Origin: a virus | Taxonomy: Duplodnaviria; Caudoviricetes | Length of the DNA stretch: 52,986 nucleotides | IMG/VR virus record: IMGVR_UViG_3300025112_000017 | Coordinates: 1-52,986 of that record | Reading direction: 5' to 3' (one strand) | In this document: one piece after another, positions 1 to 52,986 of the stretch | How positions within the stretch are numbered: the stretch's first letter is position 1 | Layout of the letters: every line of letters begins with the position of its first letter | Notes under the pieces: model-generated | What the model was told of the DNA's origin: nothing | Seen by the model: only the letters and a program-made list of their open reading frames with translations | Database searches by the model: none | Translations under genes and position numbers: made by a program

Positions 1-9
1 TTCGCCCTT
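1..9. repeat. 9-bp terminal direct repeat TTCGCCCTT (copy at 52978-52986); circular junction
   Basis: Identical nonamer at both ends; an ORF reads through the junction. Confidence 0.8.
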
Positions 10-123
10 CTCAAGCCTATCTAATTCCCTATCTGTAGCAGTGACCACAAAGGAAGAACCCTCCTCCACTGTGCTCCAACCTTTACCGTCAGATAGAACG
101 ATGATTGTATTATTACTTTTCAT
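1..123 (-). CDS. 5' part of a 108-aa hypothetical protein spanning the junction (continues 52977->52774)
   Basis: ATG at 123, MKSNNTIIVLSDG...EKGE joins in frame to HPYKVFGWDR...IPDNP*; not in the ORF track. Confidence 0.7.
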   Translation of the reverse strand, partial: MKSNNTIIVLSDGKGWSTVEEGSSFVVTATDRELDRLEKGE

Positions 124-124
124 A

Positions 125-457
125 TTATTGCTTTTCATTTTGGCCTCCTATGGCCTGTGCTTCCTTAATTAATTCATACAGTCCAACCGAAATGTCGTGC
201 TGTAACCTAGTAAACCTCCCTTCTGGTAGGGATTCATAGGGCCTATCGTCTTCCTTTACGGTGTAGAGATCGCCGGGACCCCAACAAACAGGCTTGTCTT
301 CGCAGTGAATAGATAGCCATGCTGTACACTCCGGGTCTCCTAAGTCTCCCTTGAGGTCTGTCACTGTAACAGTACACTCTTTGTAAGAGCCAAAGCCTAG
401 ACCGATGATGTGTGTAAGCCTTTTGAATGAGAAAGTTTTAGCTAAACTAAGCATCAT
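125..457 (-). CDS. hypothetical protein
   Basis: Overlaps the stop of the upstream gene, GGAGG RBS, tightly packed. Confidence 0.7.
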   Translation of the reverse strand: MMLSLAKTFSFKRLTHIIGLGFGSYKECTVTVTDLKGDLGDPECTAWLSIHCEDKPVCWGPGDLYTVKEDDRPYESLPEGRFTRLQHDISVGLYELIKEAQAIGGQNEKQ

Positions 458-1272
458 TGACCTCCAGTCTTGTATTCAAGAAGTACTTCGCCATTCTTGG
501 TTAGTGATTCGATTACTTGATGCGCTGCTTTTCGTTTGCGCTCTGCTCTCTCTGTCTTACGTTTGTAATGGTAAGTATGGTACTTAGGACCGTGGTCAAC
601 GAATCCAATGACGGGGCCTGGCTTACTAGCATCACAAAGTAAGCAGCTATTACAATTAATAGCTCCGAACGATGTAGTATTAGGACAGACAATACCCTTG
701 TGTCCAGCCTCTGTAGTGAACGGCTTGCTTGGAATCTTTATCAGGTTCTCTGGCCGCTCCATATAGTCATGAGGAAGTACGACAGTAGCTCTAAAGCCCA
801 GCCCTATAGCCTCATCGACCTCCTCTAAGGTATCGCATGACGCCATAAAGGAGCCAGCATATCTTAGGTTGTCTCTCCATTGGTGGATGTACCCCACTAC
901 AGCGAGACCCCAAGCCTTTATCATATTGATAGACTTGTCTACGTACTCCTCACGAAGGGCAGTAATCTCACCGATAGCGGTAAGCCTTGCCATCCTGGCA
1001 CCCATTGGACTCTTAAGTAAGGCGGACTCAAGACTGTAGTCTTTACCTCTTACCTTAGCTTTCATCATTGAAGCATGACCGAAGGCCACTGTTCCGAATT
1101 GAGAGTAGCACTTCTTTTCATCTAAGAGAGAACATCCAGCACAGCTTCCAAGGCTTTGCTCTCTGGTCTCTCCTACATAAAGAGTAGGGACCTCCCCTGT
1201 CTTTTCATTGTCTTTACTTACGCCCCATAGGGCAGCACTGTCAGGTAGTTTCGCAATCATTCCAACCTCCAT
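454..1272 (-). CDS. Cys-rich putative Fe-S protein (Gp88/DUF7227-type, possibly radical-SAM-like)
   Basis: N-x-KTG, CxxC-x7-CY, RLTAIGE, ASCD and C-terminal CP...CxxCxxC motifs. Confidence 0.5.
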   Translation of the reverse strand: MEVGMIAKLPDSAALWGVSKDNEKTGEVPTLYVGETREQSLGSCAGCSLLDEKKCYSQFGTVAFGHASMMKAKVRGKDYSLESALLKSPMGARMARLTAIGEITALREEYVDKSINMIKAWGLAVVGYIHQWRDNLRYAGSFMASCDTLEEVDEAIGLGFRATVVLPHDYMERPENLIKIPSKPFTTEAGHKGIVCPNTTSFGAINCNSCLLCDASKPGPVIGFVDHGPKYHTYHYKRKTERAERKRKAAHQVIESLTKNGEVLLEYKTGGQ

Positions 1273-1301
1273 TGGTATTGTTTTTGCTATTTGGTTTTAC
1301 T

Positions 1302-1499
1302 TTACTCTATGTCCAACTCTTCTAATGCATCGTTGTCCTCCTCTTCGATGTCGTGTAAACACCGGTCACACTCTTCTTCATCTATGGTAGTTACCCAAGC
1401 TCCACACTCTATACAAGTAGGTGGTTCAGGAGGGCTCTCCAGCTTCCATTCGTCGTGCTTAGTCATTTCTAAGTGCCTCCCTTTCCTCATCAGTTTCAA
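1302..1499 (-). CDS. small zinc-ribbon protein with acidic tail
   Basis: CIECG...CDRC; start may be the downstream ATG (MTKHDEW). Confidence 0.55.
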   Translation of the reverse strand: MKLMRKGRHLEMTKHDEWKLESPPEPPTCIECGAWVTTIDEEECDRCLHDIEEEDNDALEELDIE

Positions 1500-2016
1500 T
1501 ATGATAAGGGATTTTATAAGGTTTGAGGGTGCTGTTTACGAGGGCCATCACAGTCTGTACACTGTTGTAATTCCTCCAAGCTACACAAGTATTCTCATCA
1601 CAGTACACTTCGCCTATCCAAGACCCATTAGACTTTACGAATCGAATGTGGTGTGGAAGTCTTCCTTTGTATTTTCTGCGCTTATGGTAAGCAACTACAT
1701 GCCCTCTCCACTCAGTAGCAAACTGATTACAGGGTGGGTCGGCAGCTTCAATAATAGATAAGGGGCAGTCCACTTGAACAGGACCCATCGACTCATCAAC
1801 ATCCTTATAAGACCACTCTCCTTCATGTCTTTGAAGTAAGTAAAGACAAACAAAGGAAGGTCCGCCGGGACTCTTTATTGTAAGCCAAAGGCTTCTCCCA
1901 AAGTTTTTCGTTCTCTTACATAAGACCTCTCCACCTCGGTCGGAGATACCGCCTATTATGTCCTTGACTACACTACTTCTACAGTGGCTATTGTGCGGTG
2001 TTATCCAGCCCATCAC
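1459..2016 (-). CDS. DUF6927-like phage/plasmid protein
   Basis: MGW start, WSYKDVDESMGP-x3-DCP...A..WR motif; GGAGG RBS. Confidence 0.6.
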   Translation of the reverse strand: MMGWITPHNSHCRSSVVKDIIGGISDRGGEVLCKRTKNFGRSLWLTIKSPGGPSFVCLYLLQRHEGEWSYKDVDESMGPVQVDCPLSIIEAADPPCNQFATEWRGHVVAYHKRRKYKGRLPHHIRFVKSNGSWIGEVYCDENTCVAWRNYNSVQTVMALVNSTLKPYKIPYHIETDEEREALRND

Positions 2017-2067
2017 TCACCTCCCTTCATCCGGTTTCCGCCTTGCTCCATTGCTCGGCTCCCCAAA

Positions 2068-2097
2068 AGTATAACCCGACGTTATCAAACCTGTCAA
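2068..2097 (-). promoter_or_regulatory. sigma70-type promoter TTGACA-N18-TATACT overlapped by operator 1 (2069-2087)
   Basis: Near-consensus hexamers upstream of 2016; operator GTATAAC-CCGAC-GTTATCA. Confidence 0.7.
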
Positions 2098-2101
2098 CCC
2101 C

Positions 2102-2122
2102 GAAACTACCAAGGGTAGTTTC
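2102..2122. repeat. perfect 9-bp inverted repeat GAAACTACC-aag-GGTAGTTTC just upstream of the -35, followed by a short RY tract (2123-2148)
   Basis: Seen directly in the sequence. Confidence 0.6.
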
Positions 2123-2140
2123 CGCGCGCGTATGCGTGCG

Positions 2141-3049
2141 CTATGTGTCCATGTACGACTCGGCTTCGGAATCGGCACAGTCCTCTTCGCGCATCATCTC
2201 ACGTATCTGCATACCTGCGGCTGCCTCTAAGGGTATGTCCCTGTTCCATGCCTGGTTGAGCATGCGTGCGTACTGACCTCTGAACGTGCGTTCGATTGAG
2301 CCTGTAGTTTTCCAGTCTGTACAAAACCCCTGGTTCCACCACTGAGGTACTAACCTAGATAATAAGGACACCCCTTGCTGGTAGATACCTAAGGCTGTCT
2401 CTCTATTTATAATAGGAGACCTGTACTCTAAGAGCCCGGCCAGTTCAATAAGTTGCGCAGCATCCTTGGCATCTAAGGCTAACACTAGGGATACCATAAG
2501 CGCGTGCTTTACAGTAGGTACCGAGGGAACAAGTAAATCAAAGTCTCGCCAGGCTTCGCAGACACCCTGTGCGTAGTGCTTGGTTGTACGTGTGTACCCA
2601 AGTGCGGCTGCGTCTACGATACGTGCGTTCACAAGTGAGCGCACGAGCTTGCGGTAGCGCTTGATGGCCTGCACACACACACGCGCTTCCTCTTTTGTAG
2701 TAAGGGAATCCGCAATGCTTCTTACAATTCCATCTGCCCACGCGCGCTTGGATGCATCGGTCAGGGTTTCAGGGGACACCACCTTCACTTGTATGTTCTT
2801 ACCTGGGAACTTCCAAAGCCTACCCCTCACACCCAAGAAGAACTCCCGCCTGCCTGGTATGACACCCACCCAATAGGTCTGCATGCCTATCTGGATCAGA
2901 CCAGCAGACACTATGTCGTACCTTTTCCTCTTGGTACCACCCTGCAAATAGAAGTACCCAATGTTTGCGCCGTAGTTATTTGAATCCTCTCTACCTTGGG
3001 AGTACTTCTTCCTGCACTTAACGCTTGGCGGTGCGTTCCTGCCTTTCAT
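2141..3049 (-). CDS. hypothetical protein (302 aa)
   Basis: Long ORF coupled (ATGA overlap) to the XRE gene; no motif recognised. Confidence 0.7.
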   Translation of the reverse strand: MKGRNAPPSVKCRKKYSQGREDSNNYGANIGYFYLQGGTKRKRYDIVSAGLIQIGMQTYWVGVIPGRREFFLGVRGRLWKFPGKNIQVKVVSPETLTDASKRAWADGIVRSIADSLTTKEEARVCVQAIKRYRKLVRSLVNARIVDAAALGYTRTTKHYAQGVCEAWRDFDLLVPSVPTVKHALMVSLVLALDAKDAAQLIELAGLLEYRSPIINRETALGIYQQGVSLLSRLVPQWWNQGFCTDWKTTGSIERTFRGQYARMLNQAWNRDIPLEAAAGMQIREMMREEDCADSEAESYMDT

Positions 3050-3360
3050 TCCAGGGTCTCGCCAGAAGGCTGCTCACATGACGGGCAATAAATATCCCCC
3101 ACGTATAGAGTGTCGCACTCTATGCACGCGCGCTCTTCCTGTTTGGGTGTTACGTCCTCAACCATAAGGCTGAGACAGTGCTGACCGTTCAGCCCGAGCA
3201 CCTCTTGCAAGAGGCACAGGTTCTTTATTGTTGGCATGGTCTTACCGGATTCCCAGGCTTGATACGCAGGTTGTGAGACGCCAACAGCCTTTGCCACCTT
3301 TCGCTGGGTCAGGTTCTTGTCTTCTCTTTTTGATGTGAGATGCTTCCCAAATACAGTCAT
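3046..3360 (-). CDS. XRE/Cro-CI family HTH regulator with C-terminal zinc ribbon
   Basis: LTQRKVAKAVGVSQPAYQAWESGKTMP HTH; CIEC...CPSC. Confidence 0.85.
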   Translation of the reverse strand: MTVFGKHLTSKREDKNLTQRKVAKAVGVSQPAYQAWESGKTMPTIKNLCLLQEVLGLNGQHCLSLMVEDVTPKQEERACIECDTLYVGDIYCPSCEQPSGETLE

Positions 3361-3383
3361 TGCTTGACTCCTTGTTTCACATA

Positions 3384-3402
3384 CGATAACTCACAGCTAT
3401 CA
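3384..3402. promoter_or_regulatory. operator 2 CGATAAC-TCACA-GCTATCA between the divergent XRE and helicase genes
   Basis: Matches the palindromic consensus; TTGACT at 3364-3369 would place a -10 inside it. Confidence 0.65.
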
Positions 3403-3421
3403 CCCCGGCAAGGAGGACAAC

Positions 3422-4765
3422 TTGACCGACATTGAGAGACACATCTTAGCTACCCTGCTGATGTCAGCGGGCGCAGGATTCGAGGAAGCAGAAGAGGAAC
3501 TGCAACTACAAGACTTTTGCTCTGAGCAGCACAGAGCCTTGTTCGCGTGGATAGGAAACCAAATACAGATGAAGCTAACACCAGACCTATCGGTGTTGCT
3601 TTCGGACAAGAACGTGTCTGATTCTGTGGGTGGGAAGGACTACATTCAAAGGATGATAGCGTACGCTGGCCCGCCAGCTTCTATGAGGAGTTGGGCTACC
3701 AAGCTTCATAGCGGTGCTCGCATGCGCAGGATTCAGGATGCAGCAAGCGAAATCATAGAGCTATCCAAGACCGAGGTGACAGCGGAAACTTTAGCTAAAG
3801 AGTCTGAACAGATAATGCTGAACGCCACTGCGGATAAGTATTCAGAAGGACCTCAAGGGATTGACTCTTTGGTTACAGCAAGATTAGACCAGTGGGAAAA
3901 GATTCAACGGGGTGAGCTTACTGAGTACGTCCCGTCTGGGTTCAAATCATTTGATGACCACTTCTTTGGCTGGCCCGTAGGCTACCCTGTAATCGTGGGT
4001 GGCCGCACCAAGATGGGCAAGACCATGTTCATGCTGTCCGCTGCTTTACGGGGCGCACACACGGGCGTGCCGCAAGGAATACTCTCTATTGAAATGCCCG
4101 CTTCATCCTTAATGGATAGGATTGCTGGCGTGAGCGCGGGCGTCCCCTCGTTTGCTGCTCATCGCGGTACAGAAGAAGACATGGAGAAACTGTGGGATGC
4201 TTTGAATACAGTGCGCAAGCTACCCATACAAGTAGACGAGTCCTCAAGGAGGCTGTCTTCTATTGAGTCTTCGATCAGAAGAATGGTTCGCAGGGATGGG
4301 GTGCGTGTAATCTGGCTGGACTATCTTCAACTGATCAGCGGTGTGGGCAGGGTCGATAACCCTGTTCAAAAGATTGAAGAAATCTCTGAAGGTATCCGGG
4401 CTATTGCCAAGAGTGAGGGTGTATCTATTATCAATATGATGCAGTTCAATCGAGACGGCGAGCGTGTAAAGATTGACGGTAAGCTGGGGTACCCAACAAG
4501 TACAGCGTTCCGTGGCTCAGACAGGCCACTGTTCGACAGCGCTATAGCCTTCGGGCTTTACAGGCCGTGGCATTACCAACCACCAGTAGACGCCATCACA
4601 GGGCAGCCACTACCACCTGAATCTTTGGGTGATAGGCTTCAGCCGCTGGAGCTTGTGTGTCTTGCGTGCAGGTACACCGCCCCTAAGAACCTCAAGTTTT
4701 GGGCTCGTCTATCAGTCCAACAGCTATTCGACGGTCAAGATCCAGGATTTGGCGAGACCAAATAG
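3422..4765 (+). CDS. dnaB: DnaB-like replicative helicase
   Basis: DnaB-type N-domain, Walker A GGRTKMGKT, SIEM, Walker B WLDYLQL, QFNR, FRGS; AGGAGG RBS. Confidence 0.9.
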   Translation: MTDIERHILATLLMSAGAGFEEAEEELQLQDFCSEQHRALFAWIGNQIQMKLTPDLSVLLSDKNVSDSVGGKDYIQRMIAYAGPPASMRSWATKLHSGARMRRIQDAASEIIELSKTEVTAETLAKESEQIMLNATADKYSEGPQGIDSLVTARLDQWEKIQRGELTEYVPSGFKSFDDHFFGWPVGYPVIVGGRTKMGKTMFMLSAALRGAHTGVPQGILSIEMPASSLMDRIAGVSAGVPSFAAHRGTEEDMEKLWDALNTVRKLPIQVDESSRRLSSIESSIRRMVRRDGVRVIWLDYLQLISGVGRVDNPVQKIEEISEGIRAIAKSEGVSIINMMQFNRDGERVKIDGKLGYPTSTAFRGSDRPLFDSAIAFGLYRPWHYQPPVDAITGQPLPPESLGDRLQPLELVCLACRYTAPKNLKFWARLSVQQLFDGQDPGFGETK

Positions 4766-5279
4766 GACACCCTTCTCTTTGAGCCATCTCAATTGCGCAC
4801 TCACCCTCCCCCCGAACGTCATCAGCGGTCAGGCGGGAGGGTGTTCCGTACAGGACAACACACCCTGAGGTGTCGTCGGACTCAAGTAGGGACCACCTGG
4901 ATACCCAGAAGCCACTGAACGATATCCGGATAGGGCGACAGTTGAACACTTCCTCTCTTGCCATTGAGAAGTACCTGGCAATCAGGATGTCAGTGGTCTT
5001 CAACCAGTCCTTGCCCATCTCCTCCCGCCACGCCTTGAACTCAACCCGTATCCGAAACAACTGGTACTCAGACTGCGCCATGTACATGGTGGTGTGCTTA
5101 CGCCACAACAGGAACAGCTTGCGTATGTCGTTGTCGCGCGCGAGCACCCGCTCAAATTTGTTAGCCAGTTTCAATTGCTCAAGGTTCCACCCCGCGTGTT
5201 GTGACAGGGTCGCAGGCCACCCATTGTCACCGCGTAACGCGGGCACGACTTGGCCTTTCCACATCTTCTTTCTGTACAT
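4692..5279 (-). CDS. hypothetical protein
   Basis: 195-aa ORF filling the gap, convergent with the helicase. Confidence 0.5.
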   Translation of the reverse strand: MYRKKMWKGQVVPALRGDNGWPATLSQHAGWNLEQLKLANKFERVLARDNDIRKLFLLWRKHTTMYMAQSEYQLFRIRVEFKAWREEMGKDWLKTTDILIARYFSMAREEVFNCRPIRISFSGFWVSRWSLLESDDTSGCVVLYGTPSRLTADDVRGEGECAIEMAQREGCPIWSRQILDLDRRIAVGLIDEPKT

Positions 5280-5284
5280 TTTTC

Positions 5285-5313
5285 TTGACAGCCTCAGGTT
5301 ATCACAATAAAAG
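5285..5313 (+). promoter_or_regulatory. promoter TTGACA-N17-TAAAAG overlapped by operator 3 (5286-5304, TGACAGC-CTCAG-GTTATCA)
   Basis: Heads the rightward recombination/replication operon. Confidence 0.65.
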
Positions 5314-5333
5314 GTGGGGGAGCTTGGACAGAA

Positions 5334-5582
5334 ATGGACAAGATAAAAGTATACATGGCAGCGACCGGCGATTCGTTGGTCTCTATAGCAAGGCGGGCTG
5401 GGGTGGACCCAGCAGAGTTGAGGAGAATTTCGGCTAACAAAAGGAAGCCAGGGAAGAGAGTACGAACACGCATAGCGTTCGCTATGGGTATCACACTAAA
5501 CGAACTAGACGCAGACATGGATGTGTTTGTGTCACGAATAAGGAAGTCTAATGACTTGGAAAGAAATCGAGGCGATTCTTAA
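5334..5582 (+). CDS. small HTH (Cro-like) DNA-binding protein
   Basis: SLVSIARRAGVDPAELRRISANKRKP HTH pattern. Confidence 0.7.
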   Translation: MDKIKVYMAATGDSLVSIARRAGVDPAELRRISANKRKPGKRVRTRIAFAMGITLNELDADMDVFVSRIRKSNDLERNRGDS

Positions 5583-6414
5583 GCGCCCATTCGATGACCA
5601 CGAAATCAACTGGAAACTAAAGACTGTCACCAGTAATGGTAAGGCTTTGTTGCTTGCTTACATGGACGCTCGTGGAGTGCGGGATAGGCTTGATGAAGCG
5701 TTCGGTCCACACTGGATGACTGCTTACTGTGCGGGGCCAAGCGGCGGCGTCATGTGTACGCTGTCAGTTAAGTGGAACGGCGAATGGGTTTCTCGTTGTG
5801 GTGTTGCAGAGAACACTAACATTGAAGCTGTAAAGGGTGGCGCATCAGATGCACTCAAGCGTGCGGCTACTGCCTTTGGGGTTGGCCGTCATCTGTATGA
5901 CTTAGGCGCTACGTTTGCTACCATCCAAGACAAGGCAGACTACAGTGTAGAGAACGGTAGGTCGGTGTATTGTAAGGGTAAGGGTTATGCTGTTGCCCCA
6001 AGTATCCGGGTTGCGCAGCCTGACTTATTCAATAAGCCAGCACCCAAGAAGAAAAAGCCAGCACCCAAACCTCAAGTAAAAGCTCCTGTTGTTCCTGGTG
6101 TTCCGGCTGCTATGGAAGCCAAGACAAAGAAGACAACTGCTGATTACATCAACAAGCTAAGAAGTATTTGTAAGTCCCGTGAGCTTAGTAAGCTGGAAGC
6201 CGAAATGTTTATTGGCTTATGCACCGCCATTATGAAGGACGGGGTTGTCGATAAACAAGGGTACTCTCCTAAGGGTCTGAAGAACGCCAGCCTACAAGTA
6301 CTGCGTATCGCTGTCCGTAAAGGGATGGAGCTTGATGAGCTTGATGATGGTGGCTTTACCGACAAGCTGTGTGCGTATGAAAACATTCATAAGTCTTTAG
6401 GTCCTCAACAGTGA
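5551..6414 (+). CDS. Rad52/Rad22 (Sak-like) single-strand annealing protein
   Basis: LAYMDARGVRDRLD and KGGASDALKRAATAFGVGRHLY signatures. Confidence 0.9.
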   Translation: MTWKEIEAILKRPFDDHEINWKLKTVTSNGKALLLAYMDARGVRDRLDEAFGPHWMTAYCAGPSGGVMCTLSVKWNGEWVSRCGVAENTNIEAVKGGASDALKRAATAFGVGRHLYDLGATFATIQDKADYSVENGRSVYCKGKGYAVAPSIRVAQPDLFNKPAPKKKKPAPKPQVKAPVVPGVPAAMEAKTKKTTADYINKLRSICKSRELSKLEAEMFIGLCTAIMKDGVVDKQGYSPKGLKNASLQVLRIAVRKGMELDELDDGGFTDKLCAYENIHKSLGPQQ

Positions 6415-6502
6415 GGGCTAACAACTCATCCCTGGGGTGGCGGGATTCATTACCAACCAATGGTTCTGTATCGGGCAACCGCCATCCCTACGGGGGTGCT
6501 AA

Positions 6503-6667
6503 ATGAAACTCGCCTATCAGAAGTGTGAACTGTCTGGCTGCCACAGGCGCGGAAGTGTGTTCAAGCAAAGCGACATTACTGGAAAGTATTTGGTGGTCTG
6601 TGTTGAGTGTGCCCAGAAAGGAAAGAAGAAGAAGCCTGTAGGTTCAAAGCAAGGGAGCTTGGTATGA
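6503..6667 (+). CDS. 54-aa zinc-finger-like protein (below ORF-track cutoff)
   Basis: MKLAYQKCELSGC...CVEC..; GGGGG RBS; ATGA overlap with the next gene. Confidence 0.6.
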   Translation: MKLAYQKCELSGCHRRGSVFKQSDITGKYLVVCVECAQKGKKKKPVGSKQGSLV

Positions 6668-6957
6668 TGAAAAAAAGTAAATGGGTAGAGACCGAGATCG
6701 AAGTTGGAGGAGAAGTTTTCCTTATTCCCCTGCGTTGTCGGATGGAAGCAAAGAATGGGCGGTTCCGAACTCGCATTCAGATAAGGGATCTCCAGACCAA
6801 TAAATGGCACGCACGCCATACGAGTGATTGGATGCGTCTCCCTGCGATCACAAAAGTCACACGCGACTATTTAGACACCCTGGCCGAGGGGATGGCAGAT
6901 AAGCTTGTCCACGATACTGTGGCCCATAATATGCTGCACCCTGATTGGAGGGTGTGA
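6664..6957 (+). CDS. hypothetical protein
   Basis: ORF-track 6607 ORF; likely start MMKKSKW at 6664. Confidence 0.6.
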   Translation: MMKKSKWVETEIEVGGEVFLIPLRCRMEAKNGRFRTRIQIRDLQTNKWHARHTSDWMRLPAITKVTRDYLDTLAEGMADKLVHDTVAHNMLHPDWRV

Positions 6958-7154
6958 TGGCTAATCGTAAACCATCATTGACAAGCAAAGCAGTCGATGG
7001 ACTTAGCACCGTTCAGTATATAGCTGAAGCAAGCTTGGAGAGCTTTGTAACCGACGCTGTTAGGAACACAGAATACGAACGAAGAATTATGCGCGGCATC
7101 AAATACATACAGGAACTGACCGATTGGTATGCCATCAAGCAGAAGGGGGGGTGA
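6957..7154 (+). CDS. hypothetical protein
   Basis: GGAGG RBS, MANRKPS start coupled to the upstream stop. Confidence 0.6.
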   Translation: MANRKPSLTSKAVDGLSTVQYIAEASLESFVTDAVRNTEYERRIMRGIKYIQELTDWYAIKQKGG

Positions 7155-7394
7155 GTGATGGCTAAACGTAGAGCGAAGCACGGCTACTGTGCGTCATGCG
7201 GCAACGCCCTGAAAAGGCCAGCAGCCTTTGAAAGCTCCTGCTCCATAAGGTGCGCTGCCGATGCTTGGTATGCGCTACAGGGTAGTGGTTGTGGCCTGGA
7301 CAATGAGTCCTGCACACAGTGTGGAGAGGGGGTGGAGATGTGTGAGTGCCACCCCGCTATTTCCTACCTTGACATTAGCGCGTGGGGTTCTTGA
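7155..7394 (+). CDS. small Cys-rich (zinc-binding) protein
   Basis: CASC, CSIRC, CTQC, CECH. Confidence 0.6.
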   Translation: MMAKRRAKHGYCASCGNALKRPAAFESSCSIRCAADAWYALQGSGCGLDNESCTQCGEGVEMCECHPAISYLDISAWGS

Positions 7395-7606
7395 TGCCAA
7401 TCTATGATTACGAGTGCAAGCTCTGCGGAGAAGTGACAGAGGTCATCCAGCGGCACACGGACCCTGCACCTAAGTGTTGCGGCAAGCTAACAAAGCGGAT
7501 GGTGTCAAGAACATCCTTCGCCCTCAAGGGTGGGGGTTGGTACAAGGATAGCTATGGGTTGAATCCGAGAAGGGCCCCGGCGGGAGAACCTGATGGACAG
7601 GAATAA
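7394..7606 (+). CDS. FmdB-family zinc-ribbon protein
   Basis: MPIYDYECKLCG...CC...SFALKGGGWYKDSY. Confidence 0.85.
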   Translation: MPIYDYECKLCGEVTEVIQRHTDPAPKCCGKLTKRMVSRTSFALKGGGWYKDSYGLNPRRAPAGEPDGQE

Positions 7607-7802
7607 ACTTATGCAATGTATCTCGGAGGCTATGCCTCATGTGTACAGACAGCAGGGCCACGGCAAACACGAGCAAGACCGCGCCGACGCTGAAGCCTGG
7701 TGGGCAAAGTGGAAGAGCGTACGTAAGCAGTGTTCCGAGTCGAGCAACCCAAGCAAGAAAGAGGGGGCGATAGATGTCTTTGGGCAGCCGGGTGAGTCAT
7801 GA
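7593..7802 (+). CDS. hypothetical protein
   Basis: Tightly packed ORF with RBS. Confidence 0.55.
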   Translation: MDRNKLMQCISEAMPHVYRQQGHGKHEQDRADAEAWWAKWKSVRKQCSESSNPSKKEGAIDVFGQPGES

Positions 7803-8002
7803 GAAAACTATTCCTTCTTGCTGTCCTATTGGCTGCGTGCTTACGGCACCAAGTAAAGGAAGGCTGCATCAAGTACACGGACAGTTGGTATGCCTGTTGC
7901 CCTAAGGGGACAGACATAGAGATAAGTAAGAGTTTATTTAAAGAGTACCAGTGTGTTCCAAAGGAGGAGCGGAATGAAGAAGAGGCACGAGAGGCCATGT
8001 AA
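7799..8002 (+). CDS. small lipoprotein
   Basis: Signal peptide with lipobox MRKLFLLAVLLAA-C. Confidence 0.65.
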   Translation: MRKLFLLAVLLAACLRHQVKEGCIKYTDSWYACCPKGTDIEISKSLFKEYQCVPKEERNEEEAREAM

Positions 8003-8243
8003 GTGTGAGTCCTGCAATAATCTTAGAGCAAAGATTGTGAGGTGGGAACCTGAATTTGCGAGAGCCTTGTTGGGAAAGATCATACCTTTCGTCGAAGGGT
8101 ACGAAGCTATCTGCCAACACCTTGCTCAAGGTGAGGAAGATAAAGCGTGGGAACTCTCCCGCAACTTGGCAAAGAACTCAAAGCTACTGAAGAAGGAAGT
8201 CCTTTCCCTCTTCCCGCGCAAGAGAACCAAACGTCCTTATTGA
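7974..8243 (+). CDS. hypothetical protein with CxCxxC
   Basis: AGGAGGAG RBS before ATG 7974 (MKKRHERPCKCESC). Confidence 0.6.
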   Translation: MKKRHERPCKCESCNNLRAKIVRWEPEFARALLGKIIPFVEGYEAICQHLAQGEEDKAWELSRNLAKNSKLLKKEVLSLFPRKRTKRPY

Positions 8244-8272
8244 TAGGACATAAACAAAACAAAGGAGGAGCA

Positions 8273-8584
8273 ATGTCTCAGACAAAATCGCTCTATGAAG
8301 ACCCAAACATTGTGGTGTTTGGTGGGAAGATTACGCAGTTCCTGGAAGGGAAGAACACGCACGGCAATCTAAAGATTGAAGCCAAGCTTGTGAATAGCCA
8401 CGGGCAAGGTAAAAAAACATTTGATACAGTTGTCGGTGTTACAGCCTACGGGGCTGCTGCTTCAAAGATGAAGGACCTATACGAGTCTCACTCGTACTGT
8501 TTGGTACATGGTCGGCTTGCCTCCAACAGAGGTGATGACCTGTTCGTGATACCCAGCCAAGTGTTTGATGGGGGTGTTGAATGA
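8273..8584 (+). CDS. short SSB-like OB-fold protein lacking an acidic tail
   Basis: NIVVFGGKI...VTAYG...CLVHGRL pattern; AGGAGG RBS. Confidence 0.6.
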   Translation: MSQTKSLYEDPNIVVFGGKITQFLEGKNTHGNLKIEAKLVNSHGQGKKTFDTVVGVTAYGAAASKMKDLYESHSYCLVHGRLASNRGDDLFVIPSQVFDGGVE

Positions 8585-18500: not shown

Positions 18501-21500
18501 TCTGCATCATCGGGCTGAACAACCCGCAGGGACTTGACCGGGTAGTCTGCGGTTACAAGAAGCTCTATCTCATGGGTTGAGCCCGGAAGAGTAAGAGACC
18601 AGTGGGACCAATTTGGTGTATTTCTGTGTACGCTTGTAAGGCTAGAGTACTTGGCCCCACCAGCGGTGTGAACAACCTGCCCCGGCAGAACAGGTGGATC
18701 AGTTAGTATCAGTTCAAGGTGACGAGCAATAGATTCAGTCCTCTCACCGGGGTACCGACCCTGAAGAACGCCCAATACCCTCTCATCTCGGTACGTTGGT
18801 ATAGTCTGTTCATCTATAAAGTTGCGAACTGAATTAGCAAAACCGGTGAACTCAAAATCATCAATCGCTCTACCGTAGCTGCTCTCAAATATGGCGTCTC
18901 TTGCCCACGCACCAATTGTTGCCGTTATGTCTGTGAAGCTCCTTTCGCCCTCCAAGGCCAGAAGGTCTGAGACAATCGCGCTCCTGTTTTGAAGAGCATC
19001 TTCTGCGGAGAGGACGAACTTTTCCATCTCGTCCATTGTGGTTCCGGCAGGCATCATCTCCTCTAAGGTCCACTGCTCGGTTAATTTTTTAACCTGCTCA
19101 TCAACCAGTTCCCTCCTGAAGAGTTCCTCTTTGTCTATCCTGGCAGCCGCCGCAGGGTCTATCTCATGGGATTCCAACCGAGTTGAACGAGCCTCAACGC
19201 TCACGCTTGCGTTCTCTGTTTCAATAGCCTCCAAGAACTGTTGCTTAGTCCAACGCTCCGCTGGGGCACCCTCAAGAATACCAAGCAGGCCGTTCTCAGC
19301 CAACTCCGCTTTCTTTACACTAGAATGGGCTGCTCGTTTAGAGGTAATAAGCTCACGCACCTGCGCGCTTGTGAGCACCTTATCCGTCTTAACCCTCGTC
19401 GAAGGTCTTCCACTGCCCGTCTTCTTTGTAGGCCAGTTCTCATCCACATAACGAGCAAGTTGGCTGTAGAAGACAGGCCCCATGCGCTCGTCTATTTGAT
19501 ACAACGTGTCAGCCGACATGCGGCCACGCGCGCGCTTGATATCAGCAAAGGTGTGTGCCCACCAATCAGACGGTGCGTTGCCTGTCTCCAAAGCCCAGGC
19601 AAGGCTCCTGCCGAAGTGTACAGCCAAGATCGCCTCTACCTCCTCATCGGAAATGTTGAGCCCTTTACTGACGGAGCGCAGCTTCTCCTTTATAGCTATC
19701 GCTTCAGCGGACTCTGTAGCCCCCCTCATCACGGAGGCCGTTCGGCTTACCTCGGATGGGACGAGGTTGCTCATCATGTGAAACCGCTCTACCTCTCCAC
19801 GCGCAAGCGCGAAAGCTCTCTCAAGACCCTCGGGTGCTTCAGCAGCGCCTGATATCAGCCAGTCCTCGAAGGTCTTCCACTTCTCTACACCGACAATCGC
19901 CTGGGCACTGATCAGGTGTTCTTCAGCAAGAAGCTTAGATACATACTCCAAATCAGGGAGAGAAGAACCCGCACTGACCCTGTGCTCCCCAATAAAGAAC
20001 TCTTCCAACTCTCCATACAAGAACGCCTCAATAGAGGCTGCCTCGTAGTCAAGTCTTATTGCAGCGTCTTTTACCGCGCTAGCAGTAATCTCTTTAGATT
20101 TAGCAGACCACTTCTTGCCCCACTGAGTGTCCTGCATATAAGTCGCAAGCTTTCGCATAGAGAACAGGATGTCGTTGCTACCCATTGCTGCATTCAAAGA
20201 GTTTTCGAAAGCCCGAACCGCAGCGGAGTTGCCGTCAAAGGCTTCGTGCAGGGCGGTACGAATCCACCCCAGTTGGGACTCCTCCATAGTAATGCCCAGC
20301 AACTCGACACGAAGTTCCTCTAAGGTAGCGGCAAGCTTCTCGGGAGAAAGCCCACGCACCACGTTCCGAAAGGACGCCCTGCCGCGGGCCGCTGAACCGT
20401 AGGCTGCCCGTAAAGAAAGAATCCTTTCGTGCGCCACCACCTCCGGGTGGTCTATAAGGTTCCTGGCTAAGGACATCTGGCTTTCCAACTCAGAGATAAA
20501 CTCTGGAGTAGCTTTTAGTTCTCGCTGCATCAGCACCAGAATCTGCCGAAGCGCGTCTTCCTCTACTTCTACGCCCTTCTTGTACTTCTGCACAAGGGCC
20601 TCTATTTCTGCAACAATGGGGGCTAACTCTGGTCGACGCTTTATCAGGCCAGCACCAGTTTCAATCTCATTGGCGGCTTCCGCGAGAACAGCCTTCGCAT
20701 TATAGCCAGGCGTAAGGTACCGCTCATTACGAGCTATGCTCTCCTCTAAAAAATGAATAACTAGTTCGCGACCGGCCTTCTCTTCAGAAGACAGTGCAGC
20801 CTTCTTTTTTACTTCCTCCTTAAGAATCTCTTTACGAAGGTTCTTGATCGCTTCTGGCGCGGCGGCCTTGTGTCTTTTCGCTGTGTCAGCAGCGTTTGCC
20901 GTAATACGGTTCACGTGCTGTAAAAGCTCTGACTCCATGAACCCATGCTTGCGCATGTATCCGTGTAATGAATCTATGTACTGGTCCCACAGTTGTTGTG
21001 GCACACGGCGAAGCAGACCATCCTTATGAACATTTAGGAACGGCTGCATTGATGTTGTGCCAAACGCTTTGGCAATCCAGTCGTAAGCAACCGTAGGCCA
21101 CAAAAGTGCTGCGCTGCCAGACTTCGCACCAACAAACAAAAACTTCTCAGCCGTTGTGAGTTGGTCGAACTGAATAAGCTCTGACCCAAGAAGCATCTCT
21201 AAGGACTTGTAGCTATCAACCGGTGCCCTCAGCCACGACAAGCCTTCCCCTCTCGTGGTGGCGGCTTGCGCCTCCCGCCATGCCTCAACCTTGGCAAGCC
21301 GTTTAGCCTGAAGGCCAGCGTCTACCCCTGCCCGGTGCTTCTTGAGTTCTGTACCCGCTGAACGAGATGCCGCGTACTTTCCTGTAGACTTAGGCTTAAG
21401 TGCTATGCTCGGGGACCCCGCCACCACTTCCGCAGGAACAATGTACCTAACCTTTGATGAGCCAGGCATGTGTACAGGAAGCCTACCTGTGGGTTTTAGC

Positions 21501-24500
21501 CCTGTTGACTTGCGAACATCACTAATCCTGGTGCCCTCTAAGAGCTTGCCGTCAAGCGATCTACCACCCCTAAGCAACCGGACGTTATGGTCGGCAGCCC
21601 TGGCTGTATGCTCAAGCTTGTTCGCATCACGGATCAATCTGCGGCCCTGTCGGCGCATAAACTTTTCCGCACCAGCCGTGTCATCGAAAACCGCAAGCTC
21701 AGCTTTGGCGTCGGACAGTTTCTGCGTAAGTTTTCTTACTTCGGATGCGTGTGCTGCGCGCTCTACCTCTGTAAGTGTCTCTATTACAGGCTTGGCAAGT
21801 GGGCCTATCCGCTCAAGACTTCTCTCTACGGCCTCTACTGTGAGCCTCGCATCTTCTGCGAGCTTTCCCGCTGTAGATCCGGGGTTGATTGCACCAGAAG
21901 ACTTAATGTCATCGGCAGCCCTAACCAAATCCTCACCAGCCTGCCTAAACGAGACAGACTTCTTGCCGGCACCTATGAATGTGTCATGAATAAGCTCGGT
22001 CGTTTTCTTCACGCTGGCCAACAAGGCCGCACGTTCGGCCTCATCTGCAACAGTCTGTAGCTTTCGAATATCTAATTGCATCTCAGCGAGGCGCTGTGCC
22101 CACGCGGCTTCTCCACTAATAGATGTAACCCCACCACGTTGGGACAGAATCGCCAACTCTTTGGCCATCTTGTTGAAGCTCTTGTCAGCCACAAGGATCT
22201 CGTCACCAACCTTCAATAAGCGCGCACTTCCTCCGACCCCACCCCACAACAGGGGGTCAAATAAAAACCATGAAGTCATCTCCATGATCTCTTTACCAAC
22301 AGGGGATGTCATTACGTCCCACTGCCAAGAGGCATCCTTTGGTTCGTACTTCTTCAGTGCGTGGGCTTCCTGTGGAGACACAGCGTAATCAAAGAAGTAC
22401 TTGAAGCTTGGGTTGAACATGCTTCGACCCCCTTCCTCAGGGACCTCGAATCCAATCCAATCCGCGTTCTGTCCGAATGCGTACCCGAAATGCCCTTCTG
22501 AGAAAGGTTCTACACCGTGAGTGATGTCGTAAAACTTTCGAGCCACATCTTTCGCTTTGGCCTCAGCAGCGTGATCTCCCTCAAAATCAAACCCAGCAAA
22601 CACCTCATCGAACGCCTCAATCCGACCGCGCGCACGCTCGGGTGCGCTAAGCATTGCTGCACCGTAGGCGCGCAGGCCCAAGTAAGCGCCAAGCTGAGCC
22701 TCTCTACGAACAATATCCAACCCCCAACCAAGCGTATGAAACGCTTGAACAAACCTGTTGGGGCCTGCCTGCTCAAGGTACTCGTCAGGGCTAACGAAGT
22801 CGTAATCCGTCCACTTGGAGAAGTGACGGAAGACATCCGATGTAGGGTCGTGACTCTCTTTATTAATTAAAGCAAACCACTCACGGATGGAAGCCTGGTC
22901 TGTCGGGTCTACACGGGGGATGTTCGTCGAGTACTTAGGTCCCCGCCCAAGGTCGATGGTTACATCTAAGGCAGAGGGTAAGTCTGGGTTGCCGAACCTA
23001 TCAAGAGCACCACCTGAGCGTAGTATCTCAAACCCCAGGTCAACCTCAGGTGCTGAGATGGGAATAGTCGGCTCGCCGTACAACTCTTTAGCAGCAGCCT
23101 CCACCGCGTCCCGCATACTGCTGGGCAGTACCCCTGGTGTAATCAAGCCCCCAACACTCCCTGCTGCCGCCTGGGACCAAGCGGATGTTTGAGCCTTGAC
23201 TATGTCGGAAGCTTCCGTGGTGTCTTCAATCTCACCAAGAAGGTACGAAACCGCCTCGCCTCTGCGAGAAAGCTCTTCGAGCCTCTTCTTCTCTTTATCA
23301 GTAAAGGGGCGGTCATCCTTCTGCTTGTAGGTCGAAAGAGAAAAGATTTCTTTAAAAAAGACGGACTTACTGCCGAAGAAGCTCTCTTCCCAATCTCGCT
23401 TATTAGAGATTATCGCAACCATCTCTAGAGCAATGTCCTTCTTCTCCGCCTGTAGCCTCGACCTCTCCGCGCTCCCGGTAAGGCTTTCATTCAGCGCTCC
23501 GGTAGGGATGAAGGCTGGTTGGGTGTGTAGGATTTCAGGAACTTCGGCTGGACTGTTCTCAACTAAGGCGTTGTACCGCTTTCTCATTTCCCCGAGAGGT
23601 TTCTGGAGAGGCTCTAATTCTCTTTTAAAAGCAAGAAGGTCTTTTACTTTTCCGGTAATCGTAAGATTGTTCCCGCCAGAAAGGGGGATTTGAACAGACG
23701 TTTCTTGGTTAAGCCTCCTTCCGGTTGCCCCTTTTAACCCAGTAAGGTTCCGAACAATATCTGAGTTTAAGAGATTTCCATCATTAGAAAAACCTGGGGT
23801 AAGCGCAGCCACGATTGACGGGAACGCCTCCGACTCCAGCAAGGAAAGAACATGCTTGTCCCTTGGTGCCTTACCCAAGTGACTCTGGCCCTTCCAGGCT
23901 CGGTCAGCACGGCGAAAGAACGATTGGTAAGCCTCATCAATAGCCTGGTTGAGAACAGCATCATCAACAGGTGAGTTGTAGGTGACATCACCGTGCATGG
24001 TAGTCAAGCCTTTGTCGCCAATAGGCTCCTCGTTCAGAAACGTAACCGACCCCGGCTCCAACCTTTTCAGCTTGCGAAACACCCACCAAGCAAGCGAGCC
24101 TTCACGCGCCGACCCCCCTACAGCCGGTAGAGACCTTTTGGCATTCTCTCTATCTCCCCCACGGAATACAATATGGTCTTTACCCTCGACCGCTATCTGA
24201 ACCTTAAAGGTGCGGGCTGTTTCGAGAGCACCTTTCCACGCATGCATAGGAGATCCGGGCTCTCCCCACCGGGCAGTCTCATACCTTCCGCCAAGCTTGT
24301 CCTCCCAGTAATCGCTAAGGGGAGCGCCGTTCAGGCTAATCTCCACCAAGCTATTCTTGTTGGACTCTACAGAATACACGGCGTCCATAAAGGAGGAGGC
24401 GAACTCTGATTTATCGAAATCAATTACGCCACCCCACCCAGGGTAGCCTGCACGAATTGCTTCGCGAGAGTTGTTGTCTAAAGACACCGCGCGCTGGAAG

Positions 24501-25411
24501 CTGTCTTTACTGGCAACCCTGGGGCGCATAAACAAGCCGCCCTCGTTAGCCCCCCAGTCGTACTCTTGAGTCAACCTGTGGGCTATATCCGAGTGCTCAT
24601 ACGGTGCCTTGTGAAAGTTTTTCCACTCCCTTAGAGCCGTGTTTACATCTTTATGTTCGTCATACGCTTTACCAATAGCAAGAGCTACCTCTGATGTAGC
24701 GTCCTCATAAAGCTGTCTTCGATCTTTGGGTAGGTTGGCAAAACTACTGGAAGATTGGCCAGCGCTGTAGTCTTCCGAATTGGAAAGGTTGGGATACATC
24801 ACCTTTTGAATGGTGCTCACCCTCTCAGCACCCTCTTCTCCGGAAGAGAGGTTTCGCATTACAACGAATCTGTTTTGGCGGGCTAAGTGTTTGTGGTACA
24901 GCGGGTTGCTGAATTGTGAAACCAACGCCTGACCCACGAGCCGTGGGATGCCTGTGTTCGGGTCTTTCTCTATCTCAACATATTGCCAGATAGGTTTACC
25001 ATCACTGCCCCGAAGATACCCCCCAGGGTCTACTAAGTCCCACTCTTCTCTGAGTGCAGGTACCCCCTGGCCCTCATCCTCATAAAGCCCCGCCAATTCT
25101 ACAGAGTAAGCGGACAACTCTTCCGGTGTAGATTGAGCCTTGCTGCCGACCTGTTCCCCAAAGAGGGGCTCGAACCCATCCTTATGACGAAAAAGCTGCT
25201 GCTGCGCCACATTAGATATCTGACCACCGTCGTCACCCTCAAAAGAAACGGGCTTCACAGGATCTACGTCTGTCTTAATGTCAGCCACAGGGGTGGCTTC
25301 TACAGGTGCTACAGGCACTATTGGTTCGACACCCCCATCAGGTACTGCGGGGGTCGGGTCGTACTTGGGCCAGGAGAGAGGGGTTAGCTTGTTTGATGTT
25401 GGGTCAGCCAT
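12581..25411 (-). CDS. giant (4276 aa) internal virion/ejection polyvalent protein with zincin metallopeptidase-like and GNAT domains
   Basis: Follows the ejection genes; NADASTLIHEMGH + ETFARAFE; NLRGKGLGKWLY GNAT motif; GELQSD domain; C-terminal FNYGDLT...IFPFF region. Confidence 0.8.
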   Translation of the reverse strand: MADPTSNKLTPLSWPKYDPTPAVPDGGVEPIVPVAPVEATPVADIKTDVDPVKPVSFEGDDGGQISNVAQQQLFRHKDGFEPLFGEQVGSKAQSTPEELSAYSVELAGLYEDEGQGVPALREEWDLVDPGGYLRGSDGKPIWQYVEIEKDPNTGIPRLVGQALVSQFSNPLYHKHLARQNRFVVMRNLSSGEEGAERVSTIQKVMYPNLSNSEDYSAGQSSSSFANLPKDRRQLYEDATSEVALAIGKAYDEHKDVNTALREWKNFHKAPYEHSDIAHRLTQEYDWGANEGGLFMRPRVASKDSFQRAVSLDNNSREAIRAGYPGWGGVIDFDKSEFASSFMDAVYSVESNKNSLVEISLNGAPLSDYWEDKLGGRYETARWGEPGSPMHAWKGALETARTFKVQIAVEGKDHIVFRGGDRENAKRSLPAVGGSAREGSLAWWVFRKLKRLEPGSVTFLNEEPIGDKGLTTMHGDVTYNSPVDDAVLNQAIDEAYQSFFRRADRAWKGQSHLGKAPRDKHVLSLLESEAFPSIVAALTPGFSNDGNLLNSDIVRNLTGLKGATGRRLNQETSVQIPLSGGNNLTITGKVKDLLAFKRELEPLQKPLGEMRKRYNALVENSPAEVPEILHTQPAFIPTGALNESLTGSAERSRLQAEKKDIALEMVAIISNKRDWEESFFGSKSVFFKEIFSLSTYKQKDDRPFTDKEKKRLEELSRRGEAVSYLLGEIEDTTEASDIVKAQTSAWSQAAAGSVGGLITPGVLPSSMRDAVEAAAKELYGEPTIPISAPEVDLGFEILRSGGALDRFGNPDLPSALDVTIDLGRGPKYSTNIPRVDPTDQASIREWFALINKESHDPTSDVFRHFSKWTDYDFVSPDEYLEQAGPNRFVQAFHTLGWGLDIVRREAQLGAYLGLRAYGAAMLSAPERARGRIEAFDEVFAGFDFEGDHAAEAKAKDVARKFYDITHGVEPFSEGHFGYAFGQNADWIGFEVPEEGGRSMFNPSFKYFFDYAVSPQEAHALKKYEPKDASWQWDVMTSPVGKEIMEMTSWFLFDPLLWGGVGGSARLLKVGDEILVADKSFNKMAKELAILSQRGGVTSISGEAAWAQRLAEMQLDIRKLQTVADEAERAALLASVKKTTELIHDTFIGAGKKSVSFRQAGEDLVRAADDIKSSGAINPGSTAGKLAEDARLTVEAVERSLERIGPLAKPVIETLTEVERAAHASEVRKLTQKLSDAKAELAVFDDTAGAEKFMRRQGRRLIRDANKLEHTARAADHNVRLLRGGRSLDGKLLEGTRISDVRKSTGLKPTGRLPVHMPGSSKVRYIVPAEVVAGSPSIALKPKSTGKYAASRSAGTELKKHRAGVDAGLQAKRLAKVEAWREAQAATTRGEGLSWLRAPVDSYKSLEMLLGSELIQFDQLTTAEKFLFVGAKSGSAALLWPTVAYDWIAKAFGTTSMQPFLNVHKDGLLRRVPQQLWDQYIDSLHGYMRKHGFMESELLQHVNRITANAADTAKRHKAAAPEAIKNLRKEILKEEVKKKAALSSEEKAGRELVIHFLEESIARNERYLTPGYNAKAVLAEAANEIETGAGLIKRRPELAPIVAEIEALVQKYKKGVEVEEDALRQILVLMQRELKATPEFISELESQMSLARNLIDHPEVVAHERILSLRAAYGSAARGRASFRNVVRGLSPEKLAATLEELRVELLGITMEESQLGWIRTALHEAFDGNSAAVRAFENSLNAAMGSNDILFSMRKLATYMQDTQWGKKWSAKSKEITASAVKDAAIRLDYEAASIEAFLYGELEEFFIGEHRVSAGSSLPDLEYVSKLLAEEHLISAQAIVGVEKWKTFEDWLISGAAEAPEGLERAFALARGEVERFHMMSNLVPSEVSRTASVMRGATESAEAIAIKEKLRSVSKGLNISDEEVEAILAVHFGRSLAWALETGNAPSDWWAHTFADIKRARGRMSADTLYQIDERMGPVFYSQLARYVDENWPTKKTGSGRPSTRVKTDKVLTSAQVRELITSKRAAHSSVKKAELAENGLLGILEGAPAERWTKQQFLEAIETENASVSVEARSTRLESHEIDPAAAARIDKEELFRRELVDEQVKKLTEQWTLEEMMPAGTTMDEMEKFVLSAEDALQNRSAIVSDLLALEGERSFTDITATIGAWARDAIFESSYGRAIDDFEFTGFANSVRNFIDEQTIPTYRDERVLGVLQGRYPGERTESIARHLELILTDPPVLPGQVVHTAGGAKYSSLTSVHRNTPNWSHWSLTLPGSTHEIELLVTADYPVKSLRVVQPDDADFLSFSMKFGHVYNNSHYKNTSGMGLISHVRASVREGFIGTPPTPLASSKRALSFHEILPVLPGGPLPRHTYQAASNRNMNTGGVFIFIKDKQVGGLKLEHKPIPKIEGLPVEGVRNVLIDYNLRGKGLGKWLYEEAIKNLRSKHPGGFVFSPALTSSRNSASQRVWKSLAKKYPSDPNGMIYIGPKENMPSMFSRPASLAPTTPGYDLLHVGELQSDIHKAGGKGGYGTRSLPDAPFKTNWVDLSIKAAVREAVEMGKDGISFDTGRTNLYRYHPGRESRQTSLKFYSPENAAGFKVFDSALDSADDWSSLQTTELEKLIGKPAYVKHVLGVGADIPYRRGLDLNSLEADPKLHQLVLRNVRYEGAKIGRLFEEAFTDARAPAAGLTGLKEEIAWRIKRANKSFTEPAGMGSINTGIYKDALKKIRELSEEKVVFEPRQAPPSFVPFDTTRTNMFSPVPDHRSGGAGPMFHGGAELAELLERTPRSDWPEHIRQFIEDRWVLEASSAKRVREIPPSVFERTYGYQGGLGHIVHYDTVVPSRIKKLYKKHGMKLEDGYTHIPAGEDLAVRKAYLKNGGSEEEYRRIIDTVALELGKDAYGMHQGTDVGVRIMLFTEEFKKLVLKEGEPLYQIGNEVKKGAVKFVEDGRAILYLYKNADASTLIHEMGHILRRQLPDAQLRAAERFAGVKDGKWTRAAEETFARAFERFVYDHIAPTGASDELVKAFSLLKTSMRSVYEELRSSDIDIQMPPQIQNLFAGMTYGRSVNSRLASKLAEKALTGRKGAGAKVGAATGIFTKETAAYNRLRGAVHGAQTEAEAIDRVRKSMWRLYGGRENQKGLSRWIDRFSKRTGQILFETESGNSPSAMLGELRAAKRMVTEATAKADASAIKSLPGAEERVLAKVAKQSMDAPARLDILEVEHAEAFELRLPDKTARGGEYVRQLRDWEIQLWKDFNTLTKNLTVEDKLIASFSALKDSPGTTEHMRKLWSVMEKDLELSPGVAKDWALGPRLQAENSRIAPVVEELRDLIKKYERLYEESGMDFMANPTIMLQKWGVVDYFPHSFVDGGSILSTAGSQRAGGAIETHRRMKSFMGRSPVSLDERLTVSMDAQRRRGIMGTIREINMQIESKGEFGVDPLQIVRRYMQANGKITAREFLFALLDTGVIQPILPILREDGTVIPASKVARQRGYIPLLARESDEIESISREHILFGTRKQWAELDLTEPSKLEALLGFDLVSIKVGKESALRRKGSFYKSNRFATWATEVGEIKAISRIEDTIGAIRYYEMKSGADKLTNVRDLVRSALELTDEAAQNAALDSIAASLRDRVMKYANQDIRFKGKDLRMYFAGGQEGWKLYIPESVVASMENILAGQLGESGAFKGALDNIQNFYKVRLTVLAIAFHARNAVSNVVQSFLNLDVPTVLDPKSNMISGVLAVGVSHYEEFGSMVKARKALAAPRLHGETTLAYNSRQTRSKLFETQYGRMIDDGVDLGDGVIRSLDDSYDILKRHGVLSESFTQYVDIADVEANLLDMMARNGLGGTWTKAKQGLSVTEDALVVMLPMAITGGLPVTLPKGLGASLGRTIENQARVLNFRGALSQGASLADSAKRVEKHLFNYGDLTSVQKQYMRTIFPFFVWSNKNVWLQLESIGKVPSFYSSFNHLMYEGLPNIANAALEDEETGLRPVNPNRQSMLAKREPHSYHRISLPVPGMSNVFMEGFGLPQEGFNEWLNPFFDSARFLRHGVIGHLNGADYKTRYWNHSGRQPLLRVVGQGNIPIRVLAELGSGRHFFYDKPISELTNGRMIADMTRGIADRFGGPGELAADYINQMMGLSMAWRVNEEGTAYDDIPVVSGTANWAVGSLPWGRLIKQAVSYTDIASLSHAASLGSVDSSGAFSPAHGYGTAIDPGSTDIPSYLRAVEALSGLRVTQRNAKWENAIMRARLRDFMNEQYKAKKLLKESESPVGVDPLK

Positions 25412-25418
25412 GCTTTTG

Positions 25419-27386
25419 TTACCAAGTAGGTGTGTCTCTTGTGTATGGATTCTGGATCATCTTTCCATCGCCCTCGCGTTCGGCCCCCGCCTCTAGACTT
25501 TCCAGTAGAGACTTCCTCTTTTTAGCGCGCTTATCTATATCTCTAAGCTTAGGATTTTTGTTCCATTTAGCCCCTGTATACTCCCCAAACACCTCAGGCT
25601 CAGTCGAAGCAGCGCCCGCCTGGGAGGATATCCCGAACTGCTTGCGCAATAAATCAACCGCTTCCTTTTTATCCTCATCACCCCCCGCTTGTTCTAGGAA
25701 GTCTGATACGCCCTGCGGAACAAACTTAGCGGGACCTAGCCTGCCTTCTGGTTCTTCAAGCTCGTCCCCCTTGTCTTCCAGTCCGCCAGCAGCCTCGATC
25801 AGCGCATCTGGGCTGTATGCGCGAGCCTGAAGGGATTTCTTTCCCGTCTCAGGGTCTACCCCTACCGTTGTATATTCTCGTCGTGGGCCAATAGGGTCGG
25901 CATCGTCGCGCAATTGCTGTGTCCGCTCCTGCTCAGCAGCCAACCTCTTCTGTGCGTCCTCTTCTGATTCCACAACATCAACACCCGTCTCTTCGGTGAA
26001 GCCAACCTGAGCGGTAATAGCGGGCCATACCCTTTCTGCGTACTTGTCCCCATCCAGAAACTTCTGTTCAAGAACATCGCGGCCGTGCTTAGTAACCCCA
26101 AGCTCACCACGGCGAACACCAGGAGCCTTCACACTGAAGTCCCGAAACGCAGCGGTTAGCTTCTCCTCAGTAACAACTTTAGACCCACCCTCAGTGATGT
26201 CATCCCAAGCGCCTAATGCTGCGCGAAACTGACTGGGGTCTTTCACTACCCACCGTAGAGCGCTGTCAATATCTGTGAAGCTGGTGCCAAACAAGTTGTG
26301 TACTACGTCAGAAGCCCCAGGATGCACAGTTAACAACTCCCCTACAGCCTTTTGGTACGGGTCTTGGTGATCCTTAATCTTAGCAATCTCGTCATTTAGA
26401 AACGCACGAGTGGATTCAATACCGCTTGTGTCCATTCCAGCAGTGATTACCTCTTGCTGTTTTCCTGTTGGGTCCTCAAGGATATCCGAAACCCGCTCAA
26501 GGTTTTCAATCGCGCGGTTCATGAGCGGGTCGTTCACTGAAAACCCCTGGCGCTTAATCTCGGTCTGGATGTCCTTCACTGCATTAAGAGCCTGCTGTCT
26601 ACGTCCTTCGACCTCCTGCCCCACCTCAGATGTTGAGTCGAAAACCTCTCCATCTATTGGCCCCATAAGCTGAACAGTCAGGATGTGCGCTACTTCTGGG
26701 TTGTCGAAAGTCCCTTTTTTATACCCAGGAAGTGTAGACATGGCGGTTTCCCAAGAGGCTAAAGAACTTTTTATCTGATGGGCAGTTTGCCCACGAGCCT
26801 CACGAGCAAACGTATCTTTCAGCCTGGCGTTGTCTCCCTGCTCCCTGTATTTAACTTTGTATGTATCAGCGCTGGGGGTTTTGTCCGTCTTTTCAAGGGC
26901 TTTAAGAATTAAATTGGCGGCCGCCTCTGGGGTATTAACAGGGTGCAGTTTGGTACCAGCCAACTGGTCTCTTACCATGCCTTTCTCTGCATCGGAGATG
27001 TTAACCTGTCGACCATAAGCCCCTGCGACTGCTGACGCAGCCGCAACCTGGGCATCGTCTGCTGCTGGAGCGATATCATTTAGCTTAGCTATTTCTCGGC
27101 CCAAGTCACTAAGGGACTTCACTTTGGCTGAGTCTACCTCTGCCTTTGCGGCCAGTAGTTCTGCTCTAGCGGAGATAATAGAACCCATTGCTCCAGCAAT
27201 GGACTTCTGGACCTCACCCCACATTCCAAACGCAGAGTCCTTCATGCGTTGTTCTGCCTCGTCGATCTGTACAAGCAGACCGTACAACTCCATTAGCTCT
27301 GCCCGGCTACCCCCTTTTGTTGGTGTCCGGTAGCCCTCGAAAAACTCTGAAACAACCCCTGCTGGCCCCACATTCCTTGCCATCAC
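25419..27386 (-). CDS. putative internal virion (DNA ejection) protein
   Basis: Helical Ala/Glu/Lys-rich 655 aa; podovirus synteny. Confidence 0.55.
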   Translation of the reverse strand: MMARNVGPAGVVSEFFEGYRTPTKGGSRAELMELYGLLVQIDEAEQRMKDSAFGMWGEVQKSIAGAMGSIISARAELLAAKAEVDSAKVKSLSDLGREIAKLNDIAPAADDAQVAAASAVAGAYGRQVNISDAEKGMVRDQLAGTKLHPVNTPEAAANLILKALEKTDKTPSADTYKVKYREQGDNARLKDTFAREARGQTAHQIKSSLASWETAMSTLPGYKKGTFDNPEVAHILTVQLMGPIDGEVFDSTSEVGQEVEGRRQQALNAVKDIQTEIKRQGFSVNDPLMNRAIENLERVSDILEDPTGKQQEVITAGMDTSGIESTRAFLNDEIAKIKDHQDPYQKAVGELLTVHPGASDVVHNLFGTSFTDIDSALRWVVKDPSQFRAALGAWDDITEGGSKVVTEEKLTAAFRDFSVKAPGVRRGELGVTKHGRDVLEQKFLDGDKYAERVWPAITAQVGFTEETGVDVVESEEDAQKRLAAEQERTQQLRDDADPIGPRREYTTVGVDPETGKKSLQARAYSPDALIEAAGGLEDKGDELEEPEGRLGPAKFVPQGVSDFLEQAGGDEDKKEAVDLLRKQFGISSQAGAASTEPEVFGEYTGAKWNKNPKLRDIDKRAKKRKSLLESLEAGAEREGDGKMIQNPYTRDTPTW

Positions 27387-27964
27387 GCACTTCCTTTTGA
27401 ACTAAAGGTTTTAAATACATCGCTTGCGGCTTTACCAAGTGTCTGGGCTTCCCGCTGCCCCTTCAAGGCGGTCTTACCCTCCTCCTCTTTAGCTTTAGCC
27501 AACATCTGGGCGGCAGTGAGTCGGCGGGTTTGTTCTAAGCCAGCCGTTTGTGCCTCAAGGTTGCCAAGAGCAGCCCTGTTCATTGCCGCTTTCTTAAGGG
27601 CTGCATCACGGTTACCTGACTGTAGCTGTCTCGAATGGTCTAGTGTGGCCCTGTTGGTAGCCAGGTTAGCCAATGCTTGTACCCCGCTCTCCCCTGTTGA
27701 CCCTGCTGCCCCGCGAGCAACCTGCGCAATCATTGGGGCCAACGCTTGACCCAATTGTTGTTGGCTTTGTAAGTTCCTGTGGGACTGTGCCGTGGCGCTC
27801 TCGCTGTCACGACCACCAGCGGTTGCCTTGTATCCAGCGGTAAGCCGGTCACGCATACCCTTCTCTACCTGCCCCTTACGCCCTGCCAAAATAGAGGGGA
27901 GCAACTGGTCGATAAGTATTGGTGCTACCGCTTTTATCGCTGTTCCTATAAGTGCTGCCGACAT
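27383..27964 (-). CDS. putative small ejection protein (P22 gp7/T7 gp14 position)
   Basis: Hydrophobic N-terminus, Ala/Gln/Gly-rich; synteny. Confidence 0.55.
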   Translation of the reverse strand: MSAALIGTAIKAVAPILIDQLLPSILAGRKGQVEKGMRDRLTAGYKATAGGRDSESATAQSHRNLQSQQQLGQALAPMIAQVARGAAGSTGESGVQALANLATNRATLDHSRQLQSGNRDAALKKAAMNRAALGNLEAQTAGLEQTRRLTAAQMLAKAKEEEGKTALKGQREAQTLGKAASDVFKTFSSKGSA

Positions 27965-27965
27965 A

Positions 27966-28775
27966 TCAACTCCCCGTAATCAAATCTGTTCCAGCCCTAA
28001 AAGCCAGAACGTAAATACCACTAGACCGTGTAATGCAGCGCATCTTCTCAGCATCAGGTGCTAAGCAATCAGGCCACATTTTTACTTCTATCTTATGATA
28101 ACCCTTACCAGAAACAGAGAGTAGTCCGCTCTTGTTTACAAAGCGCCACCTGTCCGCCTGCCCTATCCCTGGGTAAGACCTTCCGGCGACCTCATCCCCC
28201 GGACCAGCAACCCGAGCAGTGTTGTCATAATCCTCAGCGGAGGACGCAGAGTCGTACCCGCCAACCTCTTTTAGGTGGGGAATAGATGTGGCAGGAAGAA
28301 CCGCTACCTGAGATTGATCCACAACCCCGTCAACATACAACCGGACGAACCACTCCTCGTTGTACCACGTGCTCGCTTCTGGCCACCATTGGGCCGCAGT
28401 GTGCGTAAACCAAGCCTGGTACCCATAAAGAACAACGGCCTTATCCCAAGGAATAAAAAACCTTTTAGACAGAACTCCGTGGCCAATCCATTGTTCATCT
28501 TGAGCCGAGTTGTTCCCTGTCTGTTGGGCTGAATGCATCTCCCACATGTCTGACCCATCGTACTCGCCGCGAACAAAAGCGCCTGGTTGTATGGATGCGG
28601 CAGTAATGTTCTTTGAGCCGCTGTAGTTGGCTTCGTCCATTAGCCCATTCAGGGCCTCAAGCGTATTGTTAGCGTCTGCGCCGATGGAGGGCTTGTACAA
28701 ACTATTTTCATACAACTCGTCAGGGCTTACTGTTGCGCCCAATGTTCCCTCGGAAAACGCTGTTATATCAGCCAT
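27966..28775 (-). CDS. putative tail/virion structural protein
   Basis: Synteny; beta-rich. Confidence 0.5.
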   Translation of the reverse strand: MADITAFSEGTLGATVSPDELYENSLYKPSIGADANNTLEALNGLMDEANYSGSKNITAASIQPGAFVRGEYDGSDMWEMHSAQQTGNNSAQDEQWIGHGVLSKRFFIPWDKAVVLYGYQAWFTHTAAQWWPEASTWYNEEWFVRLYVDGVVDQSQVAVLPATSIPHLKEVGGYDSASSAEDYDNTARVAGPGDEVAGRSYPGIGQADRWRFVNKSGLLSVSGKGYHKIEVKMWPDCLAPDAEKMRCITRSSGIYVLAFRAGTDLITGS

Positions 28776-28776
28776 G

Positions 28777-29604
28777 TCAACTCCTTAGAGCGAAGAAGCC
28801 CAACGAACCGGAAGTGAGCTTCCACTTAGGCGGGTTGCCAGAAAGATTCATTGGTGGTGTCACCGCCGACTTGTGTGTGAGGTCGCCCTCGAATGTAGCA
28901 AACCTTGGATGAATAGAAGTAAGCGTCCAGTTACCCGCCTCTGCGCTCTTATCAATTACTTTCCAGATGCTGATTGACTGCTCAATAATCTGTGGCTCTT
29001 GGTCGAACCCTGTGGTGAATTGGACAGCCTTGTTCTGGTAAGCCGGGTCTCCGGCACCTGGGCCATTGTAAGTGTTGGTATCTAAAGAACGGACACAGCC
29101 TGTGTCTGCGAGTTCAAAGTGCTCACCGCCAGAGTCTTCATAACCTAAGCCCGCGAACAACATCCAAGAGTTAGAGTATTCCGTGTGGGGGGTCTCCGTG
29201 CTAACGCTTGTATCAAATGCGCCCCCATGCCACACAACCCTGGACACCCTCAGGTTCATGAAGGCAATCACCTTGCACGGTGGCAAGGTGTAGCCTGCGC
29301 CAAGGTTATTCAGAACCCAGTTAGTGTTCAGGCCAGTGGCCTTATGGTAACAATACCAGTCTGTAACGATACTACCGGGGGTCTCCTGTTGAAACCTGCC
29401 CTGAGTATAGTCCAGTTCAATAGCCAGTAATGACTGCTTATAATCGAATGCCGTGATAACTCCGGGGAGTTGTTCATGGTTTAGACTGTTACGTCCTAAG
29501 TTTTCCTTTGGTATATCGTTTACAAGCGTGCGCACATCAGAATGCATAGCAGTGATGTCTGACTTGTTCAGAACTGAGTCGTTAGTTGGTTTTGTTACAG
29601 CCAT
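28777..29604 (-). CDS. putative tail/virion structural protein
   Basis: Synteny; beta-rich. Confidence 0.5.
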   Translation of the reverse strand: MAVTKPTNDSVLNKSDITAMHSDVRTLVNDIPKENLGRNSLNHEQLPGVITAFDYKQSLLAIELDYTQGRFQQETPGSIVTDWYCYHKATGLNTNWVLNNLGAGYTLPPCKVIAFMNLRVSRVVWHGGAFDTSVSTETPHTEYSNSWMLFAGLGYEDSGGEHFELADTGCVRSLDTNTYNGPGAGDPAYQNKAVQFTTGFDQEPQIIEQSISIWKVIDKSAEAGNWTLTSIHPRFATFEGDLTHKSAVTPPMNLSGNPPKWKLTSGSLGFFALRS

Positions 29605-30453
29605 TTATCCGCCAAAGGTTGTTCCCTTAGGGAACCTAATCACAATCATTCGTCTATATGCAAGGGTAACACCTTGGTCTGGTGGGTCTACGGGAGATCC
29701 CCCTGTTAGCTCCTTCAAATCATTGAATGCGTGGTCCCCTCCAGCGGGTTTGGTGTGTGGCCCTACAGAGGCTACAGCCGAAACCCTGTGTACACCAGCA
29801 GGAACAGGCACCAATGCGCACACCGTTGTCCTGTGGTCGGCACCCTCGTACCCTGTTCCTCGCTGGTTCCCGTACACCGGCAACGAGAAAGGTCCTGTCC
29901 CTGGGATGTGAGAACCGTCTACGGAAATGCGAACCTTAGACCGAATCCTAAGGTAAGTTTTTGCATCGGAATGAGCCGACACCGGGGTGGTATTCCAGCC
30001 TGCTGGGTAAGGGTACTCACCATCTGCAAGCCGCGCATAATCACGAATGAACTGATACGAGAAGGCAACCAACACCAACTCTGGGTACTTGCTTGTCCAT
30101 GTTTGGACAGTAGCGGTGTCCTCACTCCAACCCCTGTTGTAGGGTATCTGAAACAGATTAACGTCAGGAACGCGAGCAGGGACTCCAACATGGGTTTTCA
30201 GGACGGGGTCTCTTGGCTGGTCAGCGCCCGCTGGGTGGCTTGCCCCTCTTACCCCTATAAGAGGCTCCACCTTTGAGGTCATAACCGTTGCAGCCGCATT
30301 CACGCCCAGTTTAGACATGTCGGGGAACGCACCAGCCTTCCATTGGTATTGGCTTGTCTCAGACGCAACGCGCGCTGCCTCTTGGTATTCCTTGGCTAAA
30401 CGCTCAGGGTCAATGACTTCATTATCGAAAACCCCGTGGGGAAAGAACAGCAT
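29605..30453 (-). CDS. putative tail/virion structural protein
   Basis: Synteny; AGGAG RBS. Confidence 0.5.
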   Translation of the reverse strand: MLFFPHGVFDNEVIDPERLAKEYQEAARVASETSQYQWKAGAFPDMSKLGVNAAATVMTSKVEPLIGVRGASHPAGADQPRDPVLKTHVGVPARVPDVNLFQIPYNRGWSEDTATVQTWTSKYPELVLVAFSYQFIRDYARLADGEYPYPAGWNTTPVSAHSDAKTYLRIRSKVRISVDGSHIPGTGPFSLPVYGNQRGTGYEGADHRTTVCALVPVPAGVHRVSAVASVGPHTKPAGGDHAFNDLKELTGGSPVDPPDQGVTLAYRRMIVIRFPKGTTFGG

Positions 30454-30461
30454 TACTTCTC

Positions 30462-32636
30462 CTAAGAAGAACTTCCTTCAGGAACTCTACCAGATGGAGA
30501 GGCTATAGTCAGACCAAATACGTCCATACCATAGAGGCAGAAAGGGGATGAGACCTGTATCTCCACACGAGATACTCCTGTTGAATGTGTATCTAACCCG
30601 ATTCGTTGCTGATAGAACTTGTCAGACCTCCATGTACCAACGCCCCACAGGGCGCTGCCGTAGTAAGCAATAGGGCTTTCTTCCGCGTGCGCCGCTGTTA
30701 TTGAGTCGGCAGCAGCAACGTCGGACAAGTCCCACTCTTTATAAACATGTGCTGTTGCGGCTGTGCTACCGCGCTCTTCACCTGTAACAATCAGGTCGGT
30801 CAAGTGGTAGGTGCTAGAGAACCCGGACGGACCCTCGCCCAAAGAGAACCAACCAGAAGAGTACTTAGCTGTTGGGTGTGTAAAAGAAAAGGAAGAGTAG
30901 CCCCTGTCTTTTACCCAAACAGTAGAAAGACTATCGTAAGTGCCAGCAATGAGAACGATGTCATGTCTCGGGATTGCTGCAACGCTTTCAATAATGAAAT
31001 CCTCACGCAGCCTCCACCCGCTGTACCGATAATCGTAAACAAACTGGATGTTGTTCCCCTTGCTGTCGTCTAGCGGAAGAGCAAAGTACAACTCACCTGT
31101 TTTCTTTTGAATCCAAGACACCCCCCGCTTTGCTGCAAAAGGGTTTATGCGAGCCAGTCGCTTACGGATAGGTCCGCCTATGTCATTGACCTGCCCCTCG
31201 GATGGGTCGAGTTTCCAGAAGGTGTTCGCCCCATAGAAGACCACTGTTCCATCTGGGGCCGACTGGACAAGGTTAGGACCGGCAAGCCCTGGGCCTTTGC
31301 GGATAGTTGCTGATTGGAAGTTGGGGTATTGGCCGCCAACAGCGTGGACTGCGTGCTCCTTGAAAACCAACATAGAAGACGCTGTATCACCGGACCCAAA
31401 CCTCGCAGCAATCGCCCCGGTAATGGGGCCGGTTTCAGGAGAGACATCCATCCAATGCCCCATCATAAAGCTTTCCGGTGTTGGCCCGAAGATATTTGTT
31501 TGCTCACTCCACCAAACACGAGAGGCCTCCTCGTCGGTCCTCATAAGAAACAGAGAGCCGGAGAAGTACTTCATAAAGTAAAAGTCTCGCGGGAGAACCT
31601 CACGGTCTTCCCACGGTGCCCCGAGTGCTCCGTCAGGAATGTCGTCAATAAACTCTTCAGATACGTTGTTCGGGATTCGTTTGAGTAAGCGTGGCCTGCC
31701 GTCATCGTTTGGGCCAAGCCGCATAAGGTTAGGGGTCCGGAGGATGATTCGGGCAACAGTCCCCTCTGGTCCCGTGCCGATACCACCAACCCAAAAGGAC
31801 CGGGTAAGCCTGTATAGGTTCATCGTCGCAGTTGACGCAAGCTCTCTATGCATCGTTACAGGGCTCGACACAGGAGACATTGCTGAGTAAGCACCTGCCT
31901 CGTTCTCCCACACGACGTAGTATTCCCACAAACCCTGGTCTAAACCACCAAGAACCGCGCCAGTGTTGTCTGTCCAGTCGTTCTCAAGAGAGCCGATACG
32001 GCCCGGAAAAGAGAACCCGCCGCAGTTCTCACCAGCCAACATGGCTAATCTCTCTGCGCTAGTGGTGGCCCCGTTCGCGCTGGATGATGGGCCTTGAGCG
32101 ATAGCGGGCGGGGGCTTGTTGGTGTACCCAAACTTGCGAAGCTTCTCCCCGTTCCACACCCAGCAAGCACCGCCATCACAAAAGTTTATGTAGACGTACT
32201 TCCCAACGGATTCCATTTGAGCCGGAAAGCGAGGGGTTCCTGTTGGAATTACTTCGTTTGCATTGTTATCGAAATCGTAGAAGTAGACGGGAATAAGTGC
32301 AGAATCATTATCTGTACGGTGCCACGGCGCGAATCTACGGATACCTGAATCAGTAATAAAGAGAAGCTCAGGGCGGCCAGACATGCCAAAGTCAAAGAAG
32401 CCAAGCCCGTAAACTTTAGATAACTCAGGTGGATACACCGGAACTGCCGGATGAATTGGCGTTTTGCCCCAGTTCTTTGGATGTAAAGGCATGGCCTTGA
32501 AAGAGCTATCAAGCAGACCCCGATCATCAATACCGAAGTTCACAATCTCATAAGCAAGCGTGCCATCAGACTGAGGCATGTCCGCCATGACGCGAGCATA
32601 CCCAACGGGTAAAACCGATTTGTTGCGCCAGCCCAT
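30462..32636 (-). CDS. tail tubular/nozzle (P22 gp10/T7 gp12-like) protein
   Basis: 724 aa beta-propeller-like; RVWWSE, GPITG, MLVFKE; follows the adaptor. Confidence 0.7.
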   Translation of the reverse strand: MGWRNKSVLPVGYARVMADMPQSDGTLAYEIVNFGIDDRGLLDSSFKAMPLHPKNWGKTPIHPAVPVYPPELSKVYGLGFFDFGMSGRPELLFITDSGIRRFAPWHRTDNDSALIPVYFYDFDNNANEVIPTGTPRFPAQMESVGKYVYINFCDGGACWVWNGEKLRKFGYTNKPPPAIAQGPSSSANGATTSAERLAMLAGENCGGFSFPGRIGSLENDWTDNTGAVLGGLDQGLWEYYVVWENEAGAYSAMSPVSSPVTMHRELASTATMNLYRLTRSFWVGGIGTGPEGTVARIILRTPNLMRLGPNDDGRPRLLKRIPNNVSEEFIDDIPDGALGAPWEDREVLPRDFYFMKYFSGSLFLMRTDEEASRVWWSEQTNIFGPTPESFMMGHWMDVSPETGPITGAIAARFGSGDTASSMLVFKEHAVHAVGGQYPNFQSATIRKGPGLAGPNLVQSAPDGTVVFYGANTFWKLDPSEGQVNDIGGPIRKRLARINPFAAKRGVSWIQKKTGELYFALPLDDSKGNNIQFVYDYRYSGWRLREDFIIESVAAIPRHDIVLIAGTYDSLSTVWVKDRGYSSFSFTHPTAKYSSGWFSLGEGPSGFSSTYHLTDLIVTGEERGSTAATAHVYKEWDLSDVAAADSITAAHAEESPIAYYGSALWGVGTWRSDKFYQQRIGLDTHSTGVSRVEIQVSSPFCLYGMDVFGLTIASPSGRVPEGSSS

Positions 32637-34229
32637 CTACCAGCCTTTTACTGTTCCCGGTACAGACCGAGACCGAGGGCCACCGGTAAGGCCGTCCCCG
32701 AACGATGACTTCACGTGGGAGTCAAGGGCAGCAATCGAGCGGAGCTTTCTCAACTCCTGCTGGTACAGGGTCTTATACATTGCCACCCGATCAGCGCTAC
32801 CATCCCTCTCCCCCGCTACGTAAGAGCACACAACGGAGATGAGCGCCTCCGACGCCTCGGGTGGAATCCTGGGGGTGTCTGTATCGTAGTTCAACTCGTG
32901 TGGCCTACGAATGAGGGACAACAAGACATCGTCAGCCTCTGTCGGAAGATAATCAAACCGAATGTGGTAGTGGCCAGCACTGTTGATCAGTTGGAATCTG
33001 CGGTCAACAGGATCGTCATCACCACGGTCGTACGTCACTGTCTCGTACCCAGGGATAATCCTCCAAAGATAATAGACTAAATCAGGCTCAACAGGTCCGT
33101 GGATGGTACCAAGGTTGTTAGCGTGATTGTTTGTGTAGTTCTCTGTGTGCCGTGCTCTAAAGATCCACTTCTCTACACCGTTGTGATGGTGGCTCTTTAG
33201 CGTGTTGTCGGGCGAATACCCATAGACATAGTCGATATCTGGAGTCGTAATCTTTACAGCAGCGCCGCCCCACACCACAGCCTGCACTGCCGAAGCCTTG
33301 CTGTGCGCTGAAATGTAGTATGGAAGGAGTTTACCCTCTTGTGTTCGGGCACCACGGTAGTCGCTTGACGGTGGCCTGCGACCCCAAACGTGGGCGGTAA
33401 TGTAACTGAATGAACCAGCGGGACCCCATTTACGGTTCTCAACTAATGTGTTTGGACCGGCGGGTAGCCAAGATCCATCATATCCCCACTGGTACTCATA
33501 CTGGTACTCATTAGTTGGGTCAGCAACAGGAGCGGCAACCGCTACCGCTGGGATGTAATGAGGGGGCTCCAGTTGAAAGAAGTCTCCACGAGCACTGACA
33601 AGGGGCGTACCCTTTTCTTTCCAGCCATTCTGAATCTTACGAGAAGCCATTGAGTCGGGGTAAGAACTAAACTGTACGTCAGAAGACCGCCCCTCTGGGT
33701 CGATGATTACATTCCGAACACGGATAGTATCCGCAGGGTAGGGGTACTCATAAGTGTAAACCTTATAGGTAAGACCCGTATCGGTAAGGTTGTGCCACGG
33801 GGTACTTAGGTAAATAAACCAAGTTACCTCACCACCCGGAACAGCCACCTCTTTAACCAAGTCCTGAATCTTGAATGTGCGGGGCTCACCCTCGGCATCT
33901 GTAATATCAATGTCGCGAGCGCGGTACCTGTAGTAGGTATTGGAGCCCACAAAGTCTTCGGGGAAATAAGTCGCCCCTGCTGTTCCTGGGTTGTGCGGGC
34001 CGTTGGTCATCACCATCCCGTCTGTACCCAAAACAGAGAGAGTGCCCAACTCAATGGGCACTTCTAAATCGAAACGAAACTCCTCTCGCAAGAGGACCTC
34101 TGGCATATCACCACGTAACTGGTTGAGTCCGTGATTGATCAATGTGTTGAGCCTGGCAGTACCGGCCGCCCCACGTTCGGGGAAGCCGGTCTTTGCCTGG
34201 ATAAGCTCACGAATCTTAGACAGATTCAT
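32637..34229 (-). CDS. head-tail adaptor protein with large internal insertion
   Basis: MNLSKIRELIQ...LINHGL N-terminus and DTDTPRIPPE..EAL C-terminus typical of podoviral adaptors. Confidence 0.6.
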   Translation of the reverse strand: MNLSKIRELIQAKTGFPERGAAGTARLNTLINHGLNQLRGDMPEVLLREEFRFDLEVPIELGTLSVLGTDGMVMTNGPHNPGTAGATYFPEDFVGSNTYYRYRARDIDITDAEGEPRTFKIQDLVKEVAVPGGEVTWFIYLSTPWHNLTDTGLTYKVYTYEYPYPADTIRVRNVIIDPEGRSSDVQFSSYPDSMASRKIQNGWKEKGTPLVSARGDFFQLEPPHYIPAVAVAAPVADPTNEYQYEYQWGYDGSWLPAGPNTLVENRKWGPAGSFSYITAHVWGRRPPSSDYRGARTQEGKLLPYYISAHSKASAVQAVVWGGAAVKITTPDIDYVYGYSPDNTLKSHHHNGVEKWIFRARHTENYTNNHANNLGTIHGPVEPDLVYYLWRIIPGYETVTYDRGDDDPVDRRFQLINSAGHYHIRFDYLPTEADDVLLSLIRRPHELNYDTDTPRIPPEASEALISVVCSYVAGERDGSADRVAMYKTLYQQELRKLRSIAALDSHVKSSFGDGLTGGPRSRSVPGTVKGW

Positions 34230-34266
34230 AGTGCCTCCTTACGGAGACTAAACGTCTCCTGTTGAC

Positions 34267-34752
34267 TTACAGAAGACCGCTAACCAGAACGTTGACAATC
34301 CCGCCACCACCACCAACACCGTTGAGCGCCCGACCAAACTGGCAATGCTCAATACCGGCAACAGCAGTATCTGCGATCATGCCATCGGTTGCTAAGGTAG
34401 AAACCAATGCGCCAGCAACAACAGTAGAGGCAGTTGATTGTACCGGAGCTACACCAGAGCAAAGAACCCAACCGTAGTCGTCGTCAGCAATCTCGGCAAC
34501 TGTAACCCCAGCAATAGTAGCGTTAGGCGCAGCAATGCCTGATTTCGCCACCTCGTATGTAGAGCCTATAGCTAACTGCGCAACCCGAGCGATTTCAATC
34601 AAACCACCGCTGGTGTTTCGCACAGGGCGGTACACTTGCATGCCAAGTGTGGGGTGTTTGTGGATTCGCAAAGCCCCTGGGGGGGCGATTGAAGAACTGT
34701 TGGTATCGGTGGGGCGGTCCAGATATGGAATCGCAGCAATATGTGCAGACAT
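34267..34752 (-). CDS. capsid cement/decoration-like protein
   Basis: Directly after the capsid gene; IADDDYGWVLCSG pattern. Confidence 0.55.
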   Translation of the reverse strand: MSAHIAAIPYLDRPTDTNSSSIAPPGALRIHKHPTLGMQVYRPVRNTSGGLIEIARVAQLAIGSTYEVAKSGIAAPNATIAGVTVAEIADDDYGWVLCSGVAPVQSTASTVVAGALVSTLATDGMIADTAVAGIEHCQFGRALNGVGGGGGIVNVLVSGLL

Positions 34753-34770
34753 AATAAGTGCTCCTCGGGA

Positions 34771-35865
34771 TTACAGTGAAACTGCGCCCTGAATAAGAAG
34801 GTTGGAAACGGCGAATTGAGTTTCAAGGATGATATAACCGACATCAGCGTCAGTGTTCGAGACCTCAAGATGGTCAGAGAACTTAGTAACGCGGAAGTCG
34901 TTGTTGGCATTTACCCAGTACTCAATACCGGACGGGTTCAACAAGTAGCAATGAGAGGCAGTAGTAGCGGCGGGGCTTGCTACGTTCTGCATGCGAGCAT
35001 CAGTCATCCAGCGATTCGAGTAATATTGAACACCGTTCACGATGTGAACAGTAGGATGAGCCTTACCCTTAGCCAAGTCTTCGACCGAGTAGGTCAAAGC
35101 AGATGCGTTAGCAGCGCCACCTGGGTAGGAGCGGACCTCTTCAGCAAGCTGAACATGGTCTGCAATAGACAGGAGACCCAAAGCGATTCCGCTTCCGTCT
35201 TCAGCGTAAGTGTCAGCAGTCATTTTGACCTGCTCAGCGTTCACAAGGAAGTCGGTACCGATACCGGTGGTCATTGCTTGGTACTGGTTGTACCAGTTGT
35301 TCATGAAGCTCGCCGTGTCTTGGACGCGAGTCTCGTTCAAATACGAGATACCTGCGGCTGCCTGAGCGGCGGGAGTCTGGAAACGAACAGCGCCGTTTCC
35401 GAAACCATTAGAAGTACCACTGGTCACATGTCCGTTCAACGAGCCCAAGCCCGTGAGCGTGCCGACATCACCAATGTAAACCTGTTGCATCATATCGTTC
35501 TTCAACGACATCATCGCAGCATCACTCTCCTCGCGGAGCCACTGAGCTTTCTCAGCAGGGGTGGGAAGGCGGTCCCGCGTAATATGCGGGAGAATGATAG
35601 GCTTAATGTAACGAGTCCAGTCACCAGTCATGGTGCTGTACGTTTCATAACGAACCAAGGGAACGCTCATGTTCGAGTCGTTAATCTCGGTAACGTCAGA
35701 GTGGCCGCCTTTGATTCGCTTGAAGCGAACCTGGGTTCCCCCAGAGCGTTTCACGCGGTTCTTATTCTGAAGCATCCGCAAAAGAGGATCGCTATTATAG
35801 AACGAGACGGTGGACTTTTTTACAAGGTCCGGGACAGTTAGATCAGCGTATTCAAGAAGGGCCAT
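34771..35865 (-). CDS. major capsid protein (HK97 fold)
   Basis: 364 aa after the scaffold; PLLRML...SGGTQV and YIGDVG...GL patterns. Confidence 0.8.
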   Translation of the reverse strand: MALLEYADLTVPDLVKKSTVSFYNSDPLLRMLQNKNRVKRSGGTQVRFKRIKGGHSDVTEINDSNMSVPLVRYETYSTMTGDWTRYIKPIILPHITRDRLPTPAEKAQWLREESDAAMMSLKNDMMQQVYIGDVGTLTGLGSLNGHVTSGTSNGFGNGAVRFQTPAAQAAAGISYLNETRVQDTASFMNNWYNQYQAMTTGIGTDFLVNAEQVKMTADTYAEDGSGIALGLLSIADHVQLAEEVRSYPGGAANASALTYSVEDLAKGKAHPTVHIVNGVQYYSNRWMTDARMQNVASPAATTASHCYLLNPSGIEYWVNANNDFRVTKFSDHLEVSNTDADVGYIILETQFAVSNLLIQGAVSL

Positions 35866-35872
35866 GTTTTAC

Positions 35873-36796
35873 TCACGCGATAAGGTGTAGGTTTCTGTTA
35901 AGCAACTCATCCCATGACATTTCGTCAACGTCACGCTGAGGAGTTGTTGAGGCAACAGAACCATCAGCAACGACAGACTGCTTCCGCGCATCAACATTAG
36001 CAGGTGTAGAAACTTTTTCAACACCACTATTCAGTTTTTGTGTAACCGGAGCAGCGGCAGGAGCCGCTTGAGCGGGCGCTGGCTTGGCCGCAGGCTGCCA
36101 TTTAGACTTATATAAAGCGAACTGATACGCTTCTTCCATTTGGTTCAAAACATTTCCGTTCGTGTACCGAGTTCCGATGGCGCTAAACTGTGCCTCCACC
36201 TCTTGCTGTACATGTTTAGGCAGTGTTCTGAGTTCAGAATGAAGGCTTGAAAAAGCGGAGAACGCGGTTTGCGTTACCTCTGACAAGAGTAAATCAATAG
36301 CCATGTTCTGGCTGTCGATGTGCTCCACAAGCGATCCAGCGTCTTTCCCGTCAGCCGTTTCCATGTGGGACACTAAGTCCATCATTCGAGACTTAGCTGA
36401 TTCGTAAGACTCGCGAGCAGTGCTAATCTCAGCAGCGCGTGACGAAGCCAACTCAACAATCCGGGTAACGTGCTCACGGAACTGCTCCGGAAAAGCAGAC
36501 GAATCCACATCTTCAAGAGAAGTATAGGTGGCCTCCGGGAAAGATAAAGCGGGCTCCACTAAAGGCGCAGGCTCCGCAGCCACCTCTATAGCAGGCTCAG
36601 GCGCAGGTTCTTCTTCAGGCACAGGAGGTTCGGCAGCAGCCGCGCCGGCAGCCTCAATAGCGTTGTTAGATTCCTGGGATAAGTCCAGGGGCTCCGGGGC
36701 CGAGGTCGGGACCTCCAGGGACGGGACCTCCAGGGACGGGGCCTCCTGCACCTGGGCTTGGTCCGTCGATTGGGATTGTTCCGTCTGCGATTCCAT
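35873..36796 (-). CDS. capsid scaffolding protein
   Basis: Acidic Pro/Ala-rich N-terminus, coiled coil, upstream of the capsid gene; GGAGG RBS before ATG 36796. Confidence 0.65.
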   Translation of the reverse strand: MESQTEQSQSTDQAQVQEAPSLEVPSLEVPTSAPEPLDLSQESNNAIEAAGAAAAEPPVPEEEPAPEPAIEVAAEPAPLVEPALSFPEATYTSLEDVDSSAFPEQFREHVTRIVELASSRAAEISTARESYESAKSRMMDLVSHMETADGKDAGSLVEHIDSQNMAIDLLLSEVTQTAFSAFSSLHSELRTLPKHVQQEVEAQFSAIGTRYTNGNVLNQMEEAYQFALYKSKWQPAAKPAPAQAAPAAAPVTQKLNSGVEKVSTPANVDARKQSVVADGSVASTTPQRDVDEMSWDELLNRNLHLIA

Positions 36797-37286
36797 TAAT
36801 TGCCTCCCGCAAGTCCATCTCATTATTTAGGTCGAGCATGCCTGGAAAGGCACGGTCTACAACGGTTTGTACCGCTGCTTTCATTTCTGGTGTAACTGAG
36901 TTTGTTGCCGCACTCATAAGGTTTGATTCTACAAGTCTTGCGCTGGCTGCCTCTACAACGTCAGCCTCCATTAGTCCAGCCCCAGAAAGCGGCTCCTCTC
37001 CAGGAGGAAGAGCAGGCTCAAGTGGAGATGCCTCTGAAGGCGGGAACGCTTCAATGCTTGGGACAAGAGCGGACTCTTCAAGAGCCGTAGGCTCTACGCC
37101 AATAGCCCCGGCGTCTGTTGAAAGGGACCCCATTCCTCCTCGTTGAGCAGCAAGCTGCGAAACCCGGTTGGCCTTTTCAATAATAAGCTGCTCTAATTCA
37201 TCAGGTCCCATCTCCCCCGCCTCCTCTTGCAGGTGGTCTGGAAGTTGTGGTGTGCTTTGTGGGGTCATAGGCTCTTGTGGCAACAT
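36666..37286 (-). CDS. acidic Pro/Gly-rich hypothetical head-region protein
   Basis: Between portal and scaffold; overlaps both neighbours. Confidence 0.55.
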   Translation of the reverse strand: MLPQEPMTPQSTPQLPDHLQEEAGEMGPDELEQLIIEKANRVSQLAAQRGGMGSLSTDAGAIGVEPTALEESALVPSIEAFPPSEASPLEPALPPGEEPLSGAGLMEADVVEAASARLVESNLMSAATNSVTPEMKAAVQTVVDRAFPGMLDLNNEMDLREAINGIADGTIPIDGPSPGAGGPVPGGPVPGGPDLGPGAPGLIPGI

Positions 37287-37746
37287 TACTCGCTTCCTTC
37301 CATTTGTGGTATTTGGAATCTGTCCAACCGTGCTTAGATTGTATATCAGACTTGGTACAATAATCGACTAAACCTTTCGAACCCTTCTCCCTTTTCACAC
37401 GAGACAAGGTAGAGGCTTGGTCTCTCATGTAGTCTTGGTTCCGGTTGTAATCAGGGGTTCCGGGGATAAGCCTGCGCATTTTCTTCGAGTCTTCGAACTG
37501 ACTTAACTCCTTTTGACTACGGAAAGACTTGCCTGCTCGCAAGTCTTTTTTGCTAAAATGAGCCTTAGACATGGCTTCTAAGTAACCAGAATCAGCGCCA
37601 ATAACCGCAATACGGCCAATAATTACACGCTTAGCCTGGGCCTTACAGCGGCCACATTCAACTGTGTCGGCAATATCTTCCCCACCAAAAAACAACTCTT
37701 CAGTTAGCCCGCTGCAATCGGGGCATTCGTAGGAAAACATAGGCAT
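37201..37746 (-). CDS. FmdB-like zinc-ribbon protein with C-terminal extension
   Basis: MPMFSYECPDCS...VECGRC. Confidence 0.7.
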   Translation of the reverse strand: MPMFSYECPDCSGLTEELFFGGEDIADTVECGRCKAQAKRVIIGRIAVIGADSGYLEAMSKAHFSKKDLRAGKSFRSQKELSQFEDSKKMRRLIPGTPDYNRNQDYMRDQASTLSRVKREKGSKGLVDYCTKSDIQSKHGWTDSKYHKWKEASNVATRAYDPTKHTTTSRPPARGGGGDGT

Positions 37747-38120
37747 TAGTTCTCACCACCCTTATCGGGTTGCCCACTCTCGCTAAGAGCAGCCTGTAGA
37801 TCCGCCAAGTATTTCTCTCCCTCGGGTGTTTCTGGCTTCCAGTCTGCCACTAACTTCTCTACAGCGGAGAACAGCGGGGTCTCTGGGCCACCCTCGGACT
37901 CCTTGTAGACATCAGGCATGTCGTACTCTTCTTTCTTCTCGGGGTCCTCCTTCTCCTCCCCCGCAATCTCCTTGGCGTAGGACATCGCGTCTTCAGGGGA
38001 AGAAGCCTTCCCTTTAGGGGCCTCGATAATAAGGAGGTCCATAGCTCCGTCTTTACCGCCGATCACATCGGCAGCTAAACTTTTCATCTTTTCTAGTACA
38101 TCAGGTCCCAACATGGGCAT
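37746..38120 (-). CDS. acidic hypothetical protein
   Basis: Packed after the portal. Confidence 0.6.
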   Translation of the reverse strand: MPMLGPDVLEKMKSLAADVIGGKDGAMDLLIIEAPKGKASSPEDAMSYAKEIAGEEKEDPEKKEEYDMPDVYKESEGGPETPLFSAVEKLVADWKPETPEGEKYLADLQAALSESGQPDKGGEN

Positions 38121-38135
38121 CTCCTAAAAGGTTTG

Positions 38136-39893
38136 TCAACTAAGGCCAGGAATAGACTTGGCTAACGACGCTAAAATATCAGGGCTTATTCCGCCAGGAG
38201 CCGCCCCATTAACTGGTGCTTCAGGCGGCAACCCCATAGGCGGGCCCCCCTCCTCTGGCGCTGGTGGTTCTGGCGGGTTCTCGCGAATAACGCTGGGCCT
38301 CCAGCCGTAAGCATCGACAAGCTCTTTCGCAAGCTCTTTCATATCGAAAGACTCCGAGAGGCTGCTGCCTGTGAGCGCGGGCAACATGTTCGTCATTGAG
38401 TCTCGTCGAGCAATCTTGTCCTCCATAAGCGGCGAGAACGGAAGCAAGCGGAACCGGACGGATTCAGCGAGAAGCTCGTGCCCTAACACCTCAGGCGTAA
38501 CATCTGTGGTGGTCTTCTCTGCCAGGTCGGCAAGGTCGATACCAGAAACATCCCGGTTGGCTATGGCCCAGCGCATCACATCTAAGCACTGCTCAAATAA
38601 CTGCGTGACAACGCGAACTAACTTTTGTGAACGAATACGGAGGCGTCCCTCTACAGCACCGCGAATCATGTTCGCCTCTGCCGCTGTGCGTATGTTCGCC
38701 ACTTCTCCCCGCTGGTAATCGGACATTCCGGGAGTCCAGCGAATAGCTTCTACATTATCCTCAAGGTGCCTGTTAAAGTCGAATGTGGTCTGCATGTCAG
38801 GGGAAACCCAGACGCGCTGATCAATAGTGCCATCCACAGGAAACCGAATACGAGTAGGCTCCCAAGTCTTGGCGTCCTTCCAACGCTCAAAATCTTCCTC
38901 AGAGTTAAACAACCCCTCATCAACCAGCATGCGCTTAGGTAGTCGCGCAACCACCTCGCGACGAGCGGAGACCAGTTCGTTGATGTCTCTTTGTAGTGGC
39001 GCGATAAGCGAAACATCACTGATGCCTCGGATTCGGCCAACGCCATTGTTGAAGACCAACAAGCTGTAAGGTCTACGATAAGGCATCTTTGCTTCCATGA
39101 GAACTTGTCGCGTCTCTGGATGCATGTGGTAGATCATTCCACGCTTGTAATCCCAGAACTCAATCAGTCCAACAAACTCTTTCAAGCCTGCGCTTCTAAG
39201 CTCTCGCTCTTCCGCATCACCCAAACGCTCAGAGACAAGGCTCCGTGGATAGGTGTCTGCCTTAATATCTTTAGTTGCAGAATATAAGCCGCTCTTAACT
39301 CGCTTATTGAAATCGTCCCAATGAACGGTGAAGCGCTCGAAAGACCAGTTTGCATCACGGATGTGCTTCGCTGACGGGTCAAAGTGTACTTCCCACGGAA
39401 GTTTCAGTCGCCAGATTGGGCGGCCAAGCGGCATAGACCAAGAGACTTTCGCAATCCCCTCCCCAAAAAGGAGAGCGTGGAGAACAAACTCCTGAACGGT
39501 TGAGTCCAACTCATCGCGCTCAGCAATCCAATTGAGCACTGCTGCGATTCTGCGCCCTGAAAATGTAGGGTCCTCTGCTCGCGAGTTCGACTTGTACGAC
39601 GACTGACGCTGATCCAAAGCCTCTACTTGCGGTAGGTCCATAGCCAGGGCGGAAACAATCGTGTCCACAATAGGGAAGACTTCATTGCGAACAGCTTTGT
39701 ATGAACGGAACTGGCCGCTCTTTCCGTCCCCCCCGTAGCCGTCGCCGTCCCAAAATTTACCTCTATAGTAAGAAATGTTACGAACAATCTCTTCCATCCG
39801 CTCGTTACGAAAGAGCTTCTCCGAAGTGTTGACTAAGCCCATGACCCGCTTCACCAAGTCTTGTGTCTTTTCCTTTTTCGATTTCTTTCTCAT
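38136..39893 (-). CDS. portal protein (podoviral P22/SU10-like)
   Basis: ~585 aa after TerL; YYRG, RTAAEA, Pro-rich C-tail; ATGA overlap with TerL. Confidence 0.85.
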   Translation of the reverse strand: MRKKSKKEKTQDLVKRVMGLVNTSEKLFRNERMEEIVRNISYYRGKFWDGDGYGGDGKSGQFRSYKAVRNEVFPIVDTIVSALAMDLPQVEALDQRQSSYKSNSRAEDPTFSGRRIAAVLNWIAERDELDSTVQEFVLHALLFGEGIAKVSWSMPLGRPIWRLKLPWEVHFDPSAKHIRDANWSFERFTVHWDDFNKRVKSGLYSATKDIKADTYPRSLVSERLGDAEERELRSAGLKEFVGLIEFWDYKRGMIYHMHPETRQVLMEAKMPYRRPYSLLVFNNGVGRIRGISDVSLIAPLQRDINELVSARREVVARLPKRMLVDEGLFNSEEDFERWKDAKTWEPTRIRFPVDGTIDQRVWVSPDMQTTFDFNRHLEDNVEAIRWTPGMSDYQRGEVANIRTAAEANMIRGAVEGRLRIRSQKLVRVVTQLFEQCLDVMRWAIANRDVSGIDLADLAEKTTTDVTPEVLGHELLAESVRFRLLPFSPLMEDKIARRDSMTNMLPALTGSSLSESFDMKELAKELVDAYGWRPSVIRENPPEPPAPEEGGPPMGLPPEAPVNGAAPGGISPDILASLAKSIPGLS

Positions 39894-41512
39894 AGGTGGC
39901 GACCCCAAGGACTGTTCTGTCCTCTATTGGTCCCGCCATCAATCCTACGGATGAGCCGGTCCCAGTTTTTCTTAGCTATCTTACGACGATCCATCTCAGC
40001 AGGAATAGTCTTACCTGACTCGTAACGCCAAGCCCACGCGGCGATAGACATAGCAGCAACCAAGTCAAAGTGACCTCCCTTAGCATCCCTTTTCAGCTTA
40101 TCCCATTGTCCCCTATACTGGGTAAGTTGCTGGATAATCCGCCTAGAGGGTATGGTTAGGGACTCGTCAAGTATCAACTGTTGAAGTATTGAAATCGACT
40201 CTGCCTTTGTCTTCATGGACGAGTGCCACCCAGGTATACGGTTTGTGCCTATGTTCCGAGACAACGGCGAAGTGCTCGTCCTGTAATAGATCCTTCGGTA
40301 CCCATTTGATATAAGGTGACTTAGAACAGCCTCGCCAACGCCATTGCTCTCTACATAAATAGAGGCTTTGTTGAACTCAGCCCCAATCTTGCAAAGCCAT
40401 CCCGCCATATCGTGCGCGTCTCTGTGGCCTAAATAGTCGGCAACGACGGTACAAGTATCTATATCGAGAACAACCACGCCGGTATAGTCTCTCTTTGACC
40501 AGGACGATGCTGGGTCTACAGCGATCACATACCGATGATTTTCGTTTACGGCGTCATACCTTTCAAAAGACTTTGTCTCTTGGGACAGCCCAGTGTTCCC
40601 ATCGAGAGACTTCAGCATTAGCATTAGCCTGTCCGTATCGAAGACGGCGTCACCGACCATCGTCCAACAATCGACCTCATTAATTGGGTACTCCGCTCTA
40701 AACCTGCGCATGTCGCGGCGGCACTTCTCAAACCCAACAGTCTGCAACCAGAACGCCTGTGCGTCTGTAAGCGAATGCTTGTGCGCGTAATCAGCGATAA
40801 CGGAAGACGTTCTCCATCCGGGCGTGGGCTTCTTCGAATAAGAATCCACCATAGTCCACGGTATAAAAACTTTCAGCCACTTAGACCCCGGCGTGTCCGA
40901 GTCTATTGAAACTTGGTGCATCTGGTCCCCCTGAAACTTAGGGGTACTCTCTGCGAACACAATTCCCCCGTCGTCAGCCACTGCGTTCAGGGCGGATGTC
41001 CAAGCATCAGCACCCATCGACTCTGCCCAAGAACTAATCTCTGTTGCGAGAAGGACCTGAATAGTCTCTCCACGAAGGGGCTCTTCACCGCGAATGGTGT
41101 CAACAGTAAGTCTACTATCAATGTCTGGAAACTCAAGAGTCCTCTTAAGGCCAGGGGTCTTTCGCTGCTTTATTTCAGCGGGCGTGTGACCATGAAAACG
41201 AACAGCCATACCAGCAAGATAAGAGGCTGTATCTTTCTTGTGAGCCAGGATGGCTGTGCGACAACCGGGCCTATAAGCTGTGTGTTGATACGCAAGACCA
41301 GTAAAGAAAGTAGAGGAGCCCTCCTGCCTTGGCTTGATGTGACATATCCATCGGCGCTCTTTGTACGCCCTCATCACCCCGGCTGCCAGTATCTTCTGCG
41401 GTGTCCATAGGTCGAAGGGGACTATCTTTCCGCTCTTCGAGCGAAGGCTCATCATCGGTAAGAAGTGATTCGGGTCCCAGAAGTTTGGGTCATTCGGATA
41501 GACTATTTTCAC
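39890..41512 (-). CDS. terL: terminase large subunit
   Basis: KPRQEGSST Walker A, LLATE Walker B variant, AESTP, IAVDPAS and HFDLVAAMSIA nuclease motifs. Confidence 0.92.
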   Translation of the reverse strand: MKIVYPNDPNFWDPNHFLPMMSLRSKSGKIVPFDLWTPQKILAAGVMRAYKERRWICHIKPRQEGSSTFFTGLAYQHTAYRPGCRTAILAHKKDTASYLAGMAVRFHGHTPAEIKQRKTPGLKRTLEFPDIDSRLTVDTIRGEEPLRGETIQVLLATEISSWAESMGADAWTSALNAVADDGGIVFAESTPKFQGDQMHQVSIDSDTPGSKWLKVFIPWTMVDSYSKKPTPGWRTSSVIADYAHKHSLTDAQAFWLQTVGFEKCRRDMRRFRAEYPINEVDCWTMVGDAVFDTDRLMLMLKSLDGNTGLSQETKSFERYDAVNENHRYVIAVDPASSWSKRDYTGVVVLDIDTCTVVADYLGHRDAHDMAGWLCKIGAEFNKASIYVESNGVGEAVLSHLISNGYRRIYYRTSTSPLSRNIGTNRIPGWHSSMKTKAESISILQQLILDESLTIPSRRIIQQLTQYRGQWDKLKRDAKGGHFDLVAAMSIAAWAWRYESGKTIPAEMDRRKIAKKNWDRLIRRIDGGTNRGQNSPWGRHL

Positions 41513-41775
41513 TGGACAACACCAAAGACCCCGAACGGCCCGTTCGAAGTAAGCTCCGTCACGTTTGTAGCAGCAACCGGGTTCTTCTTAGAACTCGGTG
41601 CCAGCTTCTTCTTTGCCTCGATAACACCGCGCGCCGTGGTCACTGCTTTCAGTAAAACGTCCGCCTCTCGCGGCGTAATACTTCCAGAGCACATCGCTTC
41701 AACCGCTGCTTGCGTAGTGTTTAACAAACCGTCGAACGAATCCATGGTGATTCTGCCGTCAAGTGGATTACTCAT
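41509..41775 (-). CDS. putative terminase small subunit
   Basis: Small gene coupled upstream of TerL; GSITPREA. Confidence 0.45.
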   Translation of the reverse strand: MSNPLDGRITMDSFDGLLNTTQAAVEAMCSGSITPREADVLLKAVTTARGVIEAKKKLAPSSKKNPVAATNVTELTSNGPFGVFGVVQ

Positions 41776-42272
41776 AATGACCTCATGATTAGGTCAGCAC
41801 CAATCCCGGATTCGGGAAAGCACTGACAAAGCGCATCTATAAACTCTCTATCATTACGCAGCACTTGTAAAGCTCTCTTTAGGCTCATGTGTACCGCCTG
41901 TTTGGAGCAGCCCTCTTCCGAAGCGATGTCCACAAGCTGCATCCCGGACAATCGTTGCTCTAACCGTGCCGCCTGAGAAGAGGAGAGCTTCCTGTAGATA
42001 ATCCTCTTAAGGTGTGTGTCCATAACACCACCCGTATACAAGTCAGTAACAACCGGCCTTCTAGAGGCGAGATATTCAAGAGCCCTGTCTGGCCATGATG
42101 CGTTCGCTATCACCACTTCACGCACCGCGCTTAACTCAGAACTAAGTATGTTTTTAGAAATCGCGAGACGAACAACCTCACTTCTTGATATACCTAGACT
42201 ATCGGCGCGGTCCTTGACTTGCCGATCCATTCGGTCTGTAATCCACATTCCGATATACTTAGACTTAGTCAT
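41772..42272 (-). CDS. regulator: N-terminal ribbon-helix-helix plus C-terminal sigma-region-4-like HTH
   Basis: IGMWIT..MDRQVKDRADSLGISRSEVVRLAI; MQLVDIASEEGCSKQAVHMSLKRA. Confidence 0.7.
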   Translation of the reverse strand: MTKSKYIGMWITDRMDRQVKDRADSLGISRSEVVRLAISKNILSSELSAVREVVIANASWPDRALEYLASRRPVVTDLYTGGVMDTHLKRIIYRKLSSSQAARLEQRLSGMQLVDIASEEGCSKQAVHMSLKRALQVLRNDREFIDALCQCFPESGIGADLIMRSL

Positions 42273-42302
42273 AGGACAACCATAGCACTCTCAGGAGAGT
42301 AA

Positions 42303-42581
42303 ATGCCCCGCAAACAATCAACAACAACTGAAAACCAATCCCCAATCGGAACCGAACTCCCGGCCATGAAGCGCCGTGCCAGCGCACGCGCTCCTGTCAA
42401 AACAGTGTTTGTTCTTAAAATCTTTGCTGTAGGGCGAGAGTTTGAAGTCCTGTTCGAAAGCGAACAGAAACGAAAAGTGGAGGTAGTCCGATTTTCCCAA
42501 CGCTCTCCCCGAGGTCTTCCTGTAACCATCGAAGGGTTTACTTTCATTGGGCCTGTTGTCTTGGAACAGGTTGAGCGTTAG
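42303..42581 (+). CDS. hypothetical protein on the opposite strand to its neighbours
   Basis: AGGAG RBS before ATG 42303. Confidence 0.5.
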   Translation: MPRKQSTTTENQSPIGTELPAMKRRASARAPVKTVFVLKIFAVGREFEVLFESEQKRKVEVVRFSQRSPRGLPVTIEGFTFIGPVVLEQVER

Positions 42582-42960
42582 ATTTAGAACCTGTCTTCTG
42601 TGAAAGGAACTGCGTCAAGGTCTTGGAGGAATCCTTCAGGGCCTTGATGTTCTTTTGGGATTCCTTGTGTGCCTTAAAGTATAGGTTCTCCATTTCCGCA
42701 GCCATAGCGCAAACCCACTGCGGCTCTCTTGGGTTTCTCCAATCAGTCCACCTTTTATCGTCTTCATCGAAGACTTGGAAGTGCCCGGAATACCCGTCCC
42801 ACCGAATGGTTACGGAGTGCTCCTTGTTGGTGACCGAAACATCGCAAACCATTTCTGCTGAAAAAAAGGCCCTTTCTAATCCGCAAATCATTCGGACAAT
42901 GTTGGTGTAATTCTCTTTAAAGAAACTCATGCTCCCCATCCTTTTACTTGTTGGGCTCAA
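42544..42960 (-). CDS. hypothetical protein
   Basis: Follows the lysis-like genes; start uncertain. Confidence 0.55.
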   Translation of the reverse strand: MSPTSKRMGSMSFFKENYTNIVRMICGLERAFFSAEMVCDVSVTNKEHSVTIRWDGYSGHFQVFDEDDKRWTDWRNPREPQWVCAMAAEMENLYFKAHKESQKNIKALKDSSKTLTQFLSQKTGSKSNAQPVPRQQAQ

Positions 42961-43351
42961 GCGCCACCCCTATAACAACCCCCGCTGCCACACCAACTGA
43001 AACACCCACAGCCACCCAACTTAGCCGGTCCTTCCACACACCCCACACAGAAGGCACTTGGGATTTTAGGTACTCGTTTTCTGCAACAGCAACAGCTTTC
43101 CACGAATCCAACCCAATGTAATACCCAACGAGGGAAGTGGGAACCGCCACCCCGTTGCAGGCAACCACCCACGCCCCAGGGTCCACAAGGTCCTCTGGTG
43201 GAGCTTGACCGGAGATAAGTGGGTACGCTTTCAAACACTCGTTAGGTACTGGCTCGCCTTGAATTGGGGGGTCGGTGGCCAGGGCGGGCTGAAGACTACA
43301 GTATAAGCACGCACCTATAAGCGCCAACAGACGTTTCCCCACCCAAGCCAT
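42944..43351 (-). CDS. exported membrane protein, spanin candidate
   Basis: N-terminal signal peptide, C-terminal hydrophobic segment, in the lysis cassette. Confidence 0.45.
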   Translation of the reverse strand: MAWVGKRLLALIGACLYCSLQPALATDPPIQGEPVPNECLKAYPLISGQAPPEDLVDPGAWVVACNGVAVPTSLVGYYIGLDSWKAVAVAENEYLKSQVPSVWGVWKDRLSWVAVGVSVGVAAGVVIGVALEPNK

Positions 43352-43353
43352 AG

Positions 43354-43566
43354 TTATTTTAACTTCTCATTGATGAGTTCAGCGATCCTCTCTTCTGCAT
43401 TCTCAGCAGCGAGGGCAGCACGAACCTCTTTCTTTTTATCGGAGTGGGTATCGTTGGCCTTGTCTAGAGCCTTCTTGTCAAGGGAGGGGCTGTGCGTATC
43501 AAAGGACAAAAGCCACGCGACAGCCGCCAATAGAATTCCCCCAACAAGACCAACGATATAGTCCAT
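43354..43566 (-). CDS. i-spanin-like membrane protein
   Basis: MDYIVGLVGGILLAAVAWLL TM followed by a charged helix. Confidence 0.45.
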   Translation of the reverse strand: MDYIVGLVGGILLAAVAWLLSFDTHSPSLDKKALDKANDTHSDKKKEVRAALAAENAEERIAELINEKLK

Positions 43567-43760
43567 TACTCGATCACTGCTTCTGGAGCGGGTGTAGGCT
43601 CCACAGCGGGCGTGACCTCTGCGGCAACAGGTTCCTCCACCACTTCTACTTGCGGTGGGGACAGCACGCATTGACCGAATACTGAACCGATGACGAGACT
43701 TCCACCGACCAGAGCGGCAGTCACACCATATTTGTTTTTCAACTCTACTAACTTAGACAT
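43566..43760 (-). CDS. small membrane protein (lysis region)
   Basis: One TM plus Pro/Glu/Ala tail. Confidence 0.5.
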   Translation of the reverse strand: MSKLVELKNKYGVTAALVGGSLVIGSVFGQCVLSPPQVEVVEEPVAAEVTPAVEPTPAPEAVIE

Positions 43761-44337
43761 CTTCTTCCTCCATCAGCGTATAGGTAAAGGCGTTGCCCCA
43801 TTCCTCTGCTGACTTCTTGATTATGGACAAGAAAAACTTCCAGTCCTCATAGCTCTGTATCACCTGGCAGCCTGCTGACCACTTGTCCACTGTAACCGCG
43901 AACCTCTGGGTTGAGGCACGATGGATATTTATTCCGTACCAGCCCTCATGTAAATCGTCATCTGTGCTATCCCAATCAAAGGTGTGGTCCCTGTCGTTAT
44001 CGCGCCACACCTTGACCGGAGCAAGGCGTTGACACAGGGCGTCGTACTTGCCTCGATGCTTGTCAATCTTCCATGCTTTGTACTGGCCTGGCACCAAGGC
44101 TGCCGTACCGTTCACAGCCATAGGATTCTCAAGCCAGTAGGTCCCTGGGTCTGTAGTCCCAGCGAATTCCCTGGTGATCCAAATGCCATCGTCGTCCTTG
44201 TAGACCAAGGCAATGGTGTCATCGAACTTGTTGGGCTCGCCTGTTCGACGGATGCCAATGATGTTGACGTTCCAGTTTCCGGAAGTGAAAATTCGGTAGC
44301 CCTTGGCTTTCACTTTCTGTAGTAGCAACGGTATCAT
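43753..44337 (-). CDS. putative endolysin (His/Cys YkuD/L,D-transpeptidase-like fold)
   Basis: NIIGIR, NKFDD, TTDPG, GINIHRA, WSAGCQV; flanked by holin-like genes. Confidence 0.7.
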   Translation of the reverse strand: MIPLLLQKVKAKGYRIFTSGNWNVNIIGIRRTGEPNKFDDTIALVYKDDDGIWITREFAGTTDPGTYWLENPMAVNGTAALVPGQYKAWKIDKHRGKYDALCQRLAPVKVWRDNDRDHTFDWDSTDDDLHEGWYGINIHRASTQRFAVTVDKWSAGCQVIQSYEDWKFFLSIIKKSAEEWGNAFTYTLMEEEDV

Positions 44338-44492
44338 TCGACTGCCTTCAGTACACGTTCAAGTAATTCCTCATACTTCTTGGACATCAGGCTGAGTTGA
44401 GCCCCGTACTTCTTGTTCTGAAATATGAGGTAACCAATGAATAGCCCGGTGATTCCAAGATCAATTAACTGTGCGACGAACTCAGACTCCAT
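44334..44492 (-). CDS. 52-aa holin-like protein (BhlA/UviB-like; not in ORF track)
   Basis: MESEFVAQLIDLGITGLFIGYLIFQNKK...VE*; ATGA overlap with the endolysin. Confidence 0.6.
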   Translation of the reverse strand: MESEFVAQLIDLGITGLFIGYLIFQNKKYGAQLSLMSKKYEELLERVLKAVE

Positions 44493-44680
44493 CAGCCTAA
44501 GAACTCAATGAGCAATGGCATCACAACGACCAGCACCAGGGTAGCACCCTGCATCTTGAAGAGTATTCGCGAATGATACTTCACTTCTACCTCCAAGTCT
44601 GAGATACGATTCTCACTAACCTTACCTTTGTTTTCAAGTACGGCAGCGCGAACTTCTAGGTCTGATACCCGTCTTTCCAT
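44492..44680 (-). CDS. coiled-coil plus C-terminal TM protein (XhlA-like)
   Basis: MERRVSDLEV...RISDLEV, hydrophobic C-terminus. Confidence 0.55.
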   Translation of the reverse strand: MERRVSDLEVRAAVLENKGKVSENRISDLEVEVKYHSRILFKMQGATLVLVVVMPLLIEFLG

Positions 44681-44681
44681 T

Positions 44682-44966
44682 CTACAGTTTTCCCCGCAAA
44701 AACCAAGCCTTTGATACTTCATCCGCCTCAGTAAATGAATCAGGCGTTGAAATGCTGTAACCTATATTATAGGTTTCACCCGCTGGGCAGGCGTCAATCA
44801 GGGCAAGATTTCTGGTCTTCGTACACTCAATTAAAACACGGTCAGAATAGGTAGATGCCCGCGAGGTTGTGCCCATGTCCACACCCCAAAGCTCGCCGGC
44901 CTCAACGGCTGAAACCGCCGCTTGTGCTGATGTCGGGCTACTGCAAACGATTGTGATAATAGTCAT
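44682..44966 (-). CDS. hypothetical protein
   Basis: Coupled to the upstream gene. Confidence 0.55.
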   Translation of the reverse strand: MTIITIVCSSPTSAQAAVSAVEAGELWGVDMGTTSRASTYSDRVLIECTKTRNLALIDACPAGETYNIGYSISTPDSFTEADEVSKAWFLRGKL

Positions 44967-45967
44967 AGCGTTGCCCTATGTTGTACGGGCTGAAGATACA
45001 TGCGGATTTTCTTAATTCGAATCTCGCCCTTGCCGCCTGTGCCTGAATTCGTGCCGAACCAGAGCGCCACATGCCAGAAAGGAGTCAGGGTCTGGTCACT
45101 AAATTTCGTAGAGTTATCAAACATTTGCTGATTCAGCATACACATCCCAGCGAAAGGAGTGGTGTTGTCATAGCTGCCAGCCTGGATGTTGCATCGTCCG
45201 TAAGGCCCAGAGCCTGCTTCTTTTCGAAGTGGAGAAGTGGCATAGACAATAGCGTTGTGTGCCCCGGCGCCGCCTCCACCAGACTGATTCTTCCACATCG
45301 AGGTGCCTTGCATTCCAGAATTCGTATTGGTGGACTTGTAGCCTGAAGTATACATATTGGTACGGGTAGAAGTCGCCGGATCTCCGCCGTAGTTTTTATA
45401 CACTTGAGCGGCTGACCACATTACGCTTGATGAATGTACGGGGTTTCCGCCTTGATCACTCGGAAAGCCTGCCAGCCCTGCCAGGCATGTCAGGTATGTG
45501 CCTTCGGCACCCGCTACTGATCCGCCGGAGATTGGCCCGCCATTCGAGGTCGCAAATTCTACCTCTATTTTAAACTGGACTGCTTCCGGTTCAAACTGAT
45601 TATCGGTGGCCCCAGCCGGCTTCGCAATGCCCGCATCTTCCCACGGTTTAATGTGGATGTCGCGTGCCATGAAAAGACCTCTCATCTGAGTTCCCACGAT
45701 TCGCATGTCTGCATTATTCGTTACAAAATGAAGCTCATCTCCACCAATACCAGATACCTTAGAAAGGGTAGATCCCACGCCTGCCGCGCCGATTCCTGTG
45801 CTGATGGTCCACCCATCCGTCGGGTCTAATGGCAAATCGATCCACTCTTTCCACTCGTTTCCGCCGCCGCCGCCAGCGCCGCCGCCGCCGCCGCCTGCGG
45901 CTGGCTGATGAAGCCCGTCATGCTTACCCCCCAAGGTTGTCATGGAGTCTAGGTTTGATGTTGGCAT
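44963..45967 (-). CDS. putative tail fibre/receptor-binding virion protein
   Basis: Short N-arm, poly-Gly linker from a GCC repeat (45861-45895), Gly/Ser/Thr/Asn-rich beta domain. Confidence 0.45.
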   Translation of the reverse strand: MPTSNLDSMTTLGGKHDGLHQPAAGGGGGGAGGGGGNEWKEWIDLPLDPTDGWTISTGIGAAGVGSTLSKVSGIGGDELHFVTNNADMRIVGTQMRGLFMARDIHIKPWEDAGIAKPAGATDNQFEPEAVQFKIEVEFATSNGGPISGGSVAGAEGTYLTCLAGLAGFPSDQGGNPVHSSSVMWSAAQVYKNYGGDPATSTRTNMYTSGYKSTNTNSGMQGTSMWKNQSGGGGAGAHNAIVYATSPLRKEAGSGPYGRCNIQAGSYDNTTPFAGMCMLNQQMFDNSTKFSDQTLTPFWHVALWFGTNSGTGGKGEIRIKKIRMYLQPVQHRATL

Positions 45968-45968
45968 C

Positions 45969-46325
45969 CTATACCCCTTTGGACAAGAACTGCGCAGACA
46001 CGTTGAAATCACCACCTGCGCCAATAGTCACATTAGTGAATCGCAAATAAAGCCGCGTACCTACGCAGTAGACAGCAACAACTCCTGTTCCCGTTACGGT
46101 ACTCGCCGCGCCCTCAGCCCACGCCTCGAATGTGGGGTCCCACCAGAAAGGGGTGACATCAATAGTGTCGGCTGCCCCTGTTCCGTTTGCGGAAACCATA
46201 ACCATTGCTTCCGTTACGTCTACTGTGGGATATTCAACACCCTGAGTGACGAGTGTGGGTATGCCTGTATCAGCAGACACGCCTGTTGCGTAAGTGGTTG
46301 GGGTGATTCTAAAGTTTCTTCCCAT
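45969..46325 (-). CDS. small beta-rich putative virion protein
   Basis: AAGGAAGG RBS; Thr/Gly/Val-rich. Confidence 0.5.
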   Translation of the reverse strand: MGRNFRITPTTYATGVSADTGIPTLVTQGVEYPTVDVTEAMVMVSANGTGAADTIDVTPFWWDPTFEAWAEGAASTVTGTGVVAVYCVGTRLYLRFTNVTIGAGGDFNVSAQFLSKGV

Positions 46326-46406
46326 GTGTGCACCTTCCTTCAATCATATAGACTGAGTCAACTCAATAACGGTATTGTTGTAACCTACCCATAACAGGAG
46401 AGAAAC

Positions 46407-46730
46407 ATGGCTAAAGTACAGAGGCTTGGGCAATTGGTCAAGACCAGCAAGAAAGACTTCGTAAAGAATCTTAGAACCACCCTATCAAAAAGCGAGGGGG
46501 CTGTCTCCCCAAATATAATTCCACAAGGGGAGCAACCCAAAGAAGCTCGCACGGACGTAGAGAGAGAGGCCGCGAAGAAACAAAAGCAAGCATTAGCCGC
46601 AAGCCCCGAAGTTTCCTACACAATCAGCGATGAAGAGCGCATGATGAATCATGTTATTGGTAAGATGCGCTTAGGGCGCGACCTAACCACAGAAGAAGAA
46701 ACTTTCGTACAAAAAATAATTGGAGATTGA
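46407..46730 (+). CDS. hypothetical protein
   Basis: AGGAG RBS. Confidence 0.65.
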   Translation: MAKVQRLGQLVKTSKKDFVKNLRTTLSKSEGAVSPNIIPQGEQPKEARTDVEREAAKKQKQALAASPEVSYTISDEERMMNHVIGKMRLGRDLTTEEETFVQKIIGD

Positions 46731-47490
46731 GATGGGATACTTTGGAGCAAGCGACGACGAGCGAGCAGAGCGCCGAGCCGCACGAGAAGAAAGACTAGAC
46801 GAATACCGCGCTAGCGATGCGTATAAGGCGCGCTGGGCAGACAGTATCGACAACCCAGCCGCACCATTCATGGATAAAAGCCCGGAGGAAATCCAAAGCC
46901 TTATTATTCACATGGCCCAACTCCTAAGGGTTTCGGGCAAGGTAACAAAGGGTGGAGGTCTCGGGCGGGAGCAATTCCTTGAAACGCTTGGAGAGCTTGA
47001 AGCCGCCAAAGAGACAAAGCGCCGGGAGCTTTTGCAGGAGAGCGAGCAACAGCGCCGGGAGCTTTTGCAGGAGATTGAGGAAGACATGGTGTATTTCCAG
47101 CCACAGGGAGAAGGGGACATTGCCGTTGAGGAAGACCCAAAGCCAACCAGAGGCTCAAGCCGAACAACAGCCACACCAGAGAAACTAGAACATCTGCCCC
47201 CATCCCAATTCGACAAGGTCGAGCGTCGTATTGAGGTCACAAAGCCAGAACCGACCAACAAGAACCAACCCTCCGGTAGCAAAAAGAGGGACACCAAGGG
47301 CGACAACCTCCACTTGCTGGTAGACGGACCCACGCTTACCGAATCTCCTGCGGAGAAGGCTGCGAGTGAGGCCCGCCGCAAAAAGGTAATAGCGGAGTTG
47401 GAGGCCGTTATGGACGAGGCCAAGAAGGCAGAACCCAAAGCAAAGAAAGCCCCCTCCCGCACTACGAACCCCAACACCCTCCGACGGTAG
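46720..47490 (+). CDS. charged hypothetical protein with internal duplication
   Basis: 24-bp repeat at 47018-47041 and 47051-47074 (RRELLQE x2). Confidence 0.65.
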   Translation: MEIEMGYFGASDDERAERRAAREERLDEYRASDAYKARWADSIDNPAAPFMDKSPEEIQSLIIHMAQLLRVSGKVTKGGGLGREQFLETLGELEAAKETKRRELLQESEQQRRELLQEIEEDMVYFQPQGEGDIAVEEDPKPTRGSSRTTATPEKLEHLPPSQFDKVERRIEVTKPEPTNKNQPSGSKKRDTKGDNLHLLVDGPTLTESPAEKAASEARRKKVIAELEAVMDEAKKAEPKAKKAPSRTTNPNTLRR

Positions 47491-47508
47491 GGCCATGAAC
47501 ACAGAGAG

Positions 47509-47581
47509 TGGGGTGTAGTTCAATCGGCAGAACGCCTGACTGTTACTCAGGAGGTTGTTGGTTCAAGTCCAGCCGCCCCAG
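47509..47581 (+). tRNA. tRNA-Asn(GTT), no encoded CCA
   Basis: Acceptor TGGGGTG/CGCCCCA with G discriminator, anticodon stem CCTGA/TCAGG with loop CTGTTAC, T-loop TTCAAGT. Confidence 0.92.
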
Positions 47582-47603
47582 CTTCTCACATAAGGAGACT
47601 ACC

Positions 47604-47831
47604 TTGAAGACATTTGAGTTTACGTTCAAAGCGGTTGGCTACGGAGCCGACGCAGACGAAGCGCTTGAGAATATACTGACCTCCATAAAGGAGAGCCCGG
47701 AAGGAACCATTGAACCAGACGTAGTGTTCGAGGAGATACCCCCCGACGCCGCCTGCCTTGCCCTCCAGGAAACCCTAAGGACAGTCTCTAAACACATGCT
47801 TCCTTGGAACACCGCCACCGGTAAGGCGTAA
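47604..47831 (+). CDS. acidic hypothetical protein
   Basis: AAGGAG RBS + TTG start after the tRNA. Confidence 0.6.
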   Translation: MKTFEFTFKAVGYGADADEALENILTSIKESPEGTIEPDVVFEEIPPDAACLALQETLRTVSKHMLPWNTATGKA

Positions 47832-47887
47832 AGGCAAGCCAGTACCGCCAGACGTAGCGCACTCTAATGACAAGACAGTTGTTTCTA

Positions 47888-48214
47888 TACTAGTAGAGTT
47901 CCTAGTAACCATACGTATTCTACTAGTGGATACTGTTGCTATAATTTAATTAACCACAGTTACAACAAGCAAGATAATTAACAGTTGCTACTAGTAAGAA
48001 CCCCAGTGACATACGTATAGGTACCAGAGGGTAAAGTGTTATAGGTCCTGTATCCTTGTCAAGGGCAAAAGCAAGCTGGTTTTACAAAGTATTACTTTTA
48101 GATACAACCAGTGACCTACGTGTAAGGACTAACCCCAATCGCAATACCCCCATTACGGAAGACGCTCTTCTTGTATTCAGTATATTTTTTATGAGAGGTG
48201 TATAGATACTAGTA
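47888..48214. repeat. AT-rich region with repeated TACTAGTA-type palindromes
   Basis: Copies or variants at 47888, 47901, 47921, 47989, 48207. Confidence 0.6.
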
Positions 48215-48232
48215 GTATGGGGGCATGGGGGG

Positions 48233-48443
48233 GCGTGCACGGGTGCGGGGGCGCGCGTACGGGGGCGTGCGCGTGTGTGTGCCCGCATGCGCAAGCGCCT
48301 GCCCACGTATGTGTGCGCATGTGCCCACGTATGCCTGCGTGTGTGTGCGCATGTGAGCGTATGTGCGTGTACGTGTGTGTGCATGTACGTATGTGTGCAC
48401 GCAAGCGCCTGTGTGTGCACGTGTGGGTGCCTGTGTGCACGTG
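48233..48443. repeat. RY-alternating tract 1
   Basis: 47 nt of uninterrupted alternation at 48357-48403. Confidence 0.9.
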
Positions 48444-48550
48444 AAAGGGTGATTTATGCCGATTTTGACACTATTAGACCCTCTCCTACCGGTATCCGCA
48501 CCGCATTAGAACCCCCTGCATAGCCCGTAAAGCCCTATAGCTGCCCCGTG

Positions 48551-48620
48551 AAGGCCCTTGTCAGTCCTTAGGTATACCATGACATAGGTTTAGCCCCTTG
48601 CGAGCCCTTGAGAGGCCTTG
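48551..48620. repeat. 10-bp phased CCTTG-ending repeats
   Basis: aaggcccttg, tcagtcctta, tagccccttg, cgagcccttg, agaggccttg in exact 10-bp register. Confidence 0.6.
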
Positions 48621-48665
48621 TAGCGCTTGCTTTGCCGAAACCAGGGTACCAATAAGGCCCAGAAC

Positions 48666-48699
48666 AAAAAAAAGGCCCCACCCGGATAGGTGAGACCTT
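48666..48699 (-). terminator. rho-independent terminator
   Basis: AGGTCTCACC/GGTGGGGCCT stem followed by a T-run, downstream of 48794. Confidence 0.8.
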
Positions 48700-48793
48700 G
48701 AATTCTGTTAGCTACTTTATGGAATAAATAGCCAAGCTATTGCAGCTACGTAGGCCATCCACAGCAGAACCGTGGCAGCCATAAGCACCGCTT

Positions 48794-49360
48794 TCATTGA
48801 AGCTTGGCCATCTGCGCTTGAATAGCTGTCATCTGGTCAGCAAGTGCTTTCAAAAGCTCCTGGTTGCCTGCCTTGGGCGCTACCTTGCGGCGTTGGGCTT
48901 TACGCCTTTTGTCGCTGTCGTACTCGATAGGCTTTGCTTTGGGTGCTTTCTTTGGTGCTTTCTTAAGCGATACCTTAGGCTTTACTTTGGCCTTAGGCGC
49001 TTGCTTTGGTGCCTCTGTCAAGATGAGACCTCCGTCCGTCGAACGGCTAACGCCCCAAGCCTCTAAGGTCGGCGTGTTGTGGCCGATAGACTCCCTAAAT
49101 AGCTGCTTGTCATAGCTACGTGAGCATTGGGAAGCATCTTTGTGGAGCATGCTAAACGAATGCCCTCCACGGCCTCGCATAAGCCGACCGATAGCCAATT
49201 CTCCGCTTTCGAATAGCTCGATAAGCTCATCGAGATCCTCCGCAAGGGCTTCGCCGCAACGACAGCAAACTAATTCCCCCTTAGGGAATGAATCTACAAT
49301 ATCCTCAATGGCTAACAGGCTTTGCGTCTGCTCTTTTGCTCGTCTAATTACTTTTCTCAT
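48794..49360 (-). CDS. CxxC protein with Lys/Ala/Pro-rich (histone H1-like) linker
   Basis: VCCRCG; APKQAPKAKVKPKVSLKKAPKKAPKAKP. Confidence 0.65.
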   Translation of the reverse strand: MRKVIRRAKEQTQSLLAIEDIVDSFPKGELVCCRCGEALAEDLDELIELFESGELAIGRLMRGRGGHSFSMLHKDASQCSRSYDKQLFRESIGHNTPTLEAWGVSRSTDGGLILTEAPKQAPKAKVKPKVSLKKAPKKAPKAKPIEYDSDKRRKAQRRKVAPKAGNQELLKALADQMTAIQAQMAKLQ

Positions 49361-49415
49361 TTTGTCCTACCTTTTAGGGTTTCCATCACCCGGTTTTGTC
49401 TGGCCGGTCATCGGC

Positions 49416-49434
49416 TGACAGCCTCAGCTTATCA
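49416..49434. promoter_or_regulatory. operator 4 TGACAGC-CTCAG-CTTATCA
   Basis: 18/19 identical to operator 3; upstream of 49360. Confidence 0.7.
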
Positions 49435-49489
49435 CTATCCGGCGAAAAAATTCAAGTTCTTTTGGTGCGCATTATGCGCAGGGAAAAGC

Positions 49490-49757
49490 CGCGTGTGTGC
49501 GCGTAGTGTCAGGAGACCGCCCGCCCCCATGCCTATGCATGTGTGCATGTGTGCATGTGTGTGTGTGCATGTGCGTGCGCCTGCATGTGCGCCTGCGCCT
49601 GTGCATGTGTGTGCGCGCCTGCCTGTGCGTGTGCGCGTGTGCGCCCGCTCGCCTGCCCGCGCCCGCTCGCGCCTGCGCCTGCGCGCCCGTGCCCGTGCGC
49701 GGGTGTGCGCCTGCGCACTTATATAATAGACACACACAGACACACACAGACACGCGC
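49490..49757. repeat. RY-alternating tract 2
   Basis: 47 nt of uninterrupted alternation at 49534-49580; ends in (GACACACACA)2GACAC. Confidence 0.9.
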
Positions 49758-49776
49758 CTACTTATAAAGTGAAGGC

Positions 49777-49822
49777 AAAAGAAAACCCCGATAGCTCAAG
49801 GACAATTGCTACCGAGGTCTTC
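49777..49822 (-). terminator. rho-independent terminator
   Basis: GACCTCGGTAGC/GCTATCGGGGTT stem followed by TTCTTTT. Confidence 0.65.
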
Positions 49823-49876
49823 TATCTAAGGAGTCGAGCGATGGACTCTCGAAACCTATAACATATCTTATAGCTG

Positions 49877-50035
49877 CTAACTATAAGTCTCACCTTCTTT
49901 AGGTGGAGTAGGTACGGACTGGTCTACCAGAACACCAGCGAAAAAAGCATTGGCCTCCTTATCAGACATTGGTCGAACCACCTTAGCTATCCACTTAAGG
50001 AAAGCTCTCTTCTCCTTAGGTGTCAGCCCTTCCAT
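49877..50035 (-). CDS. 52-aa hypothetical protein (not in ORF track)
   Basis: MEGLTPKEKRAFLKW...TYS*; TAATG coupling to the upstream gene. Confidence 0.55.
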   Translation of the reverse strand: MEGLTPKEKRAFLKWIAKVVRPMSDKEANAFFAGVLVDQSVPTPPKEGETYS

Positions 50036-50328
50036 TAGGCCACCGCCTTGTCAGCTTCGGATAGGTCTTCTTCTTTAGAGGGTACTGTCTCGACATCTAC
50101 GCTAACTGCTACAGTAGGGCCATCAGCTTTCCACTCCTTAGGCTGCGCAGTAAAGGCAACACCAGTAGCCTTCTCTTCTACCGACCAGTTCTCAGCATAG
50201 GTAGAACTACCAAAGAACTTAATCTTCATAGTCTTTACCTCTGTAAAAGTAACTGTTGCTACATAAGTGTGTGTGACTGGCTTGCCGTCCAAGCCTCTGA
50301 TTGACCGACTGATTGTTTTAAATCCCAT
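50035..50328 (-). CDS. hypothetical protein
   Basis: AGGAG RBS before MGFKTISR. Confidence 0.65.
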   Translation of the reverse strand: MGFKTISRSIRGLDGKPVTHTYVATVTFTEVKTMKIKFFGSSTYAENWSVEEKATGVAFTAQPKEWKADGPTVAVSVDVETVPSKEEDLSEADKAVA

Positions 50329-50400
50329 GATAATCTCCTGATTATAGTTTTGGGGTTGTTGGGTTGGTGAGATTACGGCTCTCACCAGGCCGTCCCTTCC

Positions 50401-52038
50401 CTACTGGAAGTACATTTGATTTACTTGCTTAGCCTTAGCTGCCAAGACTGGAACCAAGACACCGGCTTCCTTCTCTAAGGTAGCTGACTCAACCTCGTCC
50501 AAGAGACCTTCCCAGGCTCCTCTTGTAAGAGAGTTTACTAATGATTCTAAGGTGTTACCTTGTTCAAAGTCATACCCTACAGTAAGGGCCTCGACCAGAA
50601 CCTTGTCGGCAATAGCCTTGCCAATCTCTCCCTCTTGAATACCATAGTCAAGAGCATCAGTAACAGTCTCGAATCGCTGGCCCCAAAGCTCTACCTTATT
50701 GATAGGGGTTTCATTTAGATAGCCCCAGTCCTGAAGGAAGACATTGAAGCCAGCCTTTAGTGCTTCCATGTGAGATAGCATAGTCTCTTTGACATGAGAG
50801 ACATCTCCCATGTGACGAATCCGGAAAGTCGGAGCATACTTCTCATCTAAGATAATGAGATTCAAGCAAAGGTTACGGAAGCTAATTCCACCACCGTTGA
50901 TTGACCCCTTACCACTATCATTAGTACGGAACCGCATACCTACTTTGAATACGTCACCGGCTGCCAAGTCAGTGATAGTCTCCGGCATCCATAGGGCATC
51001 AAAGGTTACATTAGTGGTAGCAGGATTGTATGTTAGCTTACCTTTAGCACCAGTGAAGTCAATGCCAGCAGCTAAGTTAGCAGCTATCTCGTCGGCATCT
51101 ACTACTGCATAGTTAGGGCTGACCACACCAAACACTGACCGACCGTCACCGTTCAACCTTGTCCTTAGGTTTATAGTAGCGTCCTTATCTGCTTTGACTA
51201 CTTGCTTGTTCCATACATAGGCTCTAACGTCAGGGTCTAATGCCAAGAACTGGCGATAACCTGAAGGGAATAGCTGGTCACTTCGAGTACCTGTTAGGGT
51301 GTGAGGCGCTCGCATCTTACTTAGTAAGGCATTCAATCCCGCTTCCTCTAAGAAGATAGGTGCCTCACCAGGAATGTTCAGACCACCATCGTCATTCATA
51401 AGCAAGTCAGAAGAGAATACCTCTAAGTCTTCTCGCTGTTCTAATCGGACAGTAGAAGCCAAAGCCTCCAAAGCCTCCTTAGCTTCTGGCATATCACTGA
51501 ACGAGCTTCTAAACTCACGGAACCTTTTGTTCCCATCGTCCCTTACTCTTGTTCCCTTAGCAAAGATAGGGGGAGCATGAGAAATACCCATAGCAACTAA
51601 GGCTTCTTGATGACGGTCAATACGGTCCACCGCAATCTGGCTTACACCCTTTCCAGTTACCTCGTTACCATGAGAGTTAGAATAAGGCTTGAGTTCGCCG
51701 CTTTCGATTGCCTTGTTGACAGAGTCTTTGTACTCTTGAGAAGGTACATAAGGCACCGTCTCATCACCGCCTAAATGGTAAGCCTGCTCTGCTTCGTTCG
51801 TATCTACCTCATCTTCATCATCATAGTTATCTTCAGTAGAAGTAAACTCATTGACCGACTCACCAAGGGAATCCATGGCATCGTTGGTGGCCTCATAGTT
51901 ATCTTCAGAGGTATCTGAATCTCTATCAGGTACAAAGCGCAAGTCCTTGTTGAATCCTGAAGCTGCGAAAGTTTCCATAGCCTCTACCGTAGTACCAAAG
52001 TACTGTACTTCTCCTGTCCTATCATTTACAAGTCTCAT
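50401..52038 (-). CDS. DUF932-like protein with acidic N-terminal extension
   Basis: GVVSPNYAVVD and NDSGKGSI...FRNLCLN...RIRH motifs; GGAG RBS before 52038. Confidence 0.65.
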   Translation of the reverse strand: MRLVNDRTGEVQYFGTTVEAMETFAASGFNKDLRFVPDRDSDTSEDNYEATNDAMDSLGESVNEFTSTEDNYDDEDEVDTNEAEQAYHLGGDETVPYVPSQEYKDSVNKAIESGELKPYSNSHGNEVTGKGVSQIAVDRIDRHQEALVAMGISHAPPIFAKGTRVRDDGNKRFREFRSSFSDMPEAKEALEALASTVRLEQREDLEVFSSDLLMNDDGGLNIPGEAPIFLEEAGLNALLSKMRAPHTLTGTRSDQLFPSGYRQFLALDPDVRAYVWNKQVVKADKDATINLRTRLNGDGRSVFGVVSPNYAVVDADEIAANLAAGIDFTGAKGKLTYNPATTNVTFDALWMPETITDLAAGDVFKVGMRFRTNDSGKGSINGGGISFRNLCLNLIILDEKYAPTFRIRHMGDVSHVKETMLSHMEALKAGFNVFLQDWGYLNETPINKVELWGQRFETVTDALDYGIQEGEIGKAIADKVLVEALTVGYDFEQGNTLESLVNSLTRGAWEGLLDEVESATLEKEAGVLVPVLAAKAKQVNQMYFQ

Positions 52039-52108
52039 GATGAGTCTCCGTTGGCCGTAGCCGGTTTGGTTTGGTTTGACCGTGACATCCACTGCCCCGT
52101 TCAGTCCC

Positions 52109-52138
52109 TTTATAACGCCAGGCTATCAGAAAAGTCAA
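52109..52138 (-). promoter_or_regulatory. promoter TTGACT-N18-TATAAA overlapped by operator 5 (52110-52128, TTATAAC-GCCAG-GCTATCA)
   Basis: Same geometry as the promoter at 2068-2097. Confidence 0.7.
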
Positions 52139-52189
52139 CAAAATAGTTTGGACAGGCTCTCGGTACAACGAAAAAAGTTTTCCACAAAA

Positions 52190-52394
52190 TGTGTGTGTAT
52201 GTGTGTTGAGTGTGCATCTGTGTATATGCTTATGCATACGCTCTTGTACCTGTGTATGTGCGCACGTGTCTATGTGTATATGTGTGTGTATATGTATGTG
52301 TATGTGCGCGCTCGCCTGTGCCTGCGCACGCCCGTGTCTGCGTGAGGCAGTGTGCCTGCATGCTTGACACACACAGACACACGGACACACACAC
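52190..52394. repeat. RY-alternating tract 3
   Basis: 41 nt of uninterrupted alternation at 52271-52311; ends in a GACACACACAGACACAC block. Confidence 0.9.
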
Positions 52395-52509
52395 TGCTAG
52401 AAGAAAACTCCCCACAGAAGTATGAAGGAGAACACTACAGTAGCTAATGGAGAACCGCTCTCCATTGTTAGGGCTCCCTGAATTACTATCCCCATAACTA
52501 AACAAAACC

Positions 52510-52764
52510 CTAACATAGCTTTGGAAAGCTAATGCAGGCACCTCTTAGGTTAGGGTCCTTGAATAGAGAGTCAGGAGGTAGGCTGATAATGATGCGGTTT
52601 AGTTTATCATTGACCGTCTCCATGTCTAAGTTATTGTAAAGGTTATACTTTCTTTCACAGATACCACACTGCCAGACTTCATGCGTATCAGTTGTATCTA
52701 CAATAGAGACGTTGCTATGCCTAAGCTTCATGCCTTCAATGAAGGCCCTACGTTTCCCTTCCAT
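52510..52764 (-). CDS. small CxxC hypothetical protein
   Basis: AGGAGG RBS; WQCGIC. Confidence 0.65.
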   Translation of the reverse strand: MEGKRRAFIEGMKLRHSNVSIVDTTDTHEVWQCGICERKYNLYNNLDMETVNDKLNRIIISLPPDSLFKDPNLRGACISFPKLC

Positions 52765-52773
52765 GATTACCTC

Positions 52774-52977
52774 CTATGGATTGTCTGGAATAGATTGTAG
52801 CTTAGCTTGAACCTCAGACAAGGAGTCAACCAAGTCCACTATCTTGCTTTCAAGGGAGAGCTTTCCGCTTCGGCTGATACTCTTGACGGGTCCTGTTCCT
52901 AAGAGCAGCCCCACTACAGTATGCAGTTCGTCTTGAGAGTATCGTATGCGATCCCAACCAAAGACTTTGTAGGGGTG
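52774..52977 (-). CDS. 3' part of the junction-spanning hypothetical protein
   Basis: Open frame continuous with 123->1; TAG stop overlaps the RBS of the next gene. Confidence 0.7.
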   Translation of the reverse strand, partial: HPYKVFGWDRIRYSQDELHTVVGLLLGTGPVKSISRSGKLSLESKIVDLVDSLSEVQAKLQSIPDNP

Positions 52978-52986
52978 TTCGCCCTT

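Follow-up and report, generated by a model that had tools for sequence, protein, structure and literature searches.

Three long tracts of degenerate, alternating purine/pyrimidine sequence, located at gene junctions of a previously unknown phage, are the dominant predicted Z-prone loci of its genome. The window, that is, the whole stretch of DNA analysed (52,986 bp), belongs to a lineage of lytic-type marine phages. Because two known relatives retain them at the same gene junctions, the tracts are probably working DNA elements, judged from the comparison of sequences, and their role is still a guess. Our best reading, tentatively held, is that at the DNA level they buffer torsion or insulate transcription units from one another. 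The tracts and their parts are the following, the heads being read on the sense strand:

48217..48443, minus strand: tract 1 (junction C), with a CA/CG-rich sense-strand body, no GT head and a C-rich end run
48219..48251, plus strand: distal end of tract 1, a G-run motif (G-quadruplex-type) that reads as C-rich on the sense strand
49490..49717, minus strand: body of tract 2 (junction B), CA/CG-rich, with in-phase GCAGGC-type units
49726..49757, minus strand: GT-rich head of tract 2, immediately after a terminator
52190..52363, minus strand: body of tract 3 (junction A), CA/TA-rich
52366..52394, minus strand: GT-rich head of tract 3, of repeat family D6, which it shares with the head of tract 2

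The longest perfect purine/pyrimidine runs measure 47 nt in tract 1 (48357-48403), 47 nt in tract 2 (49534-49580) and 41 nt in tract 3 (52271-52311). By comparison, 200 first-order Markov simulations of the window gave a longest alternating run of 14.85 nt on average and of 22 nt at most. When 100-bp windows with an alternating-step fraction of at least 0.72 were reported (genome-wide fraction, 0.47), these were found at 48215-48479 (maximum 0.93), 49462-49770 (0.90) and 52168-52401 (0.88), together with a single further, marginal and intragenic one at 2583-2686 (0.73). The rest of the 52,986-bp genome contains no comparable tract, which leaves three such loci in 53 kb. The coordinates and content reported in a preliminary description of this DNA hold, and so does its remark that all three tracts are TG-rich on the plus strand; on the strand that carries the flanking genes they are accordingly CA-rich. 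It had also called them unexpected in a compact phage genome, and they are indeed conspicuous against only 3,298 bp of intergenic DNA (6.2% of the genome), of which the three tract-bearing junctions take 1,895 bp. Near-identical DNA is listed in several marine runs, which supports the tracts independently, beside the two relatives from other assemblies.

Tract 1 lies past the last leftward transcription unit and adjoins an iteron cluster. With an alternation of 0.82, it keeps to a single RY phase across its 227 bp (0.91 match, 0 phase shifts). G-run motifs of the kind at its distal end number three in the whole window, both strands counted, and the 13-mer CGCCCCCCCATGC is common to the window and the relative L023. 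A fourth element proposed earlier, a mini-tract, is neither significant nor conserved. This 19-nt alternating run (2123..2141, unstranded), past the stop of a 302-aa gene, stays below the simulated maximum of 22 nt in the 200 Markov simulations; as an alternating run it is absent from the relative L024 and kept only partly in L003. The elements conserved beside it are an inverted repeat (2102-2122) and a TTGACA-18-TATACT promoter (2068-2097), and the mini-tract is probably incidental.

The genes and control elements around the tracts are, from left to right:

47889..48215, unstranded: iteron cluster adjoining tract 1, with the 8-mer ACTAGTAG/CTACTAGT
48672..48699, minus strand: intrinsic terminator (12-bp stem and T8) closing the 188-aa unit, about 230 nt ahead of tract 1
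48717..48797, minus strand: hydrophobic ORF of 26 aa that overlaps the stop codon of the 188-aa gene
48794..49360, minus strand: gene of a 188-aa protein, between tracts 2 and 1
49443..49467, minus strand: module CACCAAAAGAA-CTTGAAT-TTTTTCG with a -35-like hexamer, a putative promoter with a poor -10
49466..49480, unstranded: operator-like perfect palindrome, TGCGCAT-A-ATGCGCA, in the gap from tract 2 to the 188-aa gene
49786..49801, minus strand: intrinsic terminator (stem, then T-run) at the end of the DUF932 unit, before tract 2
49877..50385, minus strand: remaining two genes, both small (116 aa and 52 aa), of the unit that lies between tracts 3 and 2
50401..52092, minus strand: DUF932-like gene, the ORF running from GTG 52092 and the relatives beginning at the equivalent of ATG 52038
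52109..52138, minus strand: promoter-like TTGACT-18-TATAAA downstream of tract 3, read by eye

The earlier description gives the order of tracts, operators, genes and terminators correctly, with three details to add. The terminator at 48672-48699 and tract 1 are separated by about 230 nt that hold small hairpins and the 26-aa ORF; upstream of tract 3, a terminator scan detected no canonical terminator; and the putative promoter past tract 2, read by eye, has a good -35 and a poor -10. Equivalents of both terminators are present in L023 and L024. The palindrome is the sole perfect copy in the window and is conserved in L023, while modules of the CACCAAAAGAA type are also found past tract 3, past the mini-tract and in the relatives. 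The promoter-like TTGACT-18-TATAAA, about 70 nt ahead of 52038, where the DUF932-like gene probably has its ATG, was missed by the scan because position 6 of its -10 is A. The iteron 8-mer ACTAGTAG/CTACTAGT occurs four times in 47889..48215 and nowhere else in the window, and its three copies in L024 all fall within the equivalent junction. Repeat family D10 also bears on this region.

Regarding the genes themselves, the DUF932-like label stands in part: some homologs bear PF06067, whereas the protein's own match is weak (18.6 bits, under the cut-off of 23). In the 188-aa protein, the N-terminal domain has a conserved CxxC pair (Cys32, Cys35) and a conserved His94 and is followed by a Lys/Ala/Pro-rich middle and a C-terminal helix; the family of this protein has three members in 1.84 billion representatives, and its AlphaFold2 model (pLDDT 67) gave no significant fold match. 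The 26-aa ORF is conserved, with 29 aa in L023 and 30 aa in L024 and similar C-termini (..LFIP, ..ILIPTN, ..ILIP). The stretch of the 116-aa and 52-aa genes is the variable part among relatives; of their two products, the 116-aa one alone has a homolog, found in L023. The proposed picture of cassettes with varying cargo holds only in part: the small ORFs next to the terminators differ, whereas the DUF932-like and 188-aa anchor genes are kept in all relatives.

The window was compared with L023 and L024, two marine contigs from independent assemblies. Tracts are present at 8 of the 8 observable equivalent junctions, so that they are not missing from close relatives with the same genes; a GT head is found at all five A and B junctions, and a C-rich end at all three C junctions, where C-runs likewise terminate the tracts of L023 and L024. 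The bodies, 118-331 nt long, are not alignable between genomes. What is kept is the position of the tract, its strand polarity (a sense-strand GT head leading into a CA/CG body) and the flanking terminator and operator-promoter sequences, which are alignable among the three genomes, as is the head of tract 2, with invariant columns. Transversion differences at 4-fold sites range from 0.28 to 0.46 (leaving out one 188-aa pair with 20 sites only, at 0.70), and saturation lies near 0.5. By arithmetic from these sites, an unmaintained perfect tract would be expected to show an alternation of about 0.62-0.64 at that divergence, and a 47-nt perfect run would survive neutrally with a probability of about 1e-6. 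Of the 35 DUF932 loci that are more remote (at most 41% identical to the query), 0 carry tracts.

The Z-forming propensity was predicted with a simplified B-Z model (single locus, fixed sigma), with energies from Table 1 of PMC3024258 and with assumed values of the stiffness constant and of the unwinding at junctions. In this model only tracts 1 and 2 flip at sigma -0.035, over runs that are 210 and 182 bp long. At sigma -0.04 the three tracts hold 518 of the 590 bp predicted as Z, including a 200-bp run in tract 2 (49518-49717) and 94 bp in tract 3, which reaches 198 bp at -0.05; five Markov shuffles gave 0 bp at -0.04. The model fails at sigma -0.06, where 19 kb are predicted as Z. The tracts are thus the strongest predicted Z-forming loci genome-wide, in line with the Z-proneness first proposed for them. 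The accompanying argument, that negative supercoiling builds up behind RNA polymerase, misfits tract 1, which is the most Z-prone and yet sits in a convergent zone where positive, not negative, supercoils are expected.

Inserts of (CA/TG)n and (CG)n that form Z-DNA in bacterial plasmids under negative supercoiling were reportedly described by Nordheim and Rich in 1983 and by Rahmouni and Wells in 1989. The tracts resemble such inserts in their dinucleotides (CA/TG, CG and some TA), are long enough to flip, and have a predicted onset near sigma -0.035 to -0.04 with published energies. Unlike those engineered, pure inserts of tens of bp, they are natural, degenerate and 200-270 bp long, occupy three conserved phage positions with fixed polarity, and adopt the Z form only by prediction.

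Of the two main alternatives, self-renewing simple-sequence DNA without function is possible, if somewhat doubtful. A (TG/CA)n-type microsatellite would have settled at three tolerant intergenic sites of the lineage ancestor, even-unit replication slippage would renew the tracts faster than point mutation and deletion remove them, and polarity and local 'flavour' would last because slippage duplicates existing sequence. Nested tandem periods of 2 to 38 nt (TRF, 62-100% matches), unalignable bodies of varying length, pure cores such as a 21-nt GT run in L024 and chiefly substitution-type interruptions fit this account, as do the 35 distant loci without tracts, and the degenerate dinucleotide microsatellites of non-coding DNA in eukaryotes, with their 'cryptic simplicity', likewise show nested duplications, quick turnover of length and sequence, and substitution-type interruptions. 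These features also count against a torsional buffer, since unalignable, length-varying bodies with nested duplications are expected from slippage alone. Interruptions are in phase in 96 cases versus 41 (genome background, 4,186 versus 7,500), which point mutation on a slippage-born tract explains equally well, and the mean phase match of about 0.78 is close to the 0.75 calculated for a perfect ancestral tract that decays neutrally; arguments against simple decay come only from the length turnover and the long perfect runs. Slippage without function is harder to reconcile with a 53-kb phage genome with 6% intergenic DNA, in which only three sites carry tracts and no other intergenic region has acquired one, with their retention at all eight junctions across near-saturating divergence, and with a GT head conserved in sequence, beyond composition. 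Furthermore, bacterial Z-forming sequences are associated with spontaneous deletions in a preprint (PMC13174585), which makes persistence of the tracts without selection less likely.

Recombination joints, the other main alternative, are an unlikely explanation, under which the GT-rich strand and the similarity of the tracts favour pairing by host RecA or by a phage Erf/Rad52-type annealase partnered by a Cas4-like exonuclease, so that co-infecting relatives could swap, lose or gain the units between tracts. The annealase and the exonuclease are both encoded, the former, as claimed earlier, with matches to PF04098 (E 2.4e-12) and phrog_1097; RecA-family proteins favour GT-rich DNA; and the three tracts are mutual direct repeats (60-71% identity over 48-76 nt). 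Short linker sequences are reported at module junctions of lambdoid phages, and they too are intergenic, mutually similar candidate exchange sites at the borders of gene units, although linkers are short and specific, whereas the tracts are long, of low complexity and without a mapped exchange point. The small ORFs adjoining tract 2 vary in the three genomes around constant anchor genes, but variable boundary ORFs are usual in phages without special sequence. The units between tracts (DUF932-like and 188-aa genes) are identical in kind across the three genomes, and the relatives are too distant at the DNA level for a breakpoint to be mapped to a tract. It is more improbable still that read-through or antisense transcripts of the tracts function as RNA, be it as a GU-head/CA-body stem cut by RNase III, as a C-rich tract 1 that loads Rho, or as a CA-rich decoy for an RNA-binding protein or nuclease. 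Heads pair with CA runs of the bodies in predicted folds (z-scores -2.44 for tract 2 and -1.88 for tract 3), junction-C tracts are C-rich and G-poor (C 0.41-0.45 and G 0.18-0.23 in the window and L023), and the weak-looking promoter past tract 2 may leave the 188-aa gene in need of read-through. However, good intrinsic terminators precede tracts 2 and 1, the z-scores are modest, the pairing partners vary among genomes, and strict alternation bars the YC dinucleotides that Rho prefers; no Rfam family reached threshold, and the only sub-threshold hits were microRNA look-alikes from TG repeats. Least probable, and very unlikely, are protein-binding arrays, whose reader could be a nucleoid protein of the host or a phage product such as the 188-aa protein or the HTH regulator at 3046-3360. 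The 188-aa gene is always flanked by two tracts, its family is restricted to the lineage (three proteins), and its Lys/Ala/Pro-rich region and weak, mostly winged-helix fold matches (best E 0.15, TM below 0.5) point this way, but the protein lacks a significant structural or family match and the tract bodies lack a conserved, repeated specific site. The density of six-mer palindromes (35.7 per kb in the tracts versus 7.4 in the remaining genome) is an automatic consequence of alternation.

The torsional buffer or insulator is favoured by the uniqueness of the tracts (three loci in 53 kb, with runs of 41-47 nt), by their being costly and yet retained, by the 8 of 8 junctions kept despite near-saturated 4-fold sites, by the preserved sub-structure of GT heads, C-rich ends and alignable flanks, and by the physics of the B-Z model together with the phase coherence of the tracts. 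Against it, positive supercoiling should counter Z formation in tract 1, between convergent units; positive and negative torsion from tandem units would partly cancel without any special element; and none of the 35 more distant DUF932 loci carries tracts. In a 2026 review (PMC13463272), torsional buffering by Z-DNA counts among the leading hypotheses for bacteria, with limited direct in-vivo evidence. No topoisomerase, RNA polymerase or DNA polymerase was detected with PHROGs and/or Pfam among 37 predicted proteins, a set that leaves out about 20 mostly small ORFs, so that the topology of the phage DNA would rely on host enzymes.

We infer from the model that the tracts may form Z-DNA in the infected cell and may be retained for buffering. 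As such a buffer, they would be structural DNA spacers in a leftward operon transcribed by host RNA polymerase, each spanning the gap from the end of one unit to the control region of the next, or, for tract 1, lying between the operon end and the iteron-bearing hub. Being long and alternating largely in one phase, they would go from B to Z ahead of all other DNA of the genome under growing negative superhelical stress, and would revert once positive stress sets in. A 200-bp flip would take up roughly 36 turns, and jointly the tracts may pin the local superhelical density around the flip threshold. The neighbouring promoters and the iteron hub would thereby be shielded from mutual, transcription-driven torsion.

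The longest perfectly alternating purine-pyrimidine runs of the window measure 47 nt (48357-48403), 47 nt (49534-49580) and 41 nt (52271-52311), compared with a mean of 14.85 nt and a maximum of 22 nt for the longest run in Markov simulations of the window (n = 200), which bears out the three tracts of the preliminary description. These degenerate tracts (1, 2 and 3, in the order of the runs given) are 200-270 bp long overall, with an alternation of 0.75-0.82 against a genome-wide fraction of alternating steps of 0.47. Windows of 100 bp with at least 0.72 alternation occur only in the three tracts (maxima 0.93, 0.90 and 0.88), apart from one marginal case within a gene (2583-2686). The mini-tract that had been proposed as a matching element is 19 nt long (2123-2141), lies within the simulated range, is not kept in the relative L024 (see below), and is therefore treated as incidental.

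Like Z-DNA-forming sequences, the tracts contain CG and CA/TG-rich alternating runs of at least about 8-12 bp, and like microsatellites they combine short-unit tandem repetition, here degenerate rather than pure, with length variation between related genomes. Tandem Repeats Finder reports nested degenerate periods of 2, 6 and 8-38 nt with 62-100% matches in all three. The interruptions are mostly in phase, with 96 odd-length and 41 even-length same-class runs, as opposed to 4,186 odd and 7,500 even in the genome background, and tract 1 holds a single phase across 227 bp. Z runs that are long and unbroken would be favoured by such a pattern, but a slippage-born tract hit by point substitutions would look the same, so that the phase evidence is not decisive. 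Six-base palindromes reach 35.7 per kb in the tracts and 7.4 per kb elsewhere, a density that follows from the alternation; GTGCAC is present in four copies within the tracts and in one copy in the remaining 52 kb.

Several known classes of repeat were considered and set aside. A dispersed palindromic repeat of the REP/BIME type was ruled out, as there is no conserved unit and only low-complexity similarity of 60-71% at three sites, and a CRISPR array was ruled out because a regular repeat-spacer structure is lacking. A coding role was rejected as well, given that the ORFs in the tracts switch strand between genomes; open frames through the tracts are automatic, since in TAA, TAG, TGA and their complements two purines or two pyrimidines always stand side by side.

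The 52,986 bp of the window make up an entire IMG/VR virus record, which is classed as linear and has a completeness of 100% as estimated by CheckV; the virus is a tailed phage.

Genes of the window recognised in Pfam/PHROG searches
3046-3360, minus strand: Cro/CII-like HTH regulator
3422-4765, plus strand: DnaB-type helicase
5551-6414, plus strand: Erf/Rad52-type annealase
8581-9573, plus strand: Cas4-like exonuclease
9575-9982, plus strand: SSB
10683-12332, plus strand: DnaG-type primase
34771-35865, minus strand: major head protein
38136-39908, minus strand: portal
39890-41512, minus strand: terminase large subunit
43753-44337, minus strand: endolysin-like protein

DNA polymerase, RNA polymerase, topoisomerase and methyltransferase families were absent from the 37 predicted proteins scanned (PHROGs and/or Pfam), a set to which about 20 mostly small ORFs do not belong. 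A single ORF of 4,276 aa (12581-25411, minus strand), which makes up a quarter of the genome and adjoins the structural genes, is without a Pfam or PHROG match. The lineage itself is without a deposited relative: the tract region (blastn) and the DUF932-like and 302-aa proteins (tblastn) had no match in 50,697 phage records, and the best terminase match, Roseobacter phage CRP-7, shows 24.9% identity. Every sequencing run with near-identical DNA is labelled marine metagenome; none of the 8 runs listed is an RNA data set, which speaks neither for nor against transcription of the tracts.

The minus strand carries all genes from 3360 to 125 and from 52986 to 48717. In L024 the equivalent genes are contiguous, in the order DnaB, HTH, 302-aa protein, DUF7227, tract, DUF932, tract, 188-aa homolog, tract; the ends of the window are therefore arbitrary, and the tracts form the distal part of one long leftward arm which begins at the HTH regulator. 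Intergenic stretches of at least 40 bp sum to 3,298 bp, and the three tract-bearing junctions, lettered A to C along the direction of transcription, hold 1,895 bp of this.

Features of the three junctions, listed as they are transcribed
52394-52366, minus strand: GT-rich head of tract 3 (junction A), after the stop of an 84-aa gene
reaching 52190, minus strand: body of tract 3, CA/TA-rich
after this body and before the promoter-like site, minus strand: motif GGAAAAC-TTTTTTCG
52138-52109, minus strand: promoter-like TTGACT-18-TATAAA, downstream of tract 3 and followed by the DUF932-like gene
49801-49786, minus strand: intrinsic terminator (junction B), followed by a T-run and placed after the stop of a 52-aa gene
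49757-49726, minus strand: GT head of tract 2, after the terminator
reaching 49490, minus strand: body of tract 2, CA/CG
49480-49466: perfect palindrome TGCGCATAATGCGCA, after the body of tract 2
after this palindrome, minus strand: module CACCAAAAGAA-CTTGAAT-TTTTTCG, followed by the 188-aa gene
48797-48717, minus strand: hydrophobic ORF of 26 aa, overlapping the stop codon of the 188-aa gene
48699-48672, minus strand: strong terminator of the 188-aa unit
48450-48670: field of small GC-rich hairpins, about 230 nt, recognised by eye between this terminator and tract 1
48443-48217, minus strand: body of tract 1, CA/CG, lacking a GT head
48219-48251: C-rich end of tract 1, a G-quadruplex-type G-run on the plus strand; the genome has three motifs of this type in all
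beyond the iterons of junction C: 3' ends of converging plus-strand genes and tRNA-Asn (47509-47582)

The true start of the DUF932-like gene is probably the ATG at 52038. The 26-aa ORF has counterparts in both closest relatives, L023 (3430-3519) and L024 (8959-9051), with lengths of 26-30 aa and similar C-termini (..LFIP, ..ILIPTN, ..ILIP), and probably encodes a translationally coupled small membrane peptide. By eye, the hairpin field is also seen in L023 (3580-3790) and L024 (9080-9520), with loops such as CCTTAGGG and CCCTAAAGGG. Several leftward units of the window (2068-2122, 49443-49480) and its relatives (for instance L024 1940-1980) are preceded by a control module in which an inverted repeat is followed by CACCA-AAA.. 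and a -35 hexamer of the CTTGA type, and the pairing of the inverted repeat at 2102-2122 is preserved in the collected contig L003 despite changes on both arms.

Next to tract 1 lies a cluster of iterons. The 8-mer ACTAGTAG/CTACTAGT occurs four times at 47889-48215 and nowhere else in the window, and all three copies of L024 are found at the equivalent place (9861-9915). The cluster, which is located between converging transcription units and also contains further short repeats and AT-rich stretches, may serve as an origin of replication or a site of packaging. The tRNA-Asn (GTT; 47509-47582, plus strand) lies at the start of an ORF called at 47508-47831, so the true start of that protein gene must be downstream of the tRNA.

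For comparison with relatives, DUF932-like homologs were gathered and their alignments were used to retrieve the loci. Among 37 DUF932-bearing loci (330 kb in total), only two contain an alternating window of at least 100 bp, namely L023 and L024, which are the closest relatives of the window (DUF932 identity 67% and 55%, respectively) and both derive from marine metagenome assemblies. The genome collection yielded six distant DUF932 loci, none of which has a tract. We conclude that the tracts are real and specific to the small lineage of the window, L023 and L024. Within this lineage they are present at all eight observable equivalent junctions (A, B and C in the window and L024, B and C in L023, whose contig begins inside DUF932 and ends inside its junction-C tract, 3793-4002). 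Such tracts may thus break short-read metagenome assemblies.

All eight tracts have the same polarity, with a body that is CA-rich and T-poor on the sense strand (T content 0.09-0.14 in the five most body-dominated tracts, and up to 0.24 where the delimited stretch takes in head or flank). A GT head begins all five A and B junctions, and a C-rich end is present at all three C junctions. Across genomes the flanks can be aligned (terminator, start of the head, palindrome, -35 module), while the bodies cannot; the lengths at junction B are 310, 176 and 118 nt, and equivalent tracts range from 118 to 331 nt. The tracts are thus conserved in position and architecture while their sequence turns over. 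The expectation that tracts would persist while the genes between them vary is borne out in its first part, and only partly in its second: the DUF932 and 188-aa genes are constant in the three genomes, and only the small ORFs upstream of the junction-B terminator vary. The proposed swapping of accessory cassettes is without direct support.

The DUF932 protein alone found nothing in the viral collection, and DnaB, terminase and the 302-aa alignment retrieved only the contigs L003/L049 and L004, none of which extends into the tract region. A 17-mer common to the tract heads, used as a DNA probe, gave 13 loci, all unrelated, and a 15-mer taken from the B tracts hit 74 loci, none of them from a relative of the phage. 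In this second sample, which is biased by the probe, 21 of the 74 loci contain alternating windows of 100 bp or more, and long intergenic regions of unrelated uncultured viral contigs hold degenerate alternating tracts measuring 100-380 bp (L117 3204-3388; L109 7608-7785; L062 8579-8847; L089 3393-3771; also L060, L075, L087, L092 and L123). Iteron-like repeats lie beside several of them (GGTACAAAGTACAATAAG in L117, GTGTAACC in L109), and in L089 a C7 run followed by the motif TACCAGTAGTA is reminiscent of junction C.

Whether the tracts could be passive relics was assessed from the divergence of the three genomes. At four-fold sites of orthologous genes, transversion differences amount to 0.28-0.46 (the 188-aa pair of window and L024, 20 sites at 0.70, stands apart from this range) and transitions add 0.20-0.38, values close to saturation. 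Under neutral substitution, a perfect ancestral tract is calculated to decay to an alternation of about 0.62-0.64 with a longest perfect run of about 14 nt, and the chance that a perfect 47-nt run survives is put at about 1e-6. Alternation as observed is 0.73-0.82 in seven of the eight delimited tracts, with perfect runs of 21-47 nt; junction C of L024 scores 0.61 because its automatic delimitation ran into the AT-rich iteron region. The tracts are hence no passive relics; either slippage renews them or selection protects them.

Propensity for Z-DNA was predicted with a B-Z model, with general background values for its stiffness constant and junction unwinding, which finds the combination of Z runs that is optimal across the window at a fixed superhelical density (sigma). 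Table 1 and the accompanying text of PMC3024258 supplied the B-Z energy of each dinucleotide, the cost of Z-Z junctions and the charge of 5 kcal/mol for every B-Z junction.

Predicted Z-DNA in the window
sigma -0.035: tract 1, 210 bp; tract 2, 182 bp; tract 3, 0 bp; whole genome, 392 bp
sigma -0.04: tract 1, 210 bp; tract 2, 214 bp; tract 3, 94 bp; whole genome, 590 bp
sigma -0.05: tract 1, 226 bp; tract 2, 242 bp; tract 3, 198 bp; whole genome, 1,922 bp

At sigma -0.04, the tracts account for 518 of the 590 predicted Z bp, and each of five Markov shuffles has 0 bp, figures which come from a simplified, approximate model that ignores finite-domain competition, fails at sigma -0.06 and ranks loci rather than describing in-vivo behaviour. 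At sigma -0.05, the shuffles (n = 5) contain 1,168-1,474 bp each, and the longest Z run of the window outside the tracts is 50 bp. A calculation of single-run onset did not tell the sites apart. In this approximate model the tracts are predicted to flip from B to Z at an attainable sigma of -0.035 to -0.04. In bacteria, in-vivo evidence for Z-DNA is described as limited and a role as torsional buffer is discussed (PMC13463272); Z-forming repeats are presented as unstable (PMC13174585).

We tentatively place first the reading that the tracts act at the DNA level, as Z-prone torsional buffers or insulators between transcription units and beside the iteron hub, because they are costly in so compact a genome, persist at all junctions and stand out in predicted Z propensity. 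The initial argument that supercoiling builds up behind the polymerase does not fit tract 1, and the idea of supercoiling sensing is kept as a hypothesis only. Nearly as likely as the buffer is a simple sequence without function that renews itself, which gives the best account of the sequence turnover. A bolder form of the buffer reading, which we hold to be doubtful, is that these would be the first natural, selected Z-DNA elements of a phage, reversible torsional capacitors that would split an early operon into topologically independent units and shield a replication or packaging hub bearing the iterons; in that case, uncultured viruses of other lineages, such as L117, L109, L062 and L089, would carry the same kind of element, a degenerate alternating tract next to iterons, without its having been recognised.

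Recombination joints are an unlikely explanation. The three tracts are mutual direct repeats of 60-71% identity in a phage that encodes an annealase and an exonuclease, RecA prefers GT-rich DNA, and lambdoid phages reportedly carry linker sequences, but no relative is close enough for breakpoints to be mapped. A role at the RNA level is less likely still. In predicted folds of the sense RNA, the head pairs with CA runs of the body at junctions B and A, with modest z-scores of -2.44 (junction B) and -1.88 (junction A); the RNA of tract 2 folds strongly, at -168 kcal/mol. Only the tRNA-Asn passes the Rfam 15 gathering score within 46000-52986, and the matches in the tracts are microRNA look-alikes below threshold (about 20-40 bits against cut-offs of 48-100) which arise from the TG repeats. 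Rho prefers YC, and rut sites are stretches of RNA, about 80 nt or longer, that are rich in C, poor in G and little structured; by composition alone, a resemblance to them is found in the junction-C tracts of the window and L023 (C 0.41-0.45, G 0.18-0.23), unlike the A and B tracts, where C about equals G. Arrays for protein binding are the least probable reading. In the 188-aa protein, Cys32, Cys35 and His94 are conserved, the middle part is Lys/Ala/Pro-rich and a helix forms the C-terminus. Only three members of its family occur in a set of 1.84 billion representative proteins, and it is without a Pfam or PHROG match; Foldseek gave no significant match (best E 0.15; weak matches mostly winged-helix), and atlas scores did not reach 0.9. 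It is at most a candidate reader of the tracts or of Z-DNA. The defence system DRT3, which makes poly(dT-dG)/(dC-dA) duplex DNA (PMC13174585), was also considered as context, and nothing ties it to this phage.

Whether Z-DNA has a biological role in bacteria and in the viruses that infect them has long been a question, for which direct in-vivo evidence is scarce (PMC13463272), and the literature entries listed for Z-DNA or non-B DNA in phages, Z-DNA under supercoiling in E. coli and phage microsatellites mention no such phage tracts. The lineage offers a small natural test system, with three long conserved Z-prone tracts that neighbour a terminator, an operator palindrome, a promoter and iterons, in a genome that has hardly any further DNA to spare and in which no topoisomerase was detected. 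Should the tracts lack a function, they show that simple-sequence DNA can last for long even where a phage genome is compact, in itself an unexpected finding. If they are functional, they would provide a ready-made part for supercoiling-insulated synthetic operons and constitute a novel class of cis-elements in the organisation of phage genomes.
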